Shown here: positions 1 to 64,000 of the stretch, one piece after another
How the letters are laid out: every line of letters begins with the position of its first letter
Position numbering within the stretch: position 1 is the first letter of the stretch
From: Candidatus Saccharimonadia bacterium
GTDB taxonomy: Bacteria; Patescibacteriota; Saccharimonadia; UBA4664
Reading direction: 5' to 3'
Length of the DNA: 64,000 bases
NCBI GenBank assembly: GCA_035544015.1
Contig: DATKIP010000010.1
Coordinates: 6,449-70,448 of the forward strand
Notes under the pieces: generated by a model
Seen by the model: only the letters and a program-made list of their open reading frames with translations
Told to the model about the DNA's origin: nothing
The model's database searches: none
Program-made: the position numbers and the translations under genes

Positions 1-146
1 ACGCACCAGATCAGCCGAGCTACGATGGCCGCTCTCGTCCACCGGCGCGGTCACATCAAACTCGTCCTCCACCATTTGGGTAGGGATCAGCGCATCAAAC
101 CCCCGACCCAGACCCCGTTTACGCTCAGTTTTTGCCGGTTCGCTCA
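1..146 (-). CDS. parB: ParB chromosome-partitioning protein, N-terminal fragment; the gene continues past the window start
   Basis: Reverse complement of 1-146 translates MSEPAKTERKRGLGRGFDALIPTQ..., the canonical ParB N-terminal box. ATG at 144-146 lies 22 nt downstream of the parA stop. Confidence 0.7.
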
Positions 147-167
147 TTGCTCTACAACCATCCTCAT

Positions 168-935
168 TTACCGCTTCACTCCTGCTCGTTTTTCTACTTC
201 TTTGGCCAGCGCCTTGTAACTTCGCGCCCCCTTGCTCCATCCATCATAATGCATAATCGTTTTACCAAAGCTCGGCGCCTCCGCCAAACGCACGTTCCGC
301 GGAATCACGGTGTCAAATACGGTATCGGGAAAATGCCGCTTCACCTCCTCGTGAACTTGCGCACTCAGACTCGTTCGCCCGTTGTGCATCGTCACCAACA
401 CTCCCATCAGCCTCAATTTCGGGTTGAGTCCCTTGCGCACCCGCTGCACGGTCTGCACCAATTGCCCCAACCCCTCCATCGCATAAAACTCCGCCTGCAC
501 CGGAATGATCAGCTCATGCGCCGCCACCAGCCCATTCACGGTCAAAATGCCCAGGCTCGGCGGACAATCAATCAGCACATAATCATAATCGAGCTGCTCC
601 AGCGCCTGCCGTAGCTTAAACTCACGCTGCGGCACCGCCACCAGCTCCACCTCCGCCGCCGCCAGCACCGGACTGGCCGGCAGCACATACAGCCCGTCCA
701 CCGCCGTCTCGCGCGCCACAGCCGCCGCCGGCGTGCCCTCTAGCAGCACATCGTACAAATCCCCACTCAACTGATCGCGCACGATCCCCAAGCCGCTCGA
801 GGTATTACCCTGCGGATCCAAATCTACCACCAGCACCCGCTTCTTGTTCGAAGCCAAATACGCACCCAGATTGATCGTGGTAGTAGTCTTACCCACCCCA
901 CCCTTCTGGTTCGCGATCGCGATTATCTTGGCCAT
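168..935 (-). CDS. parA: ParA/Soj partitioning ATPase
   Basis: N-terminus MAKIIAIANQKGGVGKTTT (deviant Walker A). ATG at 933-935 preceded by GGAAG. The ORF-track start at 968 is an in-frame upstream extension. Confidence 0.9.
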   Translation of the reverse strand: MAKIIAIANQKGGVGKTTTTINLGAYLASNKKRVLVVDLDPQGNTSSGLGIVRDQLSGDLYDVLLEGTPAAAVARETAVDGLYVLPASPVLAAAEVELVAVPQREFKLRQALEQLDYDYVLIDCPPSLGILTVNGLVAAHELIIPVQAEFYAMEGLGQLVQTVQRVRKGLNPKLRLMGVLVTMHNGRTSLSAQVHEEVKRHFPDTVFDTVIPRNVRLAEAPSFGKTIMHYDGWSKGARSYKALAKEVEKRAGVKR

Positions 936-1011
936 CAGCCGCTTCCAACCCTCATATTCATGAGGCATTATACCAAACCGCCCTTACGCTTGGATACAGC
1001 CCCCGGCGCCG

Positions 1012-1311
1012 CTAACCAGCCACCACTCGCAAACTCTTCAGATCGTGCCTTACGGCGGTAATTTCGTCCTGCAGCGACGAAATCGCCGGGTCGAAATTAT
1101 ACTCCACAAAACCCATAAATTCCGCGTGCATAGCTTCCTTCATTTCATCAACACCCTCACGAATCATCGCACGCGTATACTCACGCTCTTTGTGTATCTC
1201 AGAGCGTACTTCCTTGCGGACTTCTTTACGTACTTCCTTGCGCACCTCTTTGCGCACTTCCTGCGCCACAATCTGCCGCACATCTTCCAGTGTAAAATCA
1301 ACCGTCGCCAT
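1012..1311 (-). CDS. small charged hypothetical protein with (EVRK)5 repeat
   Basis: 99-aa ORF. Wobble G/T bias matches other - strand genes. Contains EVRKEVRKEVRKEVRKEVRSE. Confidence 0.45.
   Translation of the reverse strand: MATVDFTLEDVRQIVAQEVRKEVRKEVRKEVRKEVRSEIHKEREYTRAMIREGVDEMKEAMHAEFMGFVEYNFDPAISSLQDEITAVRHDLKSLRVVAG
1210..1269. repeat. imperfect 12-bp tandem repeat x5 (cttccttgcgga-like) encoding the EVRK repeat
   Basis: Units cttccttgcgga / cttctttacgta / cttccttgcgca / cctctttgcgca / cttcctgcgcca read directly. Confidence 0.7.
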
Positions 1312-1410
1312 ACCAACCCCTTATCCCTTCCAGTATATCGCACCCACCAGCAGATTATACCGAACAAAAACCGTATGACAACCATAAGCACCTCTTGGTA
1401 TAGTAGAATC

Positions 1411-1917
1411 ATGAACAACGAATCCCCACGCTCCCCAAAACCCCGTCGCCTCATCCTCGCCGTCAGTCTCGGCCTCACCGTCGCCGGCGCAGCCAGCGGT
1501 GTCTGGATCTGGCACATCACTCACCAACCCCTCTCAATCCCCACCACCATTGCCGAAAAAGCCCTATTCTCGCTCTACCTCCCCACAATCCTCCCGGACG
1601 ACTACGAGATCGATCCCGCCTCCTACGACACCGCCGAGGGCGTCCTCGTATTTTCGGCCGCCAACTCCAATGGTCACATCCTAAACTTTAGCGAACAACC
1701 CAAGTCCAAAGACTTCGACATCACCGCCTTTGAGCATCACCTCACCCACGCCACGAGCGTTCCCGCCGCCCGCTACCCGTCCGTCATCGGCCAAGACGAA
1801 ACCCACACCACCCTTCTCAGCACCCAAGCCGACAACACCTGGCTGCTCGTCACCACCAAAGCCACTGGCGCCGAAGCCGCCCTCAAGTTTATCGCCGCTC
1901 ACCTCCGAAAACAGTAA
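1411..1917 (+). CDS. hypothetical N-terminally membrane-anchored protein
   Basis: MNNESPRSPKPRRLILAVSLGLTVAGAASGVWIW: a charged n-region then a hydrophobic helix. C-rich wobble typical of + strand genes. The ORF-track start at 1045 overlaps the - strand gene and is likely spurious. Confidence 0.5.
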   Translation: MNNESPRSPKPRRLILAVSLGLTVAGAASGVWIWHITHQPLSIPTTIAEKALFSLYLPTILPDDYEIDPASYDTAEGVLVFSAANSNGHILNFSEQPKSKDFDITAFEHHLTHATSVPAARYPSVIGQDETHTTLLSTQADNTWLLVTTKATGAEAALKFIAAHLRKQ

Positions 1918-1927
1918 GCCCGGAGAC

Positions 1928-4900
1928 CTACCGCGCAGCCGTAAAGGTATTGCGGTATTGGAAATAATCTAAAACGAGCGCCCGACCCACCGTTCCGGCT
2001 TGTTTAATAATCGAAAAAGACGGCTCTGTACCATTCGTCGTACCGGTAGGTACGTTCGTCGCACTCGCGATACTGCCAATCGAAACATCGTCCACAAAGT
2101 ATTCGATGTTATTCGTGGCATGCACCCACACCTTGAAATGGTGCCAGCCGGCTGAAAAGCTTGTGGTCGAGGCTGTTTCCGTGACCGAACCACCCTTGGC
2201 CACCGCATAGACCCATTTCGTCGTACTTACTGCCCGATCAATTTTAAAATACATACCGTCGGTGCAAGCTCCAGTCTGACTATCACACAGACCCATATAA
2301 ACGTCATAATCATTGGTGGCATCTGGCACGGTCGGAATATTAACCGCAAATTCCATTTCTTCGCCTCCACCCACAATCGTTTGCTCGGGCCCGGCGCTAC
2401 CGTACCATACGCTCGCCTTCCCCGTCGTTGTGGTGCCGGTAATCATCGAAAACTGACCAATTCTCGTCGCCAAATCAGGACCAGTGGCGGCCGATGAAGA
2501 ACTAGTTCCACTCGCGCCTGAATTCCAATTTCTCCCCCCGTCCACAAATTCTTCTTCAATATTAAAGCCCCATAATAACCCCGCCGGATCATTACAAAAT
2601 CGCCACGAAGAATCATAATAACAACGCATTCGCCGATAGCCGGAATTGTAGTACATCGCTCCGTCAAGACCAGATGGATCGACGGCAACCGTCTTGGTAT
2701 CGAGCACCAGAACCGCCCCCACCGTATCGGGCGTCCGATTGCCCACATACACTCGGTCATTTGAAGTATCCACAAGCAGTTCTGACAATCCGCCACCATC
2801 CTGCACCTCAAAGGCGTCACCAGCCACCTTTACGAGCGCTGTCCCATCCACCTCCAGCATGCGCGACGGACTACCGGTACCAATACCCACTTTGCCCACA
2901 GCAATCGAACCATTGTAGGCCAGGAGTATGTTGCCATCGGTACCGCTATTGACCTTAGCCCCACCGTAGGCTAGCACGTCGCCACCGTTGGCGTTGCCGG
3001 TGGTGCCGGCCGCCGCCCCAGCCGCCAGCGTCAGCGACCCGCCGGCAACGCCCGTAGCCCCGCTGCCGCCGGCCCCCGCCGTCACCGTGAGAGCATTACC
3101 GGCCGCGTTGGTGGTGCGCGTAAGCACGTTCACGGCGCGCGTCGAGCCCTCGCCAAAGGTCAGATCGGCGCTCGCCACACTGGCCGTCGGCAAATTCACC
3201 CCGATCTGCCCCGACGAATTAACATCAAACAAAATCTTGGAGCTCCCCGCCAGATACAAAGGATATCGGTTGGTACCCGACGTAAGGTTATCCACATACA
3301 CCCCATACGCGTTGGTCGGCGCCACCGAGCCGGCGTTATCCGCCACCTTCAGCACATAGCTATTGGTCACCGCCGAGCTGAGCGTATTCTCAGCCAAAAT
3401 CCCAATCGCGTTCGTCACCGCCCCGGTACCACTATTCACAATAGTTTTTCCCGCAAATCCAATGAGCCGACCAGTCGACACGTTACTCCCCTGCCAGCTC
3501 ACCTGACTATAAGCCGCCATGTAATCCCCGCTATAAGTAATCGAGCCCCCGCTGGCGGGCTGGGCAATAAAGCCATTGCCCAAAGTCGTCGCTGAGTTGG
3601 CCGAGCCCGGCGATGTCGTCAGAGTAGATCGCGCCCCCACCCCAAATCCCGTAGTGTCACTATTGGTCATATCGATCGAGACCGTCGGAATCCCCCCGGT
3701 GGCCGTACCGGTCAAACTCACCGCCCCCGTCACCGTCAAACCCCCCGTACCCTGAATGAGCCCCGTCCCCGCATTCACCCCCACCGCCGTCAGTGCCCCG
3801 GCTGCACTCACCTTTGCCAATGTCGTACCCGCGCTGTTCTGCGCCTGAAACAAATCACCGCTTTGACTCACCGCACCCTGCACCACCAATACTGCGTTGC
3901 TAGCTGCATCTGAAACAAAGAGCCCACTGCTAGTCACCACCCCCCTACCCGAAGCCCAGGCATTACCAATCGTTCGGCTATAAACCCGGACAGTCGAACC
4001 CGTCCACAATTGAGCCCCCCATGCCCTCACCGTTCCCGATCCAGCGGTACCGCCGGGGAAAATAACCGCCACCATGTTACCCGTAAACCCCGTGCCATTC
4101 TGCGTCACACTAAACCGTTGCCAGGTCGTAGTAGCAGTCACCGTAGTTTTGGTTCCCGTCCCCAAAGTCGAACCATCAATACGCAAATCCACCGCCTGCG
4201 TGCCAGTGGTCGTTTTGAGCCACACACTAAAGATAAAAGTCGAACCCGACGCAACCAAAGTCGAGGGCTGACTCACCAAGCCACCAGGGCTACTATCGGC
4301 CAAACTCTCAGCAGTGGTAGAGGTATTCGGCGCCGCATCAGTATCAGCCACCGGAGTAGTCACGTTTGTCTTCGTCCAAACCGCATTGTCAAATTGCTCC
4401 GAATAGAGCAGACCATTCCCACTTTTTCCAATACCGCCAAAGGAACTATTGATAATACCCAACATCTCCAGATCTCCCCCCGCGTTCACTCGGCCAATGG
4501 TCGCCCCCGTGCTATCCTGTACCTGCAAAAAGTCCGCCGTCTGGCTGCTGGCGCCCTGAATCACCACGCCCGTGTTCGAGGCCACATTCGTTGCCACGTT
4601 CAAGGCCGTTTGCGACCCGCCAGCCGCCCCGGTCACGCCCACCGTCCCGGTCGCCGCCGATACCGTCAGATAATCCACGGTGGCGCCACTATTTTGAACC
4701 CGCAACAAGTACCCCGTTTGACTCGTCGATTGTTTTATCACGGCCGTATCAGCACTCGTGGAACCATTGTTGACCAGGGCAAAGTTGCCGTTCTGAAAGC
4801 CCGTACTATTCTGAATATAATTGCCCGAACCCGCCGCCGGCGTACACACCGTACCGCTACATACCGTCGTCCCGCCAATTTTGTATGCCCCCGAAGCCTG

Positions 4901-6145
4901 AATATTCACGCTCAAATCCGAAGCGCTGGCCGTCAGCAAGGTAGTAGCGTCGGACTTCAGCGCCAGATCCCCGCCGCTCGTCTTAAAATACGCCGTCGAG
5001 CTCCCGCCTTCCCACGAAAAACCCGCCAATCGATTCTCGCTCTGGCTCCACAGCGCAATCGCCGGCCACAAGTTACTATTCGTCCGCGCGTCAAACACCG
5101 ACAACCCTGTGCCGTGATCCGCTGCCGCACCGGTGAGCCCGGTCGCAATCACCGCCGCTCCCGCCGCCACGGCGTACTTTGAAACCGCCAGCGTACTCGG
5201 GATGCCGCCCGTCACCGCCGCGTACGATGTCAGATTCGAACCCGCCGCCGAGAAAATCGCTCCGCCGTTCACTTCAAACGTCGCCTGCGGATTAGCCGTA
5301 CCCAGATTCACCCCCACCCGGTTATTCGACGTATCCACGGTCAAAATATTGGTCGTCGTTCCCGCCTTTTGCACCACGAGAGCCGCCACAGAATCGGTGC
5401 TGGGCCGAAACACCGTCTGCCCCGCATTGTTAATCTGCAGCACCACCGCCGCGCCGCGCTGCAGGTTGATGATATCCGCGGTACCACCCGTCTTGTTGAT
5501 GCCGATCGAAGGGTTCGATGTCGAGCTGTCGGTTTGCACCCCCTGGGCCAGCTGCACAAATTGCCCGCTCGTCAGCCCACCCAACTTCCCTGCATTATCG
5601 GCCTGCAACGCATACACCGCCGAGCTGAGTCGCTTCATCGGCAGCAATTCGCCGTCGTACGTGGGCGTATTTGACACCGCCGTCCCGCCCACATCCATGC
5701 TCAGCCACAGCGTATCCTGGTTGAAGTCTATAGCCGTATTCGTGTTACCCTGGCAACTCCCCCCGCTAAACGCACAGTAAGTGCCAAGCGTCGCCGAGAA
5801 GTACCCGTTTTTGACCACCACCCCCGCCGACGACCCCGAGGCCACCGAATTTTGCCACAGCTCTGTCCACTTCAAGGTTCCGCCGGTATCACCTGCTACG
5901 TTACCCGGACCGTCTTGATAGATCTTAAACCGCAGGTTGTAATTACCGTCGGCCACCACCGCCCCAGTGTTGGTCAGCAAACGGCCTTGAAAATTAATCT
6001 GCTTATTAATCCCGGCTGCCGCCTGAACCGACGACTGACCGCCATCCCCCCCAACCACAACGAACCCAGCAACCGCGAGGGTCAGGGCTATACGTAGAGT
6101 GATGCGAACGAGACGCCGACAAAAACCGTGCTGGAGCTGACCCAT
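1928..6145 (-). CDS. giant secreted fibrous surface protein (1405 aa); Gly/Thr/Ala/Ser-rich beta-helix-like repeats; C-terminal concanavalin A-like/LamG-like lectin domain; no membrane or sortase anchor
   Basis: Signal-like N-terminus, then mature AAGINKQINFQGRLLTNTGAVVADGNYNLRFKIYQD module shared with the 18628-25395 giant protein. C-terminal WHHFKVWVHATNNIEYFVDDVSIG is ConA-like. Low-complexity repeats throughout. Confidence 0.8.
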   Translation of the reverse strand: MGQLQHGFCRRLVRITLRIALTLAVAGFVVVGGDGGQSSVQAAAGINKQINFQGRLLTNTGAVVADGNYNLRFKIYQDGPGNVAGDTGGTLKWTELWQNSVASGSSAGVVVKNGYFSATLGTYCAFSGGSCQGNTNTAIDFNQDTLWLSMDVGGTAVSNTPTYDGELLPMKRLSSAVYALQADNAGKLGGLTSGQFVQLAQGVQTDSSTSNPSIGINKTGGTADIINLQRGAAVVLQINNAGQTVFRPSTDSVAALVVQKAGTTTNILTVDTSNNRVGVNLGTANPQATFEVNGGAIFSAAGSNLTSYAAVTGGIPSTLAVSKYAVAAGAAVIATGLTGAAADHGTGLSVFDARTNSNLWPAIALWSQSENRLAGFSWEGGSSTAYFKTSGGDLALKSDATTLLTASASDLSVNIQASGAYKIGGTTVCSGTVCTPAAGSGNYIQNSTGFQNGNFALVNNGSTSADTAVIKQSTSQTGYLLRVQNSGATVDYLTVSAATGTVGVTGAAGGSQTALNVATNVASNTGVVIQGASSQTADFLQVQDSTGATIGRVNAGGDLEMLGIINSSFGGIGKSGNGLLYSEQFDNAVWTKTNVTTPVADTDAAPNTSTTAESLADSSPGGLVSQPSTLVASGSTFIFSVWLKTTTGTQAVDLRIDGSTLGTGTKTTVTATTTWQRFSVTQNGTGFTGNMVAVIFPGGTAGSGTVRAWGAQLWTGSTVRVYSRTIGNAWASGRGVVTSSGLFVSDAASNAVLVVQGAVSQSGDLFQAQNSAGTTLAKVSAAGALTAVGVNAGTGLIQGTGGLTVTGAVSLTGTATGGIPTVSIDMTNSDTTGFGVGARSTLTTSPGSANSATTLGNGFIAQPASGGSITYSGDYMAAYSQVSWQGSNVSTGRLIGFAGKTIVNSGTGAVTNAIGILAENTLSSAVTNSYVLKVADNAGSVAPTNAYGVYVDNLTSGTNRYPLYLAGSSKILFDVNSSGQIGVNLPTASVASADLTFGEGSTRAVNVLTRTTNAAGNALTVTAGAGGSGATGVAGGSLTLAAGAAAGTTGNANGGDVLAYGGAKVNSGTDGNILLAYNGSIAVGKVGIGTGSPSRMLEVDGTALVKVAGDAFEVQDGGGLSELLVDTSNDRVYVGNRTPDTVGAVLVLDTKTVAVDPSGLDGAMYYNSGYRRMRCYYDSSWRFCNDPAGLLWGFNIEEEFVDGGRNWNSGASGTSSSSAATGPDLATRIGQFSMITGTTTTGKASVWYGSAGPEQTIVGGGEEMEFAVNIPTVPDATNDYDVYMGLCDSQTGACTDGMYFKIDRAVSTTKWVYAVAKGGSVTETASTTSFSAGWHHFKVWVHATNNIEYFVDDVSIGSIASATNVPTGTTNGTEPSFSIIKQAGTVGRALVLDYFQYRNTFTAAR

Positions 6146-6236
6146 TCCTCACAAACTACTTACGCTCTCATGGTACGCTGGCCTATCTGGAAACGCAAGC
6201 AGTATTAGCCTCGAAAAACCGTGGAAAAACCGAAAA

Positions 6237-7169
6237 TTACCGCTCCAAAAGCAAATGTCGACGACGCAATTTTCGCAGTTCGCGACGTTCGCCCAGCCAA
6301 AAAAATATCACCATCACCACCGCCAAACCATACAGCGGCCAGGCTGTCACCAATGCCCCCGGCAAGGCCCCCAGTCCGTGCGACGCGCCGTAAGCCTCCA
6401 CCGGTCCGTTCACGACCGTCACCACCTGAAGATAAGCCGTATTCCCCAAGCTGTCCGTCACGCGCACGATCACCTGATACGTCCCAGGCTGCGCGTAGGT
6501 GTGACGAGCCGTCACCGCCCCCTCTCCCGTCTGGCTCGACAAACTCGTGGCGTAATCGCCAAAATCCCAGCTCACCGCGTACGGACCCACGCCACCCACA
6601 ATCGTAATCGTACGCGCAATCTGTTCCCCCGGATTGCCCCCCAGCACTGTTTGGCTGGTCTCCAGAAACAGCTGTTTGCCCACCGTGCCCGCCGTCCGGT
6701 CCAGCGAGGGCGCATCATAAAACACCGTTACCGCCGGCGAATCCGGCCCAAATTGGCCGAGCGCATCGGATACCCGCGCTACCAAGCGATTGGCCCCAGC
6801 AAACAAGTCCACCAGCAGCGAAAAGGTGCCGTCGTCACGACACACGGTCGCGCCCGCAAATACCTCGTTTTTCTCGATCGTCACAAACGTCCCCGCCGGA
6901 CACGCTCCCGACACCGTCACCGGAATGCTCGAGGTATGCGAACCATCGCTGGGGCTCAGAATCGTCGCCGACACGCTCGGAGCCGGCCCGCGCACCGTGC
7001 CGATGAGCCCCACCGAGCCCGATTGCGGATTCACCGCCGGCGCCGCCGCCGAAACCGTCAGGCTCGCGCCCACCAGCAACAACCCCGATACCAGCAGCCC
7101 AAACAACAATCCCGCGTACGAAGTGTGCCGATGCGGCCTCACCCTGCCAAAATGCTCGTTGCCCAGCAT
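6237..7169 (-). CDS. PKD-domain bitopic membrane protein (N-terminal signal-anchor, C-terminal TM helix plus basic tail)
   Basis: VSWDFGDYATS...HTYAQPGTYQVIVRVTD is a textbook PKD motif. C-terminal ...VVMVIFFWLGERRELRKLRRR. Paralog of 32021-32983. Confidence 0.75.
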   Translation of the reverse strand: MLGNEHFGRVRPHRHTSYAGLLFGLLVSGLLLVGASLTVSAAAPAVNPQSGSVGLIGTVRGPAPSVSATILSPSDGSHTSSIPVTVSGACPAGTFVTIEKNEVFAGATVCRDDGTFSLLVDLFAGANRLVARVSDALGQFGPDSPAVTVFYDAPSLDRTAGTVGKQLFLETSQTVLGGNPGEQIARTITIVGGVGPYAVSWDFGDYATSLSSQTGEGAVTARHTYAQPGTYQVIVRVTDSLGNTAYLQVVTVVNGPVEAYGASHGLGALPGALVTAWPLYGLAVVMVIFFWLGERRELRKLRRRHLLLER

Positions 7170-8143
7170 TACCGGCGGTTATTCGCCTGTTCAATGATGT
7201 GCTGGTTGTACCGGCGCAGGCCCAATCGCAGCAGGAAGAACAATACCAACAGGCCCACCAGCACCAGCCCGATCAATCGCCACGGAATCACCCAAAACGT
7301 CAGCGTGCTATCGAGCTTTTTGTTCCCGGCGTACGTCAACGACAATTTGGCCGTATACCGACCAAACAGCCGCTTTTCGCTCCAAGCCAGCTCAAACCGC
7401 CGAATACTATCGGGCAGCACATTGCCACCTTTGTCGTTAACCTTCAGATTAGCTACCTGCCGGCCAAACATATTGGTGATCTTCACCGACCCCTGCGGTT
7501 TTTCGTGCACACTGCCGTCATTCTTGACCCGCACCAAAAAGTCCAGCGGCCCATACTCAAACCAAGGTCCCGGCTTACCCTGCCGCGTCACACCAAATTC
7601 CGTCAACGACAACTGATCTTTAATCTGCCCGCTCACTTTGAGCAATATCAACGTCCCCACGCTCGCCGACAAGGCCACGCCCGTACCCTCAAGCTCCGGC
7701 GGCACCGCCGTAAACCGCACCACCCCAAAGTGTCCGCCCGGCTCCGCGTTCGCCGGCACCGCAATGCTCACCGTAGTCGACTTCAATTCTTGCGGCGCCA
7801 ACCTCAAATCCGGCACCCCCGACACCCAATATTTAAGCGAAAACCGCGTGGCGCCCGTTTCATCGAGCAGCAACCTCGGCTTACCCTCTTCGTCGGCCCC
7901 GGCACCAAAGTCGTCGGCCTTGCCCTTGGCGATCAACTCACCGCGCGTCACATTGCGCACACGAATAGCAGCCGTGACCGTCTGGCCCGGATCCGCCTCG
8001 AGCTCGATCACGGGCGGCGAAATTTCCAATCCCTGGCCGGGCGAACCCACGGGCGGCGTGGGCGTGGAGGCCCAAGCCAACGTGGGGGCCACCATTACAA
8101 CGCCCAGGAGACTAATTAGTCCACTCACATACCACTTACGCAT
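7169..8143 (-). CDS. DUF916/DUF3324-like (CscA-like) cell-surface protein with C-terminal TM anchor
   Basis: Signal peptide MRKWYVSGLISLLGVVMVAPTLAWA. GSVHEKPQGSVKITN and FWVIPWRLIGLVLVGLLVLFFLLRLGLRR at the C-terminus. Paralogs at 25635-26579 and 26588-27652 share the GNVHVVP and WVIPW motifs. Family assignment by motif and topology only. Confidence 0.55.
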   Translation of the reverse strand: MRKWYVSGLISLLGVVMVAPTLAWASTPTPPVGSPGQGLEISPPVIELEADPGQTVTAAIRVRNVTRGELIAKGKADDFGAGADEEGKPRLLLDETGATRFSLKYWVSGVPDLRLAPQELKSTTVSIAVPANAEPGGHFGVVRFTAVPPELEGTGVALSASVGTLILLKVSGQIKDQLSLTEFGVTRQGKPGPWFEYGPLDFLVRVKNDGSVHEKPQGSVKITNMFGRQVANLKVNDKGGNVLPDSIRRFELAWSEKRLFGRYTAKLSLTYAGNKKLDSTLTFWVIPWRLIGLVLVGLLVLFFLLRLGLRRYNQHIIEQANNRR

Positions 8144-8206
8144 TACGATCAGTGTATAGCATAAGCCAGATATGGCGCAACTCGACTGTTTACGAATGCC
8201 AAGCCA

Positions 8207-9229
8207 TTAAAACGAAGCAGTACAAATATATGTCATAGTCGCCGTATACACTCCCGCCGCCTGCGCGCCACCAATATTCACGATATACGATGACGTAAAC
8301 GTATTCGCGTTCGTGGGCGCCAGCCCCGCGGCCACCACGTCACCACTCGCGAACCGATACAAATCAGGCGTGCCATACGCACCGCTAAACGTCCCACTGC
8401 CCGCACCGCTCGGATCTGCCCCCAGCGCCGGGGTCCCATTGGCCCGCAAATTCAGGCCAAACTGGCTCGTCCCGATCACACTCCCCGTCTGCGTCGCCAA
8501 GGCTGGTATCGTATTTACACCCGACGCCAACGTGGTACCCGTAACAGTGATCGCGTAGCCATTCGCCGCATTCGTCTGCGCCTGCATCACGCTCGTGCCC
8601 GACCGCGTCACCGTGGGCGAAAAATCTCCAAAATCAATCGTCGAGCCACTTACCGTCGTGCAGTTGCCCGCAATCGACGTACCGACACAAAACACCAGAA
8701 TCTCCGGCGTCACCCCGGTAAGCTGCACCGGCTGGGCGGTACTCAGCGCCACCGTGCCCGTATCGACCGCCCCCGTTGCACCGTCGGTGCCCGTGTAGGT
8801 CGTAATGCGCACAAAGTAGCTCAAGTTGGCTGTGCTCGGGTTGGTGATAGACCCAAGCGTAAAACTCATGGCCGTTCCCGCACCCACCGGCGCCGCCGTG
8901 CGCGTAATATACGGCGCTCCATTCGAGCCGTTCACCATACTAAACCCGCCCGGGCTCTGCGCCGCCAACGTCGCGCTCGTAGTCACCACGCCAGCCGGCG
9001 TCACGCACGCCCCTGTGGGCGCACCACAAATCTGAAAACCCACGGAGCCGATGCTAGCCGCCGTCGCCGTGGTCGCGTTCACGGCGTAGCTGGTGCTCAC
9101 GCCCTGGCCGCTCGATCCCACCACCACATTGCGGGGCGCCAAGCCAGCCGCCTCGGTGGCCAGTGGCATCAATCCAGTCACCCACACCCCCGCCACTATG
9201 AGTCCAGTGCGCAGTTTGCCCATGATCAA
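8207..9229 (-). CDS. secreted WxL-like surface protein (divergent C-terminal WxL-type motif)
   Basis: Signal peptide. Conserved FQICGAP, LVFCVGTS and FGLNLR-N-TP-G-D-SG motifs. C-terminus GVYTATMTYICTASF resembles G-Y-G-LTWTL of WxL domains with W replaced. 4-nt overlap (ATGA) with the upstream gene. Confidence 0.55.
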   Translation of the reverse strand: MIMGKLRTGLIVAGVWVTGLMPLATEAAGLAPRNVVVGSSGQGVSTSYAVNATTATAASIGSVGFQICGAPTGACVTPAGVVTTSATLAAQSPGGFSMVNGSNGAPYITRTAAPVGAGTAMSFTLGSITNPSTANLSYFVRITTYTGTDGATGAVDTGTVALSTAQPVQLTGVTPEILVFCVGTSIAGNCTTVSGSTIDFGDFSPTVTRSGTSVMQAQTNAANGYAITVTGTTLASGVNTIPALATQTGSVIGTSQFGLNLRANGTPALGADPSGAGSGTFSGAYGTPDLYRFASGDVVAAGLAPTNANTFTSSYIVNIGGAQAAGVYTATMTYICTASF

Positions 9230-10317
9230 AACGTTGCAGTACAGATGTACGTTAACGTCGCCGTATACACACCTGCCGCTTGATCGCCGCCCACATTCAC
9301 GACATACGAGTTGGTAAACACATTGCTCTTCGTCACCCCCGCCACACTCGCTACCGTATCGCCATTGAAAAACCGAAAGCTATCGGGCGTGTTGTAGCCG
9401 CCAAATCCCGTCGCCGTACCGAGGCCGCTCACGTCCGTGCCCACATTGGGAGTCGCGTTATCGCGCACATTGGTGCCAAATTGCGCCACCCCTGTAGCAG
9501 CACTACAACTCGGCGTGCAACCGCCGGAATTCCCGCTCTGCGTCCCCATGGCCGCAATGGTGTTCGAGCCGCTCGTGAGCGTGGTGCCGTGAAGCGTGAT
9601 GGCGTAGCCAAAACCCGCATTGGTGCTCGCGCTCATGAGGCTCGTGCCGGTGTTCGTGGCTGTGGGCGAAAACACCCCCAGGTTCACCGCCGACCCCGTG
9701 ATATTGGTGCAATCGGTCCCGCTCGTTCCCACGCAAAACACGAGGCTCTCGGGCATCACGCCGCTCGCCACGATCTGGTTGGCCGTATCCATCGCCACCG
9801 CCCCAAAGTCCGTCCCCGGATACGCCGGCGCTGCAGCCGCCGCATCAGTATAGGTTGAGATGCGCAGAAAATACTCTTTGTTGCTAGCGCTCGGATTCGT
9901 CACATTGTTGAGCACCACCGAGGCCGCACCGTTCAAGGTAGCCGCCGAATGCGTCAGCACCAGATTCGTCCCCGAGGCCGAGGCGCCCGTCTGCGACCCC
10001 ACCGACCACCCCAAGCCGAGCGACATACTCCCAAGCGTCGCCGCCCCCAGGCTGGCCCCGCTCGAGTCACCCGTACCCGCACAGGCCGTAGTCAGCACCG
10101 GCGAGTCACAAATCTCAAATTTGATCGAGCCCAACGATTGGCTCCCCGAAAGCGTAAACCCAATCGTGTACGCCACCCCCGTGGCGCCCCCGGCCGAGGT
10201 CGACACCACCGCATTGCGGCTCGTCAGCTGGCCAGCCGCCTGCGCGACAGGCGATAACCCAGCACACACCACGAGCCCCACAACCATCGCCGCTATTATT
10301 TTTTTTGTTTGTTTCAT
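9226..10317 (-). CDS. secreted WxL-like surface protein paralog
   Basis: MKQTKKIIAAMVVGLVVCAGLSPVAQA signal. FEICDSP, LVFCVGTSGTDC, FGTNVRDNATPNVGTDVSG. C-terminus GVYTATLTYICTATF. Confidence 0.55.
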   Translation of the reverse strand: MKQTKKIIAAMVVGLVVCAGLSPVAQAAGQLTSRNAVVSTSAGGATGVAYTIGFTLSGSQSLGSIKFEICDSPVLTTACAGTGDSSGASLGAATLGSMSLGLGWSVGSQTGASASGTNLVLTHSAATLNGAASVVLNNVTNPSASNKEYFLRISTYTDAAAAAPAYPGTDFGAVAMDTANQIVASGVMPESLVFCVGTSGTDCTNITGSAVNLGVFSPTATNTGTSLMSASTNAGFGYAITLHGTTLTSGSNTIAAMGTQSGNSGGCTPSCSAATGVAQFGTNVRDNATPNVGTDVSGLGTATGFGGYNTPDSFRFFNGDTVASVAGVTKSNVFTNSYVVNVGGDQAAGVYTATLTYICTATF

Positions 10318-10348
10318 AGCTTACTCACCCCCGCGGACGAGAAATCAA

Positions 10349-11452
10349 TTAGAACGTACCGGTCGCGACCCAAGTAAACGTCGCACTATATGCACCAGGC
10401 TTGGTCGTATTCCCTGCTTGCGCCGCATAGGCCACAGTGTAAAGGTTGGGAACGGTCGGCCCAGTAGAGCTCGCCACCGTCCGCGGCGTAGCACCGGCCT
10501 GGAACGCGAAGTTGTCGATCGTATTGTATGGCGCGCTCACCGCTCCCGAACCCGACCCACTAATGTCGGCGCCAATGTTGGGCGTAGCGTTATCGCGCAA
10601 GTTAATGCCAAACTTCCCCGTCCCAGCCACAAACGTTCCCGCCGTGCCCCCAAAATCCGTGATACAGTCGTTGCTCGAGCTCAGACTCCCCGCGCAAGCC
10701 GTGCCGCCGGTGCCGCCCGGACTCGTCGTGATGTAGGTGATCACGTATCCCGTAGTCGCGTTCGTATCCACCGCCATGAGCGAGATGCCGCCGGAAGGCG
10801 TCGAGGAGCTCAACACGTTGTCGCTGCCCACACCCAAGTTCACCGTGGTTCCAGTCAAACCACCGCCCCCGCAACCCGTGCCGCTCGTGCCCACACAAAA
10901 CGTCAGGCTTTCTTGCACGTTCGCCGCCAAACTAATCTGGCGCGCCGTCGACACCGCCATGGCGCCGAAGTCGAGCTCAGCCGAAGCCCCCGTGTCGGAA
11001 TACGTCGTAATACGCGTGTAGTAACTCAAGTTGGCCGTATTCGGATTGGTCACCGCGTTAAACTGCGCGGTAAATGTAGCATTACCCGCGGTACCCGTGG
11101 CGTTCGAAATGATCACCTGGGTAGCATTCTGCGTTCCCGAAATCGCAAAGCTACTGAGTGCTGCCGAGGTCGGCGCCGTAGTCTGGAACGTCGCAGTCGC
11201 TATGCTCGCACTGCTCGGCGCCGCACAGGTGGTTTGCTGTAGCGGCGAGTCACACACCTGAAATTTAATTCCCTTCACCGTCGTCGCGGTCGGACCCGTC
11301 CACGTAAACGCATAGCTCGTACTCGCCGCCGCCGCCGAACTCGTGAGCGTAGTCGACCGAGCCGTAATCTGAGCCGCACTCGCCGCCGTGGGGATACTCG
11401 ACGCCCCCAGCACCAACGACACCAACCCAAACCACGTCACCGCCCGACGCAT
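10349..11452 (-). CDS. secreted WxL-like surface protein paralog (start taken at the MRRAVTWFG signal peptide; the ORF track extends to 11539 via a TTG codon)
   Basis: FQVCDSP, LTFCVGTSGTGC, FGINLRDNATPNIGADISG. C-terminus GAYSATFTWVATGTF retains the W of WxL. Confidence 0.55.
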   Translation of the reverse strand: MRRAVTWFGLVSLVLGASSIPTAASAAQITARSTTLTSSAAAASTSYAFTWTGPTATTVKGIKFQVCDSPLQQTTCAAPSSASIATATFQTTAPTSAALSSFAISGTQNATQVIISNATGTAGNATFTAQFNAVTNPNTANLSYYTRITTYSDTGASAELDFGAMAVSTARQISLAANVQESLTFCVGTSGTGCGGGGLTGTTVNLGVGSDNVLSSSTPSGGISLMAVDTNATTGYVITYITTSPGGTGGTACAGSLSSSNDCITDFGGTAGTFVAGTGKFGINLRDNATPNIGADISGSGSGAVSAPYNTIDNFAFQAGATPRTVASSTGPTVPNLYTVAYAAQAGNTTKPGAYSATFTWVATGTF

Positions 11453-11596
11453 CAACCCGCGGTAATGAGCGTATAAAATTTCCCGCTTGGTCATGTGCTT
11501 GATAAATCCTTCATTTATTTTGCTGCGGCCACTATCCAATTCATCATAGCATAAGCACTGTTTCGAGTGTCAATGAACTCGCGTGCGGCAAGCACT

Positions 11597-12373
11597 TTAA
11601 TAGGTCCCGGTAGCCACCAACTCCAATGTACTCGTATATTTTCCACCTGGCGTCGTCGTGCTCATGTTGGCCAAAAAGGTCATGGTGTAGTCCGTCTCAC
11701 CCGACGACTTCGGCGCCGAAGCCACCACTTCACCGCTGTTAAAGCGCCATTTATCCGAAATCGTATACGGCCGCGTCGTGCCATAGGTTCCGGTCACCCC
11801 GTCGCCCGCCACGCCGTAGCTAAATGATCCCGACGGCACTTGCGCCGGATTGGCGCCCACCGCCGCCGACGTATTAAGCACCGTGTTCACCCCAAATTGC
11901 TCCGTCCCCACACTCGACGCCGTATCGGTAGTCAGCGGGGTCAGCGCGTGACTACCGTTTTTGGGTGGCGTCCCGATAGCGGTTATCACATAGCCATACG
12001 TCGTGTAGTTGATGGCCGAAAACGTCGCTACTCCCGTCGCCTTCACGCTCGTCGACAAGGCCCCCAAATTAACCGTAGCCGTATTCACAATAAACGTCAG
12101 CCCCGGCTGAGCCGTCGTATTAAACCCCGCTCCCGACGAATAATTCGTCGAGCTCGAAGTGCCCACCGCGGTTTCACCCAAACTACTACCCCCATCGTCC
12201 ACCCCCGGCGCGTAGCTATAATGCGACGAAGCCCCCGTGAAATCCCCGCCGGCTCCCACTTCACTCTCGTTAAGGCTATAGCTCGCCGATTGCTGCAGCT
12301 CGGCATGCGCCGCCCCACTCGCGGCCACCGCCACGACACACGCCACCACCAACTGTCGACTCCAACGTCTCAT
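11597..12373 (-). CDS. shorter secreted WxL-like surface protein paralog (258 aa); first gene of module-A operon
   Basis: Signal MRRWSRQLVVACVVAVAASGAAHA. FGVNTVLNTSAAVGANPAQVPSG. C-terminus GKYTSTLELVATGTY. Confidence 0.5.
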   Translation of the reverse strand: MRRWSRQLVVACVVAVAASGAAHAELQQSASYSLNESEVGAGGDFTGASSHYSYAPGVDDGGSSLGETAVGTSSSTNYSSGAGFNTTAQPGLTFIVNTATVNLGALSTSVKATGVATFSAINYTTYGYVITAIGTPPKNGSHALTPLTTDTASSVGTEQFGVNTVLNTSAAVGANPAQVPSGSFSYGVAGDGVTGTYGTTRPYTISDKWRFNSGEVVASAPKSSGETDYTMTFLANMSTTTPGGKYTSTLELVATGTY

Positions 12374-12483
12374 TAAAATCCATCTTGAACCATTTGCCCA
12401 CCACGCGCAATCCGCTCAAGCTCCGATGGAATATCCGAAGCTTGAGCAGTATACTGAAGCTCATAGTAAGCTAGTGAGCCACC

Positions 12484-13431
12484 ATGCCCCCGGGCAGCAC
12501 CCCACCTTTGGCGCCGTCTCCCCAGACGCCCCTCCCCAAACCGCCTCCGCCGGCCAAAAACCGGCACGCTGGCTGGCACCGACTTACCGACCGGGCCAAT
12601 GTCGTCGGCGCCGTGGTCGGCCTCTTTGCCTTTTTGCTCGCCGTCGGCGGGGTAGTGGGATTTTACTACGCCCGGCTCAACCAGCCGGCCAAAACCGAAC
12701 CCAAGAGTAATGTCACCGCCCTCAGCCCCGCTGAGCTCGCCAAACTCAGCGAGATCGGCAATAGCCTCGGCAGCTCCGGCCAAACCCTCAACATCGGCGC
12801 CGGCGCCCTCTTCCGCGGCAAGGTCGATGTGGCCGGCGACCTTTCCATCGGCGGCCGCCTCAACGCCAACGGCCCCGTCACCCTCAGCCAGCTCAATGTC
12901 ACCGGTGGCGGGGGTGTGATCGGCCTCAATGTCGGCTCCAATCTCAACGTCACCGGCACCACCGTCCTGCAGCAAACACTGAGCGTCACCGGACTCGCCA
13001 CCTTCGCCGGCGGCATCAATGTCGGCGGCAATGCCAGCTTCAACGCCATCAACGCCAGCTCACTGGCCGTGCGCAACCTCAGCATTTCCGGTCCGCTCGT
13101 CGTCGGCCACCTCACCACCCAGGGCCCCACGCCGGGCTTCGTCACCGGCCCGGCCGTCGGCTCAGGCGGCACCGCCAGCATCAGCGGCAACGACACCGCC
13201 GGCACGCTCAATTTCAACACCGGCGGCGGCCCACCCAGCGGCGTGCTCGGCACCATCACCTTCCGCGCCGCCTACACCGCCACCGTCCACGTGCTGCTCA
13301 CTCCGCTCACCGGCGCCGGCGCCGCCACGCCCGCCTATGTCACCCGCACCACCGGCGGCTTCCAGGTGCACACCGACACCGCCCCACCCAGCGGCGCCGT
13401 ATTGAGTTATGATTACTTGGTAACGCAATAG
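12484..13431 (+). CDS. membrane-anchored protein: Pro-rich N-terminus, one TM helix, beta-helix-like L-x-V-x-G repeats, conserved C-terminal beta-sandwich (H-type-lectin/tail-fibre-like?) domain
   Basis: TM VVGAVVGLFAFLLAVGGVVGFYY. Repeats LNVTGGGGVIGLNVGSNLNVTGTTVLQQTLSVTGLATFAGGINVGG. C-terminal GTITFRAAYTATVHVLLTPL...VLSYDYLVTQ. Paralog of 33709-34836. Divergent from the module-A operon. Confidence 0.6.
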   Translation: MPPGSTPPLAPSPQTPLPKPPPPAKNRHAGWHRLTDRANVVGAVVGLFAFLLAVGGVVGFYYARLNQPAKTEPKSNVTALSPAELAKLSEIGNSLGSSGQTLNIGAGALFRGKVDVAGDLSIGGRLNANGPVTLSQLNVTGGGGVIGLNVGSNLNVTGTTVLQQTLSVTGLATFAGGINVGGNASFNAINASSLAVRNLSISGPLVVGHLTTQGPTPGFVTGPAVGSGGTASISGNDTAGTLNFNTGGGPPSGVLGTITFRAAYTATVHVLLTPLTGAGAATPAYVTRTTGGFQVHTDTAPPSGAVLSYDYLVTQ

Positions 13432-13450
13432 TAATCACGGAAACTCCACC

Positions 13451-14026
13451 ATGCCTCGCGTAGAACCAAATCCCCCCTCTGTCATTCTCGGCAAATACTG
13501 GCCCCTCACCCTCTTGGCCGTCGTGCTTGTACTCGGCGGCATCGGCGCCGTGGTCTACCAAAACCGCACCGGCCACCGCCTCTCCCTCACGCCCACTCCC
13601 AGCGCCCCCGCCGCCACCCCCGCCTCGACTGCCACCCTCTATCTCTTCCCCGCCGCCGGCACCATTACCGCCGGCGGTACGCTCACCATCGAGATCCGCG
13701 AAAACAGCGGCGCCGCTGCCGTAAACGCTGTACAGGCCAACTTCACCTACCCCGCCGATAAGCTCGATTTCGTCAGCGCCGACGCCGCCACCGGCGCCTT
13801 TAGCATTGCGGCCGAATCCACCGGCCAAAACGGCCTGGTCAAGATCGCCCGCGGCACCATCAAACCCGTGAGCTCCGACCATTCAGTCGCCAAAGTCACC
13901 TTCCGCGCCAAAACCACGCCCGGCACCGCCGCTCTGAGCTTCGCCGCCGGCTCGGCCCTCATTTCGACCCCCGGCGCCGCCAACATCCTGGGCACCCCCA
14001 CCGGCGCCACCCTCACCATCAAATAA
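13451..14026 (+). CDS. membrane-anchored protein with cohesin-like beta-sandwich domain (tentative)
   Basis: N-terminal TM WPLTLLAVVLVLGGIGAVVY. LTIEIRENSGAAAVNAVQANFTYPADKLDFVSADAATGAFSIAA...VAKVTFRAKTTPGTAALSF resembles type-I cohesin strand pattern. Confidence 0.4.
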   Translation: MPRVEPNPPSVILGKYWPLTLLAVVLVLGGIGAVVYQNRTGHRLSLTPTPSAPAATPASTATLYLFPAAGTITAGGTLTIEIRENSGAAAVNAVQANFTYPADKLDFVSADAATGAFSIAAESTGQNGLVKIARGTIKPVSSDHSVAKVTFRAKTTPGTAALSFAAGSALISTPGAANILGTPTGATLTIK

Positions 14027-14039
14027 CCCCCCGCTAGCC

Positions 14040-17000
14040 TTACGGTGCCGTGTCCAAAATGCAGCCGTTCGCCGGCGTCGCATTACACCCCGTGTTCGTA
14101 AACGCCGCCCCGTGCCGCAGCCGCCGCGTCGGGTTGGCGTGGTAGTACAAATCAATCTCCGACACGTTCGTCTCCGCGCTCGTCGCCACATCCGGGAAAG
14201 TACCCGACAAGCTGTCATCGAGCACCAATACAATCAGGTAGTTAAATGCCACCCCCGTATTCGCACCACTCGAATCCAGCGGCTGCACCCCGTAGAAGTT
14301 GTTAAAAATCACCGGGTCAAACACTTGCGCCACCCCAAATTGGGTCGCGCTCGCCTGCTCGGTGTAAAACCGCACCGCCACCTTGCTTTCCGGCCCCGAC
14401 AGCGATCCCGTGAGTACCAGCTGACTCGGCGAGGTATCCACCTCGGTATTAAACAATTTCGAATAATGCCCCGTCCGCGCGATCGCGAACTGCCCCGCGC
14501 GATCATTGGCCGCCGACACGGTAGTACATACCCCGGCGCTCAACACACAACCACCCGTCACATACATCACGCCGCCAAACAACGCCGCCGCGCCATGCGC
14601 ATGCGCGCCGCTCATCGCATTCGCCGAATGTTGGGTGGTACCGAGAGTACCATTCGCATTAATGTCCACATAGAGCACCTCAGCCGTCGACCCCTCGTCT
14701 CCCACAAAATACATATAGCCGTTCGCAGCCACCGCCTGCCGCGCCACCATCCCGCGGGCCACATCGGTGGTGTAGCTCCAGCTGGCGATCGAACCATCCG
14801 CCGCCACGGTGCCAAACTGCACATCGAGCAAATTATTGGTGCCATCGGTACCACCTATCACGTACAACTTGCCGTTATACGACACGAGGCTAAAGCCCGA
14901 CCGCGCCGTCGTGAATCCTGTCGTGTTGAGCGTCCACGTCCCCAGCCCGCCAGTACTAGTATTAATAGCCGCGTAATACACATCGCTTTTCTTCGTTCCC
15001 GAGCCATTATCTCCGCCCGCCACAAACAAATAACCGCGTGCAATCGCCGCCCCAAAGCTGGTGCGATCCGTCCCAGCCGGCAGATCGGCGTTCGTCCACG
15101 AGCCGCCCAGCGTACCCGTACTATCGATCGTGGTGTACCACACCGTCGCTGTCGCCCCCGAGCTCGCACTCTTGCCACCGATCACATACAAATACCCGTT
15201 ATACGCCACTGCCTGCAACGACGACCGCACCTCGCCACTTGGCAGCGAAGTTTGCGCCGTCCAGCTGCCCGTCACCTTGCCTCCCGGATCAATGTCGGCT
15301 CGCTCGATATCACCAAGCCCCGTACTGCAAGCCCCCGTCGTGTACACTCGGCAGCCTCCGATCACATACAGCTTACCGTTGTACGCCACCGACGCGTGAT
15401 CCGCCCGCCCCGCCGTTCCGCCGACCGTCGGCAAATCCACCACATTGCCGGTACCAGTGGTAAACGCCCCCGTCTGCCCATTGCCACCATTATTGGGCTC
15501 ATACAGCTCGGTCGTGTTCGCCGTCGTCACGAACGCCGTCGCGCACTGCTTGAACGTCCCCGCCGCCAGCGTCCCAGCGCACCCGCCCATGATGTACATG
15601 TACCCACCCGTCGCCACCGCCGTCGTCTCGCCCCGCGCCGTCGAGAGCTGCCCATCCGTCTTGGTGTACGACAACGTCGTCGCCTGGCCAATGTTGGCCG
15701 CCGCCCACACATTGCCGGCGTCCGGCGCCGTCGGGCTGCCGGTCGTGGGATCAAGCTTGGTCCAGCGAATCGTCGCCTGCTGCGTCGTCGATCCCGTATT
15801 GTACCCGCCAAAACTATACAAATAGCCATTGTGCACCGCCATGCCCATCCCCCGGCTCGCAAACGCCCCTGTCAATGTCCCCAGATCGGCGATCGTCAAA
15901 TTCCCGCTGTTGTCGATCGCGATCCGCTCGGTCGCATGCGCCGTTGTCACGTACGTCCCGCCCGAAGTCGACATGCCGCCCACCACATACAGCCAGTTGC
16001 CCCACTGCCCGCCGCCGATGTCCCACCGCGCGTTGGCGAGCGTCGCGGCGGTAGCCGGATTGGACGTCAGCTTGGCCGTCGCCCACGCCCCCGGCGCATT
16101 GCTCGCGATGGTCGATTTATAGATCGTAGTCGCTACCGTCGTGCCATTGCTCAGTCCCCCCATCACGAATATCATATTGTGCCACACCGCCGCATACCCA
16201 AACGCCAGCGCTCCCGGCAAAGCATTGGCCTCCATCGTAAACGTCCCCAGCGTACCGTTCGATGCCTGCGTCGCCGACTGCACCGTCGCTTGGTACGAAT
16301 CCACATTGCCGGTGGTATACTCCACACCCCCGATCACGTAAATTTTGTTGTTGTACCCCACCACCATGTGCCCAATCCGCCCGGCCTTGTTGGTGCCGTT
16401 GCCGATCAATACATTACCCGCCGAGGCAAACGCCCCCATCGAGCCGTTCGCATTGATCTGGGCGTACTCCACCAGCGAGCTATAGGTGTTGTTGCACGTC
16501 GCGTTATTGGCCGTGCTGCAGCCCCCGATGTAATACATGTACCCGTTGAGCGCCACGCCCTTGCCGCCCATACGCGCCGTTGTTGAGTTGCTGTCAAACG
16601 GAAAACCGCTGTGGCCGCTCATGCCGTTATCGAAGCGGCCCACATTATCGAGGTTGGTTTTAAACGTTCCACCGCGCACTCCCGGCCCCGGGCTCGGGTC
16701 GTCGCCGTCGCATTGATTGGCACTAATCTCAATCGTGCAGCCGCCCACAAAATACAAATATCCGTTATAAAACGCCGACGACGGATTGCTGCGTTCCGGA
16801 GCCGTGGCACCCGTGTAGTCGTTCGATTGCTGCCACTCTCCCACGCTGCCGTCAGCATTCAGTACCGCGTATTGCGTATCCGAAATGAAATTGCTCGCCG
16901 CCCCGCACGGAAATCCCGTCACCCGGCAGCCGCCGTACACATAAATGTGGCCGCGTTCCACCGCCACCCCATGATCGCGCCGCGCCGTCGGAAACGCCGT

Positions 17001-18626
17001 CGTGCTGATCCACGAGCCCAGCGTGCCGTCGCTTTTGATCGGCGCGTACTCCACCGTACTGAGCACCGTCGGCGTACCCGTGCGGCCGCCCGTCACGTAC
17101 ACGAAGCCATTGTAAGCCGCACCCGAGAACCGGTCGCGCGCCGTCCCCAGCGCGGTCGTAGTGGTCCAGCTCGTGATGGTGCCGTCGCCGTTGATACGCG
17201 CATACTCCACACTCGTGAGCAAACTCCCGTTGCTCGTAGCGCCCTCACCACCCATCACGTACACCACGCCCTGATAATTAGCCCCTGCCATGTAGGCCCG
17301 CGCCGTACCCAGGCTAGTCGTGGTGCTCCACGTCCCCACCGAACCATCCGAGTTGATCTTGGCGTACTCCACGGTCGCGATCGGGTTGTTGCTGGTATTT
17401 TCCCCGCCCACCGCATACAAATAGCCGTTGTAACCAAACGCCACCAGCCCCTGCCGCGCCGTGTTCAGGCTCTGGTTGGTGCTCGTACCCGTCCAGGTCA
17501 GCGCCCCGGCCGCCCCAATCGAAGCGCTGTACACTACGTTGGTCGGCGTAGTGGCCGTACCGCTGTCGGCGCCGCCCCCAATGAGATACACAAAATTGTT
17601 GTACGCCACGAGCGCCCCCGCGTACCGTGCCACCGTGATGTTGGTGCCGGTGGTCCACGCCACCACCGATCCACCGCTCAGCGGCGCCCGGCCGATTTGG
17701 TCGGCCACCGAGGTGAGGTCGATGTTGTCGTCCACGCTTCCCAACACAAAGTCGGCCGTACTCCGCAACAAAAAGGTCGGATCAATCGAAAGCGGATAAT
17801 TTGCTTTGGCTAAGCCACGAGCCCGCACCACCAAATCCTTCCCGCTCAGCCCAAACCGCGCACTCACCGCACTGCGCTGGCCCGTTTCGCGCACCACCGG
17901 TGCCGGAATCGCAAACATCAAGTAGGTTTTGGCCCCCGCCACGCGCGCCTTATCGAGCATCTCGCGGTCATTGTCGCTGCCGTAGCTCACATTGCCATAC
18001 AGCTCCGGACTGGCCGTATAAAATCCCACGCTCCCGTCATCCTCCAGCCGCGCCTCCACCGTATCCGGAATATCCAAACGATAATGAAATTCCATCGCGT
18101 CCGCCTTCGGCGCCGAGGTCAGCACGATGTCTTCTTTCAGCCCATTGCCCTTGGGCGTAAACATCATCTGCCCCGCCGCATCTTTGAGCGGATACGTCAC
18201 CTGCCCATTACTGCTCCGCCCCTCCATGAGCGCCACCTGCGGCACAAATTTCACCGACACGTCGTTGACATTGTCGTGCACCTCCACCCCTTGCGCCGGA
18301 TTGTCAGGCAACGTAGCCGAATACAGCTGCGTGTCTTTTTTGCCCCCGGCCCCCACCGCCATTTGGAGCTTATCTTTCGGATCAGACCACGCGTCGGCTT
18401 GACCCTCGGCATTAAACACGCTCGCGTGTTTATCTTTGTCATACCGCAATTTGCTCATGAGCGCCGGGCTCGGCCGCTCCGCCACCGCTGCTGCCGCCGG
18501 CGTCATGCGATAGCGCTCATTCGTTACCAGCCAATCCGCCACCGGCGCCACCATACCCGCCAGCAACACCCCCATCACCACCGCATGCACCGGCCGGCGC
18601 ACATCGAGATTGATACCCAGCTTCAC
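14040..18626 (-). CDS. giant secreted multi-Kelch-repeat (beta-propeller) protein, 1528 aa, no anchor
   Basis: At least 20 repeats of the Kelch signature (YNGYLYAVGG, YQGVVYVMGG, YNGFVYVTGG, AYNGKLYVIGG, ...TVEYA.I..DG..G.W). GTG start at 18624-18626, 1 nt after the upstream stop (18628-18630). An alternative ATG (MGVLLAGMVAPVA) lies about 51 nt in. Confidence 0.75.
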   Translation of the reverse strand: MKLGINLDVRRPVHAVVMGVLLAGMVAPVADWLVTNERYRMTPAAAAVAERPSPALMSKLRYDKDKHASVFNAEGQADAWSDPKDKLQMAVGAGGKKDTQLYSATLPDNPAQGVEVHDNVNDVSVKFVPQVALMEGRSSNGQVTYPLKDAAGQMMFTPKGNGLKEDIVLTSAPKADAMEFHYRLDIPDTVEARLEDDGSVGFYTASPELYGNVSYGSDNDREMLDKARVAGAKTYLMFAIPAPVVRETGQRSAVSARFGLSGKDLVVRARGLAKANYPLSIDPTFLLRSTADFVLGSVDDNIDLTSVADQIGRAPLSGGSVVAWTTGTNITVARYAGALVAYNNFVYLIGGGADSGTATTPTNVVYSASIGAAGALTWTGTSTNQSLNTARQGLVAFGYNGYLYAVGGENTSNNPIATVEYAKINSDGSVGTWSTTTSLGTARAYMAGANYQGVVYVMGGEGATSNGSLLTSVEYARINGDGTITSWTTTTALGTARDRFSGAAYNGFVYVTGGRTGTPTVLSTVEYAPIKSDGTLGSWISTTAFPTARRDHGVAVERGHIYVYGGCRVTGFPCGAASNFISDTQYAVLNADGSVGEWQQSNDYTGATAPERSNPSSAFYNGYLYFVGGCTIEISANQCDGDDPSPGPGVRGGTFKTNLDNVGRFDNGMSGHSGFPFDSNSTTARMGGKGVALNGYMYYIGGCSTANNATCNNTYSSLVEYAQINANGSMGAFASAGNVLIGNGTNKAGRIGHMVVGYNNKIYVIGGVEYTTGNVDSYQATVQSATQASNGTLGTFTMEANALPGALAFGYAAVWHNMIFVMGGLSNGTTVATTIYKSTIASNAPGAWATAKLTSNPATAATLANARWDIGGGQWGNWLYVVGGMSTSGGTYVTTAHATERIAIDNSGNLTIADLGTLTGAFASRGMGMAVHNGYLYSFGGYNTGSTTQQATIRWTKLDPTTGSPTAPDAGNVWAAANIGQATTLSYTKTDGQLSTARGETTAVATGGYMYIMGGCAGTLAAGTFKQCATAFVTTANTTELYEPNNGGNGQTGAFTTGTGNVVDLPTVGGTAGRADHASVAYNGKLYVIGGCRVYTTGACSTGLGDIERADIDPGGKVTGSWTAQTSLPSGEVRSSLQAVAYNGYLYVIGGKSASSGATATVWYTTIDSTGTLGGSWTNADLPAGTDRTSFGAAIARGYLFVAGGDNGSGTKKSDVYYAAINTSTGGLGTWTLNTTGFTTARSGFSLVSYNGKLYVIGGTDGTNNLLDVQFGTVAADGSIASWSYTTDVARGMVARQAVAANGYMYFVGDEGSTAEVLYVDINANGTLGTTQHSANAMSGAHAHGAAALFGGVMYVTGGCVLSAGVCTTVSAANDRAGQFAIARTGHYSKLFNTEVDTSPSQLVLTGSLSGPESKVAVRFYTEQASATQFGVAQVFDPVIFNNFYGVQPLDSSGANTGVAFNYLIVLVLDDSLSGTFPDVATSAETNVSEIDLYYHANPTRRLRHGAAFTNTGCNATPANGCILDTAP

Positions 18627-18627
18627 C

Positions 18628-21600
18628 CTACCACCTCGTCAGATAAGGTAATGTGATAGTCCCCAACCGCACATCACCTGTGGTGGCCGCCGCCGTCAGG
18701 TGAATCCGGACGATCATATTCGAACCCTGAGTGTACGTACCCGTGATCGCCGGCGTCGTCACGCTGCGCGCCGTCCAAGTGGTACTCACCGTCAGCGCCG
18801 ACGCGTTGTAGTTGGTAGCCACCGTGCCCGCTGTATCGGTAATCGTCACCGACATCGAGCTACCCGCGCTGCCATACGTCCAAAACGTCGGCGAACCCGT
18901 CCAGGCGCTGAAATCATCGGGCACCGGCACCGTCGCCACGATGTCGTAATCTTGAGCCGTACCTTGGCTCGTCACCCATTTGTAGTACCCAAAGCGCTGT
19001 GTCGATTCGTATGCCGCCGTCATCGTCCCCGTATTATTCGAACCATCCGCATCCAGCACCGCTCCCGCAAATTCCCCCGTCAGCCGCACCGCCGAGGCAT
19101 GCCGCGCCGTTCCCGCAAACGTCACCTCCTTGGTAGTCGCATCAAACGTCGCGTTATTGGTGCCGTCTCCCACCCGAATCGTCCCCGCAAACTCACTCGA
19201 CCCGCTCACGTAGAGCGCCGCCGTAGCATTCGCTCCCCCGCTGCCGAGCGTCGGCGTCCCCGTACCAATGCGCACCTTGAAGTTGGCCGTATCCACCTGC
19301 ATCGCATAGCTCGACGACGTCCCGCCCAGATAGGTAGTCCCCGCCGCCGTCACGATGCCGTTGGCCTGCACCCCAAACACATCCGCCGCATTCGCCTGCA
19401 GCCTCAGCAAGTAGTTCGCGCTCACCGTGCTCTTATTAATGAAAATACTCGGGTTCGCACTCGCATCCGCCTGCGCCGTCCCCGGCGCCAGCTGAATGTA
19501 CCCGTTCGCATAATACGCCGCGTACGTCGTGCCGCACGTAGCCGCCAACGTCGAGCACAGCTGGTAGGTGCCGGCCGTACCAGCCGCAAATTGATAAATA
19601 ATATTGCCCGTCGGGTTGGCAAACTGCAAGCTCGTGGTATTCGTACCATTCGACACCGTCAGCGCGCTCGACGTGTTGCCCTGCAAACTCAGCGTGCCCC
19701 CCGCACGACCGATATTCAGCGTGGATGCGTTCGTCGTCCCAATGCTCACCGCCACCGCCGCATTAGCGTCAATGGTGCCCGCCGTATTAAACTGCAAGCT
19801 CGACAGCCCACTCACCGCACCCGCACTCGTAATGCCCCCGGCGTTGTTGTTAATACCGCTGAAAATGCTCGCACCCGCATTCGCCGTCAGCGCCGCCGTG
19901 TTCACCGTGGCCCCCGAGCTAAACGTCGCCGCGTTCGTCACCGTCAGGCTGCTGGCCGTGAGCAAGCCACCCGTCCCTACCGTGCCCGTGAAGCTCGCGG
20001 TGCTCGAAATTGTTTGTCCGTTAATCGTACTCGCCGTCGTCACCGCCCCCGCTGCGTTCACCGAGAATTTGCTCGTTTCCGTCCCGCTCGGACCGCTCCA
20101 CAGATCGATCAAATTGCCGCCCACCGAGGCATTCGTCAGCTTGGCATAAATCAGCGCCTCACCCGCCCCAGCGTTCGCCGCCGCCGTCACCTTGAGCGTG
20201 CTGGCCGTGCCGGTGCCGTTGGCGAGCACAAGCACATTCGAGGCCAGCGAGCCGTTGTTGCTAAATTGATACAGAAACTGTCCCGCCGTCAGATTGGCGC
20301 TCGAGGTCTCGTTGGCCGTCCCCTTGCGCAAATAGCCCGTGCTGCCCGCCCCGCACGAATTCAAGTCCGAGGTACAAATCGTGTACGTCGTGTTGGTCGT
20401 CGGGCTCGCAAACTGGTACGTGCCGGCACCCGCGATGGTCGCAAAATTCACGCTCACCGTATTGGCACCGTTGGTCGCGGTAATCTTGGTACTATTGCCG
20501 CCTTGCAGGGTCAACGTCTGCGTCGTCGATCCCACCGTCATAGCCGCGCTCGGCGTGATCGTGTTGCTCTGCAGCGTCATGCCCTGGGTGATCACCTGGC
20601 TACCGACCGTATCCACCGCAAACTGCGACACCCCACTCGCATTCTGCACATCAAAGGCCGTCGCCGAATCCGTCCCGTTGGCCTTCACGACCACCGATCC
20701 CGTCGTGCCGCTGCCGCCGGTCGCTCCCGCCTGCAGCACCAGGTTGCCGCCGTTGTTGGCTCCCGTGCCGCTCGTGCCGGCCTTAATCGTCAAACTGTTG
20801 CCGGCCCCGCTCGCCGCCGCGGCCACCGACAGCGTCCGCGCCCCGCCCGACGTGAACGTCACATTGGCCGCCGCCAGCCCCACTGTGGTCGCCGCCAGCA
20901 CCACCCCGCCCCCGGCCGCACTGCCGCCCTGCACCGTGGTGATGTTGCCAGCGTTGGCCGCCGTCGAGCCAATCGTCACCACCTGCGCCCCCGTCGCGCT
21001 CGTAGTGTCGGCAATGTGCACGCTTGAGGCCGCCGTCTGCACCCCCACCGCGCCCACATTCACCGCCGTGCCGTTCAGGTTCAAATTGGCCGCCGCGCTC
21101 ACGCCCAAATCCCCCGCCGCCGTGCTCCATGTGGCCGCCGCCGCCGAGGTGATCGTGAGCGCGCCCGAGGTCGTCGTGAGCACCGCCGCCGCATTACTCG
21201 TGATACTCACAGCCCCACCCGACTGCGTAAACGCCCCCTGCACCGTAACGCTCTTGCCACTTGCCACCGTCACATTTTGGTTCAAATTAATCCCGGCGGT
21301 CGCGTTCGTCGTACCGATATTCAGCGTCGTCGTGCCGCTCGGCGTGTCCAGCAGCGGCGTCAGCAGCGATGTATTCGCCCGCCCCGTCCCGCTAATCTGA
21401 TAATTCCCCGTCTGCGTCGTACCCGTGCGGTTCAAAATATAACCCGTACCCGTCGTGCCGTCGCAGTTGCCCGAGTCTGCACACAGCGTCCCGCTCGTAT
21501 CCGGCAGCACCAAGCTCCGCGCACCCGTGGGAGTCGCCGAGGTCAGTGTCAGCTGATTCGTGTTGGTAGCGTCATTAAAAATGAAGCTACTGCTCGCCGC

Positions 21601-24600
21601 CAGCCCCTGCAGCGACACCGCCACCCCACTCGCCGTCGCCGCGTTGCGCCCGATGTTCACGTTCAGCGCGTTCGTTGCCCCGATGTTCACGTTGCCCGCA
21701 AACCCCGAGCCGTTCTTCGACCCAGCGTCGATCGTCACGTTCCCCGAGCTCGCATTCGCCGCCGTCCCGTTGCCCGACCGCAGCGTCACCCCCGCCGAGG
21801 AGCCGCTCGCCACATCCGCCGTCGCAAACAGCGGCGCCACCAAGCTCACCCCCGCCACACCCGTGTTCGAAATATTGAAATTCGAGCTCGCCTGCTGGCT
21901 GGTTTGGTTAATGATGTACGAACCCGCCGACCCTAGCAAAAACCCGCAGTTGGCCGAATTTTGAATACACAGCGTACCGCCCTCATCCGGCAACACCAGC
22001 GCTCGGGTATTCGTCGGCGTCGCAAATGTCAGCGCCGAGGTAAACCCGCCGCCCGTCCCCGTGATCTTCGAGCCGCCGAGTCCCGCCGCCCCCTGTAGCG
22101 TAAAGTTCTGCGTCATGCGGCCGATCGCCACCGAAGTCGCCGTGGCCGAACCAATGCTCAAAGCCCCCGCGCTCGGCGTATCGAGGCTAATCGTCTTCAC
22201 CGCCGTGCTGCCCGTGATCGTCCCCGCAGCGGTCAAGTCGCCACTCCCAGTCACACTGAAGTTGCTGGCCGTGATCAAGTTCGTCCCAAACGTCCCACTA
22301 AAATTAATCCCATTCGTCACGTTGGCACCCTGGATTTTGAGCGCATCCGTCACCGTGATCTGATTGCCCGTCGCCGTATCGTTGTTGGCCAGGTTCAAGA
22401 TCGACGCCACCGTGCTATCGGCCGGCGAGCCACCGTTGGCCGCCACCGCCAGGTTCGCCACCGTTTCGGTGTTGCCCGCCACCGTCGCCGCCTGCACAAA
22501 TTCCAGGTCGAGCCCCGCGATCAAATTCGCGCCGCTCACCGCCGTCGTCGCCTGCGCGTTCGTCGGATTGAGCGAAATCGCACTCCACGCCGTATTGGCC
22601 GCCGTATTATTCGCCGACGTCACCTTAAAAGCCGAGCCAGTCGTCAGCGCATTGGCCGTAATCGTGTGCGCGTCACCCGTCCCCGTAAACGCCTGCGCAA
22701 ACGTGCCGGCGCCGCTCGCCAAGCTCAAATTTTTGCCCGCCGCCACCGTCGTATTCTGGTTGAGGTTAATCGCCGTCGCGTTCGTCGTACCCACCGCCAG
22801 AGCCACGGCCGTCGCCGTATCGAGCAGTGGCGTTTGCAGCGACGTATCGAGCCGGCCCGTCCCCGAAATCCAGAAATTGGCCGAAGTCTGCTGAGCCGCA
22901 TTTTGGTTCAAAATAGCACTCGCGGCCGTCGCCGTACAGCCACTCGCCGTACAAACATTCGTCCCGCCAATTTTGTACGCCGAACCCGAAGCAATATTGG
23001 CGTCTCCGTTCACATCCAGCTTGTAGCTCGGGCTCAGCCCAATACCCACGTTTCCACCCGACAGCGCCGTGATCAGATCGGTCGACCCCGACCGCACTGC
23101 AATATTGCCGCCCGTTGTCTTCAAGTAGCCAGTGGTAGTGGTGCCCTCCCACGAGAAGCCCAAAATGTTGTTCTCGTCGGGGCTAAACAACCCCACCGCC
23201 GGCTGTACTGGCGTCGCCACATAGCTCGAGCCGTTCCACCCCCGCCGGTCAAACACCGAGATCGCCCGCGAATTCGTCGCCGCTCCCGACGGCAACCCAA
23301 ACGCCAGCACCTGCCCCGAACCACCCGGATCATACAACGGAATATTAATCTTCGTATCCACCCCCGACCCCACCGGCGTCGTAAACGTGTCCACGTACGC
23401 ACTGCTCGAACCGCTCAGCCGCAGCGCCCCCTTCACCTCCAGGCCTTCGTGCGCCAGCGTCGGCGCCGTACTCCCGCCCAAGGCAATGCCCACCCGGCTG
23501 TTGGTCGTGTCAACCGTGAACACGTTCGCATTGGTGCCACCCGCCGGCGTCTTGACGCTAAACGCCGCCGTACTCGTAGCCGTCGGCTGCACCACCGTCA
23601 CGCCACCGAGCGACACCGCTCCCGTACCCGTCCCAAACGTCCCGCTACCGCTTTGCAAAAAGTTCCCGCTCGCCTGCGCGTAACCCGTAATCCCGCTCAA
23701 GCCCCCCGCACTCGACACATCAAAGTTGGTCGAATCAATCGCAAGCGGCGCCGCCCCGCCCCCCAACGTAATCGCACCTGTAGCCGCGCCAATGTTTAGA
23801 TTCACCGCCCCCGTCGCGGTCAAACCACCCGTACCCTGAATCAATCCCGTCCCCGAATTCACGCCCACGCCCACCACCGCCCCCGCCTGGCTCACGCTGA
23901 AGTTGCTCGCCGTGATCAAATTCGTCCCAAATGTCCCACTCAAATTAATCCCGTTCGTCACATTCGCACCGTTAATTTTCAGCGCGTCCGTCACCGCAAT
24001 CTGATTCCCCGTCGCCGTGTCATTATTGGCGAGGTTCAAGATCGAACCCACCACGCTATCGGCCGGCGAGCCGCTGTTGGCCGCCACCGCCAAATTCGCT
24101 ACCGTTTCAGTGTTGCCCGCCACCGTCGCGCTCTGCGCAAATTGCACATCGAGCCCGGCGATCGTCCCCCCGCTCACCGCCGTCGTACCCTGGGCATTGG
24201 TCACCGCCAGCGCGACGGCGCTCCACGGCGTGTTGGCCGCCGAATTATTGCTCGATGTCACCCGCAATGCCGCTCCCGTCGTCAGCGAGTTCGCGGTCAA
24301 AGAATCCGCATCCGTGCCCTGCGCATTCGACGACCGCGTCACCGCCCCCGACTGGGCCACCGCAAACCGGCTCGTACCACCCTGCTGCAAATCCACCAAA
24401 TTCCCACTCGGACTACCCGCCTGATTATTCACCTTCAGCAGCGCCGCCCCCGCCCCCGGGTTCGCATTGGCCACAAGGTTGAGCGTCGAGCCCGTGCCTT
24501 GGTTGGTCAGATCAAGCACCCGGTTGCCGCTCGTGCTCGTGTTGGTCAACGCCAGCAGCGCCCCCGTCACGCTCGCACTCGAGGTATCCTGCGCGTTCTT

Positions 24601-25395
24601 GAGCAAATAGCCGGTCGCGCTCGCTGCCTGATACGTCGCGCTGCACGTGGTCGCCACCGTCGTACACAGCGTACCGCCCGCATCCGGAAAACTAATCGCA
24701 TTCGTACCCGTCGGCGTCACAAAACTCACCGTGGTCGTGTTCGCCCCATTCGTCGCCGTAAACACCGAGCTCGCATTGCCCTGAATCGTAAACGACGTAC
24801 TCGTTCGCCCCACCGTCACGCTCGTCGCCGTCCCAGTGCCAATCGACAATGCCGACGCCGTCGCCGTATCCACCAACGGCGCCTGCAGCGAGGTCGCCGC
24901 CTGCACGCTACCCGTCACGTTGAGCGAACCACTCTGCGCCGAGGCCGGGTTCAACTGCGCAAACGCCGAGCTGTCCAGCCCATCCAAAAGATCCGAGTTG
25001 AACGCGTACGGGCTAGCCGTAAATTGAATCCGCGGGCTCATCTCGCCATCAGTATTGAAATTGATTCCGAGGTAAATATTGTCGGTGTTAAAATCTACCG
25101 ATCCCGGCAAGCCCGTCACCGAGCCCAAATTGGTTTGGAAAATCCCATCAGTCACGGTCAAGGTTTTGCTTTCGGTCCAGATCGCCGACCCGCCGGAGCT
25201 CACCGAGTACAACTTAAACACAAACCCGTAGCTCCCGTCGGTCACATTCGTACCGTTCGAATTCACCACCTTGCCCTGAAAGTTGACCTGCTTGTTGATG
25301 CCAGTAGCGGCCACCGCCGGCCCGGCCCACGACGCCATCACCACGCTCACCAGTATCCCAAAAACCCCAGTCGCCGTCAGCGCCCTGGTTACCAT
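18628..25395 (-). CDS. giant secreted fibrous surface protein (about 2250 aa), paralogous N-terminal module to the 1928-6145 protein, internally duplicated, no anchor
   Basis: Signal MVTRALTATGVFGILVSVVMASWAGPAVA then mature ATGINKQVNFQGKVVNSNGTNVTDGSYGFVFKLYS. The long segment NTETVANLAVAAN...TNLITASNFSV occurs twice. ATG at 25393-25395; the ORF-track start 25473 is an upstream extension. Confidence 0.8.
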   Translation of the reverse strand: MVTRALTATGVFGILVSVVMASWAGPAVAATGINKQVNFQGKVVNSNGTNVTDGSYGFVFKLYSVSSGGSAIWTESKTLTVTDGIFQTNLGSVTGLPGSVDFNTDNIYLGINFNTDGEMSPRIQFTASPYAFNSDLLDGLDSSAFAQLNPASAQSGSLNVTGSVQAATSLQAPLVDTATASALSIGTGTATSVTVGRTSTSFTIQGNASSVFTATNGANTTTVSFVTPTGTNAISFPDAGGTLCTTVATTCSATYQAASATGYLLKNAQDTSSASVTGALLALTNTSTSGNRVLDLTNQGTGSTLNLVANANPGAGAALLKVNNQAGSPSGNLVDLQQGGTSRFAVAQSGAVTRSSNAQGTDADSLTANSLTTGAALRVTSSNNSAANTPWSAVALAVTNAQGTTAVSGGTIAGLDVQFAQSATVAGNTETVANLAVAANSGSPADSVVGSILNLANNDTATGNQIAVTDALKINGANVTNGINLSGTFGTNLITASNFSVSQAGAVVGVGVNSGTGLIQGTGGLTATGAVNLNIGAATGAITLGGGAAPLAIDSTNFDVSSAGGLSGITGYAQASGNFLQSGSGTFGTGTGAVSLGGVTVVQPTATSTAAFSVKTPAGGTNANVFTVDTTNSRVGIALGGSTAPTLAHEGLEVKGALRLSGSSSAYVDTFTTPVGSGVDTKINIPLYDPGGSGQVLAFGLPSGAATNSRAISVFDRRGWNGSSYVATPVQPAVGLFSPDENNILGFSWEGTTTTGYLKTTGGNIAVRSGSTDLITALSGGNVGIGLSPSYKLDVNGDANIASGSAYKIGGTNVCTASGCTATAASAILNQNAAQQTSANFWISGTGRLDTSLQTPLLDTATAVALAVGTTNATAINLNQNTTVAAGKNLSLASGAGTFAQAFTGTGDAHTITANALTTGSAFKVTSANNTAANTAWSAISLNPTNAQATTAVSGANLIAGLDLEFVQAATVAGNTETVANLAVAANGGSPADSTVASILNLANNDTATGNQITVTDALKIQGANVTNGINFSGTFGTNLITASNFSVTGSGDLTAAGTITGSTAVKTISLDTPSAGALSIGSATATSVAIGRMTQNFTLQGAAGLGGSKITGTGGGFTSALTFATPTNTRALVLPDEGGTLCIQNSANCGFLLGSAGSYIINQTSQQASSNFNISNTGVAGVSLVAPLFATADVASGSSAGVTLRSGNGTAANASSGNVTIDAGSKNGSGFAGNVNIGATNALNVNIGRNAATASGVAVSLQGLAASSSFIFNDATNTNQLTLTSATPTGARSLVLPDTSGTLCADSGNCDGTTGTGYILNRTGTTQTGNYQISGTGRANTSLLTPLLDTPSGTTTLNIGTTNATAGINLNQNVTVASGKSVTVQGAFTQSGGAVSITSNAAAVLTTTSGALTITSAAAATWSTAAGDLGVSAAANLNLNGTAVNVGAVGVQTAASSVHIADTTSATGAQVVTIGSTAANAGNITTVQGGSAAGGGVVLAATTVGLAAANVTFTSGGARTLSVAAAASGAGNSLTIKAGTSGTGANNGGNLVLQAGATGGSGTTGSVVVKANGTDSATAFDVQNASGVSQFAVDTVGSQVITQGMTLQSNTITPSAAMTVGSTTQTLTLQGGNSTKITATNGANTVSVNFATIAGAGTYQFASPTTNTTYTICTSDLNSCGAGSTGYLRKGTANETSSANLTAGQFLYQFSNNGSLASNVLVLANGTGTASTLKVTAAANAGAGEALIYAKLTNASVGGNLIDLWSGPSGTETSKFSVNAAGAVTTASTINGQTISSTASFTGTVGTGGLLTASSLTVTNAATFSSGATVNTAALTANAGASIFSGINNNAGGITSAGAVSGLSSLQFNTAGTIDANAAVAVSIGTTNASTLNIGRAGGTLSLQGNTSSALTVSNGTNTTSLQFANPTGNIIYQFAAGTAGTYQLCSTLAATCGTTYAAYYANGYIQLAPGTAQADASANPSIFINKSTVSANYLLRLQANAADVFGVQANGIVTAAGTTYLGGTSSSYAMQVDTANFKVRIGTGTPTLGSGGANATAALYVSGSSEFAGTIRVGDGTNNATFDATTKEVTFAGTARHASAVRLTGEFAGAVLDADGSNNTGTMTAAYESTQRFGYYKWVTSQGTAQDYDIVATVPVPDDFSAWTGSPTFWTYGSAGSSMSVTITDTAGTVATNYNASALTVSTTWTARSVTTPAITGTYTQGSNMIVRIHLTAAATTGDVRLGTITLPYLTRW
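22250..22650. repeat. intragenic direct repeat, copy 2 (about 85-90% identical to 23891-24295)
   Basis: gtcacactgaagttgctggccgtgatcaagttcgtccc... aligns with ctcacgctgaagttgctcgccgtgatcaaattcgtccc... 1641 nt away. Antisense ORFs 22364-22894 and 24017-24424 translate to near-identical peptides. Confidence 0.7.
23891..24295. repeat. intragenic direct repeat, copy 1
   Basis: See copy 2; the offset of 1641 nt equals 547 codons, matching the duplicated protein segment. Confidence 0.7.
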
Positions 25396-25483
25396 GCGTC
25401 GGCTGTTTCCACCCGTTACCCGAAATCTTCGACTCGTTGCGAGACGACTGGGTACGCGCACACCTTCACACAATTACTCCCTA

Positions 25484-25512
25484 AGCATAGCCATTTTCCA
25501 GGTAAAACACAA
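25484..25512 (-). promoter_or_regulatory. candidate sigma70-type promoter for the giant-protein genes (TTGTGT-17-TATGCT on the - strand)
   Basis: Reverse complement reads TTGTGTtttacctggaaaatggcTATGCT, about 90 nt upstream of the 25395 start. Confidence 0.4.
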
Positions 25513-25634
25513 GCATTATCAGCCCCAAAATGCCTCTGGTGACGACACCCGCTCTCCCCCTCGCTCCGCACTCTCCGAAACTATATTCCCGGGGACATGA
25601 ATTTTAACCCAAGCTCACGCACCAGATCATCAAA

Positions 25635-26579
25635 TTATCGGCGGTGACGCGGCCGCACCCACAACCACCACGCCAACCCGCCCACCGCCGCGAGCGCCAG
25701 CAACCCCACCATCCACACCACTATGGCTCCCGCATACCAAAAACCGGTCACCAACGTCTTGGTAGCCTCCGTGCCGTCGTACCGGTATGTAGTTGTCAGC
25801 GAATACCGTCCCGGCAACCACGCCACCTTCGTGCCCAGCAAACCGACCCGATAGCGCCGAAAACTTTCGGGCAAAATTACTCCCGACGCCTCGTTGATAG
25901 CCGCTCGCTCCACCACCCGCCCCACCGGGTCCTTCACCTCCACCACCCCGCGCGGCACCACATGCACGTTGCCGCCGTTTTGAAACCGCAGCTCCACCCG
26001 ACCCGGCAACCGCACCCACCCCGCCGCGCTCGTCTGCGACGCCAAGCGCAAATCAACCTGCTGGCCACCATCCTTCACCGCCAACACCAAGCTCGAAAGT
26101 ACCTGCTTCACTCCCACCTGCTGACTCGCCGGCTGCCCGGCGTCATCCACCGCCGTCGCCAACACCGCCCCATAATGGCCGCCCGGCGCTAGCGTAGCGC
26201 GGTTATCAATCGTTACCAACACCTCCATCGTCGCCCCTGCCGACACAAACACCGCATTCTTCTCGAGCACCATCCACGACGCCAACCCATACTTGTGCAC
26301 GAGCTCGCTCGCCGGCGTGCCCAAAAACGCCACCCCACCTTGCTCGTCGAGCGCCCCAAAGTCCACCACGCTCAACCGAAAATTCTGATCGGTCGGGTTG
26401 CGATTCGTTAACTTCAGCGCATACTGCACACTCGGCTTATCCGCCGGCACCACCACCTGCGCAAACGCCGGTGATACCACAAGACCCGTCCCGCCCGTCG
26501 CCGCGCTCGCCCATCCTGGCCAAAAACCGCTCACCAAAGCAAAAATAATCCCAGCGCACCACGCTCTCCCCCGCCGCAT
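25635..26579 (-). CDS. DUF916/DUF3324-like (CscA-like) surface protein with C-terminal TM anchor
   Basis: Start at MRRGRAWCAGIIFALVSGFWPGWASA signal (ATG 26577-26579). FQNGGNVHVVPRG. C-terminal GFWYAGAIVVWMVGLLALAAVGGLAWWLWVRPRHRR. Confidence 0.55.
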   Translation of the reverse strand: MRRGRAWCAGIIFALVSGFWPGWASAATGGTGLVVSPAFAQVVVPADKPSVQYALKLTNRNPTDQNFRLSVVDFGALDEQGGVAFLGTPASELVHKYGLASWMVLEKNAVFVSAGATMEVLVTIDNRATLAPGGHYGAVLATAVDDAGQPASQQVGVKQVLSSLVLAVKDGGQQVDLRLASQTSAAGWVRLPGRVELRFQNGGNVHVVPRGVVEVKDPVGRVVERAAINEASGVILPESFRRYRVGLLGTKVAWLPGRYSLTTTYRYDGTEATKTLVTGFWYAGAIVVWMVGLLALAAVGGLAWWLWVRPRHRR

Positions 26580-26587
26580 CTCGATAC

Positions 26588-27652
26588 CTACCTTCGGCGC
26601 CGGCCGAGCCGCCGCGCCCCGCGCAAAGTCCCCCGCACCACCGAGTACACTCCAAAGCCCACGATCGCCAACACCACCGCCAGCACCGCCAAGAACCGCC
26701 ATGGAATCACCCAAAACGACACGTCGGCCTCAATCGGCACATCGCGCTTACCATCGTCATACACCGCAAACAAATGCCCCGTATACCGCCCAATCCGCAG
26801 CTTCGTCAGCTGCGTCCAGTCCCACTTGAGTTTTTGGACATGATTGCCGTTCTTGTCCAGCTTCACCTTACCGTCTTCCACCACATCCTCGTACACCGGA
26901 AAACCCTCGGTCCACTCCGATGGATAAACCCGGTTCGATCCCGGCAAAATATTCCCAAACGCACTATTGATCGGCACCACCCCTAGCTGCTTGTTCCCGC
27001 GCATAATGAAAACATCACCATGCGGCACTACGTGCACGTTGCCCGTATTCTTAAACGCTACCTTAAAATCCGCCGGCAAAAACTCATAAATCCGGTGCAT
27101 CGAGGTAAACGAAGCCAGGCCCAGCGTACGTTTCGCATTCGGCGAGCGCGCGTCGAGCAGCACCAACGTAGCCGCCGCCCCCGCCACCGAGTTGGTGCGT
27201 TCGCCTCGCTTCACATCGTCCCCCACGCGCGAAAACGCCACCGCATAGTAATACCCAAACGCCGCCGTTTTCGGCACGTTGATCGTCATTTTCACCGTCT
27301 GCCACACGTTCGCCGGAGCATCAAACTGCGTCTTATCAAACTTTACCCAATCAAAATAATCATCCCCCGGTTGCCGGTCCATCAGCTCCGGTTTGCCCTC
27401 CTCGCCATACGCGCGAAACTTCATGAGCGACACCTTGAGCCGCGCATCACTGCCACTATTTTGTTTTACCCGCAAATCGGCCGACACGCTCTTGCCCGGA
27501 TCCGCCTCCAGATTGATCGGCAGCGGCGAGACCTGCAGCACGAGCGCTCCCGTGCCGGGCGCCGGCGCATCCGCCGCACTCGCCACCGCCGGCGCCAGCC
27601 CCCAAGCCAATGCTAGCGCCACCCCCATTATCCGCACAATCACTCGCTTCAT
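26588..27652 (-). CDS. DUF916/DUF3324-like (CscA-like) surface protein with C-terminal TM anchor
   Basis: Signal MKRVIVRIMGVALALAWGLAPAVASA (ATG 27650-27652). FKNTGNVHVVPHG. C-terminal FWVIPWRFLAVLAVVLAIVGFGVYSVVRGTLRGARRLGRRRR. Confidence 0.55.
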   Translation of the reverse strand: MKRVIVRIMGVALALAWGLAPAVASAADAPAPGTGALVLQVSPLPINLEADPGKSVSADLRVKQNSGSDARLKVSLMKFRAYGEEGKPELMDRQPGDDYFDWVKFDKTQFDAPANVWQTVKMTINVPKTAAFGYYYAVAFSRVGDDVKRGERTNSVAGAAATLVLLDARSPNAKRTLGLASFTSMHRIYEFLPADFKVAFKNTGNVHVVPHGDVFIMRGNKQLGVVPINSAFGNILPGSNRVYPSEWTEGFPVYEDVVEDGKVKLDKNGNHVQKLKWDWTQLTKLRIGRYTGHLFAVYDDGKRDVPIEADVSFWVIPWRFLAVLAVVLAIVGFGVYSVVRGTLRGARRLGRRRR

Positions 27653-27665
27653 CTCAAGACCCAGG

Positions 27666-28724
27666 TTAAAAATTACCGGCGCCCACCACCGTAATCGTGT
27701 CAGTATAATCATTACCCGCCGGCGTTGCCGCCGAAATCGTCGCTCGCTCGATCAGCGAAATCACATCCCCGTTGGCCGTCCCGCCGGTGCACGCAGCAAT
27801 CGGCTGATAGGTGGTGCTAAGCGTACCACCTTGAGCCGTTGTAGCGCCATTATATTCCGCATCAACCGCCAGCGTGCAGCCGCCGCTCGCATCGGTCGTC
27901 AAATCCGTATCGAGCACGTAGCCTTCGGCCCCGCCGTTGATCGTCGACGGCGCACCATTCACCGTGCCGGCCGTCGGGATCGTATAGGTCGTCGAAGCCG
28001 AATGCAGCCCCCCAAACTGATCCTTCGCCCACGCGATCCAGCCGCCCTTGGCGTTCGTGGTCACGGTCGCCGTCACCCCGTTCGTCGATACAATGCCGCC
28101 GGACCCCACCGTCGGGTCAAGGTTGCCCGTAAACGTATCCGCGTACCCGCTGAGCGTCAAAATAAACGACGGCGGCACTACAGCCGTCACCACGATCGAG
28201 TCATCGGTGTTATTCGCCAAAGCCACATACGTAAAGTCCACCACCACGCTACCCGAAGTCTGCGTCTGAATATTCGCCTGCTGGCTATTGGCCGCCGCGG
28301 ACGCCGTCGTGAGCGTACTCGTGCCGGAAAAATTAAAACAATACTGCGTGCCTACTGTGAGGTCGCTCGAAGGAAATGTCGCTGCTTTGGTACCGTTATC
28401 CGCATTCGAAGCCGTCGTAATGCCCGGCCAAGCCGTTGCCGTAGCCGGAATATTGGTTGTAGTCACCGTCCAGTTGGCCGCCGTAGTGTTGAGCGTATAT
28501 GTCGAAGGAAACGTCACGATAACCTTAGCCTCTGTTCCCACCGTGGCGGGCGTGGCGCAAACCATCCCCCCCGTCGCCGTGTTGACCTTCATGCGATCGA
28601 GCCGCACAAAGGCCTGCTGAAATGCCCCCTCGGCCGTTGCCGGGAGGAGCTGTCCCACCACACTGAGCATCAACGCTACAGCCGAAACTACTCTCAAAGA
28701 CGGGCGCCGACTCCAGCGGTGCAT
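27666..28724 (-). CDS. secreted WxL-like surface protein paralog
   Basis: Signal. GMVCATPATVG. C-terminus NDYTDTITVVGAGNF. Confidence 0.5.
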   Translation of the reverse strand: MHRWSRRPSLRVVSAVALMLSVVGQLLPATAEGAFQQAFVRLDRMKVNTATGGMVCATPATVGTEAKVIVTFPSTYTLNTTAANWTVTTTNIPATATAWPGITTASNADNGTKAATFPSSDLTVGTQYCFNFSGTSTLTTASAAANSQQANIQTQTSGSVVVDFTYVALANNTDDSIVVTAVVPPSFILTLSGYADTFTGNLDPTVGSGGIVSTNGVTATVTTNAKGGWIAWAKDQFGGLHSASTTYTIPTAGTVNGAPSTINGGAEGYVLDTDLTTDASGGCTLAVDAEYNGATTAQGGTLSTTYQPIAACTGGTANGDVISLIERATISAATPAGNDYTDTITVVGAGNF

Positions 28725-28832
28725 TCAAACTCCATCAACACTACTTGCTCAGTAGTGTATCCGAAGCATAAGAAGCATGCAACTGCCTATCGGTCTGTGA
28801 GGCCGAAAGACCCGCGCTTCATTACCTTCCTC

Positions 28833-29972
28833 TTAAAAGTTACCCGCGCCCACCACCGTGATCACATCCGTGTAGTCTGATCCGGCCGGCGTACCGCCGC
28901 GGATTACCGCGCGCTCGTAGAGGGTCAGTACATCGCCGTCCGAGGTGGCCGGCGCGGCGCCGCCACAGCTGGCGATCGGGCGATAGCTCGTATTGCTCAG
29001 CACACCGCCGCCGTTACCGCTCGCACTGTTGAAGGCGGCATCGATCCCGTAGGGAGTAGTAAACCCACAGCCACCCGTCGCATCGGTCGTCAGATCCACG
29101 TCCATCACGTATCCCTCGCGTCCCACACCACCGCCACTCGCTACCAGGTCGAAGGCGGCGTCACCCGTCACGTGCAGCTGAGTCGGGTAGGGGTTCTTCA
29201 GGCCAGAATCAATCGTGTAGTTGGCCGCCGCCGAGTGCAAGCCCGCGTACTGATCCTTCACCCAAGCAATCCAGCCGCCCACCGCGTTGGTCGTGACGGT
29301 CGCGGTCACACCCGCCGTCGACACAATATTGGTAGGATCAAGGTTGGTCGTAAACGCATCCGTGAAGGCACTTAGCGCGATCGTGAAGTTCGGCGGCACT
29401 ACCGCGCTCACCACGATACTGTCGTCGGTTGTCACCGTGTAGGCCCAGTTGGTCTGGTTGACGGGCAGCGGCGTACCCGCGTTGTCGTATGTCACCAGCG
29501 TGGCACCAGTGATGCTCACCGAAGTCGTCGCCGAACCGTTCGTCAGCCGCGCCGCCGTGTGAAAGCAGTACTGCGTGGCCGCGGTCAAGTCGCCCGAAGG
29601 AAATCGCACCGTGTGGCCGCTCACGGTCGTCGCCGTCCCGATGCTAGGCCACGCCGTAGCTCCCGCCGGCAAGTCGCTCGTATCCACCGTCCAGTTCGAA
29701 GCCGTCGAGTTGACCACGAAGTCCGTCGCCCCACCGTCAGTCGGGAAGGTCACGTCCACCAACGTCTCTGTCGCACTCGTCGAAGCCGCCGACGGGGTAG
29801 CACACACCATCACGCCCGTAGCCGTCAGCGCCTTATGACGATCCGGCCGCACAAACGCCTGCGTAAACTGCGGCGGAGCCGCCTGGGCAACTCCCGAAAA
29901 AGCCGGCACCCATAACTCTGCTACGAGAGCGGCGACGGCGGCGACGATAAGTCTGATTTTTGGTTTGTTCAT
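28833..29972 (-). CDS. secreted WxL-like surface protein paralog
   Basis: MNKPKIRLIVAAVAALVAELWVPAFSGVAQA signal. VMVCATPSAAST. C-terminus SDYTDVITVVGAGNF. Confidence 0.5.
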   Translation of the reverse strand: MNKPKIRLIVAAVAALVAELWVPAFSGVAQAAPPQFTQAFVRPDRHKALTATGVMVCATPSAASTSATETLVDVTFPTDGGATDFVVNSTASNWTVDTSDLPAGATAWPSIGTATTVSGHTVRFPSGDLTAATQYCFHTAARLTNGSATTSVSITGATLVTYDNAGTPLPVNQTNWAYTVTTDDSIVVSAVVPPNFTIALSAFTDAFTTNLDPTNIVSTAGVTATVTTNAVGGWIAWVKDQYAGLHSAAANYTIDSGLKNPYPTQLHVTGDAAFDLVASGGGVGREGYVMDVDLTTDATGGCGFTTPYGIDAAFNSASGNGGGVLSNTSYRPIASCGGAAPATSDGDVLTLYERAVIRGGTPAGSDYTDVITVVGAGNF

Positions 29973-30064
29973 TTGTTTAACTTTATTTTCGCCACCACAG
30001 TGATTGGGTGGTTCGAGAGACTTTTAAGGACTTTTTAAGAATCTGCTCCCAGCTTATCGGAAAC

Positions 30065-30110
30065 CGCTTATGCCTGTCAACTCTTTTTTACAACAGTTGA
30101 CAAGCATAAG
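30065..30110. repeat. 17-bp inverted repeat (1 mismatch) with 12-nt T-rich loop between two WxL-like genes
   Basis: gcttatgcctgtcaact cttttttacaac agttgacaagcataagc. Each arm contains TTGACA/TGTCAA. Confidence 0.6.
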
Positions 30111-30122
30111 CCCAGTCCCTGG

Positions 30123-31175
30123 CTAAAAACTCGCCGACGCCACCGCCGTCAGCACCTCTGCGTAATCTCCCGACGCCGGTGTCAGCGGTTTGGTTTTGGC
30201 CTTCAAAATAAACGACCCGCGACCACCCACCAGCGGCGCCGGCGCCGAAAAAATCTCGCGGATCAACGCATCGGCGGTGCCCACATTCGCCGCCGACCCG
30301 TTATACGGCGCGGTCAGCGCCAGCGGACCGCCCGAACTCTGCGTCGCCGACACCCCCTGCGCCCCGAAGCCCTCCGCCACCGCGCTCAGATCCGCCGTCG
30401 CCGCCCCAATCGTGTAAGCCGCCTGCGTACTTTTGAGCCCAGCATTCTGCCCACTCAGATACACCTTGCCCCCCGATTCGCCGTTCGTATCCAAGCTCAC
30501 CCACACCCGCTTGGCCGAATCCGTCACCGTGCTCACGAGCAAGCTCCCAAAGTCGATCTGATACGGCGGGCTCGTGCTCGTATCCGTCGTAGCCACGTCA
30601 ATGTCAAACGCCAGCTGCGGATCCACCGTCGCCGCACTCGTCGTCGGTCCATACCCGCTCTCGGTGAATTTACCTCGATACGCCTTGGCCTTCACCGTGT
30701 ACACCGTACTCCGCGCCAGCCCTCGCACCATCACCCCCGCACCCGAACCCCAGGCCGCGTACGTTTGGTAATCACCAAAGCTCAGCGACGAGCCGATGGT
30801 CAAATCGCTCTTTATATAGCGTGTATCCGCCACAAAATTATCAGTCGAAATCGCCACCGCAAACACCGCGTCACTCGGATTGTTCGCCGGGCCAATCAGC
30901 ACTTTGAGCTTGTTGTACCAGTTGTCATCATTACTAATCGTCACCGTCGGCACATTGGCCTGCTTCTCGTGCGCCTCGCCCGCTCCCGCCTTGTAGTTGG
31001 CCGACGAGGCCGACCCCGCCACCTCGCCCGCCGCGCCGTTAATCCGGTAATTGGCGGAGCTCGAATTCGCCGTCCCGCCATTGCCGAAGCCGTACGAATT
31101 CAATTCATAATTTCCGCTCGCTGGCAGCCCCGCTATCATCCAGCCGGCCAACCACACCCCCAGCCACTTGCCCAT
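30123..31175 (-). CDS. secreted WxL-like surface protein paralog (ATG at MGKWLGVWLAGWMIAGLPASG; the ORF track begins 4 codons upstream at a GTG)
   Basis: C-terminus GDYAEVLTAVASASF. Start ATG overlaps the upstream TGA (TGATG). Confidence 0.5.
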   Translation of the reverse strand: MGKWLGVWLAGWMIAGLPASGNYELNSYGFGNGGTANSSSANYRINGAAGEVAGSASSANYKAGAGEAHEKQANVPTVTISNDDNWYNKLKVLIGPANNPSDAVFAVAISTDNFVADTRYIKSDLTIGSSLSFGDYQTYAAWGSGAGVMVRGLARSTVYTVKAKAYRGKFTESGYGPTTSAATVDPQLAFDIDVATTDTSTSPPYQIDFGSLLVSTVTDSAKRVWVSLDTNGESGGKVYLSGQNAGLKSTQAAYTIGAATADLSAVAEGFGAQGVSATQSSGGPLALTAPYNGSAANVGTADALIREIFSAPAPLVGGRGSFILKAKTKPLTPASGDYAEVLTAVASASF

Positions 31176-31906
31176 CACTGCTTCCACCGCAAGCTACCTT
31201 TAATAAGCGCCATAATCGCCGAAATATCGTCGTGCGGATCAGTGCTAGTGATCGAAATTGTCAGGTTTTTGCCTCCATGAGGCCAAAATAACGTCTGCTC
31301 GTGGCCATCGGTTTTGGTCATGAACTTCACGGTCTCGCCACCCACCACCTCGGCACTCGCCCGGTAATCCGCCGCATGGATTTCGCGCACCCGCCAGCTC
31401 GCATCGTCCGCTAGCTGGCCGCTCGGCAACGGCCGCACCTCCACCGCCACCCGATGCCTGTAATTCGTTTTGGAACCTATCGTATACTGCTCGAGCACTT
31501 GCGCGTCACTTTTGGACTGCGACACCTGGTCAAACATACCCGGATACGTAAACGAAATAATGAGTCCCGCCAGCACATTCGTGTCTGCGGGTGTAGCCGT
31601 CGGCGCCGCTTCAGTTTGCACCTGCCCCAACACCTTGGCCTGCGCCTCCACCGGCCCGTCCACCAGCCGCATCACGCCCACGACCACGCCGCCCGCCAGC
31701 GCCCCGACCACCACGAGCGACGACAGCCACGCCGCCATATGCGCCCGGCCTCGCCGCCGCGGGCGCTCCGCCTCGCCGGGCTCACGGCCGTCTCCAGCCA
31801 CTTCGGCCACCACCTCCTGCGGCGACACCCCGTGGAGCTGCGCCGCATGCCGCACCGTCCGCCGCAGCTCCTCGTCATTCACGCTCGGGCCTCCTAACAA
31901 AACCAT
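31175..31906 (-). CDS. hypothetical single-pass membrane protein (cytoplasmic Arg/Glu-rich N-terminus, TM, extracytoplasmic domain)
   Basis: AHMAAWLSSLVVVGALAGGVVVGV TM. G/T wobble typical of - strand genes. Start codon lies inside the 18-bp inverted repeat. Confidence 0.5.
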   Translation of the reverse strand: MVLLGGPSVNDEELRRTVRHAAQLHGVSPQEVVAEVAGDGREPGEAERPRRRGRAHMAAWLSSLVVVGALAGGVVVGVMRLVDGPVEAQAKVLGQVQTEAAPTATPADTNVLAGLIISFTYPGMFDQVSQSKSDAQVLEQYTIGSKTNYRHRVAVEVRPLPSGQLADDASWRVREIHAADYRASAEVVGGETVKFMTKTDGHEQTLFWPHGGKNLTISITSTDPHDDISAIMALIKGSLRWKQ

Positions 31907-32019
31907 CTGGCAGATGCAGCGCTAGGAGAAAGCGAAGCCCGGAACGAGGCGTAGTCAGATCTACGGTGAGTGAGGACTGGAGGTTTCGACGCCGCGATGG
32001 GCTGCCAGATGGTTTTGTT
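31896..32019. repeat. perfect 18-bp inverted repeat (aacaaaaccatctggcag / ctgccagatggttttgtt) flanking an 88-nt loop; the 3' arm on the mRNA strand contains the start codon of 31175-31906
   Basis: Arms at 31896-31913 and 32002-32019 are exact reverse complements. Confidence 0.8.
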
Positions 32020-32020
32020 C

Positions 32021-32983
32021 TCATGCCAGCGCCGCCAATCGCTTCTCCATGATCCGCTTCTCGCGCCGCTCACCGAGCCAAAACGAGACGATCATCAGCA
32101 GCAGCACAATCCACAGCGGCCAAATAATCAGCAAATTCGTCGCCACCGGCACCGTCGCCGCCTTATTTCCCGCCCCCGCTGTCGCCGCGTTCACAATCGT
32201 CGTCAGTTGCAAGTACGCCGTATGCCCCACCGCATCCGTCGCCCGAATAATCAGCGGAAACGAGCCCAAATACCCCGTCCCCACTTTCCGATACGTATGC
32301 TTCACCGTAAACGGCCCCGGCGCCAGCCGCGTTATCAAATCCGACGTCCCGTCACCCCAATCCACGCTCACCGCATACGGCGCCTGGCCGCCCACGATCT
32401 CCACCGGCCAGGTAATTTCCGCCCCCGGCTCGCTGCCGCGGTAGAAGTTCACCGACTGCAAAATCAACTCCGTCGAAAACCCATACCCGCCCGGCGGCTG
32501 ATTGAGCGTCACGGTCACCGTCGGCGAGGTCGGACCCTCCTGATCGAGCGTGTTGTACGGCAGTGCCGTCAAATCATTTCTACCCACCACCAGATCCACC
32601 GGCACCTTAAAGTGCCCACTCGCGTCGCAAATCACACTGCCCACCAAAATACCGTTCGTAAACACCTTAATGAGCGCTTTGTCCGGGCACGTACCCTCCA
32701 CCGTCACCGGGTTGGTCCCAAATGTCTGGCCACTCGACGGTGAGGTAATCACCGCCGGCTTCGCCGGCCGCGGCCCCGGCACCACCGCCGTCACCCCATA
32801 CGACGCACTACACGTCGTCGACGGCGACGGATCACAACTATCCGCCCGTACCGACCATGTAAATCCAGCCAGCAGCAACCCCACGCCGATCGTCAAAAAC
32901 AGCAACAGCGCATACGACGTATCCCGGTGGTGCGCAAGCCACCCGGTGTGCGAATAATGACTATACCTCGGGATCACAAGCAT
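32021..32983 (-). CDS. PKD-domain bitopic membrane protein, paralog of 6237-7169
   Basis: VSVDWGDGTSD...HTYRKVGTGY...IIRATDAVGHTA. C-terminal LLLMIVSFWLGERREKRIMEKR. Confidence 0.75.
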   Translation of the reverse strand: MLVIPRYSHYSHTGWLAHHRDTSYALLLFLTIGVGLLLAGFTWSVRADSCDPSPSTTCSASYGVTAVVPGPRPAKPAVITSPSSGQTFGTNPVTVEGTCPDKALIKVFTNGILVGSVICDASGHFKVPVDLVVGRNDLTALPYNTLDQEGPTSPTVTVTLNQPPGGYGFSTELILQSVNFYRGSEPGAEITWPVEIVGGQAPYAVSVDWGDGTSDLITRLAPGPFTVKHTYRKVGTGYLGSFPLIIRATDAVGHTAYLQLTTIVNAATAGAGNKAATVPVATNLLIIWPLWIVLLLMIVSFWLGERREKRIMEKRLAALA

Positions 32984-33011
32984 TATCTCGATTTTACCAT
33001 AACCAGATTGG

Positions 33012-33566
33012 CTAGCGGCTCGTCGGCGCCAGCGTCGTCATAGCTTCCCGAATAATCGACGTTTCACGGTTCACCACCCCCACCGCTCCCGGCGTGTCCA
33101 GACAAGCCGTCGGCGCTACATGATATACGTAATCGTATCCCGCAAGCGTGGCAATAAAATAATCCACCCCATTATGCCTGCTCGAAGCCACAAACGAGCC
33201 ACCGGGCAGCCGCAGCAATGCCCCCAGCGCGTTGTGATCGGCCCCGCAAGCCTCGCCAAGCTTCCGCACATCCTCGGCCGACAGTCCAATCCCCGACCCG
33301 CCCTGCCCGGCATAACTCACCAGCGGCAACTGCCGAGCCAACGGCAGCACCAGCGTCACGCCCCACTCTCCCACCGTCAAGGTTTGCGAACCATCCGGCC
33401 CCGGCGCCGCCACGACAAGTTTATTAGCCCGACTTTCCGCATCCACCTGATGGATGTGATCGAGCCACGCCCCCGCAAACGTACTCACCAACGACACCCC
33501 CACCGCCACCATCAACACCGGCCCCAACTCACGAGCCGCCCGCCACATTTTGCCACCACCTCGCAT
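33012..33566 (-). CDS. hypothetical N-terminally membrane-anchored protein; first gene of module-B operon
   Basis: LGPVLMVAVGVSLVSTFAGAW TM. 28-bp gap to the PKD gene. Confidence 0.45.
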   Translation of the reverse strand: MRGGGKMWRAARELGPVLMVAVGVSLVSTFAGAWLDHIHQVDAESRANKLVVAAPGPDGSQTLTVGEWGVTLVLPLARQLPLVSYAGQGGSGIGLSAEDVRKLGEACGADHNALGALLRLPGGSFVASSRHNGVDYFIATLAGYDYVYHVAPTACLDTPGAVGVVNRETSIIREAMTTLAPTSR

Positions 33567-33708
33567 ACCACACTCCAGTCGTCACAACGTTACTATCAAG
33601 CTTATGCTCCCACCGCTCGCCAGTCAATCGCTTGGCAACGGGCAATTGTGCCTTCAAACCACAAGCAGTATGCTATAACCTAATCAAGATACGAGTAACG
33701 CAAAAACC

Positions 33709-34836
33709 GTGGCAGACGAACCCAAAACCAACACCCCCGCCCCGGCCTCCCCGCCGGATGGTCAAACCACGCCCCCAGCCGCAGCCCCCACCCCAGACGC
33801 ACCGCCCACTGCCGATCCCGCCGCCGATTCCTCCGCCGAGGCCAAAGCCGTCGCCGCCTCCGTCCAAAAAGACCCACTCTCCGACGGCACCATCCCCACC
33901 GTGCTTACCCCCGGCGACAGCCACAAAAAAGTCCCCCGGGGCAAAGCCTCCATCACCTCCATCTACCGCCGCGCCGACATCATGACCACGCTCTTTACCT
34001 TCGTCGGCGCTCTCGTAGCCGCCGCGATTGTCGTGGGCATCTATGCCTACTTCACCCGCGCCCACTCCTCCACCACCCCGACCCCCACCAAAGTCGCCAC
34101 CCTCGATAAATCCGAGCTCGAAAAACTCGGCGCCTTCTTCGACGGCAACTCCGCCGGCGCCGGAGGCGAAATCCTCACTATCACTTCCTCCACCCTTTTC
34201 AAAAACCGTGTCGCCGTCGGCTCCGATCTCAAAGTCACCGGCGGATTGCAGGTCACCGCCACCGCCGCCCTCGCCGACCTCACCGTCGACAAAACCAGCA
34301 CGCTGGGCATCACCAACATCCGCGGCGCACTCACCGTCACCGGCCCGCTCACCGCCCAGAGCCCCGCCATCCTCGGCGCCGGCGCCACCATCACCGGCAA
34401 TCTCAATGCCACCGGCAACGGCACCTTTGGCGGCTCACTCTCGGCCACTAGTCTCAATGTCCACGACATCTCCGTCGCCGGCACCCTCAACCTCGCCGGC
34501 CACCTCTCGATCAGCGGCCAAAACCCGTCCGCCGCCCCCATCACCGGCGTCTCCACCTCGGCCTCGGTCGACGGCAACGACGCCGCCGGCACCGTCACGG
34601 TCACCGTCGCGCCCCACACCGGCAGCACCCCGTCGGCCCAGCTCGTCACCGTCACCTTCCGCAGCGCCTACCCCCGCGTGCCCCACATCGTCATCACCCC
34701 CATCGGCCCCGGCTCGGCCCAATTTCAGCCATTCATCCTCAAAACCGCCACCGGCTTCACCATCGGCGCCGCCGATTTCGCCACCCCCAACAACAACCCC
34801 ACCAGCTACTCGTTCGACTACTGGGTGGTGCAATAA
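33709..34836 (+). CDS. membrane-anchored beta-helix-repeat protein with conserved C-terminal beta-sandwich domain; paralog of 12484-13431
   Basis: GTG start. Pro/Ala-rich N-terminus, TM TLFTFVGALVAAAIVVGIYAYF, repeats LKVTGGLQVTATAALADLTVDKTSTLGITNIRGALTVTGPL. C-terminal VTVTFRSAYPRVPHIVITPIG...YSFDYWVVQ. Confidence 0.6.
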   Translation: MADEPKTNTPAPASPPDGQTTPPAAAPTPDAPPTADPAADSSAEAKAVAASVQKDPLSDGTIPTVLTPGDSHKKVPRGKASITSIYRRADIMTTLFTFVGALVAAAIVVGIYAYFTRAHSSTTPTPTKVATLDKSELEKLGAFFDGNSAGAGGEILTITSSTLFKNRVAVGSDLKVTGGLQVTATAALADLTVDKTSTLGITNIRGALTVTGPLTAQSPAILGAGATITGNLNATGNGTFGGSLSATSLNVHDISVAGTLNLAGHLSISGQNPSAAPITGVSTSASVDGNDAAGTVTVTVAPHTGSTPSAQLVTVTFRSAYPRVPHIVITPIGPGSAQFQPFILKTATGFTIGAADFATPNNNPTSYSFDYWVVQ

Positions 34837-34890
34837 CACGACGCGCGTCGGATGGCTGCGCAGCGCTGCTCCACTCCCGGTCTCGCCAAC

Positions 34891-34911
34891 AAAAAACGGC
34901 CCCGGAGGGCC
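34891..34911 (-). terminator. rho-independent terminator after rplU (GGCCC-cgga-GGGCC plus U6)
   Basis: Hairpin 34898-34911 followed on the - strand by TTTTTT (the A-run 34891-34896 on +). Confidence 0.7.
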
Positions 34912-34916
34912 ATTCT

Positions 34917-35216
34917 TTAACCGATCTTGGTAATCTTCACCAGCGAGTAATGCTGCCGATGACCCGTCAGCCGCTTAATGCGCTTCTTGGCCTTAAACTT
35001 CAGCACCTTAATCTTCTCGCCCTTCACCTCTTCCACGACCTCAGCCTGCACTTTCACGCCATCCACAAACGGCGCGCCGACCTTCACTTTGTCGCCGTCG
35101 ATCACGAGTAGCGCGTCGAGCTCCAGCTTCTTGGCATCACCGAGCAACTCGAGCTCGAGCGTCTGGTCTTTTTCTACGATATATTGCTTCCCCCCGGAAG
35201 TAATGACTGCTTGCAT
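34917..35216 (-). CDS. rplU: ribosomal protein L21
   Basis: MQAVITSGGKQYIVEKDQTLELELL...KRLTGHRQHYSLVKITKI is typical L21. No rpmA follows. Confidence 0.85.
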   Translation of the reverse strand: MQAVITSGGKQYIVEKDQTLELELLGDAKKLELDALLVIDGDKVKVGAPFVDGVKVQAEVVEEVKGEKIKVLKFKAKKRIKRLTGHRQHYSLVKITKIG

Positions 35217-35479
35217 GGCTACAAAGCCCCTTTCGTGCCTGGGTCTAGCAGGCGTGCCTGTATTTAATGTCGCATAACTAAGGTAGACTACCAGAAAAGC
35301 TCCCTTTTAGCAACCAAAACCCTTGCATATTGGCCTCATATAGGCTAAACAGGGAAGGTCGCGTTGACAACTAGGAGGTAATGTTGCCGCTCTGAGGACG
35401 TCGACCGGACCAACCTTGGTTCCGGCCCCACCCATTCAATGAGCTTCGCGCCCTACCGGCGCGAGGAGGGATCAAACTC

Positions 35480-36244
35480 GTGACCGCTTCTGAGCCCCCA
35501 ACTGCCCCATTCTGTCCCACGTTTGCCATCGACCCCGCCCCGTACACGAACCCCGGGGACACCTACCGGGACCTTCGGGCGACAATGCTGAACCGCCTGC
35601 CGTCCGGCGATCTGCTGCTCGGCGGCACACTCCCGGGACAGGTGACGGACCTGGCTCTCGCCTTCAGCAACAGCGTTCCGAACCTCGGCCTCCTGGCCGA
35701 TCGCATCACGGTCTTCAGCGCCTGGGACGACCCGCAGGTCTTCGAAGAGGGCAAGCTCGCCATCGATACCGGGCTCACAGTGCACGACCTATCCCGGCCG
35801 TTCCCGCTGCCGTTCGGCCAACTCCTCGGCCACTTCAACGGCAACCCCAACGAGTTCGCCGAGCTCATGGACGGTTCGTGCACGCCGCTCGGGCTGGTCG
35901 TGATCTGGCCATACCGCGGCCTGAAGCGCGAGGTCATGCAGGCCATCTACACGGCGGTCTGCCAAGCGGTCTTTCCCGAAGGCCAGCGGCTACCCGAGGG
36001 ACTCGCCGCCCACACCGCCTTCCTGCTCCACGACGGCCGGCTGCTGGTCGCCGAGGGCTGGCGCTCCTCGGGCGAGCAGCAGGAGCACATGGTGGGCCGG
36101 GTACTGCCGGCCCTGGCCGCCCAGTTCTCGGACCGAGGTCTCGGCCAGCTCCCGACGCCGATCACCATCCTGGGCGGACTGCTCAGCCTGGGCATCGCCG
36201 GCGACGGCGGCTACCGCCACCTCGCCGCACCGACCTCGGCCTGA
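35480..36244 (+). CDS. hypothetical protein with atypical (ctg/aag, GC3-rich) codon usage; candidate horizontally acquired gene
   Basis: GTG start 10 nt after GAGGAGGG. 254 aa with no recognisable motifs. Codon usage unlike native + strand genes. Followed by a strong GC hairpin. Confidence 0.45.
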   Translation: MTASEPPTAPFCPTFAIDPAPYTNPGDTYRDLRATMLNRLPSGDLLLGGTLPGQVTDLALAFSNSVPNLGLLADRITVFSAWDDPQVFEEGKLAIDTGLTVHDLSRPFPLPFGQLLGHFNGNPNEFAELMDGSCTPLGLVVIWPYRGLKREVMQAIYTAVCQAVFPEGQRLPEGLAAHTAFLLHDGRLLVAEGWRSSGEQQEHMVGRVLPALAAQFSDRGLGQLPTPITILGGLLSLGIAGDGGYRHLAAPTSA

Positions 36245-36278
36245 TCCACCACCCGTCCCTTCCACCCATCAACGCGAC

Positions 36279-36305
36279 GGGGCCCGGCGTTCAGCGCCGG
36301 GCCCC
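36279..36305 (+). terminator. GC-rich 11-bp perfect hairpin (ggggcccggcg ttcag cgccgggcccc) without U-tract
   Basis: Read directly; located 35 nt after the 35480-36244 stop. Confidence 0.5.
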
Positions 36306-36328
36306 ACCCCCGCCCTCATCCCCAAATC

Positions 36329-37444
36329 TCATCCCTCAAACTGCAACTTCTTACGCCGCGTCGACACACTCTCGAGCAAACCAAGGCTTGCCATAGCCAC
36401 AATCAGCGCCGTGCCGCCATAGCTCACAAACGGCAGCGGAATGCCCGTCACCGGCGCGATCCCCATATTCATTCCCGCATTCACAAACAGATGGAACAAA
36501 ATCATCGCCGTCACTCCCACCGCCAAAAACATCCCAAACCGATCCTGCGCGATGTACGCAATCCGCACCCCCCGGTATAGCAACACCCCAAACAGCAAAA
36601 GCAGCAACATCCCCCCCACAAACCCCAGCTTTTCATTCAGCACCGCAAAAATAAAATCCGTATGCTGCGCCAGCGACGGCAAAAAATTCAGCTGACTCTG
36701 CGATCCCGCCGCCAGCCCCCGCCCAAACACCTGCCCCGAGCCAATCGTGATCGTCGATTGGATCACATTATGCCCCGCCCCCAGCGGATCCGCATGCGGA
36801 TTCAAAAACACCGTTAACCGGTCGCGCTGATACGCTTTGAGATGGCTCAAAATCACCGGCAACAACGCCACCGCCACACCCGTCAGCGCCAGCAAATACA
36901 CCTTGCGCACCCGACTCACGAGCGCCATCGCCAGCCAAATCGCCGCCAGCACCAAGGCTGTACCCAAATCCGGCTGCCGGATCACGAACAACATCGGCAC
37001 CGCCACATACCCCAACGACATGGCCAAATACCGCACCCGATGCATCTGATCGTAATGATCTGAAAAAAACTTAGCCAACACGATGATCACCACCAATTTC
37101 GCAAATTCACTCGGCTGAAATTGAAAAAACCCCAGATCAATCCAACGCTGCGCCCCCAGCACCGCCCGCGACGACACAAGCACAATCACGAGTAACAGCA
37201 AGGTCACCCCATACAACCACGGCGTCAGCTTCACCCAGGTGCGATAATCCACCCGGGCCATAAAGAAAAACACCCCCAGTCCCACAATCGCAAACGCCAG
37301 CTGGTGCCACACATCAGTCAGACTCACCAGCTTGGTAGCCTTAAACGAGGTCGAATAAATCACGAGCAAACCCAGCGCCACGAGCAAAATCATGACCCCA
37401 AATAACACCCAGTCAAAATGCCTCCAGAAGCGCCGGCTCAACAT
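36329..37444 (-). CDS. ftsW: FtsW/RodA/SpoVE family lipid II flippase / peptidoglycan glycosyltransferase
   Basis: 10-TM profile with conserved SEDS-family segments (FQPSEFAKL, GIAPVTGIPLPFVSYGGTALIV). Adjacent to other division genes. Confidence 0.8.
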   Translation of the reverse strand: MLSRRFWRHFDWVLFGVMILLVALGLLVIYSTSFKATKLVSLTDVWHQLAFAIVGLGVFFFMARVDYRTWVKLTPWLYGVTLLLLVIVLVSSRAVLGAQRWIDLGFFQFQPSEFAKLVVIIVLAKFFSDHYDQMHRVRYLAMSLGYVAVPMLFVIRQPDLGTALVLAAIWLAMALVSRVRKVYLLALTGVAVALLPVILSHLKAYQRDRLTVFLNPHADPLGAGHNVIQSTITIGSGQVFGRGLAAGSQSQLNFLPSLAQHTDFIFAVLNEKLGFVGGMLLLLLFGVLLYRGVRIAYIAQDRFGMFLAVGVTAMILFHLFVNAGMNMGIAPVTGIPLPFVSYGGTALIVAMASLGLLESVSTRRKKLQFEG

Positions 37445-37520
37445 TCCCCTATCTTACCGTCCCTCCCCGGCCCGCGCCATCCCGTTCGCACCAAGCCACC
37501 CGCACATAGCCCCATCACTC

Positions 37521-37548
37521 TTGAACTTAATTGAAATTCTTGTATAAT
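37521..37548 (+). promoter_or_regulatory. near-consensus sigma70 promoter TTGAAC-16-TATAAT (TG immediately upstream of -10)
   Basis: ttgaacttaattgaaattcttgTATAATac. AGGAGG RBS at 37575-37580 follows. Confidence 0.6.
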
Positions 37549-37582
37549 ACAAAACCAGCACGCCTCAACGACTGCTAGGAGG

Positions 37583-37918
37583 ATGCTCGTGCACATTTCC
37601 GACACCGAATGCATACTGAGCCGGATCGCCGAAGGCTCTGAGCGGCAGCCCCGGGTCACACTCACCCCCTGGGGAGCCCCCTTCGAAGACACCACCCTCA
37701 CACCCTTCGCCACCGGCACCATGGGTTGCCAGGGAGCCTACGTGCTCGTCGGCCTCACCCGCCGAGGCCTCCTGCGCTTCTGCTTCGCACCCTGCTCGTT
37801 CGGCCCATGGCGGCCCGAGCTGGAGTTCGGCCCCGACCGGCAGTCGTACCGGCAGGCAGCCCAACAGCTGAAGCTGATGACCCGCTTCGGCGACCTCCGC
37901 CAGACCGTCAGCGCCTAG
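37583..37918 (+). CDS. small hypothetical protein (about 110 aa) with atypical codon usage; start more likely GTG at 37589
   Basis: Consensus promoter plus AGGAGG plus ORF plus hairpin. ctg/aag-rich codons unlike native + strand genes. Confidence 0.45.
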   Translation: MLVHISDTECILSRIAEGSERQPRVTLTPWGAPFEDTTLTPFATGTMGCQGAYVLVGLTRRGLLRFCFAPCSFGPWRPELEFGPDRQSYRQAAQQLKLMTRFGDLRQTVSA

Positions 37919-37927
37919 CCCGCCACC

Positions 37928-37966
37928 GCGGCTCCTTATCCCTCCACCGAGCGGACAAGGAGCCGC
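37928..37966. terminator. 10-bp perfect hairpin (gcggctcctt ... aaggagccgc, 19-nt loop) between convergent 37583-37918 and ileS
   Basis: Arms read directly; weak T-run on the + side. Confidence 0.45.
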
Positions 37967-37973
37967 TCACCAT

Positions 37974-40898
37974 TTACGCCTTCACGATCCCGATGTACAG
38001 CTCAGCCCCATCCACTTTTACCGGCACCTCACCAGTCGCGCCGGTCGTCAGCAGTTTCGTCGCCAGCGTCTCAGTCTTGATGGTTTCACCATGCGTCCGC
38101 AACGCCGCCGCCAGTTCCGGAGCCTCGGTCGCCAGCGTCAACACAATCCGGTCATCCACTTCCAGCCCCGCCGCCTTGCGCGCGCTCTGTACCTGCCGCA
38201 CCACCTCGCGCATCAACCCTTCGGCCTTCAGCTCGAGCGTGATTTCAATATCGAGCTCTACCATCGCCGTACCGGCCACATGATCCGGATCGCCGCTAGC
38301 CGCCACTACCACCTGCTTCACATTGAGCTCCTCAGCCACGAGCGCCTTCAGCTGCCCAGACGCCTCGTACGTCGGGTCCAACGTGTCTCGCACCGTCGCC
38401 TTCGCCAGCGGCTGCCGCACTTTAATCTTCGCCTCGGCCCGCTTCGCCAATCCCATGGTAATCGCCTCGCGCGTCAGAGCCATTTCGCGAATCAACCGCG
38501 CGTCCACCTCGCCCGCCTCGGGCCAATCACTCAGATGCACGCTCACCACCTCATCCATACCCTCAGTCAAACCACGCCATAGCTTATCCGCCACAAACGG
38601 GCTCCACGGAGCCAAAAGCTGGGCGATCCGGGCAAGGGTATAGTGCAAAGTTACATAGGCGCCGTGCTTATCGCCATCATCCTCGCTCTTCCAAAACCGC
38701 CTTCTGGAACGCCGCACATACCAGTTGGATAAATCGTCAATAAGCAGACGCAGCGGCCGCAGCGCCTGAGCCAGCTCATAGGCATCAGCCGCCGTCGTCA
38801 TCGCCGTCGTCGTTTCGTCCAGCCGCGCCAGCATCCACCGATCGAGCACATTGTCGCTCGCCGGCCGCACCAGCTTCTTGCCCGGCTTCCATCCATCAAT
38901 CTCCGCGTACATGCTCAAAAACGAGTAGCTATTCCACAGCGTGCCAAACACATTGCGCTGAATATCCCGCATCGCCTCGCGGTTAAACCGCATATAGTCC
39001 GCGCCCACCGCCTGGTCGTTGCCCAGCAAGTAAAACCGCAGCGTATCAGCTCCTTCGGTCGCAAACACGTCCTCCACCGGCGGATAATTCCGCAGCCGCT
39101 TGCTCAATTTCTGCCCATCCGCCGCCATCACCATGCCGTTCACGAGCACGTTCTTGTACGCCGGCCGGTCAAATGCAATCGTGCTCAAAACATGCAACAC
39201 ATAAAACCACAGCCGCGTCTGATCCAATCCCTCACCCACATAATCAGCCGGGAAGCTCTCATCAAACACTGTCTCATTCTCAAACGGATAATGCTGCTGC
39301 GCCACCGGCATCGAACCGCTCTCAAACCAGCAGTCAAACACCTCCTCGACCCGCTTATAAACCTTGCCGTCCTTGCGAATCACCACCTCGTCGATGCCCG
39401 GCCGGTGCAAATCCTCGGGCTTGCCCTCAAGGCCCGCCAGCTTCACCAGCTCATCCAGACTCCCCACTACCAAATAGTCATCCGCATCCTTCTCATTCAC
39501 CCAGATCGGCAGCGGCGCGCCCCAGTACCGGTTGCGCGAAATCGCCCAGTCCCTGGCCCCCTCCAGCCACTTCCCAAACCGGCCGTCTTTAATATGCGCC
39601 GGCTGCCAATGAATCTGCTCCGCCGTGCGCATCATATCGTCCCGCACCGCCGACACCTTCACAAACCAGGTCGTAATAGCGTAATACAGCAGCGGCGAGT
39701 CACACCGGTAGCAAAACGGATACGTATGCGTAAACGTCTCCGCCGCATACACCCGTCCCGCCCGCGTCAAATGCTCCACGATCGCCGGGTCCGCCTCCTT
39801 AAAGAACACCCCCTCCACCTCATCCAGCCCCATCCCCGGCTTCACGCGCCCGCTCGTGTCCACCGTAGTAAGCACGGGGAAGCCATTATCCTGGCCGATC
39901 TTAAGGTCTTCCTCGCCGTACGCCGCCGACACATGCAGCACACCCGTGCCATCCTCCACGCTCACCGTATCCGAGAGCCGCACCTGGTACAAATTCTCAT
40001 ACCCCTCAAGCTTGTCCAGCCCCTCCACCGTAAACAGCGGCTCATACCGCTTACCCGCCAGCTCACGGGCGCTCACCTTCTTGAGCACCGTGAAGTCATC
40101 ACCTTTGAGCGCGCTCAAGCGCTTCTCGGCCAGCACCAGCACCTCATCCCCCTCCGTCGTCTGCACATACACATACGCCTCATCCGGATGCACCGCCACC
40201 GCCCCGTTGCCGCTCAGGCTCCATGGCGTCGTCGTCCACGCCAGCAGGCTCGCGTCCTCATCCACCAGCTTAAACTTCACATACAGGCTCGGGTCCGGCA
40301 CATCGTCCTTATACCCCTCATTCACCTCAAAATTGCTCAGCGGCGTCTCGCACCGCGGACAATACGGCATGCTCTTATACCCCCGATACAGCAGCCCCTT
40401 CTCGTTCACCCGGCCCAGCATCCACCACACACTCTCGGTGTAGTCGCGGTCGATAGTAGCATAAGCATTCTCAGTATCAGTCCACCGCCCAATGCGCCGG
40501 AAAAATTCCTCCCAATCGCCCTTGTACTTGAACACGCTCGCCCGGCAGGCCTCATTAAACTTCGCCAGCCCCAGCTCCAAAATCTGCTTCTTCCCGCTCA
40601 CCCCCAGCTCTTTCTCAATCGCAAACTCCACCGGCAACCCATGCGTATCCCACCCGTTCCGGCGCTCCACATACTCACCCTGCATCGTGTGATACCGGCC
40701 CAGCGAGTCCTTAATAGCAGTCACCAACGAATGCCCAAAATGCGGCAACCCATTCGCAAACGGCGGCCCATCATAAAACGAATACCGAGGCTTACCCTCG
40801 CGATTCTTCAAGCTCGCTTCAAATGTCTTCTCATCACTCCACGCTTTCAGCATTTCGGCTTCAAAAGCGGGAAAATCGGCTTGTGGTGCTTTCTTCAT
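37974..40898 (-). CDS. ileS: isoleucyl-tRNA synthetase
   Basis: HIGH-region PFANGLPHFGHSL. KMSKS variant GQKLSKRLRN. 974 aa with class-I editing-domain architecture. Confidence 0.95.
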   Translation of the reverse strand: MKKAPQADFPAFEAEMLKAWSDEKTFEASLKNREGKPRYSFYDGPPFANGLPHFGHSLVTAIKDSLGRYHTMQGEYVERRNGWDTHGLPVEFAIEKELGVSGKKQILELGLAKFNEACRASVFKYKGDWEEFFRRIGRWTDTENAYATIDRDYTESVWWMLGRVNEKGLLYRGYKSMPYCPRCETPLSNFEVNEGYKDDVPDPSLYVKFKLVDEDASLLAWTTTPWSLSGNGAVAVHPDEAYVYVQTTEGDEVLVLAEKRLSALKGDDFTVLKKVSARELAGKRYEPLFTVEGLDKLEGYENLYQVRLSDTVSVEDGTGVLHVSAAYGEEDLKIGQDNGFPVLTTVDTSGRVKPGMGLDEVEGVFFKEADPAIVEHLTRAGRVYAAETFTHTYPFCYRCDSPLLYYAITTWFVKVSAVRDDMMRTAEQIHWQPAHIKDGRFGKWLEGARDWAISRNRYWGAPLPIWVNEKDADDYLVVGSLDELVKLAGLEGKPEDLHRPGIDEVVIRKDGKVYKRVEEVFDCWFESGSMPVAQQHYPFENETVFDESFPADYVGEGLDQTRLWFYVLHVLSTIAFDRPAYKNVLVNGMVMAADGQKLSKRLRNYPPVEDVFATEGADTLRFYLLGNDQAVGADYMRFNREAMRDIQRNVFGTLWNSYSFLSMYAEIDGWKPGKKLVRPASDNVLDRWMLARLDETTTAMTTAADAYELAQALRPLRLLIDDLSNWYVRRSRRRFWKSEDDGDKHGAYVTLHYTLARIAQLLAPWSPFVADKLWRGLTEGMDEVVSVHLSDWPEAGEVDARLIREMALTREAITMGLAKRAEAKIKVRQPLAKATVRDTLDPTYEASGQLKALVAEELNVKQVVVAASGDPDHVAGTAMVELDIEITLELKAEGLMREVVRQVQSARKAAGLEVDDRIVLTLATEAPELAAALRTHGETIKTETLATKLLTTGATGEVPVKVDGAELYIGIVKA

Positions 40899-41110
40899 GG
40901 GTGCTCCTTAAATACAAAAATCCATCCGTTTGCAGGGACCCTTTCGGGCGGTTCCACCCTGCTTTCCAGATGGGACACTTCATTCGTTCTCGATTAACGT
41001 CCGAGACATTTACGTCGGGTTCTACTCTCGCTTATCAGACGATTTCTTCCCGCAGCTTCGCGGTTGATAGCCGCTCATGCGCTTTTTCAGCACAGTGCTT
41101 TTATCTAATT
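40899..41110 (-). promoter_or_regulatory. T-box riboswitch leader of ileS (approximate extent)
   Basis: The mRNA strand carries AAAGCAGGGUGGAACCGCCCG (T-box consensus AGGGUGGNACCGCG), followed by a GC stem, a U5 run and AAGGAG 8 nt before the AUG. Confidence 0.6.
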
Positions 41111-41191
41111 GTGAGGCTATAATACCATATTAGAGACAATAAATGAACGAGCTGATCAAATAATTAAGAGCTAACCCTGTAAAGAAACATC

Positions 41192-42196
41192 ATGAAGACA
41201 ATCAGCAATAAGGAACTAAAAGAAATAATCCAAAGCGGCCATATTAACCTCCTACTAGGATCTGGGTGCTCGCGCGATTACCTTGCAACTCTCCAGGACA
41301 TCGAAGAAAGGATGAATAATGAGGCCACAAAGGAAGCTGCGCAAAAAGACTACTACAAACTGATCCTTAAATCCAAAGCAGTCCTTGATGAAACTTTAGA
41401 AACCAGTCCAACCGAGAAAAGAAAATTACTAAAGACACGACAAAACTACGACTCGTTCCTCGGCTTTTGGGTCGACACAGTCGCCAAAAGGTCACTACAT
41501 ATCGTCAATAAACAAATAAATATATTTACGACCAACTTTGACATGTTCATTGAAGCATCCTGCGAGAGGCTTAATATTCCATACAACGATGGCTTCGCAG
41601 GTCAAATCAACCCTGTTTTTAGCGTATCTAACTTCAATAAAATTCAAAAATACAAAAGCCTACAGTTTGATAACACTTCAGATATTCCCCTGTTCAACAT
41701 CATTAAGTTACACGGCTCGCTATCATGGCAAGCAAAAGACGAAGTGATCACCTATTCAAACGGACAACACATCGAGAACGGCCTGGACACCAAAACAGGC
41801 ACCGATTTTGATGAAGGCTACAAGCAAATCGCAGTTATTAATCCGAATGCTGAAAAGCATTTCGAAACGGTGCTTAACAGAAGCTACGCATCAATGCTGC
41901 GTAAGTTCACATTAGAGCTTGAAAAAGAAAACAGCGTATTACTAATTGCCGGATTCTCGCTGTCGGATAAACACATAAAAGACCTCCTATACGGGGTCAT
42001 GAAGTCAAACCCCACTCTTGTGGTCATCTATTTCGCGCATTCCCCATATAACGAGGCATCAGACAAGCTTAACGAAAAAAAGAACCCCAACCTGTATATA
42101 ATCTCTCCGGAAACCGAATTCTCGCTCGAGGAGATTACTGCCTATATTTCAAAAATTTTCAACGACAAACCTGAGGTTCACGAGGATGGCGAATAA
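41192..42196 (+). CDS. SIR2-like (SIR2_2 family) NADase-type defence protein; partner of HerA
   Basis: INLLLGSGCS Rossmann start, FTTNFDMFIE (TTNYD-like) and KLHGS motifs. AT-rich. 11-nt overlap with the downstream gene. Confidence 0.8.
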   Translation: MKTISNKELKEIIQSGHINLLLGSGCSRDYLATLQDIEERMNNEATKEAAQKDYYKLILKSKAVLDETLETSPTEKRKLLKTRQNYDSFLGFWVDTVAKRSLHIVNKQINIFTTNFDMFIEASCERLNIPYNDGFAGQINPVFSVSNFNKIQKYKSLQFDNTSDIPLFNIIKLHGSLSWQAKDEVITYSNGQHIENGLDTKTGTDFDEGYKQIAVINPNAEKHFETVLNRSYASMLRKFTLELEKENSVLLIAGFSLSDKHIKDLLYGVMKSNPTLVVIYFAHSPYNEASDKLNEKKNPNLYIISPETEFSLEEITAYISKIFNDKPEVHEDGE

Positions 42197-44075
42197 TTTC
42201 AGTCTACAAGAACGCCTAACCAGTGATTCGGTTTTTACAATCGGTAGCGTATACAGTGTCAAGGGAAAAGACATTGTTGTTAAGGTTAATAAGGACAAGA
42301 ATCTCCCCCATCTATTCTTTAAAGGACGGACGATTAAAAATGTCTCCGTCGGACTCTCGAACTACATTAAAATCCTGAAAGGCTTCACTGAGATCATATG
42401 CAAAGTTGAAGGCGAATACCTTGAGGAAGACAAATTCCAGGCCAACAAAAGCTATGCCAATGAAAAACAAAAAATAAACCGCTTCCTGAATGTTTCAGTT
42501 TTCGGTTTTTATGACGACGATCACAACTTCCAGCATGGCATAAAAGAGATGCCGCTGATAGGCAGCGAGTGCAAATTACTTTCAAGAAGCGAGTTTGAAA
42601 AACTCCATAAACTATCTAACGAAAAAGAACTCTCAATACCACTTGGCTCGTTAATTGATGAGGAAACACAAAATATATCTATCGCGGTTAAAAAACTATT
42701 TGCGGGACATATTGGTATCTTCGGCAATACTGGTTCCGGCAAGTCCAACACCCTCGCCAAAATGTACTCTGAGTTATTCAAACTAAATAATCTAAGCGGC
42801 AACTTCAAATCAAAGTCAAAGTTCATATTCATCGACTTCAACGGCGAATATTCGAAAGCGACAAACGATCACATCCTAACAGACCAAAAAATCCTATATA
42901 AATTAAAAACACGCGACAATACAGGAAGCAAATATCCCATCTTAAAGTCAGAGCTTGAGAAATTGGAGGTTCTGTCAATTCTATTGGATGCCACAGAAAA
43001 GACACAGCAGCCCTTCTTATACAGAGCAATTGATAGAGACTGGTTTGATACTGATAACGCAAACCACGAAAAAGAGATCAGAAGCATTACCCAAAAACTA
43101 AAAGACATCCTAGTCATGAAGGATAAAAGCTTTAATGTTCCATTTCTCAAAAAGTTCGTTAAGGACTTTGAACAGCTAGGTTTTAAGATAGTTGGAGATA
43201 GCAAGAATATTGACGATCTAAAATACCACGGTAACGACAATTGCGCTTTCTACTTCATTAGCGGTGGCATTAAGGTTTATGCAGACACAAATGAAAGCGC
43301 TTTTATTGGGGAAGCCGGGTACTTTAACGTATCAGTCAGAACACCATTAAACATCTTGCAGCAGATACAGTTCAAAGTATTAGACCAATATTACTTCGAA
43401 ATTCTTAATGGGTACGCAAATCAAGAGCATATTAGCCCTTTAGTTGGACGTCTGAAAAAACGCTTCGACATGCTGAATAAGGTGTTTGATATTAGGAATG
43501 AGCTTCCAGATTCCACTGGGTCAAATGTACACATTATTGACTTAAAAAACGTCAATTTAGAAGTTAAAAAGATAATCCCTTTATTAATCTGCAAGACGAA
43601 TTACGACAACCAAAAGGAAAAAAGAGAAACCGACAAGAATAACTCGCTCAACATTATCATCGACGAGGCGCACAATATTCTCTCAGAAAATTCGAGTCGA
43701 GAGGCAGAATCTTGGAAGGATTACCGTCTTGAAACGTTCGAAGAAATTATTAAAGAAGGGAGAAAGTTCGGCGTTTTTCTTACCATCGCCAGCCAACGCC
43801 CATCGGACATCTCCCCTACCATCATCTCGCAACTCCACAACTACTTCATCCATAGGCTAATGAATGACAATGACTTGTGGGCAATCAATAAAGCCGTTAG
43901 CTACCTTGATAAGCTTTCATTTGATTCAATATCAAATTTATCAATAGGCTGCTGTTTTATTGCAGGACAGATGACGCAGTTTCCATTGTCAGTAAAGGTA
44001 GGCCTGCTAGACAGGGACGAACAACCGCAAAGTGAAACAATCGATCTGGACGAACTTTGGCGATCAGACCTATGA
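42186..44075 (+). CDS. HerA-like (DUF87) FtsK/HerA-superfamily ATPase of the SIR2-HerA anti-phage system
   Basis: Walker A GNTGSGKSN, Walker B IIIDEAHN, FLTIASQRPSDISPTIISQLHNYFIHRL, N-terminal barrel-like VYSVKGKDIVVKV. Confidence 0.85.
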   Translation: MANNFSLQERLTSDSVFTIGSVYSVKGKDIVVKVNKDKNLPHLFFKGRTIKNVSVGLSNYIKILKGFTEIICKVEGEYLEEDKFQANKSYANEKQKINRFLNVSVFGFYDDDHNFQHGIKEMPLIGSECKLLSRSEFEKLHKLSNEKELSIPLGSLIDEETQNISIAVKKLFAGHIGIFGNTGSGKSNTLAKMYSELFKLNNLSGNFKSKSKFIFIDFNGEYSKATNDHILTDQKILYKLKTRDNTGSKYPILKSELEKLEVLSILLDATEKTQQPFLYRAIDRDWFDTDNANHEKEIRSITQKLKDILVMKDKSFNVPFLKKFVKDFEQLGFKIVGDSKNIDDLKYHGNDNCAFYFISGGIKVYADTNESAFIGEAGYFNVSVRTPLNILQQIQFKVLDQYYFEILNGYANQEHISPLVGRLKKRFDMLNKVFDIRNELPDSTGSNVHIIDLKNVNLEVKKIIPLLICKTNYDNQKEKRETDKNNSLNIIIDEAHNILSENSSREAESWKDYRLETFEEIIKEGRKFGVFLTIASQRPSDISPTIISQLHNYFIHRLMNDNDLWAINKAVSYLDKLSFDSISNLSIGCCFIAGQMTQFPLSVKVGLLDRDEQPQSETIDLDELWRSDL

Positions 44076-44122
44076 ACCAGCCACCCGATCCATCACCGAC
44101 GGCTTAAAACACAGCATATAAC

Positions 44123-45397
44123 TCAGGGGGTTTTCCACCCTTGCTGTTTCAAATATTCTTTTAGCATGTCTTTGTTTGGAGTGTGCATTCCAAAATCCCA
44201 ATAAAATCTTTCAACTGTTTCAAGAACTTCGGTGCTTAACGACTCAATATCATTAAGCTTTACGGTGTCTAAATTAGCCACCTCCCACTCGTAAGACCCA
44301 AGTTTGGTAAGCTCGGACCCACTCCCAAACGAGCTCCGTTGCCAACCATCAGGTAAGGGCCCATAAACAGCCACTCCCTTGGCTTTATCCAATGATATTC
44401 TGCAAGTCAACAAACCATTGAAGCCGATAAGATTGTAGAATTTCTTCGCAACCTCGAGTTGCCTTACCAAATTCGATACCATATGCCCCATGGCGATCTG
44501 ACGAATACCTTTGGTCGGATCAGCGCTTAGAACATCGACAACCGAGTCAATCACACCTTTTTCTGTCACCTCGCCGTATCTGAAATCACTATCAATCCAC
44601 GACCAAGCAGCAAACATTATGCCTCCAGGCATCGTTTCGACATTGAGCTCCGGAAAATCTCTATAAAATCTTGTTCGGACGCGATATTCATCAAGTTTAT
44701 CCTTGATAAATCGATAGTTAACAATTGCTTCAGATGGAGAAATTGGCATGATCGTAACTCTAAAAGGCGATTCTATTTCTGCCGGCTCATGCTTTGAAAC
44801 GCTACTCGGGTCCAATTGTCTCTTTTCTTTCCATTCGCCGATAGCCCTGTCTAGCGCTGCTCTGTAAATGAGATCAGAGCTAGCAAGAGCATCTTGGCGC
44901 AGAACTTGAGCTCTTGCCTTTTTCTCATGCAGCTTCTCTAACTCACGCGAATCGGCATTTCGGAGAGGTGTACTAATATTGCCTGTTCTTAACCGTATCG
45001 TAGAATCACTATTCGACATATAGGGTGGCTGATCACCCTCAAAAATCTTTACCAGCAAAAATATCTTCCCAGCCTTTTCGTCCGTTGCTCGTACTTCATA
45101 CCGAGGAAAAGGTGACACATTTGAAGCAAACTGATGCACTTGGTCTATGAGTTTGCCATCAAATACGATACCTTCATATGTTTTAGGCTTTCCGGTGACG
45201 CTATCTTCCTCGACACCAATAATAATTAGCCCACCGTGTGTATTGGAAAAAGTAGCAAAATGCTTCGATAAATCGCCTGGCATGGACTTCTTATAATCCA
45301 ACACGGCCGATTCGAGTGTTTCTGCACGACAACACTCCACTACGTCATCAAATGTAATTTCTTGAAACGCTTTGGTCAGTATATTCATAAAGGCCAT
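44123..45397 (-). CDS. AlbA_2 (Schlafen-like) domain protein, probable defence-island gene
   Basis: N-terminal ESAVLDYKKSMPGDLSKHFATFSNTHGGLIIIGVEE matches the AlbA_2 core (E..K......k.i.AfaNt.GG.l.iGv.d). AT-rich. Alternative ATG at 45388. Confidence 0.65.
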   Translation of the reverse strand: MAFMNILTKAFQEITFDDVVECCRAETLESAVLDYKKSMPGDLSKHFATFSNTHGGLIIIGVEEDSVTGKPKTYEGIVFDGKLIDQVHQFASNVSPFPRYEVRATDEKAGKIFLLVKIFEGDQPPYMSNSDSTIRLRTGNISTPLRNADSRELEKLHEKKARAQVLRQDALASSDLIYRAALDRAIGEWKEKRQLDPSSVSKHEPAEIESPFRVTIMPISPSEAIVNYRFIKDKLDEYRVRTRFYRDFPELNVETMPGGIMFAAWSWIDSDFRYGEVTEKGVIDSVVDVLSADPTKGIRQIAMGHMVSNLVRQLEVAKKFYNLIGFNGLLTCRISLDKAKGVAVYGPLPDGWQRSSFGSGSELTKLGSYEWEVANLDTVKLNDIESLSTEVLETVERFYWDFGMHTPNKDMLKEYLKQQGWKTP

Positions 45398-45455
45398 TAT
45401 ACGTCTCTGACGAACCAACCGTTACATTGCCAAATGAACCAAAAAGCTGTCCAGC

Positions 45456-46289
45456 CTACCGCTTGTCCATCGTATCCGGATGCGCACCCAGCCGCTCGTC
45501 CCGGTTCAGGGCCGAAATCGCCTGCACATCCGCCGCGTCGAGCTCAAAATCAAAGATGTCCCGGTTCTCGCGGATGCGCTCCGGCTTGGACGACCGCGGG
45601 ATCACCACCAACCCCAGCTGGATGTGCCACCGCAGCACCACCTGCGCCGGCGTCTTGCCATACTTAGCCGCCATATCGCGCAGCACGTCCGGCATGCCCT
45701 CGCCGATCACGCCCCGCAACGGACTCCACGACTCCGTCACAATCCCGTGCGCCGCATCGTACGCCCGCACCTCGGCTTGCGTCAGCAGCGGATGCAATTC
45801 CACCTGATTCACCGCCGGCACCACTTCGCACTCCGCCGCCAGCCGCTCCACATGCGCCGGCTGAAAGTTGCTCACCCCGATCGCCTTCACCCGGCCCTCC
45901 TTATAGAGCCGCTCCATCGCCTTCCAGCTCTCCACGTACGTGTCGTACATTGGCTGCGGCCAGTGGATGAGGTACAAATCCAGGTAGTCCAGGCCCAGCC
46001 GCTCCAAGCTCGCCTCGAAGGCTTTGATGGTAGAGTCGTAGCCCTGGTCGCTATTCCACAGTTTGCTCGTCACAAAGAGCTCCGCGCGCGGCACGCCACT
46101 CTGGCGCACGGCCTCCCCCACCCCGGCTTCGTTGCGGTAAATCGCCGCCGTATCAATCAGCCGGTACCCGGCCGCAATCGCCGCCTGCACATTATCCGCC
46201 GCCTCGTCTTCCGGTATCCGCCACACACCCAAGCCAAATTGAGGCATAGCAAGACCATTATTGAGCTTTACTGATGGGATATCAGACAT
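45456..46289 (-). CDS. aldo/keto reductase (DkgA-like)
   Basis: LNNGLAMPQFGLGVW, LIDTAAIYRNE, LYLIHWP are canonical AKR motifs. Confidence 0.85.
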   Translation of the reverse strand: MSDIPSVKLNNGLAMPQFGLGVWRIPEDEAADNVQAAIAAGYRLIDTAAIYRNEAGVGEAVRQSGVPRAELFVTSKLWNSDQGYDSTIKAFEASLERLGLDYLDLYLIHWPQPMYDTYVESWKAMERLYKEGRVKAIGVSNFQPAHVERLAAECEVVPAVNQVELHPLLTQAEVRAYDAAHGIVTESWSPLRGVIGEGMPDVLRDMAAKYGKTPAQVVLRWHIQLGLVVIPRSSKPERIRENRDIFDFELDAADVQAISALNRDERLGAHPDTMDKR

Positions 46290-46371
46290 CTGTGTTTCTC
46301 TCCTATTCTGAGATTATACCGCCACGGCCCCCATACTCCCCAGCCCCCGTAGCGTGCTGTAAACTAAACCT

Positions 46372-46833
46372 ATGCAACAGCCAAAGCCCTCAAACTTTCC
46401 ACCCAACCCCGCCCTTCAGCGTTTCAGTCCCATCATCGGGACCTGGGACACCACCGGTACCCATGGGATGATCCCCGGCACCATTCTTCATGGCCGCACG
46501 TCCTTTGAGTGGCACGACGGCTTTATCCGCATGAATTCAAGCATTCAAGAACCCGTCGGCATCCCCGCCGGCCTGGCCGTCATTGGCAGTGACGACGAGC
46601 TGGATACCTATACCATGCAGTACTACGACACGCGAGGCGTCTCGCGAAACTATAGCGTCAGCATCCAGCACAACGTCATGAAATGGTGGCGCGATGCTTC
46701 CAGCTTCTCCCAGCGCTATAGCCTCACCATTTCCGCGAACGGACGCACCATGACGGGTAAAGGCGAATTATCCAAAGATGGGTCAAACTGGGAAAAGGAT
46801 CTCGATCTGGATTACCAGAAAGTTAAGGGTTAA
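46372..46833 (+). CDS. hypothetical protein (beta-rich, lipocalin/DUF1579-like?)
   Basis: 153-aa ORF with native C-rich wobble; no firm motif. Confidence 0.4.
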   Translation: MQQPKPSNFPPNPALQRFSPIIGTWDTTGTHGMIPGTILHGRTSFEWHDGFIRMNSSIQEPVGIPAGLAVIGSDDELDTYTMQYYDTRGVSRNYSVSIQHNVMKWWRDASSFSQRYSLTISANGRTMTGKGELSKDGSNWEKDLDLDYQKVKG

Positions 46834-46846
46834 ACAAGGAGCCGTC

Positions 46847-47137
46847 ATGTCTTTCCAAGCATACCTAGACAATATCGAGACCAAAACGGGCAAAAGCCCG
46901 CAGGACTTCATTACCCTCGCCAAGGCCAAAGGTTTCGACGACCCCGCCACCAAAGCCGGCGCCATCGTCGCCTGGCTCAAGGAAGACTTCGACCTCGGTC
47001 ACGGCCATGCCATGGCCCTCGTGCACGTCATAAAGCACGGCGCCCAGATCAGCGACAAACACGTGGACTCAGGCGGCGCTCACAGCGACCCGTCAAATAC
47101 CTTAAAACTCGACGGCAAAGAAGGAGGCCGATCATGA
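46847..47137 (+). CDS. DUF4287-like small protein
   Basis: MSFQAYLDNIETKTGKSPQDF...IVAWLKEDFDLGHGHAMALV. AAGGAG RBS 7 nt upstream of ATG 46847. Confidence 0.55.
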   Translation: MSFQAYLDNIETKTGKSPQDFITLAKAKGFDDPATKAGAIVAWLKEDFDLGHGHAMALVHVIKHGAQISDKHVDSGGAHSDPSNTLKLDGKEGGRS

Positions 47138-47499
47138 CCAAACAATCCATCACCGGTATCGGCGCTGTAATGTTCCGCGCCAAGGACCCGGCCGCCCTCA
47201 CCAAATGGTACGACGACAACTTAGGCATCACCGCCATGAGCGCGGCCAACCCCGAGCCCTGGCATCAGGAAGCCGGCCCCACCGTTTTTTCACCGGCCGA
47301 CGCCGACACCGATTACTTCCCCGCCCACCAGCAATTCCTGCTGAATTTCCGCGTGTCAGACCTGGACGCCATGCTCGAACAGCTGGGAGCCAGCGGCGTC
47401 AAAATTGACGACAAACGCGTGAACGAAGACTACGGCCGCTTTGCCTGGGTATACGACCCCGAAGGCAACAAAATTGAGCTCTGGCAGCCGCTCGACTAG
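47134..47499 (+). CDS. VOC/glyoxalase-family protein
   Basis: 121 aa. GRFAWVYDPEGNKIELWQ is the typical VOC C-terminal strand. ATGA overlap with the upstream gene. Confidence 0.6.
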   Translation: MTKQSITGIGAVMFRAKDPAALTKWYDDNLGITAMSAANPEPWHQEAGPTVFSPADADTDYFPAHQQFLLNFRVSDLDAMLEQLGASGVKIDDKRVNEDYGRFAWVYDPEGNKIELWQPLD

Positions 47500-47927
47500 G
47501 AGTTCTCAAATCCGCCGTTTGTGTCCTTCATATGCTTGTACGACTGCCCGATCAGCTCCTCCAAAACGCCCATGTCCACATCGGCTAGCTTGTTGATGTA
47601 CAGGCAGCCCCCGCCTTTCTTGTGTTTGCCCAATTTGCCCAGCAGCTCGTCATAATCCCCATGACCCAGCATCAGGTACAGCGTGAGGGCAGCCTTGCGC
47701 GGCGAAAACCCGGTGAGCATCCAGTCCCCTTCTTGGCGGCTGCGCTCGCTCTTGTAGTGGTACTGTCCAAACCCAACGATGCTCGTGCCCCACATTTTGG
47801 GCTTCTCGCCGGTAATTTTCTTGAACAGCTCCAGCAGCACCAGACCGTCTTCGCGTCTGGGCTCCGGCGCCGCGTTCATAAAATCGGTCACACTGGCGTC
47901 GTTTACTTGGGTTTTAAGTTCGCTCAT
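47496..47927 (-). CDS. DUF1801 (YdhG-like) domain protein
   Basis: 143 aa; FGQYHYKSERSRQEGDWMLTGFSPRK pattern; often paired with DUF4287. Confidence 0.5.
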   Translation of the reverse strand: MSELKTQVNDASVTDFMNAAPEPRREDGLVLLELFKKITGEKPKMWGTSIVGFGQYHYKSERSRQEGDWMLTGFSPRKAALTLYLMLGHGDYDELLGKLGKHKKGGGCLYINKLADVDMGVLEELIGQSYKHMKDTNGGFENS

Positions 47928-48028
47928 GCGCTAATAATACTCCTCATCGCCTGTTCATTGTATCCGTATGCGCACCCAACCATAACCTCGCAAACCCCAG
48001 CCCAACGCCAAAAACTTACGCTATACTA

Positions 48029-48889
48029 GTGAACATGACGACACCCACCCTCAACCCAACCCAACACAGCCTCCAGGCCGCCGATGGCACCACCATAAGC
48101 TACCTCACGCTCGGAACCGGCCCCGGGCTCGTGCTGGTACCCGGGTCCATGGGGTCCGCCCCAGATTACCTGTCTCTCGCCCAAAACCTCGCCAATAGCT
48201 ACACCGTCCACATCGTCGACCGGCGCGGACACGGGCAGAGCGGACCCATCAAACCCGATCACTCCATGACCACCGAGCAACAAGACATCCAGGCGGTCGT
48301 CAAAACCACCGGCGCGCCGTACCTCTTTGGACACAGCATCGGCGGCCTCATCAGCCTAGAGGCAGCCCTCGGCGCCTCGCTCAAAAAACTCGCCGTCTAC
48401 GAGCCGCCGGTTTCCGTAAACGGCTCCATCCCCCGCGGCTGGCTGCCCGACATGGAGCAAGCCCTCGCAGCCAAGCATTACGCCACCGCTATGACCACCA
48501 TCATGAAGGGACTCCAGCTCTCAAGCGACGCAGGCGCCCTCCCAAAACCCGCGCTCATCGCGCTCATGGCCGTCATGATGCGCCTGCGCAAAACTGCCGA
48601 CGGACAGCCCTGGGGCCAACACATTCAGCAGCTCCTGCCCACCATGCCCGTCGACATCGACCTCGTCTACGAACTCGACTCGGCGTACTCCACATTTGCC
48701 GCCGTCACCATCCCCACGCTGCTCCTCGGTGGCACCAAGAGCGCACCGCACTTCAAACTCGGCCTCGAAACACTCCAAAAAACGCTGCCCCAAGCCAATC
48801 TCATCATGATGCCAAACCTCGAACACAACGCCCCTAACACCGACGCCCCCGAAAAAGTGGCCGCGCAGCTTCGCAAATTTCTTGTCTAA
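48029..48889 (+). CDS. alpha/beta-hydrolase fold protein
   Basis: HGQSG, nucleophile elbow GHSIGG, C-terminal His region. Confidence 0.75.
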   Translation: MNMTTPTLNPTQHSLQAADGTTISYLTLGTGPGLVLVPGSMGSAPDYLSLAQNLANSYTVHIVDRRGHGQSGPIKPDHSMTTEQQDIQAVVKTTGAPYLFGHSIGGLISLEAALGASLKKLAVYEPPVSVNGSIPRGWLPDMEQALAAKHYATAMTTIMKGLQLSSDAGALPKPALIALMAVMMRLRKTADGQPWGQHIQQLLPTMPVDIDLVYELDSAYSTFAAVTIPTLLLGGTKSAPHFKLGLETLQKTLPQANLIMMPNLEHNAPNTDAPEKVAAQLRKFLV

Positions 48890-48898
48890 CCAACCCCT

Positions 48899-49156
48899 TT
48901 AGCGAAACAAATTATCCACGAAGGTTTGCAGCCCCTGCAGCAACAGCAATACCACGAGCGGCGCAAAATCAATGCCGGCCGCCGGTGGCAAAAGCTTGCG
49001 CACGGGCGCCAACGCCGGCTCAGTAATCCCCATCAGCGCGTCCATAAACCAGCCGCCCGGCCGCATCACGTAGCTCAAAATTACCCGCAGCAGCAACACC
49101 CCCGAAAACAGCGGCACAAACAAATCCACAAATGTCACCAGCACGAGTGCAATCAT
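48899..49156 (-). CDS. yggT: YggT-family small membrane protein (division-cluster associated)
   Basis: 85 aa with two TM helices, immediately downstream of ftsZ as in many dcw clusters. Confidence 0.55.
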   Translation of the reverse strand: MIALVLVTFVDLFVPLFSGVLLLRVILSYVMRPGGWFMDALMGITEPALAPVRKLLPPAAGIDFAPLVVLLLLQGLQTFVDNLFR

Positions 49157-49416
49157 TGCCGGGCCAAATAAGCTACATCCGAAGGCGCAGGCAAGCTATC
49201 TTCACCCTGCCACACCTGCACGAGCGCCCCATCAGTCTTCAAGATCAGCACCGCCGGCCGGCCCACAATATCATAACTTTCCGCCAGCTGAATCCCTCGA
49301 GGCGTATCCGCATCGAGTAATTCCGTCTCCAATTGCTCACGTTGCAACCGGTCATTAAACTCCGCCATCAGCCGCTCAGCCGACGTGCGCTTGTTGTACA
49401 GCAGGTAAACAATCAT
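49153..49416 (-). CDS. small hypothetical protein between ftsZ and yggT
   Basis: 87-aa ORF. ATGA overlap with yggT. Occupies the position of sepF/ylm genes but has no SepF motif. Confidence 0.4.
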   Translation of the reverse strand: MIVYLLYNKRTSAERLMAEFNDRLQREQLETELLDADTPRGIQLAESYDIVGRPAVLILKTDGALVQVWQGEDSLPAPSDVAYLARQ

Positions 49417-49446
49417 AACCGCAATTATAGCACTGCCAGTCGCGAG

Positions 49447-50901
49447 CTACTCCACCTTGCGGCGAATAAAGGCCGGGACATCCAAGTCGTCTTCCACCAG
49501 CGGCATGCCCGAGTCTGGCTCCACCGTGCGGTGCTGAACTGCCGACGCCGGTGTCGGCTCCTCGATTTTGTCTTCGTAGGCCGGCTCCGAGGCCGGTGCG
49601 TGGGCCGCCTCCGCGTGATGCCGCGGCGGCTCGGCCACCTGGCCATAGCGGTGATGCGGCGCGGGTTCGTCGTCGGCCGGCTCAATCGACGCCAGCGACG
49701 GAAACCGCCGCGGCGGCGCCGTCTCCACCCGCGGCACCTCGATCGGCACCACCTCGGGCTCGGGCGCCACCTGCGGCCGCTCATTGATAAACGGCTGCCT
49801 CGGCGCCGGCACCACTTCCGGGGCGTAGGGCAACACCGGCTCTGGTTCAGGCTCCGGCTCCACCGGCTCAGGCTCGCGCTCCGGCTCGGGCCGCGCCGTC
49901 TTCACGAAAATGTCGCGGCGTCCCGGCAAATCATGCACTGTCCGCTTGGCCACATCAAAGCCCGTCGCCACCACGGTGATCTGCAAATCGTCATCGAGCT
50001 GGTCGTCGAGCACTGCCCCAAAGATAATGTTGGCATCCGGATCCACCGCATCGGTCACGGTCTTGGCCGCCTCGTCGATCTCGTGCATCGTCATGTTGCG
50101 GCCGCCGGTGATGTTAAACAGCACCCCGCGCGCCCCCTCAATGCTCGTCTCGAGCAACGGGCTATCAATCGCCTGCCGCGCCGCTTCCACCGCGCGATTA
50201 TCACCGCTGGCCCGGCCAATGCCCATGAGCGCCGACCCCGCATTACTCATGATCGCCTTCACATCGGCAAAGTCGAGGTTAATGAGTCCATGAATCGTAA
50301 TCAGACTTGAAATGCCCAAGACACCCTGCTGCAACACTTCGTCCACAATCCCAAACGCATCCACCAAGCTCGTTTTGCGATCGATCATCTGCAGCAACCG
50401 GTCGTTGGGAATCGTGATGAGCGTATCCACGTTCTCCTTGAGCTCCACGATCCCCGCGTCCGCACTGCGCCGCCGCCGCTCGCCCTCAAACGTAAACGGC
50501 TTGGTCACAATCGCCACCACCAGCGCCCCCGCCTCACGCGCCGCCGACGCAATGAGCGGCGCCGCACCAGTACCAGTACCGCCGCCTTCGCCGAGTGTGA
50601 TGAAAATCATATCGGCGCCCTTCACGGCTTCGTAGATTTCCTTCTCGCTTTCCTCAGCCGCCCGACGACCCACCTCGGGATCTGCCCCCGCGCCCAAACC
50701 GCGCGTTGTTTCGCGGCCAATATGTATCTTGCTCGGCGCCTTGGCGTGCAACAACGCCTGCGCATCGGTATTAATCACCACAAACTCCACGCCCTGGAGT
50801 TTGGATTCAATCATGCGGTTTACGGCCGAATTGCCGCCCCCACCCACACCTATTACTTTGATTCGAGCTGACGTATCAACGTCGGGCATAATCTCAGCCA
50901 T
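49447..50901 (-). CDS. ftsZ: cell division GTPase FtsZ
   Basis: [15 protein letters not shown], tubulin signature [11 protein letters not shown]-terminal peptide [12 protein letters not shown]. Start MAEIMPD at 50899-50901 after GGAG. Confidence 0.95.
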
Positions 50902-51138
50902 ACTGTGTAACTCCTTACCACCAAGGACTCGCTGGCCTCTGCCAAAAACTACGAGTACAAGGCTGACTATAACCGTCTCACAAAATGAATGCAAATTATT
51001 TATTCGCCGTAATTTGGCTTTCTAGACGAACAAATAATCTATTCAAAAACAACTAAAAATGCCCCTACCAAGCTCATCTCAAAATCAAAAACAGACCCTC
51101 ACGGATCTTTAAAAAACAAACTGAGTAAAAAACTTTTT

Positions 51139-52374
51139 CTACGGCAGCAAATTGCGCAGTGTCTTCCGGATGCGATCCACTGTCTGACCCAACGACGCCC
51201 CGGCCGCCGGCTCAATTTCCGCATGGGTCATGTTCTCGAGCATCAATCCCACCGGCGCAGCAAAAGCCGGGTCGTTTATCCGATCAACAATCCCCGTAAA
51301 ACCTTCGGGCTTACCGATTACCACCGGCAGCTGCAAAGCTTCCTTCGCCAGCTCATCAATCCCTGGCATCTTGGCGCCTCCGCCAGTGAGCACCACGCCT
51401 CCCGGCAGCATCACGTCTTTGCCCACCTTGCGCAGCTCTGCGCGCACCATGTGGAAGATCTCGTCCAGGCGCGCTCCCGCAATATTCTGGAGCTCTCGAC
51501 GCGTCACCACATTGTCTTCGGTGCTGAGCTCCTCGATCCGAATCTTTTCGCTCAAGTTGGCCTTGCTGGTATGGGCGCGCACGTACTTGAGCTTGATCTT
51601 CTCGGCCGTATCCACACTGGTTTTGAGTCCGATTGCCAAATCGTTCGTGACATGACCAGCCCCCACCGGAATCACGCTCGAGTACAGAATGTCGCCCTCC
51701 TCGAAAACCGCCACACCCGTGGTACCGGCGCCAATATCCACGAGCGCCACGCCCAGCTCCTTTTGCCGCTTCGTGAGCACCGCCCGCGCCGCCGCAATCG
51801 GCACCAACACCTGGCCCGAGATGGCGATCCCCGCCTGGTGAATACTTCGATCCAGATTCTTGATCGCCGGCACCGAGCCGCTAATGATGTGCGATTCCAC
51901 CTCCAGCCGCACCCCGTGCATGCCCACGGGGTCCTTGATATTAGTCTGGCCGTCCACCGAGTACGACCGCGGAAACACCTGAATAATCTCACGGTTGGGC
52001 GGCAGTTGAATCGCCGTCGCTGCCTCCTCTACCCGCACCAAATCCTCGACCATAATTTCCTGATCCGCCCGCCCCACCGCAATCACACCTTTGGAGTTCT
52101 GGCTCGACACATGCGCCCCGTCGATCGAAATGGTGGCCTGATCGATCGCCACGCCCGATATGCGCTCCGCCTCGTCCACCGCTGCCGTAATGGCCGACAC
52201 CGTCTCCTCTACGTCCACCACCACGCCTTTGCGCATACCGCTGGCCGGCGCCAAGCCCACGCCAATCACGCTCGGCAGCGCCGCACCTTCTTCGTGCAGA
52301 CCCACGATACAACAAACCTTGGTACTGCCAATATCGAGTCCTATATAAACTTGTTCCGCTGGTCTTGAGGCCAC
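51139..52374 (-). CDS. ftsA: cell division protein FtsA
   Basis: Actin-fold motifs GLDIGSTKVCCIV, VDIGAGTTGVAVF. 411 aa upstream of ftsZ. Confidence 0.9.
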   Translation of the reverse strand: MASRPAEQVYIGLDIGSTKVCCIVGLHEEGAALPSVIGVGLAPASGMRKGVVVDVEETVSAITAAVDEAERISGVAIDQATISIDGAHVSSQNSKGVIAVGRADQEIMVEDLVRVEEAATAIQLPPNREIIQVFPRSYSVDGQTNIKDPVGMHGVRLEVESHIISGSVPAIKNLDRSIHQAGIAISGQVLVPIAAARAVLTKRQKELGVALVDIGAGTTGVAVFEEGDILYSSVIPVGAGHVTNDLAIGLKTSVDTAEKIKLKYVRAHTSKANLSEKIRIEELSTEDNVVTRRELQNIAGARLDEIFHMVRAELRKVGKDVMLPGGVVLTGGGAKMPGIDELAKEALQLPVVIGKPEGFTGIVDRINDPAFAAPVGLMLENMTHAEIEPAAGASLGQTVDRIRKTLRNLLP

Positions 52375-52511
52375 GTGTCTGCCGGTGCTCCCTACTGGAT
52401 GACATTATAGTTCTTACGAAGCTGAATACGCAATATTGAATACCCAGCAGGTTCAATTTCTACACTCGAACGGCTCAATTACTTGAACACAAAAAGTGTT
52501 CAATATCGGGC

Positions 52512-53279
52512 TTATTGAGTAAGAATCTCGCACCCGTCTTCAGTCACCAGCACCGTATGCTCAAATTGAGCCCCCAAGCTGCCGTCAGCCGTCCGAATCG
52601 TCCAGCCGTCATCAGCCACATAGATATCACGTCCGCCCAGGGTCGCCATGGGCTCGATGGCAATCGACATGCCGGCCCGCAACCGCGAGCCCGTTCCCAC
52701 TCGGCCATAATTAAGAATCAGCGGCTCCTCGTGCACCCGATGGCCCACCCCATGGCCGCTCAGCTCCTCGATCACGCCCAGCTTGTCGCGGCGCAAGCGC
52801 ACCTCGATAGCGTGCCCAATGTCACCCACTCGCGCACCGTCGCGCACCTGCGACATTCCCAGCCCCAGCGCCTGCTGGGTCGCTGCCAGCAAACGACTCT
52901 GCGCCGCCGTAGGACGCCCACCAGCCACCACCGTCACGGCGCCGTCAGTTACCATACCCTCAAACGTCACCCCAAAATCCAGTCCCACCAAATCACCCGC
53001 CTGAATCACGCGCGGGCCGGGTATGCCGTGCACAATCTCGTCGTTAACCGAGATGCAAATCGTCGACGGAAACGGCGTGCTATGAACATCCGGCCGGTAC
53101 CCCAAAAACGCCGGCTCTCCGCCCAAGGCCGCCAGCTCTCGCGCCGCCATCTCGCCGAGATACCCGGTGGTTTGGCCCGGCTCCAACGCCGCCGACAGCC
53201 GCCGCAGCACTTCGGCCAAAATCCCACCACTCGTGCGCAGCCGCTCGGCCTCGGCCGCCGTTTTTACCTGATTCATCAT
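52512..53279 (-). CDS. map: methionine aminopeptidase type I
   Basis: VHGIPG, DLVGLDFG, metal-ligand pattern; 255 aa. Confidence 0.85.
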   Translation of the reverse strand: MMNQVKTAAEAERLRTSGGILAEVLRRLSAALEPGQTTGYLGEMAARELAALGGEPAFLGYRPDVHSTPFPSTICISVNDEIVHGIPGPRVIQAGDLVGLDFGVTFEGMVTDGAVTVVAGGRPTAAQSRLLAATQQALGLGMSQVRDGARVGDIGHAIEVRLRRDKLGVIEELSGHGVGHRVHEEPLILNYGRVGTGSRLRAGMSIAIEPMATLGGRDIYVADDGWTIRTADGSLGAQFEHTVLVTEDGCEILTQ

Positions 53280-53806
53280 GCCAAAACCGCTCGCACGAGC
53301 CGTCGCACCGTCTCGATGTCACCCCGGCCGTCCACCCGTCGCAGCAGACCCAGGGTCTCATAGTGCTCAATCGCAGCCTGCGTATTGCGCGCGTACTCAT
53401 TCCACTTTTCGCGCACCACCTCGGGCGCATCGTCGGCCCGCTCGCGCAGCCCCAGGCGCTTCAGGCTCGTTTCCAGATCCAGTTCAATCAATACCACGCT
53501 CGTCACTTCACGACCATACGCGGGCAGCTCAGCCTCCATCCAACGCACGTTGCTCATGGTTCGCGGAAAGCCGTCCAAAATAATCGGCTGCTCATCCGGC
53601 ACCGCCGCCACCGCCTCGCCCACGATCCGCTCCACCTCGGCCGCGGGTGCCAGCTTGCCGTCCGCGATCATCGCCGCGGCCTTGGGGTCGCGCCGCAGCA
53701 AATTGCCGCTCGAAAGATGCACTCCACCCAAATCTTCGGCCAAAAAGTCTCCCTGCACCGATTTGCCGGCGCCGGTCGGCCCCATCAATACAATTAATTT
53801 GCCCAT
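53276..53806 (-). CDS. adk: adenylate kinase (short form)
   Basis: P-loop GPTGAGKS, ILDGFPRT. ATGA overlap with map. Confidence 0.75.
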   Translation of the reverse strand: MGKLIVLMGPTGAGKSVQGDFLAEDLGGVHLSSGNLLRRDPKAAAMIADGKLAPAAEVERIVGEAVAAVPDEQPIILDGFPRTMSNVRWMEAELPAYGREVTSVVLIELDLETSLKRLGLRERADDAPEVVREKWNEYARNTQAAIEHYETLGLLRRVDGRGDIETVRRLVRAVLA

Positions 53807-54228
53807 AGCATCTCCACCACGTGGGGCGCAAATATCGCCGCCCCAATCAACGCCGCCGCGGCCGCCGCCACCAGCACCGCTCCCGCTGCCATATCTTTAA
53901 TCAGCTTAATGCGCGGGTTTTCTTCCATATCAATCAGATCGAGGGTCCGCTCAATCGCGGTATTAAAAATTTCGGCCAAAAACACCAAGATCACCGCGAA
54001 AAACACCGCCGCCAGCTCCGCTCCCGACAGCCGCAACATAACGCCCAACAAAAACGCCAACACTGCAAACGCCAAATGCACCCGCGCGTTGCGCTCGTGC
54101 TCAAACACGTGCTTGACGCCGTGCAAGGCGTGCATCATGCCGTCAATCAAATTCGATTGTGCATAGGGATGCGCACGGCGGGTGTGATCATCCGCCGCGG
54201 GTACCTCGCTCGGCGTCTTGACGCTCAT
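53794..54228 (-). CDS. dgkA: diacylglycerol/undecaprenol kinase DgkA family
   Basis: Three TM helices, EIFNTAIE motif. 13-nt overlap with adk. Confidence 0.7.
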   Translation of the reverse strand: MSVKTPSEVPAADDHTRRAHPYAQSNLIDGMMHALHGVKHVFEHERNARVHLAFAVLAFLLGVMLRLSGAELAAVFFAVILVFLAEIFNTAIERTLDLIDMEENPRIKLIKDMAAGAVLVAAAAAALIGAAIFAPHVVEMLWAN

Positions 54229-54671
54229 ACCGCCAACCTCGCCTTCACCAATCGCGACACCATGCCGCCGTCGGCCGCCGCACCGACGCGCTTCATCACC
54301 GCCCCCATCACCTGGCCCATCGCCGCCGGACCACTGGCTCCGAGCTCAGCCACCACACTATCTACCACCTTCGCCAGCTCATCCTCGCTCATCGCCTCAG
54401 GCAGATACCCGGCAATCACCGCCAGCTCCTGCTCCTCGGTGGCGATCAGATCCTCGCGGCCAGCACTGCGAAACGCCTCGATCGAATCCCGCCGCTGTTT
54501 GGCCTCCCGCTGGAGCACCTTGAGCATCGCGGCCTCATCGAGCTCGTGGCCGGTCTTAATCTCCTCATTTTTGAGCGCACCGCGCAACAAGCGCAACGCC
54601 CCCGTGCGCTGGGCATCCCCGGCCATCATGCTGGCCTTCATATCCGCCGTTAATTGTTCGAGAATTGTCAC
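54225..54671 (-). CDS. yqeY: GatB/YqeY domain protein
   Basis: 148-aa all-helical protein with the LKNEEIKTG...VLQREAKQRRDSIE pattern of YqeY. Confidence 0.7.
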   Translation of the reverse strand: MTILEQLTADMKASMMAGDAQRTGALRLLRGALKNEEIKTGHELDEAAMLKVLQREAKQRRDSIEAFRSAGREDLIATEEQELAVIAGYLPEAMSEDELAKVVDSVVAELGASGPAAMGQVMGAVMKRVGAAADGGMVSRLVKARLAV

Positions 54672-54789
54672 CGTTATATCCTAATCACTGCTGATATTGT
54701 AGCCGACCGGCCGCCAGAAGGCGAAATCCCAGTCTACGCCAATGAAAAGCCCCGCACGCCGCGGGGTACTTCTCCGAACGGCCGCCCAA

Positions 54790-54999
54790 TTAGCGGCCCA
54801 GATACGCCTTAGCCTTAGCGGCCTTGCGGGCCGACTTGCGGATAGCGATTTCGCGCTGGGCCCGCTTGGTCAGGTCCTTTTCAAAGTATTTACCCCGACG
54901 GGCAATACCGAGCACGCCCGACTGCTGCACTTTCTTGTTGAAGCGCCGGATCATGTTCTCTAACGACTCTTTGTCGTCTTTGCGTGTAACTTGTAGCAT
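54790..54999 (-). CDS. rpsU: ribosomal protein S21
   Basis: MLQVTRKDDKESLENMIRRFNKK...KRAQREIAIRKSARKAAKAK. Confidence 0.85.
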   Translation of the reverse strand: MLQVTRKDDKESLENMIRRFNKKVQQSGVLGIARRGKYFEKDLTKRAQREIAIRKSARKAAKAKAYLGR

Positions 55000-55091
55000 G
55001 CGAATTCACCTCCTTTCGGCTGGCGTTTGATCAAATTAATAATCGCCCAGGTATCCTAGCAGATTCCCCCGGTCTTATCAACAAACCGACC

Positions 55092-55406
55092 CTAATCGGT
55101 CATCTTCTCCCCGCCTCGAATGTGGAAGTGCAGATGCGGCACCGACTGCCCCACCGACGAGCCGTTGTTCACACCCATCCGCCACGCCGACTTCAGCCCG
55201 GCCTGGTGCGCCACCTCCCGCACCGCCAGCAGCAGTTGACCGGCCAGCTTCGGATCATCCAAATGATCGAGATTCTCGATGTGCTGCTTGGGCACCACGA
55301 GCACGTGCACCGGCGATTTCGGGTACAAATCGTTAAACGCCGCCGCCACGTCATTACTCCACACCAGCTCAGCCGGATCGCCATTGGCAATCTTGCAAAA
55401 AATACA
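55092..55406 (-). CDS. HIT-family hydrolase
   Basis: MDTCIFCKIANGD, VLVVPKQHI, histidine triad HLHFHIRGG. ATG at 55404-55406; the ORF-track start 55580 is an extension. Confidence 0.8.
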   Translation of the reverse strand, partial: CIFCKIANGDPAELVWSNDVAAAFNDLYPKSPVHVLVVPKQHIENLDHLDDPKLAGQLLLAVREVAHQAGLKSAWRMGVNNGSSVGQSVPHLHFHIRGGEKMTD

Positions 55407-55467
55407 GGTATCCATGACAAAAGTATACCACCGCCAACGAGCAGCTCGGGAAAGAGGCATTCTCGGA

Positions 55468-55557
55468 GTAATGTAGTCTTCGCGCCCGCCAGCGCCGGTT
55501 CTGATATCGCTCACCCCGAAGAGACGGTCCGCGTTCGCTGGCCCAGCGAAGACTGCA
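55468..55557. other. imperfect extended hairpin (GTCTTCGCgcccgCCAGCG ... CGCTGGcccaGCGAAGAC, about 42-nt loop): candidate structured RNA
   Basis: Read directly in the 245-bp intergenic region upstream of the lytic transglycosylase gene. Confidence 0.4.
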
Positions 55558-55591
55558 TTGCGCAGAGAACCCCTCTCCAATCCGCTTAAGA

Positions 55592-55620
55592 TTGACGTGA
55601 GCTCGTTTATGGCACAAAAT
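55592..55620 (+). promoter_or_regulatory. candidate promoter TTGACG-17-CAAAAT for the transglycosylase gene
   Basis: ttgacgtgagctcgtttatggcaCAAAAT, 32 nt before ATG 55652. Confidence 0.35.
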
Positions 55621-55651
55621 ACCCAATTCGTAAAGAAATCCCGCTACACCC

Positions 55652-56281
55652 ATGACCTTCGGACTCAAAACCACCATCATCGCCAGCACCGCTCTCGCCG
55701 GGGCGCTCAATCTGATGCAATTTGCGGTCAGCTACAACCAGCACGCCAAAGCCGCGTTCGTACCCAATTGGGCCGAGGCGGCCGCCAGCCCCACCCCCAA
55801 ACCCGCCGTTGCCGCGAGCACCGTAGCCGCCACTCCCGCTCCCGCAACGGCCGCAGCCCCCGCCCCAGCAGCCGATCCCGCCGTCACCGCCACCGCCAAA
55901 CTGGCCTCCGCCGGACTCCGCACCGAGTTCGCCGCCGATTATCTGAGCGTGCAGGCCAAAACCGGCACGCCGTGGCCAATCCTGGCCGCCGTCCACAGCG
56001 TCGAAACCGGCCAAAGCGGCAACACCAACCGACGCTCCTCGGCCGGCGCCACGGGGCCCATGCAATTCATGCCGGCCACCTTCGCCCACTACGCCCTCGA
56101 CGGCGACGGCAACGGCGCCAAAGACATCACCGGCCTCAGCGACTCGCTCCTCACCGCCGGCCGCTATCTCGCCGCCGGTGGCGCCGACAAGGGTCGGTAT
56201 TCAGCCGCCCTCTACAACTACAATCACTCCAATGCCTACGTCAGCAAAGTTCTGGGCATCGCCCACCGCCTAGGCATCTAG
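55652..56281 (+). CDS. secreted lytic transglycosylase (MltB/SLT-domain-like)
   Basis: Signal. GATGPMQFMPATFAHYALDGDGNGAKDI...DSLLTAGRYL matches MltB-type active-site region. Confidence 0.7.
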   Translation: MTFGLKTTIIASTALAGALNLMQFAVSYNQHAKAAFVPNWAEAAASPTPKPAVAASTVAATPAPATAAAPAPAADPAVTATAKLASAGLRTEFAADYLSVQAKTGTPWPILAAVHSVETGQSGNTNRRSSAGATGPMQFMPATFAHYALDGDGNGAKDITGLSDSLLTAGRYLAAGGADKGRYSAALYNYNHSNAYVSKVLGIAHRLGI

Positions 56282-56324
56282 CCAGCAGTTGTAAGTCCCC
56301 CGCCAAAGCGCTAGGCTTAGGCCA

Positions 56325-57026
56325 ATGCGAACCTTTTTTCGCCCCTCCACACTTTTATGCTTCTCGCCGCCGGTCATGATCGCGACGGTCGTCATTGAGC
56401 TCAGCCTCGCCGCCTGGATCGTCACCCGCTACGCCACCAGCTCCCTTCACCGGCTCGCCATCACCATGCTCATCTGCCTCGGCGGCTTCCAGTTCGCTGA
56501 GTTTAACGTCTGCGGCGAGCACGGCCCCACCCTGCTCTGGTCCCGCCTTGGCTACATCCTCATCACGCTCCTGCCGCCGCTGGGCCTCCACATCATCACG
56601 CTCATTCGCCGACAGCCCACCAAGCTCATTGCCGCCGCCTACACTGCCGCCGGAGTCTTCATTGCCGGCCTAGCCTTCGTGCCCTCCACCCTCAACGCCA
56701 GCGTCTGCACCGGCAACTACGTCATCTTCCAGCTCGCTCACCCCTTCGACCGCTGGTACGCCTACTATTACGTCGGGCTGCTACTCTTCAGCCTCGCCCT
56801 AGCCATCGCCGGCACCTTTACTGCCACGAATCGCCGCCGACGCGCCAGCCTCGGCTGGATGGCCAGCGGCTACCTCGCCTTCATGGTGCCCAGCTACGCC
56901 ATCTACTTCCTCTTCCCCACTACCGGCCGCGGTCTGCCGTCCATCATGTGCGGGTTTGCCGTCACCTTCGCCCTGATTCTCGGCCTACGCGTCGTGCCAA
57001 ACGCTACTTCGCCTCTTTCGCGATAA
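56325..57026 (+). CDS. hypothetical polytopic membrane protein (about 6 TM)
   Basis: Hydrophobic segments throughout; likely start at MIATVVIEL (about 56376). 23-nt convergent overlap with the SPFH gene. Confidence 0.45.
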
Positions 57027-57765
57027 AATCTCTCACGCTCTTAACCGTATCCATAAACTGCGCCGGGAAAATAATCGTCGAGTTTTTCTCGGTCGCGATT
57101 TCGCTCAACACCTGCAAGTTGCGCAGCTGCAAAGCAATCGGATGCGCATTGATAATATCCGCCGCCTCGCCCAGCTTAGCCGCACTCTGGAACTCACCGT
57201 CGGCCGCAATAATCTTGGCCCGCTTCTCGCGCTCCGCCTCAGCCTGCTTGGCCATGGCCCGCTGCATCGAATCCGGCAGCTGGATGTCCTTGAGCTCCAC
57301 CCGGCTAATCTGAATCCCCCACGGCGCCGTCGTCGACTCCAACGAATCCTGCACTAGCTGGTTGAGCTTACCGGTCTCGCTCAATACTTCATCGAGCGCG
57401 TGCTGCCCCACGATGTTGCGCACCGTCGTCTGCGCGATCTGATTAATCGCCGACATCACGTTATCAATCGCCACCAAGCTCTTGGTCGGATCCACCACCT
57501 GATAAAACGTCACCGCCGCCACCGTAATCGACACGTTATCGCGCGTAATCACCTGCTGCCCCGGCACCGCCATGGTGATGATGCGCATGTTCACCTTCCG
57601 CAACTGGTCAACAATCGGAATAATCACCCGCAAACCCGGACCCTTCACGTCATGCCGCACCTTACCGAGCCGAAACACCACCCCACGCTCGTACTGCTGC
57701 ACGATGCGCAGCCCAAAAATCACCATCAGAACCACTAAACCAATCAGAACATCCACGAATACCAC
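57004..57765 (-). CDS. SPFH/band-7 (stomatin/HflC-like) membrane protein
   Basis: N-terminal TM then band-7 core [37 protein letters not shown]... Confidence 0.8.
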
Positions 57766-57853
57766 GACCGTTTCCTCCTAGTTCGAGCCAATTCTGCTCC
57801 TTACGGGGACTTTTTACAATACGCCATCGGCTCAAGGTACTCGATCTCAACCA

Positions 57854-57882
57854 TTGACAAAGCGTAAGAATAATGCTATTAT
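57854..57882 (+). promoter_or_regulatory. near-consensus sigma70 promoter TTGACA-17-TATTAT
   Basis: TTGACAaagcgtaagaataatgcTATTAT; 52 nt before ATG 57935. Confidence 0.6.
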
Positions 57883-57934
57883 ACAATAATCACTCGGGCA
57901 CTCGGCCCAGTGACGTTCTCGAAGGGATCTCACG

Positions 57935-58381
57935 ATGCGCGCTCGTCCGCTCGCTCTGGCAGCCCTCGCCGCAGCCGCCCTCTTGGCGGGCTGCAGCAGC
58001 TCCGGATCGGCCCCCGCCACGGCCACTGCCGCAGGCGCCAACATCACGATCAACGTCAGTATCGACAAGGCCGGCAAGGCCACGGTCGACCCGCTGACCC
58101 TGAGTCTGGGCAACCCGCCGGAGCAGATCAACGTGCGGTTCACCAGCCACCACCAGCCCCCGAAGGGGCTGCTGAACTCCTGCCCCAACTACGACGTGGT
58201 TCGGGTCAACGCCGACAGCCCCGTGGCGCTCTTGCCGCAGGACGGGTGCCACACCTACGAGGCCATCGCTCTCACGCGTCCCACCGTGGGCACCAACGTG
58301 ATCTCCCTCAACGGAGACGTGGTCGGATCCTTCCAGGTGATGGTCGCGACGACGGCGCCGAAGCCAACCAAGACCCCCTAG
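57935..58381 (+). CDS. small lipoprotein (LAGC lipobox) with atypical codon usage; candidate acquired cassette
   Basis: MRARPLALAALAAAALLAGCSSS. ctg/ccg/gtg/aag-rich unlike native + strand genes. Own promoter and terminator. Confidence 0.55.
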   Translation: MRARPLALAALAAAALLAGCSSSGSAPATATAAGANITINVSIDKAGKATVDPLTLSLGNPPEQINVRFTSHHQPPKGLLNSCPNYDVVRVNADSPVALLPQDGCHTYEAIALTRPTVGTNVISLNGDVVGSFQVMVATTAPKPTKTP

Positions 58382-58459
58382 CCCGCCCGGGCTAGCGCCG
58401 CCGAGGCGACGATGGCCACCGAGCCAGCGTGTGGGCATCGTGCCCGCCTAGCCCGCCAT

Positions 58460-58497
58460 GTGGCCCCAAGCAACCTGCTTGGGGCCACGAAACTTTT
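58460..58497 (+). terminator. 13-bp perfect hairpin (gtggccccaagca acc tgcttggggccac) followed by TTTT
   Basis: Read directly, 79 nt after the lipoprotein stop. Confidence 0.6.
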
Positions 58498-58501
58498 ACC
58501 C

Positions 58502-59782
58502 CTACACCACCCCAAAACGCGACCGCAACTCGGCCACAATGCTCCCCAGCGGCAAAATTTCCTGCGCTCCCGACGCCATATCGCGCAAAATCACCGTTTC
58601 TTCCCGCACTTCTTTTTGACCAATAATAATTGCCAGCGGCACCCCAAGCTTGTCGGCCCGCGCCAGCTGCGATCCAATCCCGTCGCGATCCACCGCCCCC
58701 AGCGCCCCCACACCGCCGTCGAGCAGCTGCTCGATGAGCCGGAAAGCCGCCAGCCGCGCCGGCTCACCGAGCGACGCCACATACACGCGCTTGTCGGCGC
58801 CGGCCATCGGTGCCACACCGGCCTCCTCAAGCTCCATCAACATCCGCTCGGCGCCCAGGGCAAAACCCACCGCCGGCGTCGGCTGCCCACCGAGCAGTTC
58901 CACCAGCGCATCGTAGCGCCCGCCACCGCCCAAGGCCGACTGCGATCCCTCGCGCTCACCATAAAATTCAAACACCGTCCGTGTGTAATAATCCAAACCC
59001 CGCACCAGCAGCGGATTGAGCTCGTAAGCCACCCCTAGGTCGTCCAAATACTCCAAAACTCCCGAAAAATGCGTCTGGCAGGCCTCACACAGAAAATTCA
59101 AGGTCTGCGGCGCCTCGGCCAGTACCGCCCGGGTAGCAACCTCTTTCGAATCAAGCACCCGCAAGGGATTTTTGGCCACCCGCTCTCGGTCCACATCCGC
59201 CAGCTTCTTGGCGTTAGCCTCCAGGTATTCCACCAGCACCTGGCGATACTTGGGCCGGCACTCCGTGTCGCCGATGCTGTTGAGCTGCAGCGTCACATTG
59301 GCCAGCCGAATCCGGCGGAAGAACCGCTGGGCCAGCATAATTACTTGCGCGTCGGTGCTAGGCGACGCCTCACCGATCACTTCCACGTTCACCTGATTAA
59401 ATTGCCGCTGCCGCCCCGCCTGAGGCCGGTCATAGCGAAACAGCGGACCGTAGCTATAGAGTTTCACCGGCTGCGGCAGCGAGCTCATGCCGTGCTCAAT
59501 GTACGCCCGCACAATCCCAGCCGTAAATTCCGGCCGCAGCGCCACTTTGTGCTCAGAGCGATCCGCAAAGCCGTACAGCTCCTTCGCCACCGCATCCGTA
59601 TCGGTGCCTACGCCGCGTTCAAACAGCGCCTGGTCCTCAAGCAACGGCGTCTCGATGCGCCCGTAGCCGGCCGACTCGGCCACGGAGTGAAATGCCGCCA
59701 GCACATAATCATAGGCTGCCGTCTGCTCCGGCAGCAGATCGTACATCCCTCTTAAGCTCTGTAACTGTTGTTGCTTTGCCAT
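58502..59782 (-). CDS. hisS: histidyl-tRNA synthetase
   Basis: Class-II motifs: MRGMYDLLP, FRYDRPQAGRQRQFNQ, GGGRYD. Start MAKQQQL at 59780-59782. Confidence 0.9.
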   Translation of the reverse strand: MAKQQQLQSLRGMYDLLPEQTAAYDYVLAAFHSVAESAGYGRIETPLLEDQALFERGVGTDTDAVAKELYGFADRSEHKVALRPEFTAGIVRAYIEHGMSSLPQPVKLYSYGPLFRYDRPQAGRQRQFNQVNVEVIGEASPSTDAQVIMLAQRFFRRIRLANVTLQLNSIGDTECRPKYRQVLVEYLEANAKKLADVDRERVAKNPLRVLDSKEVATRAVLAEAPQTLNFLCEACQTHFSGVLEYLDDLGVAYELNPLLVRGLDYYTRTVFEFYGEREGSQSALGGGGRYDALVELLGGQPTPAVGFALGAERMLMELEEAGVAPMAGADKRVYVASLGEPARLAAFRLIEQLLDGGVGALGAVDRDGIGSQLARADKLGVPLAIIIGQKEVREETVILRDMASGAQEILPLGSIVAELRSRFGVV

Positions 59783-59838
59783 CTCAATACCTTGATCACC
59801 ACAGAGCGTACCACGGCGCCCCGGCACCCGCAAACCCG

Positions 59839-61998
59839 CTAAGTAATGCGGCGAACACGCTCCACCCCGCTCAACCGTCCCAACTCGCGTCGCAGCCTCG
59901 ATAGCACAAACAAATCCGGCACCTCCACGGTCAATTTCAGCACCTTCATACCCGTCGCCTCATCCTGATCCGACACCATTGACCCCCCGATGTTAAGCTT
60001 CTCGCGTGCCACCACCCCCGTGACGTCCGAAAACAGCCCAATCCGGTTCCCCGCCGTTATCTCAAGCTGCACTGATAGAACCTCTGTATCATCATCCGTC
60101 TCCCACCGGCAAGGGGTGTAGCGCTCCATATCCTGGGGCGTATTGCGGCAGCCCAACGCGTGCACCGTCACCCCCTTGCCCCGCGTCACGTATCCCAACA
60201 GCGGCTGCGGATACACCGGGCTGCAGCACAACGCCAAACTGTGCGGGAATTCCCCGCCCGCCACCAAAATCCGGCCGGTCGGCTCCTGGCGCTTCACCCC
60301 CAGCGCGTGCTTCGGTTTCGAGGGTTCCGGCACCAGCCGCCGCACGGCCTGCATCACGCCCAAACCACCCTCGCCAATCAACGCGTACAGATCTTCGGGG
60401 GTCCGCAAGTGCAGGCCATCAAGCGCATCGCTCATCACGCGCTTCGGCAAATCCTCAAGCCGCTTGATGCCCCAGGTCTGCAACTCCGCCTCAAGCACCG
60501 CCCGACCCGAAGCCACGTTGCCCTCGCGGCTCGTCGCGCGAAACCACGACCGAATCTTGGTCTTGGCATGACTCGTCACCACAATGTTTAGCCAATCTCG
60601 GCTAGGAGCCGGCTCACGCCGGGTAATAATCTCCACCACATCCCGGTTTTCCAGCAGCGTATCGAGCGGCACCAGCCGGCCGTTCACCCGCCCGCCCAGC
60701 GCCCGCAGGCCCAAGTTTGAATGCACGGCAAAGGCAAAATCCAACGGCGTCGCTCCCTCGGGCAAATCGTACAAATCACCCTTGGGCGAAAACACGAAAA
60801 TCCGGTCGGCAAATAGCTCCAACCGCGCGCCCTCCACAAAGTCCTGCCCACTATCCGACGCCCGATGCAGCTGCGCCAATTCACTCACCCAGCGCAGATT
60901 CGCCGGCAACGCCCGAGCCCCTCTCCGCTTAGCGTACTCAGCGGTACCTTTATGCGAATCGTAGTAAAAATGCGCTGCCAAGCCAAATTCTGCCGCTTCG
61001 TGCATTTCTTGCGTGCGAATCTGAATCTCCGATATCCGCCCCTCCTCGCCAAACACTGTCGTATGCAGACTCTGATATCCATTTGGCTTGGGTACCGCAA
61101 TGTAATCCTTGATGCGATAAATGAGCGGCTTGTAATGTTGGTGAATCACCCCCAGCGCCTGATAACACGCCGCCACATCAGGCACGATAATGCGCACCGC
61201 CACCAAATCGTAAATTTTATCAATGTCGCCGTCGGTTTTTATAAGCTTTTTATAAATACTAAAATAATGCTTTTGCCGAGCCTCAATCTTAATAACCTTC
61301 ACCCCAGCCGCCCGCAGCCGCCGCACGATAGCCCGCTGCAGTCCGGTCATATACTTCGCAGCGTCCTGGGTAATTTCTTCTACCTGCCGGCGCAAATTCG
61401 CGAATTCCTCCGGCCGCGCATTCTCAAATCCCAAATCCTCCAGCTCACACTTGAGCCGGCCCATTCCCAGCCGGTCCGCCAGCGGCGCAAAAATCTCGAG
61501 GCTCTCCCACGCAATCCGCGCTCGCTTCTCGTCTGGCAGCGCGCTCAGCGTGCGCATATTGTGCAAACGATCCGCCAGTTTAATGAGAATAACGCGGAAA
61601 TCCTTGGTGGTCGCCAGCAGCAATTTACGCAAATTTTCGCTTGTGTGCTCAAATCGCGCGCTAGCCGGCGACGGCCGCGGACTCGTCGAAAGCTTGAGCT
61701 TGGTCAGGCCATCCACCAGCTCACTCACCTTAGGGCCAAATTCCTTATTTACTTCCGCGGCCGTCACGGACGTATCTTCGATCACATCGTGCAGGAGTGC
61801 TGCCACGATCACCTCGCTATCAAGCCCCCATGCCGCCACAATCTCACCCACCGCAATCGGATGAATCACATACGGGTCTCCGGTGGCGCGCTTCTGATCA
61901 CCGTGAGCCGCGATCGCAAACTTGAGCGCACGCGCGATCAGGGCATTCTCGGCCGCCGTGAATCGCGAACTATCATATTGAATACTAAGTTTACTCAT
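59839..61998 (-). CDS. rel: bifunctional (p)ppGpp synthetase/hydrolase Rel/SpoT
   Basis: HD domain HPIAVGEIVAAWGLDSEVIVAALLHDVIEDT. Synthetase region YKPLIYRIKDYIAVPKPNGYQSLHTTV. TGS and ACT-like C-terminus. 719 aa. Confidence 0.9.
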   Translation of the reverse strand: MSKLSIQYDSSRFTAAENALIARALKFAIAAHGDQKRATGDPYVIHPIAVGEIVAAWGLDSEVIVAALLHDVIEDTSVTAAEVNKEFGPKVSELVDGLTKLKLSTSPRPSPASARFEHTSENLRKLLLATTKDFRVILIKLADRLHNMRTLSALPDEKRARIAWESLEIFAPLADRLGMGRLKCELEDLGFENARPEEFANLRRQVEEITQDAAKYMTGLQRAIVRRLRAAGVKVIKIEARQKHYFSIYKKLIKTDGDIDKIYDLVAVRIIVPDVAACYQALGVIHQHYKPLIYRIKDYIAVPKPNGYQSLHTTVFGEEGRISEIQIRTQEMHEAAEFGLAAHFYYDSHKGTAEYAKRRGARALPANLRWVSELAQLHRASDSGQDFVEGARLELFADRIFVFSPKGDLYDLPEGATPLDFAFAVHSNLGLRALGGRVNGRLVPLDTLLENRDVVEIITRREPAPSRDWLNIVVTSHAKTKIRSWFRATSREGNVASGRAVLEAELQTWGIKRLEDLPKRVMSDALDGLHLRTPEDLYALIGEGGLGVMQAVRRLVPEPSKPKHALGVKRQEPTGRILVAGGEFPHSLALCCSPVYPQPLLGYVTRGKGVTVHALGCRNTPQDMERYTPCRWETDDDTEVLSVQLEITAGNRIGLFSDVTGVVAREKLNIGGSMVSDQDEATGMKVLKLTVEVPDLFVLSRLRRELGRLSGVERVRRIT

Positions 61999-63652
61999 AG
62001 ACTATTTCCGATAATACCATCTGGATTGACCGCTTGCCTTGAAACTCATTATTGTTCAAAGTCCCCATCAAATTCACCCGCCCACCCTCGCGCAGCTCCG
62101 GATACCGTTCCACCAAGCCAAAACCAATCGCACCGAGCGACGCTCCTGCCGCATCCCCCACTCGCAAACTCAAATGCCGGCGGTCGGATCCCACCCGCTT
62201 CAACGACTGCAACCGCAGACCATCAATCCCCACCAATGGCCGGGGATTACTATTACCGTGCGGTTCGAGCAAATCCAGCCACTCCAGCAACTGGGCGTTT
62301 ACCCGGGCCAAATCACCCCAGCGCACTTCAGGCGTCAGCTCGTGTACCCCCGTCGGTTCACCAGCCATTGTGCGGTCGTAATACTCGCCCAACCCCCGTC
62401 GCAATGCCTCCAAATTACCGGCCGGCAACGTATACCCCGCCGCAAAAAAATGCCCGCCAAATTTACTCAACAGCGACTCCTGTGATCGCAGCGCCTCCAC
62501 CATATTAAATGCCGCCACACTGCGAGCCGAGCCCTTCACCGATTCACCCAGCACCTGCGCCAGCAGCACCGGCCGTTGCCACTTCTCGGCCAGCTTCGAA
62601 GCCACGATGCCCACCACCCCGTGCGACCAGTCCGAATGCGCCAACACCAACACCCGGTCGTCCGCGTGGTCCGCCGCCATCGCTTCGGCCTGCGCCAAAA
62701 TCGCCGCCTGATCCGACCGCCGGCGCTGATTGAGCGCCTCCAGCTCAGCGGCCAGCTCGACCGCCCGCGCCGGATCATCGGTCATCACGAGCTCCAAGCT
62801 CCCGGCCGCGTGCTCGAGCCGCCCAGCCGCGTTCATGCGCGGCCCCAAGCCAAATCCCACCTCGTGAGCCGTTATCCGCGCGATATCCACCCCGGCCACC
62901 TCGGCCAGCGCCCGCAGCCCCACGCGCCGCGTCCGCCGCAACACCCGCAGCCCAAAGCTCGCCAGCGCTCGGTTTTCGCCCACGAGCGGCACCACATCGC
63001 AGATCGTTCCCATCGCCACCAGATCAAGCAGCCACTTCTCTTGGCCTCGCTCCGGCTTACCCGCAGCCGCCTGCAGAGCCTGCACCAGCTTAAACGCCAC
63101 CCCCACGCCGGCCAAATCCTTGCACGGATACGGATCCCCCAGTCGCTTCGGGTTAATCACCGCCAGCGCCTCCGGCAGCACCGCCGGCACCGCGTGATGG
63201 TCGGTGATGATCAAATCCAGCCCATGCTCGCGCGCCCAAGCCGCCTCAGCCACGCTCGTGATCCCACAATCCACACTAATCACCAGCTGCGCACCCTCAA
63301 GCTGCAACCGCTCCAAAGCCGCCTGATTGATCCCATACCCCTCTTCAAATCGGTCAGGAATGTAGCTCGACACTTCCAGTCCCAACGCCGCCAACCCCTC
63401 CATCAGCACCGCGCTCGCCGTGATGCCGTCAATGTCGTAATCGCCGTACACCACCACCCGCTCAGCCCGAGCCGCAGCGGCCAAAATCCGCTCCACTGCC
63501 ACCCCCATGTCGAGCAACAGGTTCGGATCGTGCACATCCCGAGCGTAATCCGGATACAAAAAAACACCCATCTCCGCCGGCGTCATACCCCGAGCCGCCA
63601 GCAATTCGGCAATAAATTCAGGAATCGCTCCCTGGCGCATAACGCTATCCAT
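61991..63652 (-). CDS. recJ: single-stranded-DNA exonuclease RecJ
   Basis: DHH motifs VVYGDYDIDGITASAVL and IITDHH. 553 aa. 8-nt overlap with rel. Confidence 0.85.
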   Translation of the reverse strand: MDSVMRQGAIPEFIAELLAARGMTPAEMGVFLYPDYARDVHDPNLLLDMGVAVERILAAAARAERVVVYGDYDIDGITASAVLMEGLAALGLEVSSYIPDRFEEGYGINQAALERLQLEGAQLVISVDCGITSVAEAAWAREHGLDLIITDHHAVPAVLPEALAVINPKRLGDPYPCKDLAGVGVAFKLVQALQAAAGKPERGQEKWLLDLVAMGTICDVVPLVGENRALASFGLRVLRRTRRVGLRALAEVAGVDIARITAHEVGFGLGPRMNAAGRLEHAAGSLELVMTDDPARAVELAAELEALNQRRRSDQAAILAQAEAMAADHADDRVLVLAHSDWSHGVVGIVASKLAEKWQRPVLLAQVLGESVKGSARSVAAFNMVEALRSQESLLSKFGGHFFAAGYTLPAGNLEALRRGLGEYYDRTMAGEPTGVHELTPEVRWGDLARVNAQLLEWLDLLEPHGNSNPRPLVGIDGLRLQSLKRVGSDRRHLSLRVGDAAGASLGAIGFGLVERYPELREGGRVNLMGTLNNNEFQGKRSIQMVLSEIVYE

Positions 63653-63771
63653 TCACTCAGTATATCAGGCTGCCCCAGCCACACCGCTTCGACTCATATC
63701 GGTAATTTTTGACACTTTGTGTCATTTTTACCGACATGATGAGACAGAAATTGGATTTTCCAACCCCACAG

Positions 63772-64000
63772 CTAGGAAAGTTCCCGCGAAATATCAGCCT
63801 TTATCTGCAACAGGAGCGTTCTCGGAATGGAAAAATTCCTATCGTACGGAGCATAGTTTTTGCCCCAATTATCGTCACGGAACTCAACCCCACCAATCGT
63901 TTTAGCCGTCTCATAGCGAGGAATCACATGCCAATGACAACGCGGCCATGTATTGCGAAAATTTGCATAATTGAAAAGTGATGGCCCATAAAGCACATTC
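63772..64000 (-). CDS. C-terminal part of a HIT-like/GalT-like protein; gene probably continues beyond the window end; lower-GC region
   Basis: RCHWHVIPR histidine-triad-like motif. Local GC about 45% versus about 63% elsewhere. Confidence 0.35.
   Translation of the reverse strand, partial: NVLYGPSLFNYANFRNTWPRCHWHVIPRYETAKTIGGVEFRDDNWGKNYAPYDRNFSIPRTLLLQIKADISRELS

Follow-up and report, generated by a model that had tools for sequence, protein, structure and literature searches.

A tail fibre-like protein family conserved beside Pam pilus operons in Saccharimonadia

Two genes, A and B, in a 64-kb stretch of a Candidatus Saccharimonadia contig (the window, meaning the whole of the DNA analysed) are each read divergently from a Pam pilus operon, and the family they represent is, on comparison with related genomes, a conserved and uncharacterised accessory of the Pam pilus locus in Saccharimonadia. 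Pam is a CPR-specific donor-strand-exchange pilus, the first CPR-specific surface filament with known structure, and is thought to establish initial contact with host cells (Troman et al., bioRxiv 10.64898/2026.03.03.709456, 2026). The authors of that preprint found no dedicated trans-envelope assembly machinery for Pam, observed that the pili detach easily, and themselves raise anchoring, host binding and further Pam components as questions. A protein that is almost never found apart from pamT, is co-inherited with a second pam-type operon and has its own conserved, putative promoter is an evident next candidate for such a component. It is also small enough for structural work and has orthologs across Saccharimonadia. 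Cultivated species open to natural transformation, among them Southlakia epibionticum, belong to this class; the Cell 2023 Tn-seq study of Southlakia contains no mention of such a protein in its main text. Features of the window are given in Table 1.

Table 1. Positions of genes A and B with their parts, the shared upstream element and the two operons in the window
Feature	Residues	Position (nt)	Strand	Description or basis
Gene A		12484-13431	+	315 aa; ORF list, 188 homologs, AF2 model
A, cytoplasmic N-terminus	1-36			Predicted topology
A, TM segment	about 37-62	12592-12669		
A, short conserved helix	79-96	12718-12771		
A, shaft of 6-residue repeats	97-204	12772-13095		
A, C-terminal beta-sandwich head	205-315	13096-13428		
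Gene B		33709-34836	+	375 aa, GTG start; ORF list, 132 homologs, AF2 model, paralogy to A
B, cytoplasmic N-terminus	about 1-88			Longer than that of A; holds motif conserved among B-type orthologs
B, TM segment	about 91-115			
B, helix	134-146			Followed by repeat shaft
B, C-terminal head	260-375	34486-34833		
Element AGCAGTATACT		12445-12455	+	Upstream of A; putative -10 TATACT at 12450-12455, 28 nt before ATG
Element AGCAGTATGCT		33664-33674	+	Upstream of B; putative -10 TATGCT at 33669-33674
pamT (operon 1)		11597-12373	-	Predicted Pam tip pilin; NCBIfam NF058579 CPR_pilus_PamT, 244.3 bits vs. cutoff 240
Rest of Pam operon 1		1928-11539	-	
Operon 1 pilins		10349-11539, 9226-10317, 8207-9229	-	Paralogy among pilins
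Operon 1 TM-anchored chaperone-like gene		7169-8143	-	Gene order and preprint description, no family model
Operon 1 PamR-like Ig/PKD TM protein		6237-7169	-	PKD/Glucodextran_B domains; PamR label from gene order and preprint
Operon 1 giant protein		1928-6145	-	1405 aa
TM protein with cohesin domain		13451-14026	+	Pfam Cohesin, E = 2.3e-5, 25 bits vs. cutoff 24.1
Module 2		14040-33566	-	Second Pam-type operon, divergent from B
Module 2 Kelch giant		14040-18626	-	Kelch domains
Module 2 giant		18628-25473	-	2281 aa
Module 2 chaperone-like genes		25635-26714, 26588-27712	-	Paralogy to module 1
Module 2 pilin-like genes		27666-28724, 28833-29972, 30123-31187	-	
Module 2 243-aa gene		31175-31906	-	
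Module 2 PamR-like gene		32021-32983	-	Paralogy to module 1
Module 2 184-aa gene		33012-33566	-	

A and B are old paralogs. BLASTP aligned them from the TM segment through the final residue (32% identity and 48% positives over 290 aa, E = 2e-33), and their AF2 models contain the same elements in identical order, so that the first-pass annotation was right to describe paralogs of common architecture with a conserved C-terminal domain ending in [YF]DY[LW]V[TV]Q (...LSYDYLVTQ in A, ...YSFDYWVVQ in B). In the model of A, a long TM helix (25-65) and a short helix (82-94) precede a repeat region to which DSSP assigns no regular strands (pLDDT 55-80), and an eight-strand beta-sandwich (218-314, pLDDT >90) follows; that of B has the matching TM helix at 82-118, short helix at 134-146 and beta-sandwich at 274-374. 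A single-pass topology, N-in/C-out, is predicted. The homologs of both genes are all about 300-390 aa long and come from genomes of varied base composition; their number (hundreds) and constant length rule out the two ORFs as an artefact of a C-rich plus strand. The exact database match to A is P0001 ('hypothetical protein VMT30_00190, Candidatus Saccharimonadia'), and the consensus of the B homologs, like B, begins MADxP. Conservation in the family is lowest in the Pro-rich N-terminus (commonest-residue frequency 0.29), whose composition may be partly a base-composition effect.

As first annotated, each gene lies divergent from a minus-strand module operon, A at 110 nt from pamT and B at 142 nt from the 184-aa gene. 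Both modules are Pam pilus operons. In module 1 the pamT equivalog and a pilin C-domain (NF058581, in the pilin gene at 8207-9229) were recognised, and the gene order recurs in about 70 related loci. Module 2 is paralogous to it through the PamR-like (E = 1e-58), chaperone-like (1e-17 to 1e-30) and giant proteins (1e-27), which upholds the idea that the modules are duplicates; its gene at 30123-31187 aligned weakly with the N-terminal part of the PamT model. The other two putative pilins of module 2 (352 and 379 aa) have no NCBIfam match and no sequence similarity to the module-1 pilins. A and B themselves gave no NCBIfam match at E <= 0.1, so they are not pilins; both are encoded beside an operon of the kind that contains pamT, pilins, TM-anchored chaperones and PamR.

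The arrangement is conserved in related genomes. Among GTDB relatives 76 loci were informative, and in 74 of them the family gene and pamT were divergent immediate neighbours; all four B-type loci examined (L083-L086) kept the module-2 order apart from the 184-aa gene, which is missing there; family members are thus not placed at random, and the conserved synteny proposed from the window alone extends to relatives. In the reverse test, 43 of the 58 metagenome pam loci selected by pamT carried a family gene. The remaining 15, six of them with a recurrent variant layout, had no adjacent copy, a count that covers adjacent copies and is compatible with a copy elsewhere in those genomes.

A 'tail fibre-like protein' has already been noted, together with ATP-synthase genes, as central in a similarity network of 30-kb windows around pamA (10.64898/2026.03.03.709456). 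That preprint mentions the protein once, with no accession, name, structure, topology or role; its supplement provides neither accession nor abundance for it. By its position it is very probably the family of A and B, which in Saccharimonadales likewise lies between pam and ATP synthase: in one locus (L035) the family gene is directly flanked by the pam operon on one side and, on the other, by an apparent ATP-synthase operon, the latter assigned from gene sizes and order only. To the published description we add two paralogs, each with its own pam-type operon, the predicted TM anchor, a putative dedicated promoter and a modular head.

The predicted extracellular part contains repeats that had been described as L.V.G-type, and these are no low-complexity noise: across 53 aligned orthologs, the hydrophobicity of the shaft has autocorrelation maxima at lags of 6 (0.45), 12 (0.27) and 18 residues (0.22). 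When the family profile was used to search PDB sequences, the sole match was the phiTE long tail fibre (9cuy_g, E = 7.3e-6), and it fell on the shaft repeats. Foldseek against viral models (BFVD) gave six matches at E < 1e-3, several of them annotated as tail fibres, the best being to an uncultured Caudovirales protein (E = 1.5e-11, 278 columns). The tail-fibre resemblance that had been suspected is thus supported at the level of a repetitive shaft with detectable shaft similarity. Phage long tail fibres such as that of phiTE (PDB 9CUY chain g) are trimers with an extended beta-helix, and the matched part of the phiTE fibre is itself predicted to be an extended trimeric beta-helix (PMC11972413). 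Even when 106 sequences were supplied, AF2 monomers showed no regular strands in the A/B shaft, whereas the head reached pLDDT >90. The result is consistent with a shaft that requires oligomerisation to fold, and A and B are probably trimeric. C-terminal heads register the trimers of phage and adenovirus fibres, an arrangement matched by a head that is always C-terminal. With phage fibres, including the predicted ones of BFVD, the family shares the repetitive shaft and the globular C-terminal head. It differs in its anchor, an N-terminal TM helix rather than a baseplate-attachment domain; in being encoded on the chromosome, at a fixed site next to a pilus operon and away from any phage genes; and in having a conserved head, whereas that of phage fibres is hypervariable.

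The head is at the extreme C-terminus in all 150 matches listed, of 1498 representative clusters, and is found in the same place on giant Kelch, EPTP, LVIVD and CBM_4_9 proteins. Such giants are typical extracellular binding proteins, and we counted their possession of the head in favor of a surface role for A and B; one of them, a Kelch giant bearing an A/B-type head, adjoins pamT (L089). Across 53 genomes no other extracellular part is as well conserved as the head (0.64), in which the motifs GT.SISGND..GT and DY.V.Q are invariant, and its mean pairwise identity (0.45) is like that of the Pam structural proteins (PamT 0.49, chaperone 0.48, PamR 0.52). At 0.65 the TM helix matches the head in conservation, a sign of possible contacts within a membrane complex. 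Heads that bind the receptors of variable hosts usually evolve quickly; the conservation seen here may therefore mean that the ligand is a conserved or self component and not a receptor on the host.

No Pfam, NCBIfam or PHROG family covers the head. We considered the H-type lectins (PF09458; Helix pomatia agglutinin 2CCV, discoidin 2W94 and SLL-2 3WMP), since the domain had been called lectin-like with H_lectin in mind, but this identity was not borne out: the Pfam HMM matched none of 36 members at E <= 1, and the profile search of PDB sequences found no H-type lectin. In structural comparison of the eight-strand head model, many unrelated sandwiches scored above H-type lectins (integrin 7.7, CBM3b 6.4), and the head is not demonstrably an H-type lectin. 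With about 1500 representative clusters in the family, a model of this domain would aid the annotation of many large CPR surface proteins.

Upstream of both genes lies a short common element. The first-pass annotation had pointed to GCAGTAT(A/G)CT in the two promoter regions, and the pattern GCAGTATRCT does occur exactly twice in the window, at 12446 and 33665, both on the plus strand, 29 nt before the start codon of A and 35 nt before that of B; a relaxed pattern was likewise found only at these genes. Within the window alone the significance is only moderate (0.2 occurrences expected; two of 100 shuffles reach two). The conservation in related genomes is strong, and comparison of their loci indicates that the pattern belongs to a class-wide, gene-specific promoter-like element, AAGCGnTATAmT, within the longer consensus tTTGC-N7-tAAGc.TAAGCGnTATAmT. 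AAGCNNTATAMT stands upstream of the family gene in 50 of 78 loci and occurs six times elsewhere in 1.31 Mb (both strands), which excludes a generic promoter consensus, and the B-type orthologous loci L079, L083, L084 and L085 bear AAGCGnTATGAT at the equivalent site. This distribution, together with the presence of the element at both paralogs, we counted as evidence that the family gene has its own regulation. When the intergenic regions of A and B (12374-12483 and 33567-33708) were compared, the sequence outside the common motif could not be aligned. A simple sigma-70 scan found no canonical -35/-10 pair in either region; promoter status thus rests on position and conservation, from which we infer that the element works as a promoter.

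We propose, with slightly less than even confidence, that A and B are surface fibres working with Pam pili in host contact. The gene would be read divergently from pamT, from its own conserved -10-type promoter (AAGCGnTATAmT), and the protein would consist of the TM helix, a short linker and helix, about 19 six-residue repeats and the compact beta-sandwich head at its extreme C-terminus. The shaft would be beta-helical, probably of three intertwined chains, making a short fibre that is rooted in the cytoplasmic membrane, spans the envelope and displays its conserved binding head on the outside of the cell. Such a fibre could act as a close-range adhesin, cooperating with the long Pam pili as the epibiont contacts its host. 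Functional analogues would be chaperone-usher tip adhesins and trimeric autotransporter adhesins, which likewise display a binding domain on a surface fibre or tip protein and serve attachment alongside pili or in their stead; A and B have no sequence or fold relationship to either. Trimeric autotransporters use a C-terminal outer-membrane barrel as their anchor, and CPR cells are not known to have an outer membrane; the predicted anchor of A and B is instead the N-terminal helix in the cytoplasmic membrane. Against an adhesin we counted the conservation of head and TM helix, the 15 pam loci without an adjacent copy, and the protein's absence from the proteomics table of the Pam preprint.

Alternatively, the family may be a structural part of the Pam machinery, a membrane docking or assembly platform or a base anchor and not an independent adhesin, which we regard as possible though on the unlikely side. 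In this case the partners of the head and TM helix would be PamT, PamR or the TM-anchored chaperones, and the protein would organise nucleation or tethering of the pilus. The strict placement beside pamT, the co-duplication or co-inheritance with a second pam-type operon, and an evolutionary rate like that of Pam proteins, with head and TM helix highly conserved, all agree with such a part; the pilus system as published, lacking trans-envelope assembly machinery and shedding its pili easily, may be missing a component (10.64898/2026.03.03.709456), and the Kelch giant with an A/B-type head next to pamT would fit a head that attaches proteins to the pilus system. However, an essential assembly factor would be expected everywhere and not only beside 43 of the 58 pam loci, the gene has its own putative promoter and its own strand outside the operon, a fibre with a head is typically the build of binding proteins rather than of ushers or platforms, and no similarity of A and B to pilins, chaperones or ushers was found. 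More speculatively, and in our view doubtful, the head could be an undescribed CPR-surface docking module that couples the fibre and the Kelch, LVIVD and CBM giants to Pam pili, making the family the missing anchor, nucleator or adhesin-attachment component; equally, the whole protein could be a phage-type receptor-binding fibre adopted by Saccharimonadia for recognition of bacterial hosts. Docking, if true, would supply a component to a new class of pilus that otherwise seems to lack an assembly platform.

The modularity of the head, C-terminal in every match listed and carried by many unrelated giant surface proteins, could also mean that it is a general wall- or S-layer-binding module of CPR bacteria that fixes large secreted proteins, with A and B linking membrane to wall and Pam only co-located. 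High conservation is what a self ligand would lead one to expect, but the near-invariant pairing with pamT, and of each paralog with its own operon, would be left unexplained, and the head matches no known wall-binding domain in Pfam; we consider this improbable. Of the roles suggested at the outset, namely anchor, sensor or regulator, that of an anchor is possible, while a sensor or regulator is not favored. A single-pass protein with a beta-sandwich predicted outside, placed divergently beside an operon that it might control and, in B-type proteins, having a conserved cytoplasmic motif, might signal through its cytoplasmic tail in an anti-sigma-like or RsgI-like manner. The cytoplasmic part of A-type proteins, however, is only about 35 residues of the most variable sequence in the family with no recognisable domain, no cytoplasmic anti-sigma domain or adjacent sigma factor gene was found in the loci examined, and the extracellular shaft is fibre-like, so that we give this reading very little weight.

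Weakest of all, and hardly credible to us, is that the family is a bactofilin-type polymer-forming protein or a remnant prophage tail-fibre gene without cellular role, since a gene under conservation at a fixed chromosomal site across the class suits neither. Bactofilins (PF04519) do share the hydrophobic periodicity of about six residues, some homologs are named 'cytoskeletal protein CcmA' by JGI, and 22 of 36 members have sub-threshold Pfam Bactofilin matches on the shaft (best E = 7e-4), but A scores 16.3 bits against a gathering cutoff of 27.9 and B has no match; the repeats are predicted to lie outside the membrane, between a TM anchor and a C-terminal head that bactofilins do not have, and AF2 monomers build no beta-helix of the bactofilin type, so that the 'beta-helix' of the first description is not supported in this form. 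Our literature search found no papers on bactofilins in Saccharibacteria. For a prophage origin there is the tail-fibre resemblance, against which stand the lack of phage genes (and so of a virion gene set) in the window or related loci, the lack of any relative in an IMG/VR scan with head-domain patterns, and the lack of a significant PHROG match.

The gene for a TM protein with a cohesin domain begins 19 nt downstream of A and is probably co-transcribed with it. It is restricted to close relatives, with only six such matches in 82 loci; in one locus (L001) the ortholog of A is followed by one or two copies of it.

We would place the family of genes A and B among the fibrous binding proteins that resemble tail fibres, here associated with a pilus system that is itself already known and recently described, the Pam pili. 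A long minus-strand string of genes (module 1 and module 2, respectively) runs divergently from each of the two. As the first-pass annotation had proposed, A and B are paralogs of the same architecture: their BLASTP alignment (290 aa, 32% identity, E 2e-33) begins at the membrane segment and extends through the final residue, their AlphaFold2 models share one layout, and the C-terminal motif it quoted is present in both (YDYLVTQ in A, FDYWVVQ in B). Neither matches a Pfam or NCBIfam family, the sole hit being a sub-threshold Bactofilin. Detectable homologs number 188 for A and 132 for B, all of about 300–390 aa, and almost every one bears the label 'hypothetical protein'; both ORFs are real genes. 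A, B and the Saccharimonadales clades are about equidistant in a neighbour-joining tree (28–31% identity), so the paralogy is old, and the same contigs can carry both A-type and B-type genes.

The AlphaFold2 models, built from alignments of 36 (A) and 106 (B) sequences, alike comprise a long hydrophobic helix, a short helix, a middle stretch of ~110–130 residues without regular strands (pLDDT 55–80) and an eight-strand beta-sandwich (pLDDT >90). Autocorrelation of the middle stretch, or shaft (0.45, 0.27 and 0.22 at lags 6, 12 and 18), reveals a clear 6-residue periodicity. Among all PDB sequences the family profile matched, via the repeats, only the phage phiTE long tail fibre (9cuy_g, E 7e-6), a trimer whose part not resolved is predicted as an extended beta-helix (PMC11972413). 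Predicted viral structures gave six Foldseek matches below 1e-3; the best (1.5e-11) spans 278 columns, and several carry a tail-fibre annotation. Such a hexapeptide-periodic shaft, resembling those of phage fibres and unstructured in monomer models, together with a compact head that is strictly C-terminal, is the signature of a probable trimeric fibre. From sequence and models, three features suggest that the protein has an uncleaved signal anchor and an outward-facing C-terminus: the length of the N-terminal region ahead of the hydrophobic helix, the absence of a signal-peptidase-like site, and positive residues on the N-terminal side. With this topology and the trimeric-fibre signature, we interpret the family as short surface fibres, anchored in the membrane, that would accompany Pam pili.

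A two-sequence profile of the head alone (the beta-sandwich ending in DYxVxQ), run over 1.84 billion representatives, found 1498 clusters, 354 of them below 1e-10. The head lay at the extreme C-terminus in all 150 of the matches listed, among which the proteins were mostly of 280–400 aa; other bearers, of 440–1956 aa, carry Kelch, EPTP or LVIVD propellers, or a CBM_4_9 or Peptidase_S74 domain. Two loci from outside the window, L089 and L081, encode giant surface proteins with this head (see table); it is thus a mobile module.

Both modules are operons of the Pam type. The Pam pilus, a donor-strand-exchange pilus specific to CPR, was reported in June 2026 in a preprint that deals with Candidatus Mycosynbacter amalyticus (Troman et al., bioRxiv 10.64898/2026.03.03.709456). 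In module 1, PamT (the predicted tip pilin) is followed by three pilins, then by a chaperone-like protein with a TM anchor, a PamR-like protein of Ig/PKD type and lastly a giant protein. The PamR-like (1e-58), chaperone-like (1e-17 to 1e-30) and giant (1e-27) proteins have paralogs in module 2; in the module-versus-module comparison the pilin-like genes of module 2 had no sequence similarity to module-1 pilins.

Coordinates of features in the window and in related loci
Feature	Source	Position	Strand	Remark
Pam pilin C-domain	window	in 8207-9229	-	NCBIfam match
PamT	window	11597-12373	-	NCBIfam NF058579, 244 bits vs cutoff 240
Gene A	window	12484-13431	+	315 aa
Small TM protein, cohesin domain	window	13451-14026	+	starts 19 nt after gene A
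184-aa gene	window	33012-33566	-	no family match; between PamR-like gene and gene B
Gene B	window	33709-34836	+	375 aa, GTG start
B-type N-terminus	window	33709-33975		residues 1-88 of B
Low-GC island	window	41192-45418		GC 0.39-0.49 vs ~0.60
SIR2-like protein	window	41192-42196		in low-GC island
HerA/DUF87 helicase	window	42186-44075		in low-GC island
Schlafen AlbA_2 protein	window	44123-45418	-	in low-GC island
PadR-family genes	L001	2804-3187, 4383-4733	+	called within pam operon, opposite strand
LVIVD-repeat protein	L081	1747-5877	+	1376 aa, same head
Kelch protein	L089	2-5032	+	>1677 aa, same head; directly upstream of pamT

Scanning GTDB at one genome per species gave 80 loci that encode relatives; the six-frame translations of all of them were searched with the window's proteins. 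The claim of conserved synteny for both paralogs held up: of the 76 loci that include sufficient upstream DNA, 74 have the family gene directly beside a pamT homolog and divergent from it, and beyond pamT the order of pilins, chaperone, PamR and giant protein is kept. Of the other two, L079 has a B-type gene that adjoins a PamR-like gene as in module 2, and L081 encodes an LVIVD-repeat protein that shares the head domain only. All four B-type orthologs on long contigs lie divergently beside a module-2-type operon, and rplU, rodA/ftsW and ileS come after the gene, as in the window. In Saccharimonadales the family gene is monocistronic and has the pam operon on one side and, on the other, an apparent convergent ATP-synthase operon, identified solely by the sizes and order of its genes; this is where the preprint puts its unnamed 'tail fibre-like protein'. 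In the reverse test, 80 metagenome loci were picked by PamT; of the 58 informative ones, 43 have the family gene next door in divergent orientation and 15 lack it there. The family gene is thus more dependent on its pam surroundings than the pam operon is on the gene. Six of the 15 (L093, L095, L098, L105, L108 and L115, with no tail-fibre-like gene adjacent) share a common variant layout in which the PamR-like and giant genes are divergent from pamT and not at the far end of the operon, unlike the usual pam locus; one has a family gene 1.5 kb away, and one is L089, with its Kelch giant next to pamT.

The fibre would most likely act as a close-range binding protein alongside the pili. Conservation nonetheless pulls towards a structural role within the Pam system: over 53 genomes the family protein (mean pairwise identity 0.45) is as conserved as PamT (0.49), the chaperone (0.48) and PamR (0.52), and the TM helix (0.65) and head (0.64) are its most conserved parts, the cytoplasmic tail (0.29) being variable. 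This makes a fast-evolving binder of host receptors unlikely; for the binding role, the ligand would be either conserved among hosts or part of the cell's own envelope or pilus. Regulation of the pam operon, also suggested in the first pass, is unlikely because the cytoplasmic part contains no domain and no sigma-factor gene lies nearby.

The promoter-region motif said to be shared by A and B was borne out: GCAGTATRCT occurs in the window only at 12446 and 33665, a relaxed pattern (AGCNNTATRMT) adds no site, and the same block is kept in related loci, while outside it the two intergenic regions are not alignable. Across 58 loci, the anchored sequences yield the consensus tTTGC-N7-tAAGc.TAAGCGnTATAmT, whose end lies 25–30 nt before the start codon. 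Of 78 loci, 50 have AAGCNNTATAMT upstream of the gene, against only six occurrences elsewhere in 1.31 Mb (both strands), which, with the block's retention in relatives, marks the motif as gene-specific and class-wide; B-type loci carry AAGCGnTATGAT. The simplest reading of the element is a −10 hexamer extended upstream by conserved sequence. The −35 is weak at the window's elements and a simple sigma-70 scan found no canonical promoter in either window intergenic region, so its working as a promoter is something we infer. Saccharimonadales intergenic regions (e.g. L030, L034 and L048) hold a second conserved block on the pamT side, CTATTGTTGA...ATTTTGCAAG, which on the minus strand resembles TTGCAA-17 nt-AACAAT and looks like a candidate pamT promoter; the window's lineage has a block that is different yet likewise conserved, CGCAATCCGCT.

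The preprint gives the co-localised tail fibre-like protein one sentence, without accession, name or analysis (10.64898/2026.03.03.709456). In the literature searched we found no account of the family's membrane anchor, its strict pairing with pamT, the association of another paralog with a further pam-type operon, a dedicated promoter element or the large unmodelled C-terminal domain family.

The genome (Candidatus Saccharimonadia; TM7, CPR) has a GC content of ~60% and a strongly negative GC skew on the plus strand (−0.1 to −0.34, uniform across window positions 1–64000, most genes being on the minus strand); A and B thus lie on the C-rich strand, and their variable N-termini may for that reason be unusually rich in Pro/Ala/Thr. 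The longer cytoplasmic N-terminus of B has a motif, PLxDGTxPTVLxPG..H..V.KG..S....YRRADI, that is kept among B-type orthologs and missing from the A type, and this suggests a paralog-specific cytoplasmic contact.

Close relatives such as L001 have one or two cohesin-domain genes at the same site as the window, and most of the class has none. The 184-aa gene is missing from the four B-type loci of relatives examined, where the gene directly facing the B-type gene is the PamR-like gene or, in two, another gene. The two PadR-family genes of L001 (a 71%-identical relative), of which the window has none, may reflect overlapping or false gene calls or, alternatively, be regulators particular to that lineage. 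Within the low-GC island, the SIR2-like and HerA/DUF87 genes look like an antiphage defence pair of the SIR2-HerA type; in relatives without the island ileS is directly followed by yggT and ftsZ, so it is probably a recent insertion.

Follow-up and report, generated by a model that had tools for sequence, protein, structure and literature searches.

The analysed window, a 64,000-nucleotide stretch of DNA from a Candidatus Saccharimonadia MAG, encodes a large protein with three Kelch propellers directly downstream of a giant tail-fibre-like gene. We tentatively propose, at a probability of roughly 0.45, that the Kelch protein is anchored in the membrane and binds the C-terminal domain of the fibre, as its dock or assembly platform. 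Saccharibacteria, like other CPR bacteria, spend their lives attached to bacterial hosts; apart from type IV pili and the recently described Pam pili, little is known of how they recognize and hold these hosts. At ~11.4 kb, the two ORFs are among the largest coding investments of a small genome, and throughout the class the pair is retained at a constant place in the chromosome. If both proteins belong to one apparatus, they would be a testable candidate for host contact and would show how a secreted fibre is retained with neither sortase nor outer membrane; otherwise, the Kelch proteins would still be a large family of lectin-like surface proteins awaiting characterisation.

The gene pair and its junction

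14040..18626, minus strand: triple-Kelch gene, 1528 aa, GTG start, TAA stop at 14042-14040
18624..18637, minus strand: coupling junction, with Shine-Dalgarno-like GAGGTGG (18637-18631), fibre TAG (18630-18628), 1 nt and Kelch GTG (18626-18624)
18628..25473, minus strand: giant tail-fibre-like gene, longest ORF 2281 aa from a TTG, TAG stop at 18630-18628
25580..25607, minus strand: weak promoter-like site, TTAAAA-16-TATAGT, in the gap 5' of the fibre gene

The triple-Kelch gene corresponds to NCBI VMT30_00200, annotated as a hypothetical protein, and a homologue search returned a database entry 100% identical to its product together with hundreds of full-length homologues. A single base (18627) separates the fibre TAG from the Kelch GTG. 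This spacing had been claimed in the preliminary description and is borne out by the coordinates, by the Shine-Dalgarno sequence, whose GAGGTG core lies 5 nt ahead of the GTG, and by the start codon itself, which is the earliest past the in-frame stop. It is also the sole start located 5' of Kelch residues 6-15 (NLDVRRPVHA), which align with the (R)IDVRKPVHA motif retained in homologues, and hence a start further downstream, which would break the coupling, is unlikely. The preliminary description went on to speak of stoichiometric co-production, which does not follow, as termination-reinitiation would tie the expression of both genes together without fixing a 1:1 ratio. Fusion of the two products by readthrough or frameshift was considered and rejected, since the frames differ in the window and the gaps of relatives vary from -7 to +4; the Kelch protein's own membrane helix likewise counters it. 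In a promoter and terminator scan, site counts were no higher than in shuffled sequence, so that the TTAAAA-16-TATAGT site serves as a pointer only.

Conservation of the pair

Among 75 Kelch loci, 46 carry a fibre with the same ~190-aa C-terminal domain directly 5' of the Kelch gene; a tandem Kelch copy lies between the two in 3 more and one small ORF (~200 aa) in another 5, which brings all arrangements with an upstream fibre to 54/75. Where fibre and Kelch gene are direct neighbours (46 pairs), the spacing between the fibre stop and the earliest available Kelch start is -7 to +4 nt in 19 pairs and no more than 100 nt in 41. The reverse check, whether orthologous fibres elsewhere are followed by a Kelch gene, supports the pairing as well: in an independent metagenome scan that took the fibre C-terminal domain as its query, a Kelch-family gene lies directly 3' in 15 of 22 informative loci. 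Seven of these 22 fibres have no downstream Kelch gene, about a quarter of the Kelch genes have no such fibre upstream, and neither gene thus strictly requires the other, at least in cis. In some genomes the Kelch gene is present twice or in tandem.

In distant Saccharibacteria (~30% identity), the pair is still located between ileS and parA, at loci with no detectable pam genes nearby, and this placement points to a long vertical co-inheritance. The distances of fibre C-terminal domains track those of the Kelch-protein domains with r 0.67-0.74 in a mirror-tree analysis uncorrected for phylogeny, where the Kelch domains track one another at r 0.70-0.80 and the membrane-proximal N-terminal domain follows the fibre C-terminal domain best. 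Such co-divergence is a weak indication of contact, as it cannot separate interaction from shared phylogeny.

Architecture of the triple-Kelch protein

18525..18626, minus strand: basic tail and hydrophobic helix VVMGVLLAGMVAPVADWLV, residues 1-34, with K2, R10 and R11; probable signal-anchor
17763..18494, minus strand: N-terminal beta-supersandwich domain, residues ~45-288, specific to the triple-Kelch family
16587..17678, minus strand: Kelch propeller 1, residues 317-680, strand fragment 317-329 and blades 1-6 (blade HMM, PDB profile, periodicity)
15417..16568, minus strand: Kelch propeller 2, residues 687-1070, blades 7-12, the most divergent propeller
14466..15404, minus strand: Kelch propeller 3, residues 1075-1387, blades 13-18 (blade HMM, periodicity, Pfam)
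14127..14465, minus strand: C-terminal beta-sandwich (jelly-roll) domain, residues 1388-1500
14043..14126, minus strand: conserved C-terminal tail, residues 1501-1528, low model confidence, YHxxPxxRLRHGxxF...LDTxP

Members of the Kelch-repeat beta-propeller superfamily are recognized by repeats whose ~45-60 residues include a GG doublet and conserved aromatics and which score above the Pfam gathering thresholds. The protein belongs to this superfamily by its blades and by its matches to PF24681 (119.5 bits, cut-off 50; best stretch residues 1138-1359), Kelch_1 (PF01344; 105.6 bits, cut-off 20.1) and Kelch_6 (64.9 bits, cut-off 25.3). A blade HMM built from the protein itself finds exactly 18 significant blades within residues 336-1387, as does the consensus of 25 homologues, and in addition a short strand fragment at residues 317-329, possibly the propeller-closing strand. 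At least 20 blades in three to four propellers had been claimed, with Kelch HMM counting proposed as a check; the multi-propeller nature of the protein stands, while the count falls to 18. The blades are most likely arranged 3 x 6, given that blade-blade similarity peaks at lag 12, that blades 6, 12 and 18 are alike, and that the family profile matches six-bladed PDB Kelch propellers at ~1e-33 over ~280 positions. Six blades contain paired cysteines (GGC-x6-11-C), which together with the hydrophobic N-terminal segment mark the protein as extracytoplasmic.

This segment had been described as a signal-type N-terminus lacking an anchor. It is hydrophobic as stated, but its features favour an anchor: 110 of the 118 full-length homologues contain one strongly hydrophobic 19-mer (median start, residue 40) between a basic tail, whose net charge has a median of +8, and a conserved NERYRL motif, and no conserved AXA site was found at the N-terminus across the homologues. 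In the window's own protein the tail is short (15 residues). Judged by hydropathy and charge, the N-terminus is probably a signal-anchor that stays uncleaved, and this speaks against placing the protein distally, at a fibre tip.

Fold comparison assigns the N-terminal domain to the galactose-mutarotase-like supersandwiches typical of carbohydrate-active enzymes, whereas the C-terminal domain resembles discoidin/CBM32-type jelly rolls; neither has an informative family in Pfam, NCBIfam or PHROGs. A BFVD fold search of the C-terminal domain against viral models gave no match at E<=1e-3 and generic jelly rolls only. Conservation is even along the protein, with a mean pairwise identity of 0.34-0.45 per domain among homologues and no hypervariable region; the C-terminal tail is the most conserved segment (0.51), and its R1502 is invariant.

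Clustered at 50% identity, proteins with the N-terminal domain (E<=1e-10) form about 490 clusters, almost all from Saccharibacteria, and the domain occupies the same position in proteins of the same size. The family architecture comprises an N-terminal helix, the supersandwich, 18 blades, the jelly-roll and the RLRHG tail in ~1400-1800 aa, and full-length alignments at 30-60% identity place the window protein within it. Accordingly, to call such proteins rare in bacteria, as the preliminary description did, is misleading; by their sequences, triple-Kelch proteins are a large, conserved, lineage-specific family. We found neither an experiment on this family nor a description of it in literature on Kelch proteins or propellers with Saccharibacteria/CPR, and the Southlakia Tn-seq supplementary tables do not contain the word "Kelch". 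The existing database labels, "hypothetical" and, for several homologues at JGI, "N-acetylneuraminic acid mutarotase", are uninformative or misleading, the latter arising from generic Kelch similarity. Identity with NanM, a single periplasmic six-bladed Kelch propeller of ~390 aa that matches a curated family model, was rejected, as the 1528-aa protein contains three propellers and extra domains and gave no NCBIfam match at E<=0.01.

The fibre

18631..19185, minus strand: fibre C-terminal domain, residues ~2097-2281, ~190 aa, conserved in the alignment
24949..25395, minus strand: fibre signal peptide and conserved N-terminal domain, common to a second fibre at 1928-6145

An alternative start of the fibre gene, ATG 25395, gives a typical Sec signal peptide ending AVA/ATGINKQ. 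Residues 55-174 share 33% identity with residues 42-199 of the second fibre, which itself has a GTA_spike_fiber domain and a weak match to the N-terminus of Bdellovibrio MAT. The fibre has no family in Pfam, NCBIfam or PHROG and hence no recognisable wall-binding domain, and neither a C-terminal LPXTG motif nor a transmembrane helix is seen in its translation. Fibre homologues located 5' of Kelch genes vary in length between 847 and 2844 aa, with recognisable conservation mainly at their ends. The C-terminal domain carries the motifs ..AEYAGAVLDA..GTMTS..YYKWT..AQxYDVVVQVPIPSDW..RIGNITLxYxSK[YFW]; its profile has no PDB or Pfam relative by sequence, NCBIfam and PHROGs hold no informative family for it either, and a word-indexed homologue search with it returned only 9 short fragments, which lack gene context.

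Proposed role and alternatives

The gene structure, the coupling junction, the number of blades, the domain folds, the size of the family, the conserved synteny and the co-divergence are results of the analysis. Membrane anchoring we infer from the N-terminal sequence features; the contact between Kelch protein and fibre and the role in anchoring or assembly are likewise inferred. Both proteins would be made from the same mRNA, ribosomes that finish the fibre reinitiating at the GTG just downstream. The Kelch protein would be tethered to the cytoplasmic membrane by its uncleaved signal-anchor and exposed at the cell surface, presenting, outward from the membrane, the carbohydrate-binding-type supersandwich, three six-bladed propellers, the jelly-roll and the conserved flexible tail. 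The fibre, presumably secreted by its Sec signal peptide and lacking a recognisable anchor of its own, would be bound at its C-terminal domain as this domain exits the Sec channel, whereupon the Kelch protein would nucleate fibre assembly, hold the fibre on the cell, or both, leaving host or substrate contact to the long variable shaft. The even conservation of the Kelch protein together with the variable fibre length agrees with a constant base that carries a variable element for reach. What counts against a dock is fibre polarity: the C-terminus of phage and MAT fibres is the distal tip, and were this also true here, the C-terminal domain would be far from a membrane-anchored Kelch protein.

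A more specific version of the docking model is speculative and, in our estimate, unlikely as a whole: in environmental Saccharibacteria, the triple-Kelch platform would capture the C-terminal domains of a trimeric fibre at the Sec channel, nucleate trimerisation and serve as base, and one propeller might serve each chain. If true, it would be a previously undescribed way to build and anchor long host-contact fibres on a single-membrane cell without a sortase-type motif, in the form of a two-gene module inherited vertically next to parAB and working alongside Pam pili.

We consider it similarly improbable that the Kelch protein is an independent surface lectin or adhesin for a host, substrate or own-wall ligand, co-expressed with the fibre and not binding it. 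All three non-Kelch folds resemble sugar-binding modules and would suit such a lectin equally well, the supersandwich and the CBM32-like jelly roll among them; Kelch genes that lack an upstream fibre, or that occur in two or tandem copies, also agree with an independent function, as does the make-up of the window, an island of cell-surface genes that includes two Pam pilus operons. Yet a lectin leaves unexplained why one and the same fibre C-terminal domain is encoded next to the Kelch gene throughout the class, often with stop and start codons that overlap or abut, and the hypervariable region expected of a host-specific adhesin is not present.

The preliminary description favoured a tip or adaptor function. 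An adaptor is reasonable given the recurrent coupled pairing, whereas a tip, for which the signal peptide would have to be cleaved and the released Kelch protein ride the distal fibre end as an adhesin or adaptor of the phage gp38 type, is disfavoured by the signal-anchor features and seems decidedly unlikely. The gene order does mirror that of phage tail fibres followed by their tip or assembly protein, fibre relatives carry phage-fibre-like domains, and what adjoins the Kelch gene is the coding region of the fibre's C-terminal domain, which in phage fibres forms the tip. Long basic tails (median 40 residues, +8) with no conserved AXA are, however, atypical of cleaved signal peptides, and the Kelch protein is related to known tip or assembly proteins neither in sequence nor in fold.

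Least probable is an enzyme whose supersandwich and propellers act on sugars (mutarotase-, oxidase- or lyase-like), modifying the Ser/Thr/Asn-rich fibre or processing host-derived glycans: the JGI label, the Kelch propellers of NanM and galactose oxidase and the invariant charged residues K164, E165, D220 and D282 of the N-terminal domain speak for it, but searches of NCBIfam and Pfam gave no enzyme family and no catalytic motif came to light, the label is accounted for as above, and tandem arrays of three propellers are not known from such enzymes.

Comparison with known systems

The Kelch domains of KLHL/Keap1 proteins and the SAKe6 designs have the same repeat signature and length as the window protein. 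In contrast to KLHL/Keap1, three propellers are here combined in one extracytoplasmic bacterial polypeptide that lacks a BTB/BACK domain; on either side of the propellers lies a domain specific to the family, and a membrane helix is present at the N-terminus. Galactose oxidase, a seven-bladed copper enzyme, joins a CBM32 to a Kelch propeller, and muskelin a discoidin domain; each has just one propeller, their domains are ordered differently, and the protein described here matches no enzyme family. In phages, a tail-fibre gene is followed by an assembly or tip-adhesin gene (T4 gp37-gp38, Mu/P2/lambda Tfa), and as in our pair a long fibre gene precedes its partner and the adjoining fibre domain is C-terminal. 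Tfa and gp38 partners are, however, small and soluble, with neither Kelch repeats nor a membrane helix, and a PHROGs search gave no Tfa/gp38 homology, its two weak matches being of Kelch type and of unknown function.

The Pam system occurs in the same organisms and, in this lineage, at the same locus, the fibre-Kelch pair being located between two Pam-pilus operons within the window. Flanking clusters were also considered as WxL/Csc-type loci, which was rejected because NCBIfam and Troman et al. 2026 (bioRxiv 10.64898/2026.03.03.709456) identify them as Pam pilus operons; the neighbouring ORF 9226..10317, for instance, scores 141 bits on CPR_Pam_pilin_C (cut-off 55). [quoted passage not shown] 2026). 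Pam components (PamA/B/E/T pilins, PamC/D chaperones, PamR) are recognized by a Pam NCBIfam match or as an Ig-like donor-strand pilin, a two-domain chaperone with C-terminal TM or an FnIII pair with C-terminal TM. The Kelch and fibre proteins have no Pam NCBIfam match, the Kelch protein differs in its domain folds and is not among the described components, and its anchor is N-terminal whereas Pam anchors are C-terminal.

Beta-propellers on surface filaments are also known from PilY1/PilX2 of type IV pili (PMC12206443) and from EsrA of Actinomycetota (bioRxiv 10.64898/2026.09.08.750141). As in our pair, these combine a surface filament with a propeller thought to do the recognition, in a Saccharibacteria-host setting. 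Their propellers are single, of RCC1 or WD40 type, and fused to a pilin or an Ig-repeat stalk, whereas the protein described here carries three Kelch propellers in a separate polypeptide predicted to be tethered to the membrane.

The Kelch gene and its junction with the fibre gene

The Kelch protein is encoded directly 3' of a giant fibre gene, on the same strand.

14040..18626 (-), Kelch gene, 1528 aa, start GTG 18626-18624
18628..25473 (-), fibre ORF upstream of the Kelch gene, 2281 aa at longest, stop TAG 18630-18628

In a database search the 1528-aa product was 100% identical to VMT30_00200, annotated as hypothetical in a MAG of Candidatus Saccharimonadia. A single base lies between the fibre TAG (18630-18628) and the Kelch GTG (18626-18624). 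The GAGGTG core of GAGGTGG (18637-18631) lies 5 nt ahead of this GTG, which is the earliest start past the in-frame stop. The motif (R)IDVRKPVHA, conserved among homologues, aligns with residues 6-15 (NLDVRRPVHA). Since the later in-frame GTG/ATG codons (codons 9 to 18) would truncate this motif or fall past it, the coupling of the two genes claimed in the preliminary description is real.

GC content in the window is high (~0.61) and GC skew is strong, being negative on the plus strand throughout (-0.1 to -0.34 per 2 kb). Credible genes lie nearly all on the minus strand, with many long spurious ORFs opposite them, and no tRNA genes are present in the window.

Domain architecture of the Kelch protein

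Pfam Kelch families score far over their cut-offs in the 1528-aa protein. Searched with a blade HMM derived from its own sequence, the protein shows exactly 18 significant blades at residues 336-1387, and a short strand fragment at residues 317-329 that may close a propeller; 18 'NGYLYxxGG' units likewise appear in the consensus of 25 full-length homologues. We infer three six-bladed propellers from these sequences, since there are 18 blades, the family profile aligns over ~280 positions with solved six-bladed Kelch propellers (E ~1e-33), blade-to-blade similarity peaks at lag 12, with blades 6, 12 and 18 mutually alike, and the linkers after blades 6 and 12 are longer. The count of 20 or more blades in 3-4 propellers proposed earlier is thus replaced by 18, read as 3 x 6. 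Six blades carry a GGC-x6-11-C cysteine pair, which fits an extracytoplasmic location.

Neither terminus of the protein matches a Pfam or NCBIfam family. The last 28 residues (1501-1528, window 14043-14126), with the pattern YHxxPxxRLRHGxxF...C...C.LDTxP, have low model confidence yet are the most conserved segment of the family. This tail may serve as a short binding motif; with no TM helix after it, it does not resemble known C-terminal sorting signals.

Family size and distribution

Full-length relatives recovered with the whole protein number in the hundreds and measure 1400-1800 aa. The N-domain, the family-specific domain ahead of the propellers, alone matched 490 clusters at E<=1e-10 in a search of 1.84 billion representatives, nearly all in 1400-1900-aa proteins and at residues ~50-400, and is thus specific to the triple-Kelch architecture. 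A scan of species-representative genomes gave at least 476 relatives. With such numbers the protein is not rare within its lineage. The best 77 of these loci come almost all from Saccharibacteria/Saccharimonadia MAGs; the few with other bin names may be binning errors. Some genomes hold two Kelch-family copies, which in several MAGs lie on different contigs. The word 'Kelch' is absent from those supplementary tables that were searched for Southlakia epibionticum, a cultivated oral strain.

Genomic context and fibre proteins

[quoted passage not shown] Judged by NCBIfam matches and gene architecture, two stretches of the window look like paralogous pam operons, and a giant fibre gene comes after each of them.

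6237-12373 and 25635-32983 (-), candidate pam operons, with secreted pilin-like proteins ending ..YTATxTYxxTxxF
9226..10317 (-), one of these, a Pam pilus pilin (CPR_Pam_pilin_C, 141 bits, cut-off 55, NCBIfam)
7169..8143, 25635..26714 and 26588..27712 (-), PamC/D-like proteins, signal peptide and C-terminal TM
6237..7169 and 32021..32983 (-), PKD/Big proteins that could be PamR-like, C-terminal TM
1928-6145 (-), second fibre, 1405 aa, followed by parA (168..968) without a Kelch gene

Other ORFs give PamT-like matches. The Kelch gene follows the fibre at 18628-25473 only. The 1405-aa fibre has in common with the 2281-aa one its signal peptide and N-terminal domain (AAGINKQINFQG...) and differs from it in the C-terminal region. 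Because it carries a GTA_spike_fiber domain (63 bits) and a weak N-terminal match to a Bdellovibrio MAT fibre, the window's fibres look like phage-type trimeric fibres. By eye, the 2281-aa fibre shows a tail-fibre-like 'neck' motif (..NSDLLDGLDSSAFAQL..) past the N-terminal domain, internal duplications (e.g. residues ~430-540 and 930-1040) and a module recurring every ~300-400 residues that ends in a short disulfide loop, ..PDxxGTLC-x5-8-C...

Plus-strand genes and a low-GC island (~41000-45500, GC 0.39-0.49 against ~0.60), were also recorded.

12484-13431 and 33709-34836 (+), paralogous pair, N-terminal TM helix, repetitive Gly/Thr/Asn-rich region, conserved C-termini ..YDYLVTQ and ..FDYWVVQ
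13451-14026 (+), small cohesin-domain protein (PF00963, 25 bits, cut-off 24.1), N-terminal TM helix
41192..42196, SIR2-like protein
42186..44075, HerA/DUF87 helicase
44123..45418, Schlafen AlbA_2 protein

The product of 12484..13431 has a weak bactofilin-like match, and in 13 related loci a homologue of the pair lies in convergent orientation to the Kelch gene. In the window the cohesin gene converges with the Kelch gene and ends 13 nt from its stop codon. The low-GC island resembles an anti-phage defence island of the SIR2-HerA type, apparently gained by horizontal transfer.

Conservation of the fibre-Kelch pair

The pairing was examined from both sides. With an HMM of the last ~190 residues of the fibre, this C-terminal domain was found to end the gene directly upstream of Kelch in 46 of 75 loci. 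A tandem second Kelch-family gene lies between the two in 3 more (L014, L038, L065) and a ~200-aa membrane-protein ORF in another 5 (L004-L007, L040), giving 54/75 loci with a fibre upstream. Fibre genes followed by two consecutive Kelch-family genes, a tandem duplication, are seen at L014, L038, L065 and L081. The inserted ORF of L004, L005, L006, L007 and L040 is conserved within one sub-lineage, fills the ~600 nt that directly precede the Kelch gene, and encodes an N-terminal TM helix and ..DDILMFGQAG..Y..WAKLL...

A metagenome scan seeded solely with the C-terminal domain alignment yielded 25 fibre loci, 22 of them with at least 1 kb downstream. That orthologous fibre genes are followed directly by a Kelch-family gene, a check raised in the preliminary description, holds for 15 of these 22 and fails for 7: downstream of the fibre come parA/parB in two, another giant ORF in one and no recognisable Kelch gene in the remaining four.

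Of the 46 direct pairs, 19 have the first possible Kelch start -7 to +4 nt from the fibre stop, and in 41 the gap is no more than 100 nt. At locus L001 this first start agrees with the database protein P0005 (1555 aa), which matches in contig and length. Close relatives have the order pam cluster, fibre, Kelch, convergent gene, second pam cluster, (second fibre), parA; in distant Saccharibacteria it is ileS, fibre, Kelch, parA. Complete upstream fibres span 847-2844 aa, and those of distant loci share with the window fibre mainly the N-terminal region and the C-terminal domain.

Loci that differ more in the fibre C-terminal domain also differ more in the Kelch domains (pairwise distances, r 0.67-0.74), the N-domain giving the strongest correlation; these values come close to the r 0.70-0.80 that the Kelch domains give among themselves. 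This co-divergence shows co-inheritance of fibre and Kelch and hints only weakly at contact between them.

N-terminus of the Kelch protein

In most homologues an N-terminal stretch of 20-60 residues, rich in Arg, Lys and Trp, leads into a single helix (..VHAVVIGVILAGILAPV..), after which comes the conserved NERYRL. A 19-residue window of mean Kyte-Doolittle hydropathy >=1.6 is present in 110 of 118 full-length homologues, with a median start at residue 40 and a median net charge of +8 upstream, and no conserved AXA site was seen after the helix. As far as sequence statistics go, such a pattern marks a probable uncleaved signal-anchor whose N-terminus lies in the cytoplasm, at odds with the earlier view that the protein has no anchor. 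The fibre stop codon limits the ORF in the window, which leaves its protein with a short basic tail of 15 residues.

Discussion

Altogether, the best-supported reading is that the Kelch protein is a putative membrane-anchored partner of the fibre: it would dock the fibre's conserved C-terminal domain, offer that domain a platform for assembly, or do both. We favour this because the two genes are conserved as a pair and their stop and start codons are often coupled, because they have co-diverged, because Kelch appears membrane-anchored and no anchor is recognisable in the secreted fibre, and because Kelch is evenly conserved in contrast to the highly variable fibre shaft. This reading is weakened by a pairing that is not universal, and by the fact that the C-terminus of phage-type fibres is normally the distal end.

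The Kelch protein might instead be an independent lectin, as all three non-Kelch folds resemble sugar-binding modules. A place at the fibre tip, the role first proposed, would require cleavage of the N-terminal helix and is unlikely given the long basic tails of the family. For an enzymatic role nothing specific speaks.

No description of the triple-Kelch architecture, its family or its conserved pairing with giant fibres was found in the searchable literature. Kelch propellers and gene pairs of a fibre plus its partner are both already known kinds.

Follow-up and report, generated by a model that had tools for sequence, protein, structure and literature searches.

A candidate MITE-like hairpin insertion at the stop/start overlap of two membrane-protein genes in a Saccharimonadia bacterium

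The hairpins known as REPs stabilise the upstream part of the mRNA in operons of E. coli; they are imperfect palindromes of about 35 bp with short loops, occur in hundreds of copies and are linked to RAYT transposases. In structure-dependent translational coupling, long-range pairing brings together the upstream cistron and the ribosome-binding site of the downstream one. The Correia elements of Neisseria (CREE/NEMIS) are present in many copies per genome. As set out in one account of them (PMC2649163), RNase III can bind to Correia elements and either cleave or protect them, and these elements can supply expression signals to a neighbouring gene.

The locus considered here is a hairpin between two genes of a Saccharimonadia bacterium, and lies in a window (the whole stretch of DNA that was analysed) of 64 kb. 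Its features, in the order in which the mRNA is read, are as follows:

32021..32983, minus strand: upstream gene, encoding a 320-aa Ig-like/PKD membrane protein (ORF, Pfam and NCBI identity).
31882..32020, minus strand: insertion specific to this lineage, 139 nt long, or 142 nt when one copy of TGA is taken to be a target-site duplication (MAFFT alignment).
31875..32024, minus strand: 49-codon through-ORF, running from the ancestral ATGA across the whole insertion to a stop at the TGA that overlaps GTGAATGA.
32002..32019, minus strand: 5' arm of the predicted hairpin on the mRNA (the right arm on the plus strand), AACAAAACCAUCUGGCAG, with a paired probability of 0.95-1.00.
31914..32001, no strand assigned: spacer (loop) of 88 nt, non-coding and with no significant structure of its own (fold z-scores, Rfam).
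31950..31965, no strand assigned: central palindrome CGTAG-TCAGAT-CTACG, read from the sequence and found at the tip of minimum-free-energy structures.
31896..31913, minus strand: 3' arm of the predicted hairpin on the mRNA, CUGCCAGAUGGUUUUGUU, with a putatively non-functional ATG at 31904-31906 (sequence and fold).
31890..31895, minus strand: candidate Shine-Dalgarno sequence AGGAGG, read from the sequence, within the inserted DNA and adjoining the base of the stem.
31175..31882, minus strand: downstream gene, encoding a 235-aa single-pass membrane protein, with its assigned GTG start at 31880-31882 (P0001 and aligned N-termini).

The arms at 31896-31913 (AACAAAACCATCTGGCAG) and 32002-32019 (CTGCCAGATGGTTTTGTT) are exact reverse complements of 18 bp with 88 nt between them, just as an earlier note on this DNA had described, and the layout it gave is also accurate: the 5' arm follows close behind the upstream gene, starting 2 nt after the stop codon (TGA at 32021-32023, minus strand) with a single G between the two, and the longest downstream ORF has its first ATG, at 31904-31906, within the 3' arm. 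The upstream protein matches Glucodextran_B and Big_6/Big_7 in Pfam and is identical to NCBI HVQ43385.1, from an assembly that also contains HVQ43384.1 (locus tags VMT30_00235/00240). The 18-bp repeat is not a chance match. No other occurrence of the 18-mer was found in the 64-kb window with up to three mismatches allowed, and the 64 kb contain no other inverted repeat of 16 bp or longer whose arms lie within 400 nt of each other; dinucleotide-preserving shuffles never gave an 18-mer match (0/100), and mononucleotide shuffles (n=20) yielded no 18-mer inverted pairs and a mean of 0.1 16-mer pairs. A repeat search extended the pair to 31 nt with 81% complementarity (31883-31913 / 32002-32032); this extension is weak, with matches at 7 of its 13 added positions, and its left portion is conserved coding sequence. 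A sensitive inverted-repeat scan of the window returned no family of similar elements.

The position of the hairpin relative to the downstream gene depends on where that gene starts. The AUG within the arm had been taken for the start codon, with a later methionine (MAAWLSS) as the alternative, and several observations speak against both. The NCBI call for the identical protein (P0001; 235 aa, 100% identity) begins at GTG 31882, and in four of the five homologue clusters the N-terminus is MND/MMND or falls at the aligned position, the remaining one (P0005) being N-terminally shorter. The JGI/IMG call is a 243-aa ORF beginning in the 3' arm; its eight extra residues, MVLLGGPS, have a counterpart in no homologue when the N-termini of the five clusters are aligned. 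Read from the sequence, AGGAGG is followed by a 7-nt spacer and then by GTG 31882, and this AGGAGG is among the strongest matches to a ribosome-binding site in the window; the ATG in the arm has no comparable site upstream and is 100% paired in the predicted fold. From this agreement between alignments and sequence we assign the true start to GTG 31882 and not to the ATG in the arm, a correction to 235 aa of the 243-aa gene called in JGI/IMG.

Comparison with relatives addressed the origin of the DNA between the two genes. In all eight related loci, which represent five distinct protein clusters and are distant (45-58% amino-acid identity), the two genes share an ATGA stop/start overlap, and the element is absent from every one of them. 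Alignment with MAFFT against five distinct homologous loci placed it in a single clean gap of 139-142 nt, bounded by GGCATGA and TGAATGACGAG, and the 3' end of the upstream gene (...GGCGGCGCTGGCATGA) is kept in the relatives. Because the eight loci show the ATGA overlap and no element, this genome appears to have received a clean insertion of 139-142 nt. The same absence means that the element is not a conserved operon regulator; covariation in relatives, which the earlier note had put forward as a check, offers nothing to measure, and what that check did deliver is the empty locus in eight of eight cases.

The ends of the insertion can be read in more than one way. Direct repeats of TGA, or GC[A/G]TGA, stand on both sides of the insert, which would suit a target-site duplication; the arms are placed asymmetrically within it, with 1 nt outside the left arm (on the side of the upstream gene) and 14 nt outside the right arm, which are also the distances from the arms to the repeats. 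Directly flanking both arms is only the 2-bp AG. Two relatives, L048 and L134, have ATGATGA at the junction without any insertion, so a target-site duplication is not required to account for the TGA on either side. When the AGGAGGCCCGAGCGTGA junction was sought elsewhere in the window, this copy alone was found. The junction of an empty-site allele would be GGCATGA joined directly to ATGAC or TGAATGAC.

It is extremely unlikely that the insertion was created during assembly. The source is a metagenome-assembled genome, where such errors might be suspected, but the element lies midway along a 103.5-kb contig, and its 18-bp repeat is presumably shorter than the k-mers usually used in assembly. 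In JGI/IMG, where the longest contig measures 525,175 bp, one protein (P0007) reads into the right arm and another (P0008) reaches as far as the left arm; the identical upstream protein is present in that source.

The 18-bp stem anticipated for the minus-strand mRNA does appear in fold predictions, where it forms with a probability of about 1.0 and a duplex energy of -29.5 kcal/mol. It had further been proposed that the stem occludes translation initiation and that the loop could bind a ligand or a protein, which amounts to a cis-regulatory RNA switch: the stem would block initiation downstream until a ligand, a protein or translation of the upstream gene relieved it, with the 88-nt loop as the sensor. 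An extremely stable stem between a stop and a start would be in keeping with this, as would the weak outer helix that in some folds joins the 3'-terminal codons of the upstream gene to the spacer and the GUG, which has a paired probability of 0.53; this helix is not robust when longer sequence is folded. When the upstream arm is forced to be single-stranded, mimicking a terminating ribosome, the predicted partner of the ribosome-binding site becomes a CUCCU in the loop, which also speaks for a switch. Against the proposal, the GTG assigned as the true start lies beyond the perfect stem, and the ribosome-binding site, just outside that stem, is mostly unpaired in the prediction (mean 0.19). Nor does the loop look like a sensor: taken alone, the spacer folds no better than its shuffles (z -0.85 on the minus strand and -0.64 on the plus strand), no Rfam family was found in the whole window at the gathering score or in 31700-32200 at E values up to 10, and the element is missing from all of the homologous loci. 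We infer from the predicted folds that the hairpin does not hide the start codon, and we regard a switch as very unlikely.

The core of the insertion is neither coding nor structured RNA. A 16-nt palindrome occupies the exact centre of the spacer, with 36 nt on either side, and outside it the spacer is not palindromic, with about 25% match in a comparison by hand. A tRNA/tmRNA scan found nothing, and BLAST of the spacer showed no similarity elsewhere in the window and only 12-nt chance matches in the fetched loci. The third-position GC content of the 49-codon through-ORF is 0.48, as against 0.70-0.76 in real genes; used as a protein query, its 49-aa product found no homologue, and the exact sequence is absent from the protein collection. 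The through-ORF is probably not a gene, and it could be translated in passing.

Perfect inverted repeats around a short segment would also suit an inverton, in which the two 18-bp repeats would be recombination sites, the 88-bp segment between them would flip, and expression of the downstream gene would change with its orientation; recombination between the sites would moreover keep the arms identical. However, the segment has no promoter-like site on either strand, the Pfam search of approximately 40 ORFs of the window identified no recombinase, transposase, integrase or invertase, a segment of 88 bp is probably very short for the two sites to synapse, and relatives lack the element. We consider an inverton scarcely credible.

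A search for other copies separated the single arm from the arrangement as a whole. Exact matches to the 18-mer occur at 47 loci in genome contigs, at 79 in metagenome contigs and at 1 in viral contigs, and each of them is a lone arm in sequence that is unrelated and often rich in AT. For the arm pair together with its core, no second copy was detected in the window, in 185,579 representative genomes, in JGI metagenome contigs, in IMG/VR, or among plasmids and phages. A 21-mer from the centre of the spacer was absent from the viral contigs, and no plasmid or phage matched the element in blastn. The sole match to a gapped two-arm query in the viral contigs, L136, was rejected as an 11-bp chance repeat in a phage, with dissimilar flanks and loop. 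The earlier note had suggested looking for further copies of the 18-mer in the genome; the collections searched yielded single arms, but no second arm pair or core. Judged by its sequence, the element is an orphan, with no relatives among the collections searched.

A single copy in all collections searched would be expected if the insertion were a one-off event that did not involve a transposon, such as capture of foreign DNA during repair or a template switch in replication, with the inverted repeat a by-product and neither mobility nor function to explain. The asymmetric arms, the ambiguous target-site duplication and the lack of a transposase among approximately 40 scanned ORFs of the window are compatible with such an event. 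However, the window holds no donor sequence, and the two perfect 18-bp arms, absent at the empty sites, would be hard for a local template switch to produce; to have a short non-coding core enclosed by terminal inverted repeats is instead the hallmark of non-autonomous transposons. We think a one-off event unlikely.

Since it combines 18-bp terminal inverted repeats with an 88-nt non-coding core and shows no coding bias, the insertion is most readily seen as a relic of a small non-autonomous transposable element, that is, an orphan MITE-like hairpin insertion with a single known copy, and we put the chances that this reading is correct at about even. It has several features of a MITE: the terminal inverted repeats, a length of 124 nt from arm to arm with no coding capacity, and an empty site in relatives. 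Multiple copies, another such feature, were found neither in the 64-kb window nor in the collections of genomes, metagenomes, viruses, plasmids and phages. A miniature inverted-repeat insertion had been offered earlier as the alternative to a regulatory element, and it is this alternative that best fits the comparative data, although the part of it that foresaw repeated copies found no second example.

Under the MITE-like reading, the ancestral state would have been a conserved envelope-protein operon in which the Ig/PKD gene and the next membrane-protein gene overlapped by ATGA; this overlap in the relatives suggests translational coupling of the two genes. About 140 nt of foreign DNA would then have inserted exactly at the ATGA overlap in this genome. 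The left TGA still ends the upstream gene, both genes are intact, and the right junction supplies AGGAGG, a 7-nt spacer and GTG, so that the downstream gene now has a ribosome-binding site of its own; the insertion may have been tolerated because both genes are intact and the downstream gene has this site. The insert is predicted to fold as a very stable hairpin and so to loop itself out of the mRNA. Read from the sequence, a single nucleotide separates the upstream stop from the base of the stem, and the new ribosome-binding site lies directly against that base; the site is predicted to stay largely single-stranded beside the hairpin. The hairpin might hold back 3' exonucleases, serve as an RNase III site or be a weak terminator, in which case expression of the first two genes of the operon would be uncoupled from the rest.

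The last possibility can be put more strongly, as an operon RNA element under selection, which by stabilising the mRNA, being processed by RNase III or terminating part of the transcripts would set the ratio of upstream to downstream product, its origin being secondary. The perfect 18-bp stem, lengthened in the fold by an imperfect helix, would serve such a purpose, and a GC-rich core of 11 bp is followed by UUUUGUU at the end of the 3' arm, with a complementary A-rich run opening the 5' arm, a layout resembling a bidirectional terminator; the hairpins behind IleRS and HisRS in this DNA are plain stems of 13-14 bp with no U tracts. Canonical intrinsic terminators, however, have far smaller loops than this one of 88 nt, and the site went unreported in the terminator scan; on these two grounds a simple intrinsic terminator was rejected in spite of the stem and the UUUUGUU tail. 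Relatives do not conserve the element. Perfect arms would suit selection for the stem, but they are uninformative, as they fit a recent insertion equally well. A selected RNA element, which we consider a minority possibility, is compatible with a MITE-like insertion and does not exclude it.

An improbable extension of the MITE-like reading is that this is the first member to be sighted of an undescribed family of hairpin elements in Saccharimonadia (CPR), which would target ATGA overlaps, carry a ribosome-binding site and preserve coupling; self-folding would place the upstream stop beside the new start, so that both operon expression and translational coupling survive. If the mobile-element reading is true, the locus would exemplify MITE-like DNA in a CPR bacterium with a reduced genome, and would show how an insertion into a stop/start overlap is tolerated: the stop is kept, a new ribosome-binding site and start are provided, and the insert folds away. 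It also cautions that not every perfect hairpin beside a start codon is a regulatory switch. The finding opens no new biological question.

Several described systems share features with this locus. A resemblance to the attC sites of integrons, imperfect palindromes of about 60-140 bp with ends of the form ...AAC / GTT..., is seen at the right end, where GTTAGGA matches the GTTRRRY core at 6 of 7 positions by eye. An attC site was nevertheless rejected: the stem is perfect, without an unpaired central spacer or extrahelical bases, the left core RYYYAAC is unmatched, no integrase was found by Pfam among approximately 40 scanned window ORFs, no cassette array is present, and the site is within a conserved operon. 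A riboswitch was set aside for want of a conserved sensor domain (Rfam, shuffles), of conservation at orthologues and of a sequestered ribosome-binding site in the fold, and hammerhead or other ribozymes, a retron, translational bypass and a small toxin ORF each lack their defining features here. As in structure-dependent translational coupling, the stop of the first gene and the ribosome-binding site and start of the second are found at the base of one helix, with a weak outer helix in addition; here, however, the prediction leaves the ribosome-binding site accessible with no unwinding needed, and the pairing is not conserved.

A full-text literature search for miniature inverted-repeat elements and Saccharibacteria together retrieved no papers, and the closest parallels come from other bacteria. 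Compared with the REP/BIME sequences of enterobacteria, the hairpin has a single 18-bp stem and an 88-nt loop and belongs to no family, yet as a stable intercistronic stem-loop it could likewise shield the upstream mRNA from 3' exonucleases and give rise to differential expression. The Correia elements of Neisseria differ from the present element in host, which here is a Saccharimonadia (CPR) bacterium, and in sequence, to which it has no similarity; it has one known copy and no TA duplication, its arms are set off from the exact ends of the insert, and no IHF site or promoter was identified in it. In architecture the two are nevertheless alike: both measure about 100-160 bp and have a non-coding core enclosed by terminal inverted repeats, both lie between co-transcribed genes, and the transcript of each folds, here by prediction, into a long hairpin.

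An 18-bp perfect inverted repeat lies between two envelope-protein genes on the - strand, which carries nearly all genes in the window. The features concerned are:

31175-31906, - strand: downstream ORF at its longest; one transmembrane helix, no Pfam family
31896-31913: left arm, read from the sequence, AACAAAACCATCTGGCAG on the + strand (3' arm of the mRNA)
32002-32019: right arm, read from the sequence, CTGCCAGATGGTTTTGTT on the + strand (5' arm of the mRNA)
32021-32983, - strand: upstream gene, an Ig-like/PKD membrane protein of 320 aa with Pfam Glucodextran_B/Big domains

The arms are exact reverse complements 88 nt apart, as the earlier note had claimed. No other inverted repeat in the 64 kb reaches 16 bp with its arms at most 400 nt apart. 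Allowing up to 3 mismatches, the 18-mer matches nowhere else in the window and in none of 100 dinucleotide-preserving shuffles, and shuffled windows contained no inverted 18-mer pairs and on average 0.1 inverted 16-mer pairs. The repeat is far beyond chance and statistically solid. A repeat search stretches it to 31 nt at 81%, an extension given little weight because the 13 added positions pair at only 7/13 and its left portion is conserved coding sequence.

A protein search with the downstream product returned, besides an identical 235-aa hypothetical protein in NCBI (P0001, HVQ43384.1; from a 103,508-bp contig of a Candidatus Saccharimonadia MAG), only five clusters, at 45-58% identity; the upstream protein has an identical copy (P0008, HVQ43385.1) in NCBI and JGI/IMG. 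Eight contigs (L048, L049, L050, L131-L135) supplied the genomic context of the five homologue clusters. Synteny is kept in the longer contigs, running from L21 through a divergent ~370-aa gene, a ~175-aa gene (L048 has it; in L050 it is not called), the Ig/PKD gene and the membrane gene to a row of paralogous 350-380-aa genes. The Ig/PKD and membrane genes overlap by 4 nt (ATGA) in 8/8 related loci, and alignment of the window with its relatives leaves a single clean gap of 139-142 nt in all of them; the element is thus an insertion, specific to this lineage, into a stop/start overlap that is ancestral. At the junction, L131 reads ...GGCGGCGCTGGCATGA directly followed by ACGAC..., and L048 and L134 read ...GGCATGA directly followed by TGAACGAC...; the window reads ...GGCGGCGCTGGCATGA, then G + arm + 88 nt + arm + AGGAGGCCCGAGCG, then TGAATGACGAG.... 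TGA (GC[A/G]TGA) stands on both sides of the insert, and these copies would fit a target-site duplication regenerating both stop and start; such a duplication cannot be asserted, because some relatives already carry ATGATGA at the junction and because the arms are placed asymmetrically, with 1 nt of insert beyond the left one and 14 nt beyond the right one.

Having 8 residues fewer than the longest ORF, the NCBI product starts at GTG 31880-31882, whereas JGI/IMG lists a 243-aa form (P0007; longest contig 525,175 bp) that starts from the arm ATG. When N-termini were aligned, four of the five homologue clusters began at MND, MMND or the aligned position, the fifth (P0005) being N-terminally shorter, and none of the five has a counterpart of the extension MVLLGGPS, whose codons lie in the 3' arm and the ribosome-binding site. 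The mRNA reads ...CUGCCAGAUGGUUUUGUU-AGGAGG-CCCGAGC-GUG-AAU-GAC..., with a perfect AGGAGG 7 nt upstream of GUG and abutting the stem base; this new ribosome-binding site sits inside the inserted DNA, and only a few window genes have a comparable one (for example the Band 7 gene, AGGAGG-N8-GTG). The arm AUG, taken as the start in the earlier note, has no comparable site and is fully paired in the predicted fold. The homologues support GTG 31882 over the arm ATG, and the NCBI annotation, the alignment and AGGAGG-N7-GUG all contradict a start inside the hairpin. This corrected start codon is the chief practical value of the analysis.

Paired probabilities were computed for a fold of 281 nt of the - strand. 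The mean was about 1.0 for the 18-bp stem (0.95-1.00 per base; duplex energy -29.5 kcal/mol), 0.19 for AGGAGG and 0.53 for the GUG, so that the stem is predicted to form essentially always and the ribosome-binding site to be largely free. A 161-nt fold gave z of -2.75 (- strand) and -3.2 (+ strand), scores due to the arms alone, and its outer helix is unstable in the longer context. Folded by itself, the 88-nt spacer gave z = -0.85 and -0.64; its exact midpoint holds a small palindrome, CGTAG-TCAGAT-CTACG (31950-31965), and the remainder is not palindromic. Rfam returned no family, whether for the window at gathering score or for 31700-32200 with E as high as 10, and no promoter-like sites were found in 31000-33000 on either strand. 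With the GTG outside the arm, the ribosome-binding site predicted to be largely free, a spacer showing no structure above the shuffled background and no Rfam match, the proposal of a buried AUG and a sensing loop is unsupported.

Both flanking genes are intact. The stop codon of the upstream gene lies on one side of the stem base and the new ribosome-binding site on the other, and the GTG start is present. The insert would fold out of the mRNA, so that a ribosome that stops at the UGA, 2 nt short of the stem, would end beside AGGAGG-N7-GUG, and downstream translation would then continue from an independent or re-coupled start. Given the footprint of a ribosome on mRNA, a terminating ribosome would open the A/U-rich outer third of the stem. 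Other possible effects of the hairpin are stabilisation of the mRNA segment upstream of it, cleavage by RNase III and weak termination; the 3' arm has an 11-bp GC-rich core followed by a UUUUGUU end, and the hairpins after IleRS and HisRS in the same genome are plain stems lacking U tracts. The locus exemplifies how two genes joined by an ATGA overlap can tolerate an insertion there.

The alternative raised in the earlier note, a miniature inverted-repeat insertion (MITE), fared better. The element has the anatomy of a MITE: it is small, it has terminal inverted repeats around a non-coding core, and its site is empty in relatives. A 49-codon ORF spanning the insert has no homologue found and a GC3 of 0.48, against 0.70-0.76 in real genes. 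The multiple copies that define a MITE did not appear: the exact 18-mer occurs at 47 loci in 185,579 representative genomes, 79 in JGI metagenome contigs and 1 in IMG/VR viral contigs, always as a single arm in unrelated sequence (a rough estimate puts the chance expectation for the genome collection alone at about 17 matches). At one of these loci, L112, two copies run in the same direction within an AT-rich duplication. When the element was compared by BLAST with all retrieved loci, neither a second arm nor spacer similarity appeared; a gapped two-arm pattern matched viral contigs once, at an 11-bp chance repeat; and a spacer 21-mer search and blastn against plasmids and phages gave no match. 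Pfam scans of about 40 window ORFs showed no transposase or recombinase. Of the readings considered, a miniature inverted-repeat insertion fits best, though as an orphan, with no second copy in the window, in the retrieved loci or in the genome, metagenome, viral, plasmid and phage collections.

Elsewhere in the window, 41192-45418 is a low-GC islet (GC 0.39-0.50, about 0.61 elsewhere) that looks like a set of defence genes gained horizontally by this Saccharimonadia genome; its first two genes, which overlap, resemble a SIR2-HerA-type anti-phage defence pair:

41192-42196, + strand: SIR2_2-domain gene
42186-44075, + strand: HerA/DUF87 helicase gene
44123-45418, - strand: Schlafen AlbA_2 gene

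The hairpins 3' of IleRS and HisRS (37912-37966 and 58445-58488, - strand) are perfect or near-perfect, of 13-14 bp, and each is followed after 2-3 nt by the exact 14-mer TGGCGGGCTAGGCG, which at up to 2 mismatches has 6 window matches against 1.55 expected, two of them exact; hairpin and 14-mer may together make up a terminator or promoter module common to the two sites. The tandem row of ~350-380-aa genes (25635-31187, - strand; also L048 4153-6505 and L050 6182-11750) is syntenic in related Saccharimonadia contigs and has no Pfam match; the one gene read has a signal-peptide-like N-terminus. In the window two giant ORFs come after it, one of 2281 aa (18628-25473) without a Pfam match and one of 1528 aa (14040-18626) with Kelch repeats, and together they look like a large cell-surface gene cluster. 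A second Ig/PKD protein (6237-7169, - strand, 310 aa), whose PKD, PKD_4 and Glucodextran_B domains give it an architecture like that of the protein upstream of the hairpin, lies in another cluster without Pfam matches (7169-13882), adjoining a 1405-aa ORF. Each 2-kb bin of the + strand has a negative GC skew (-0.06 to -0.34), strong and uniform along the window, and no tRNA or Rfam family was found in the 64-kb window.

Readings as a riboswitch, an inverton, an attC site or a canonical terminator each fail at least one defining feature tested. The element is ordinary in kind, and the closest known systems are MITEs that have inserted into operons. A second analogue is the REP-type intercistronic hairpin; the best is the Correia elements of Neisseria. 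The Correia elements are described (PMC2649163) as having inverted repeats and a conserved core, and as able to bind RNase III and supply expression signals to neighbouring genes. The present element differs in being known from a single copy, in lacking sequence similarity, in an atypical placement of its arms within the insert and in residing in a CPR host.
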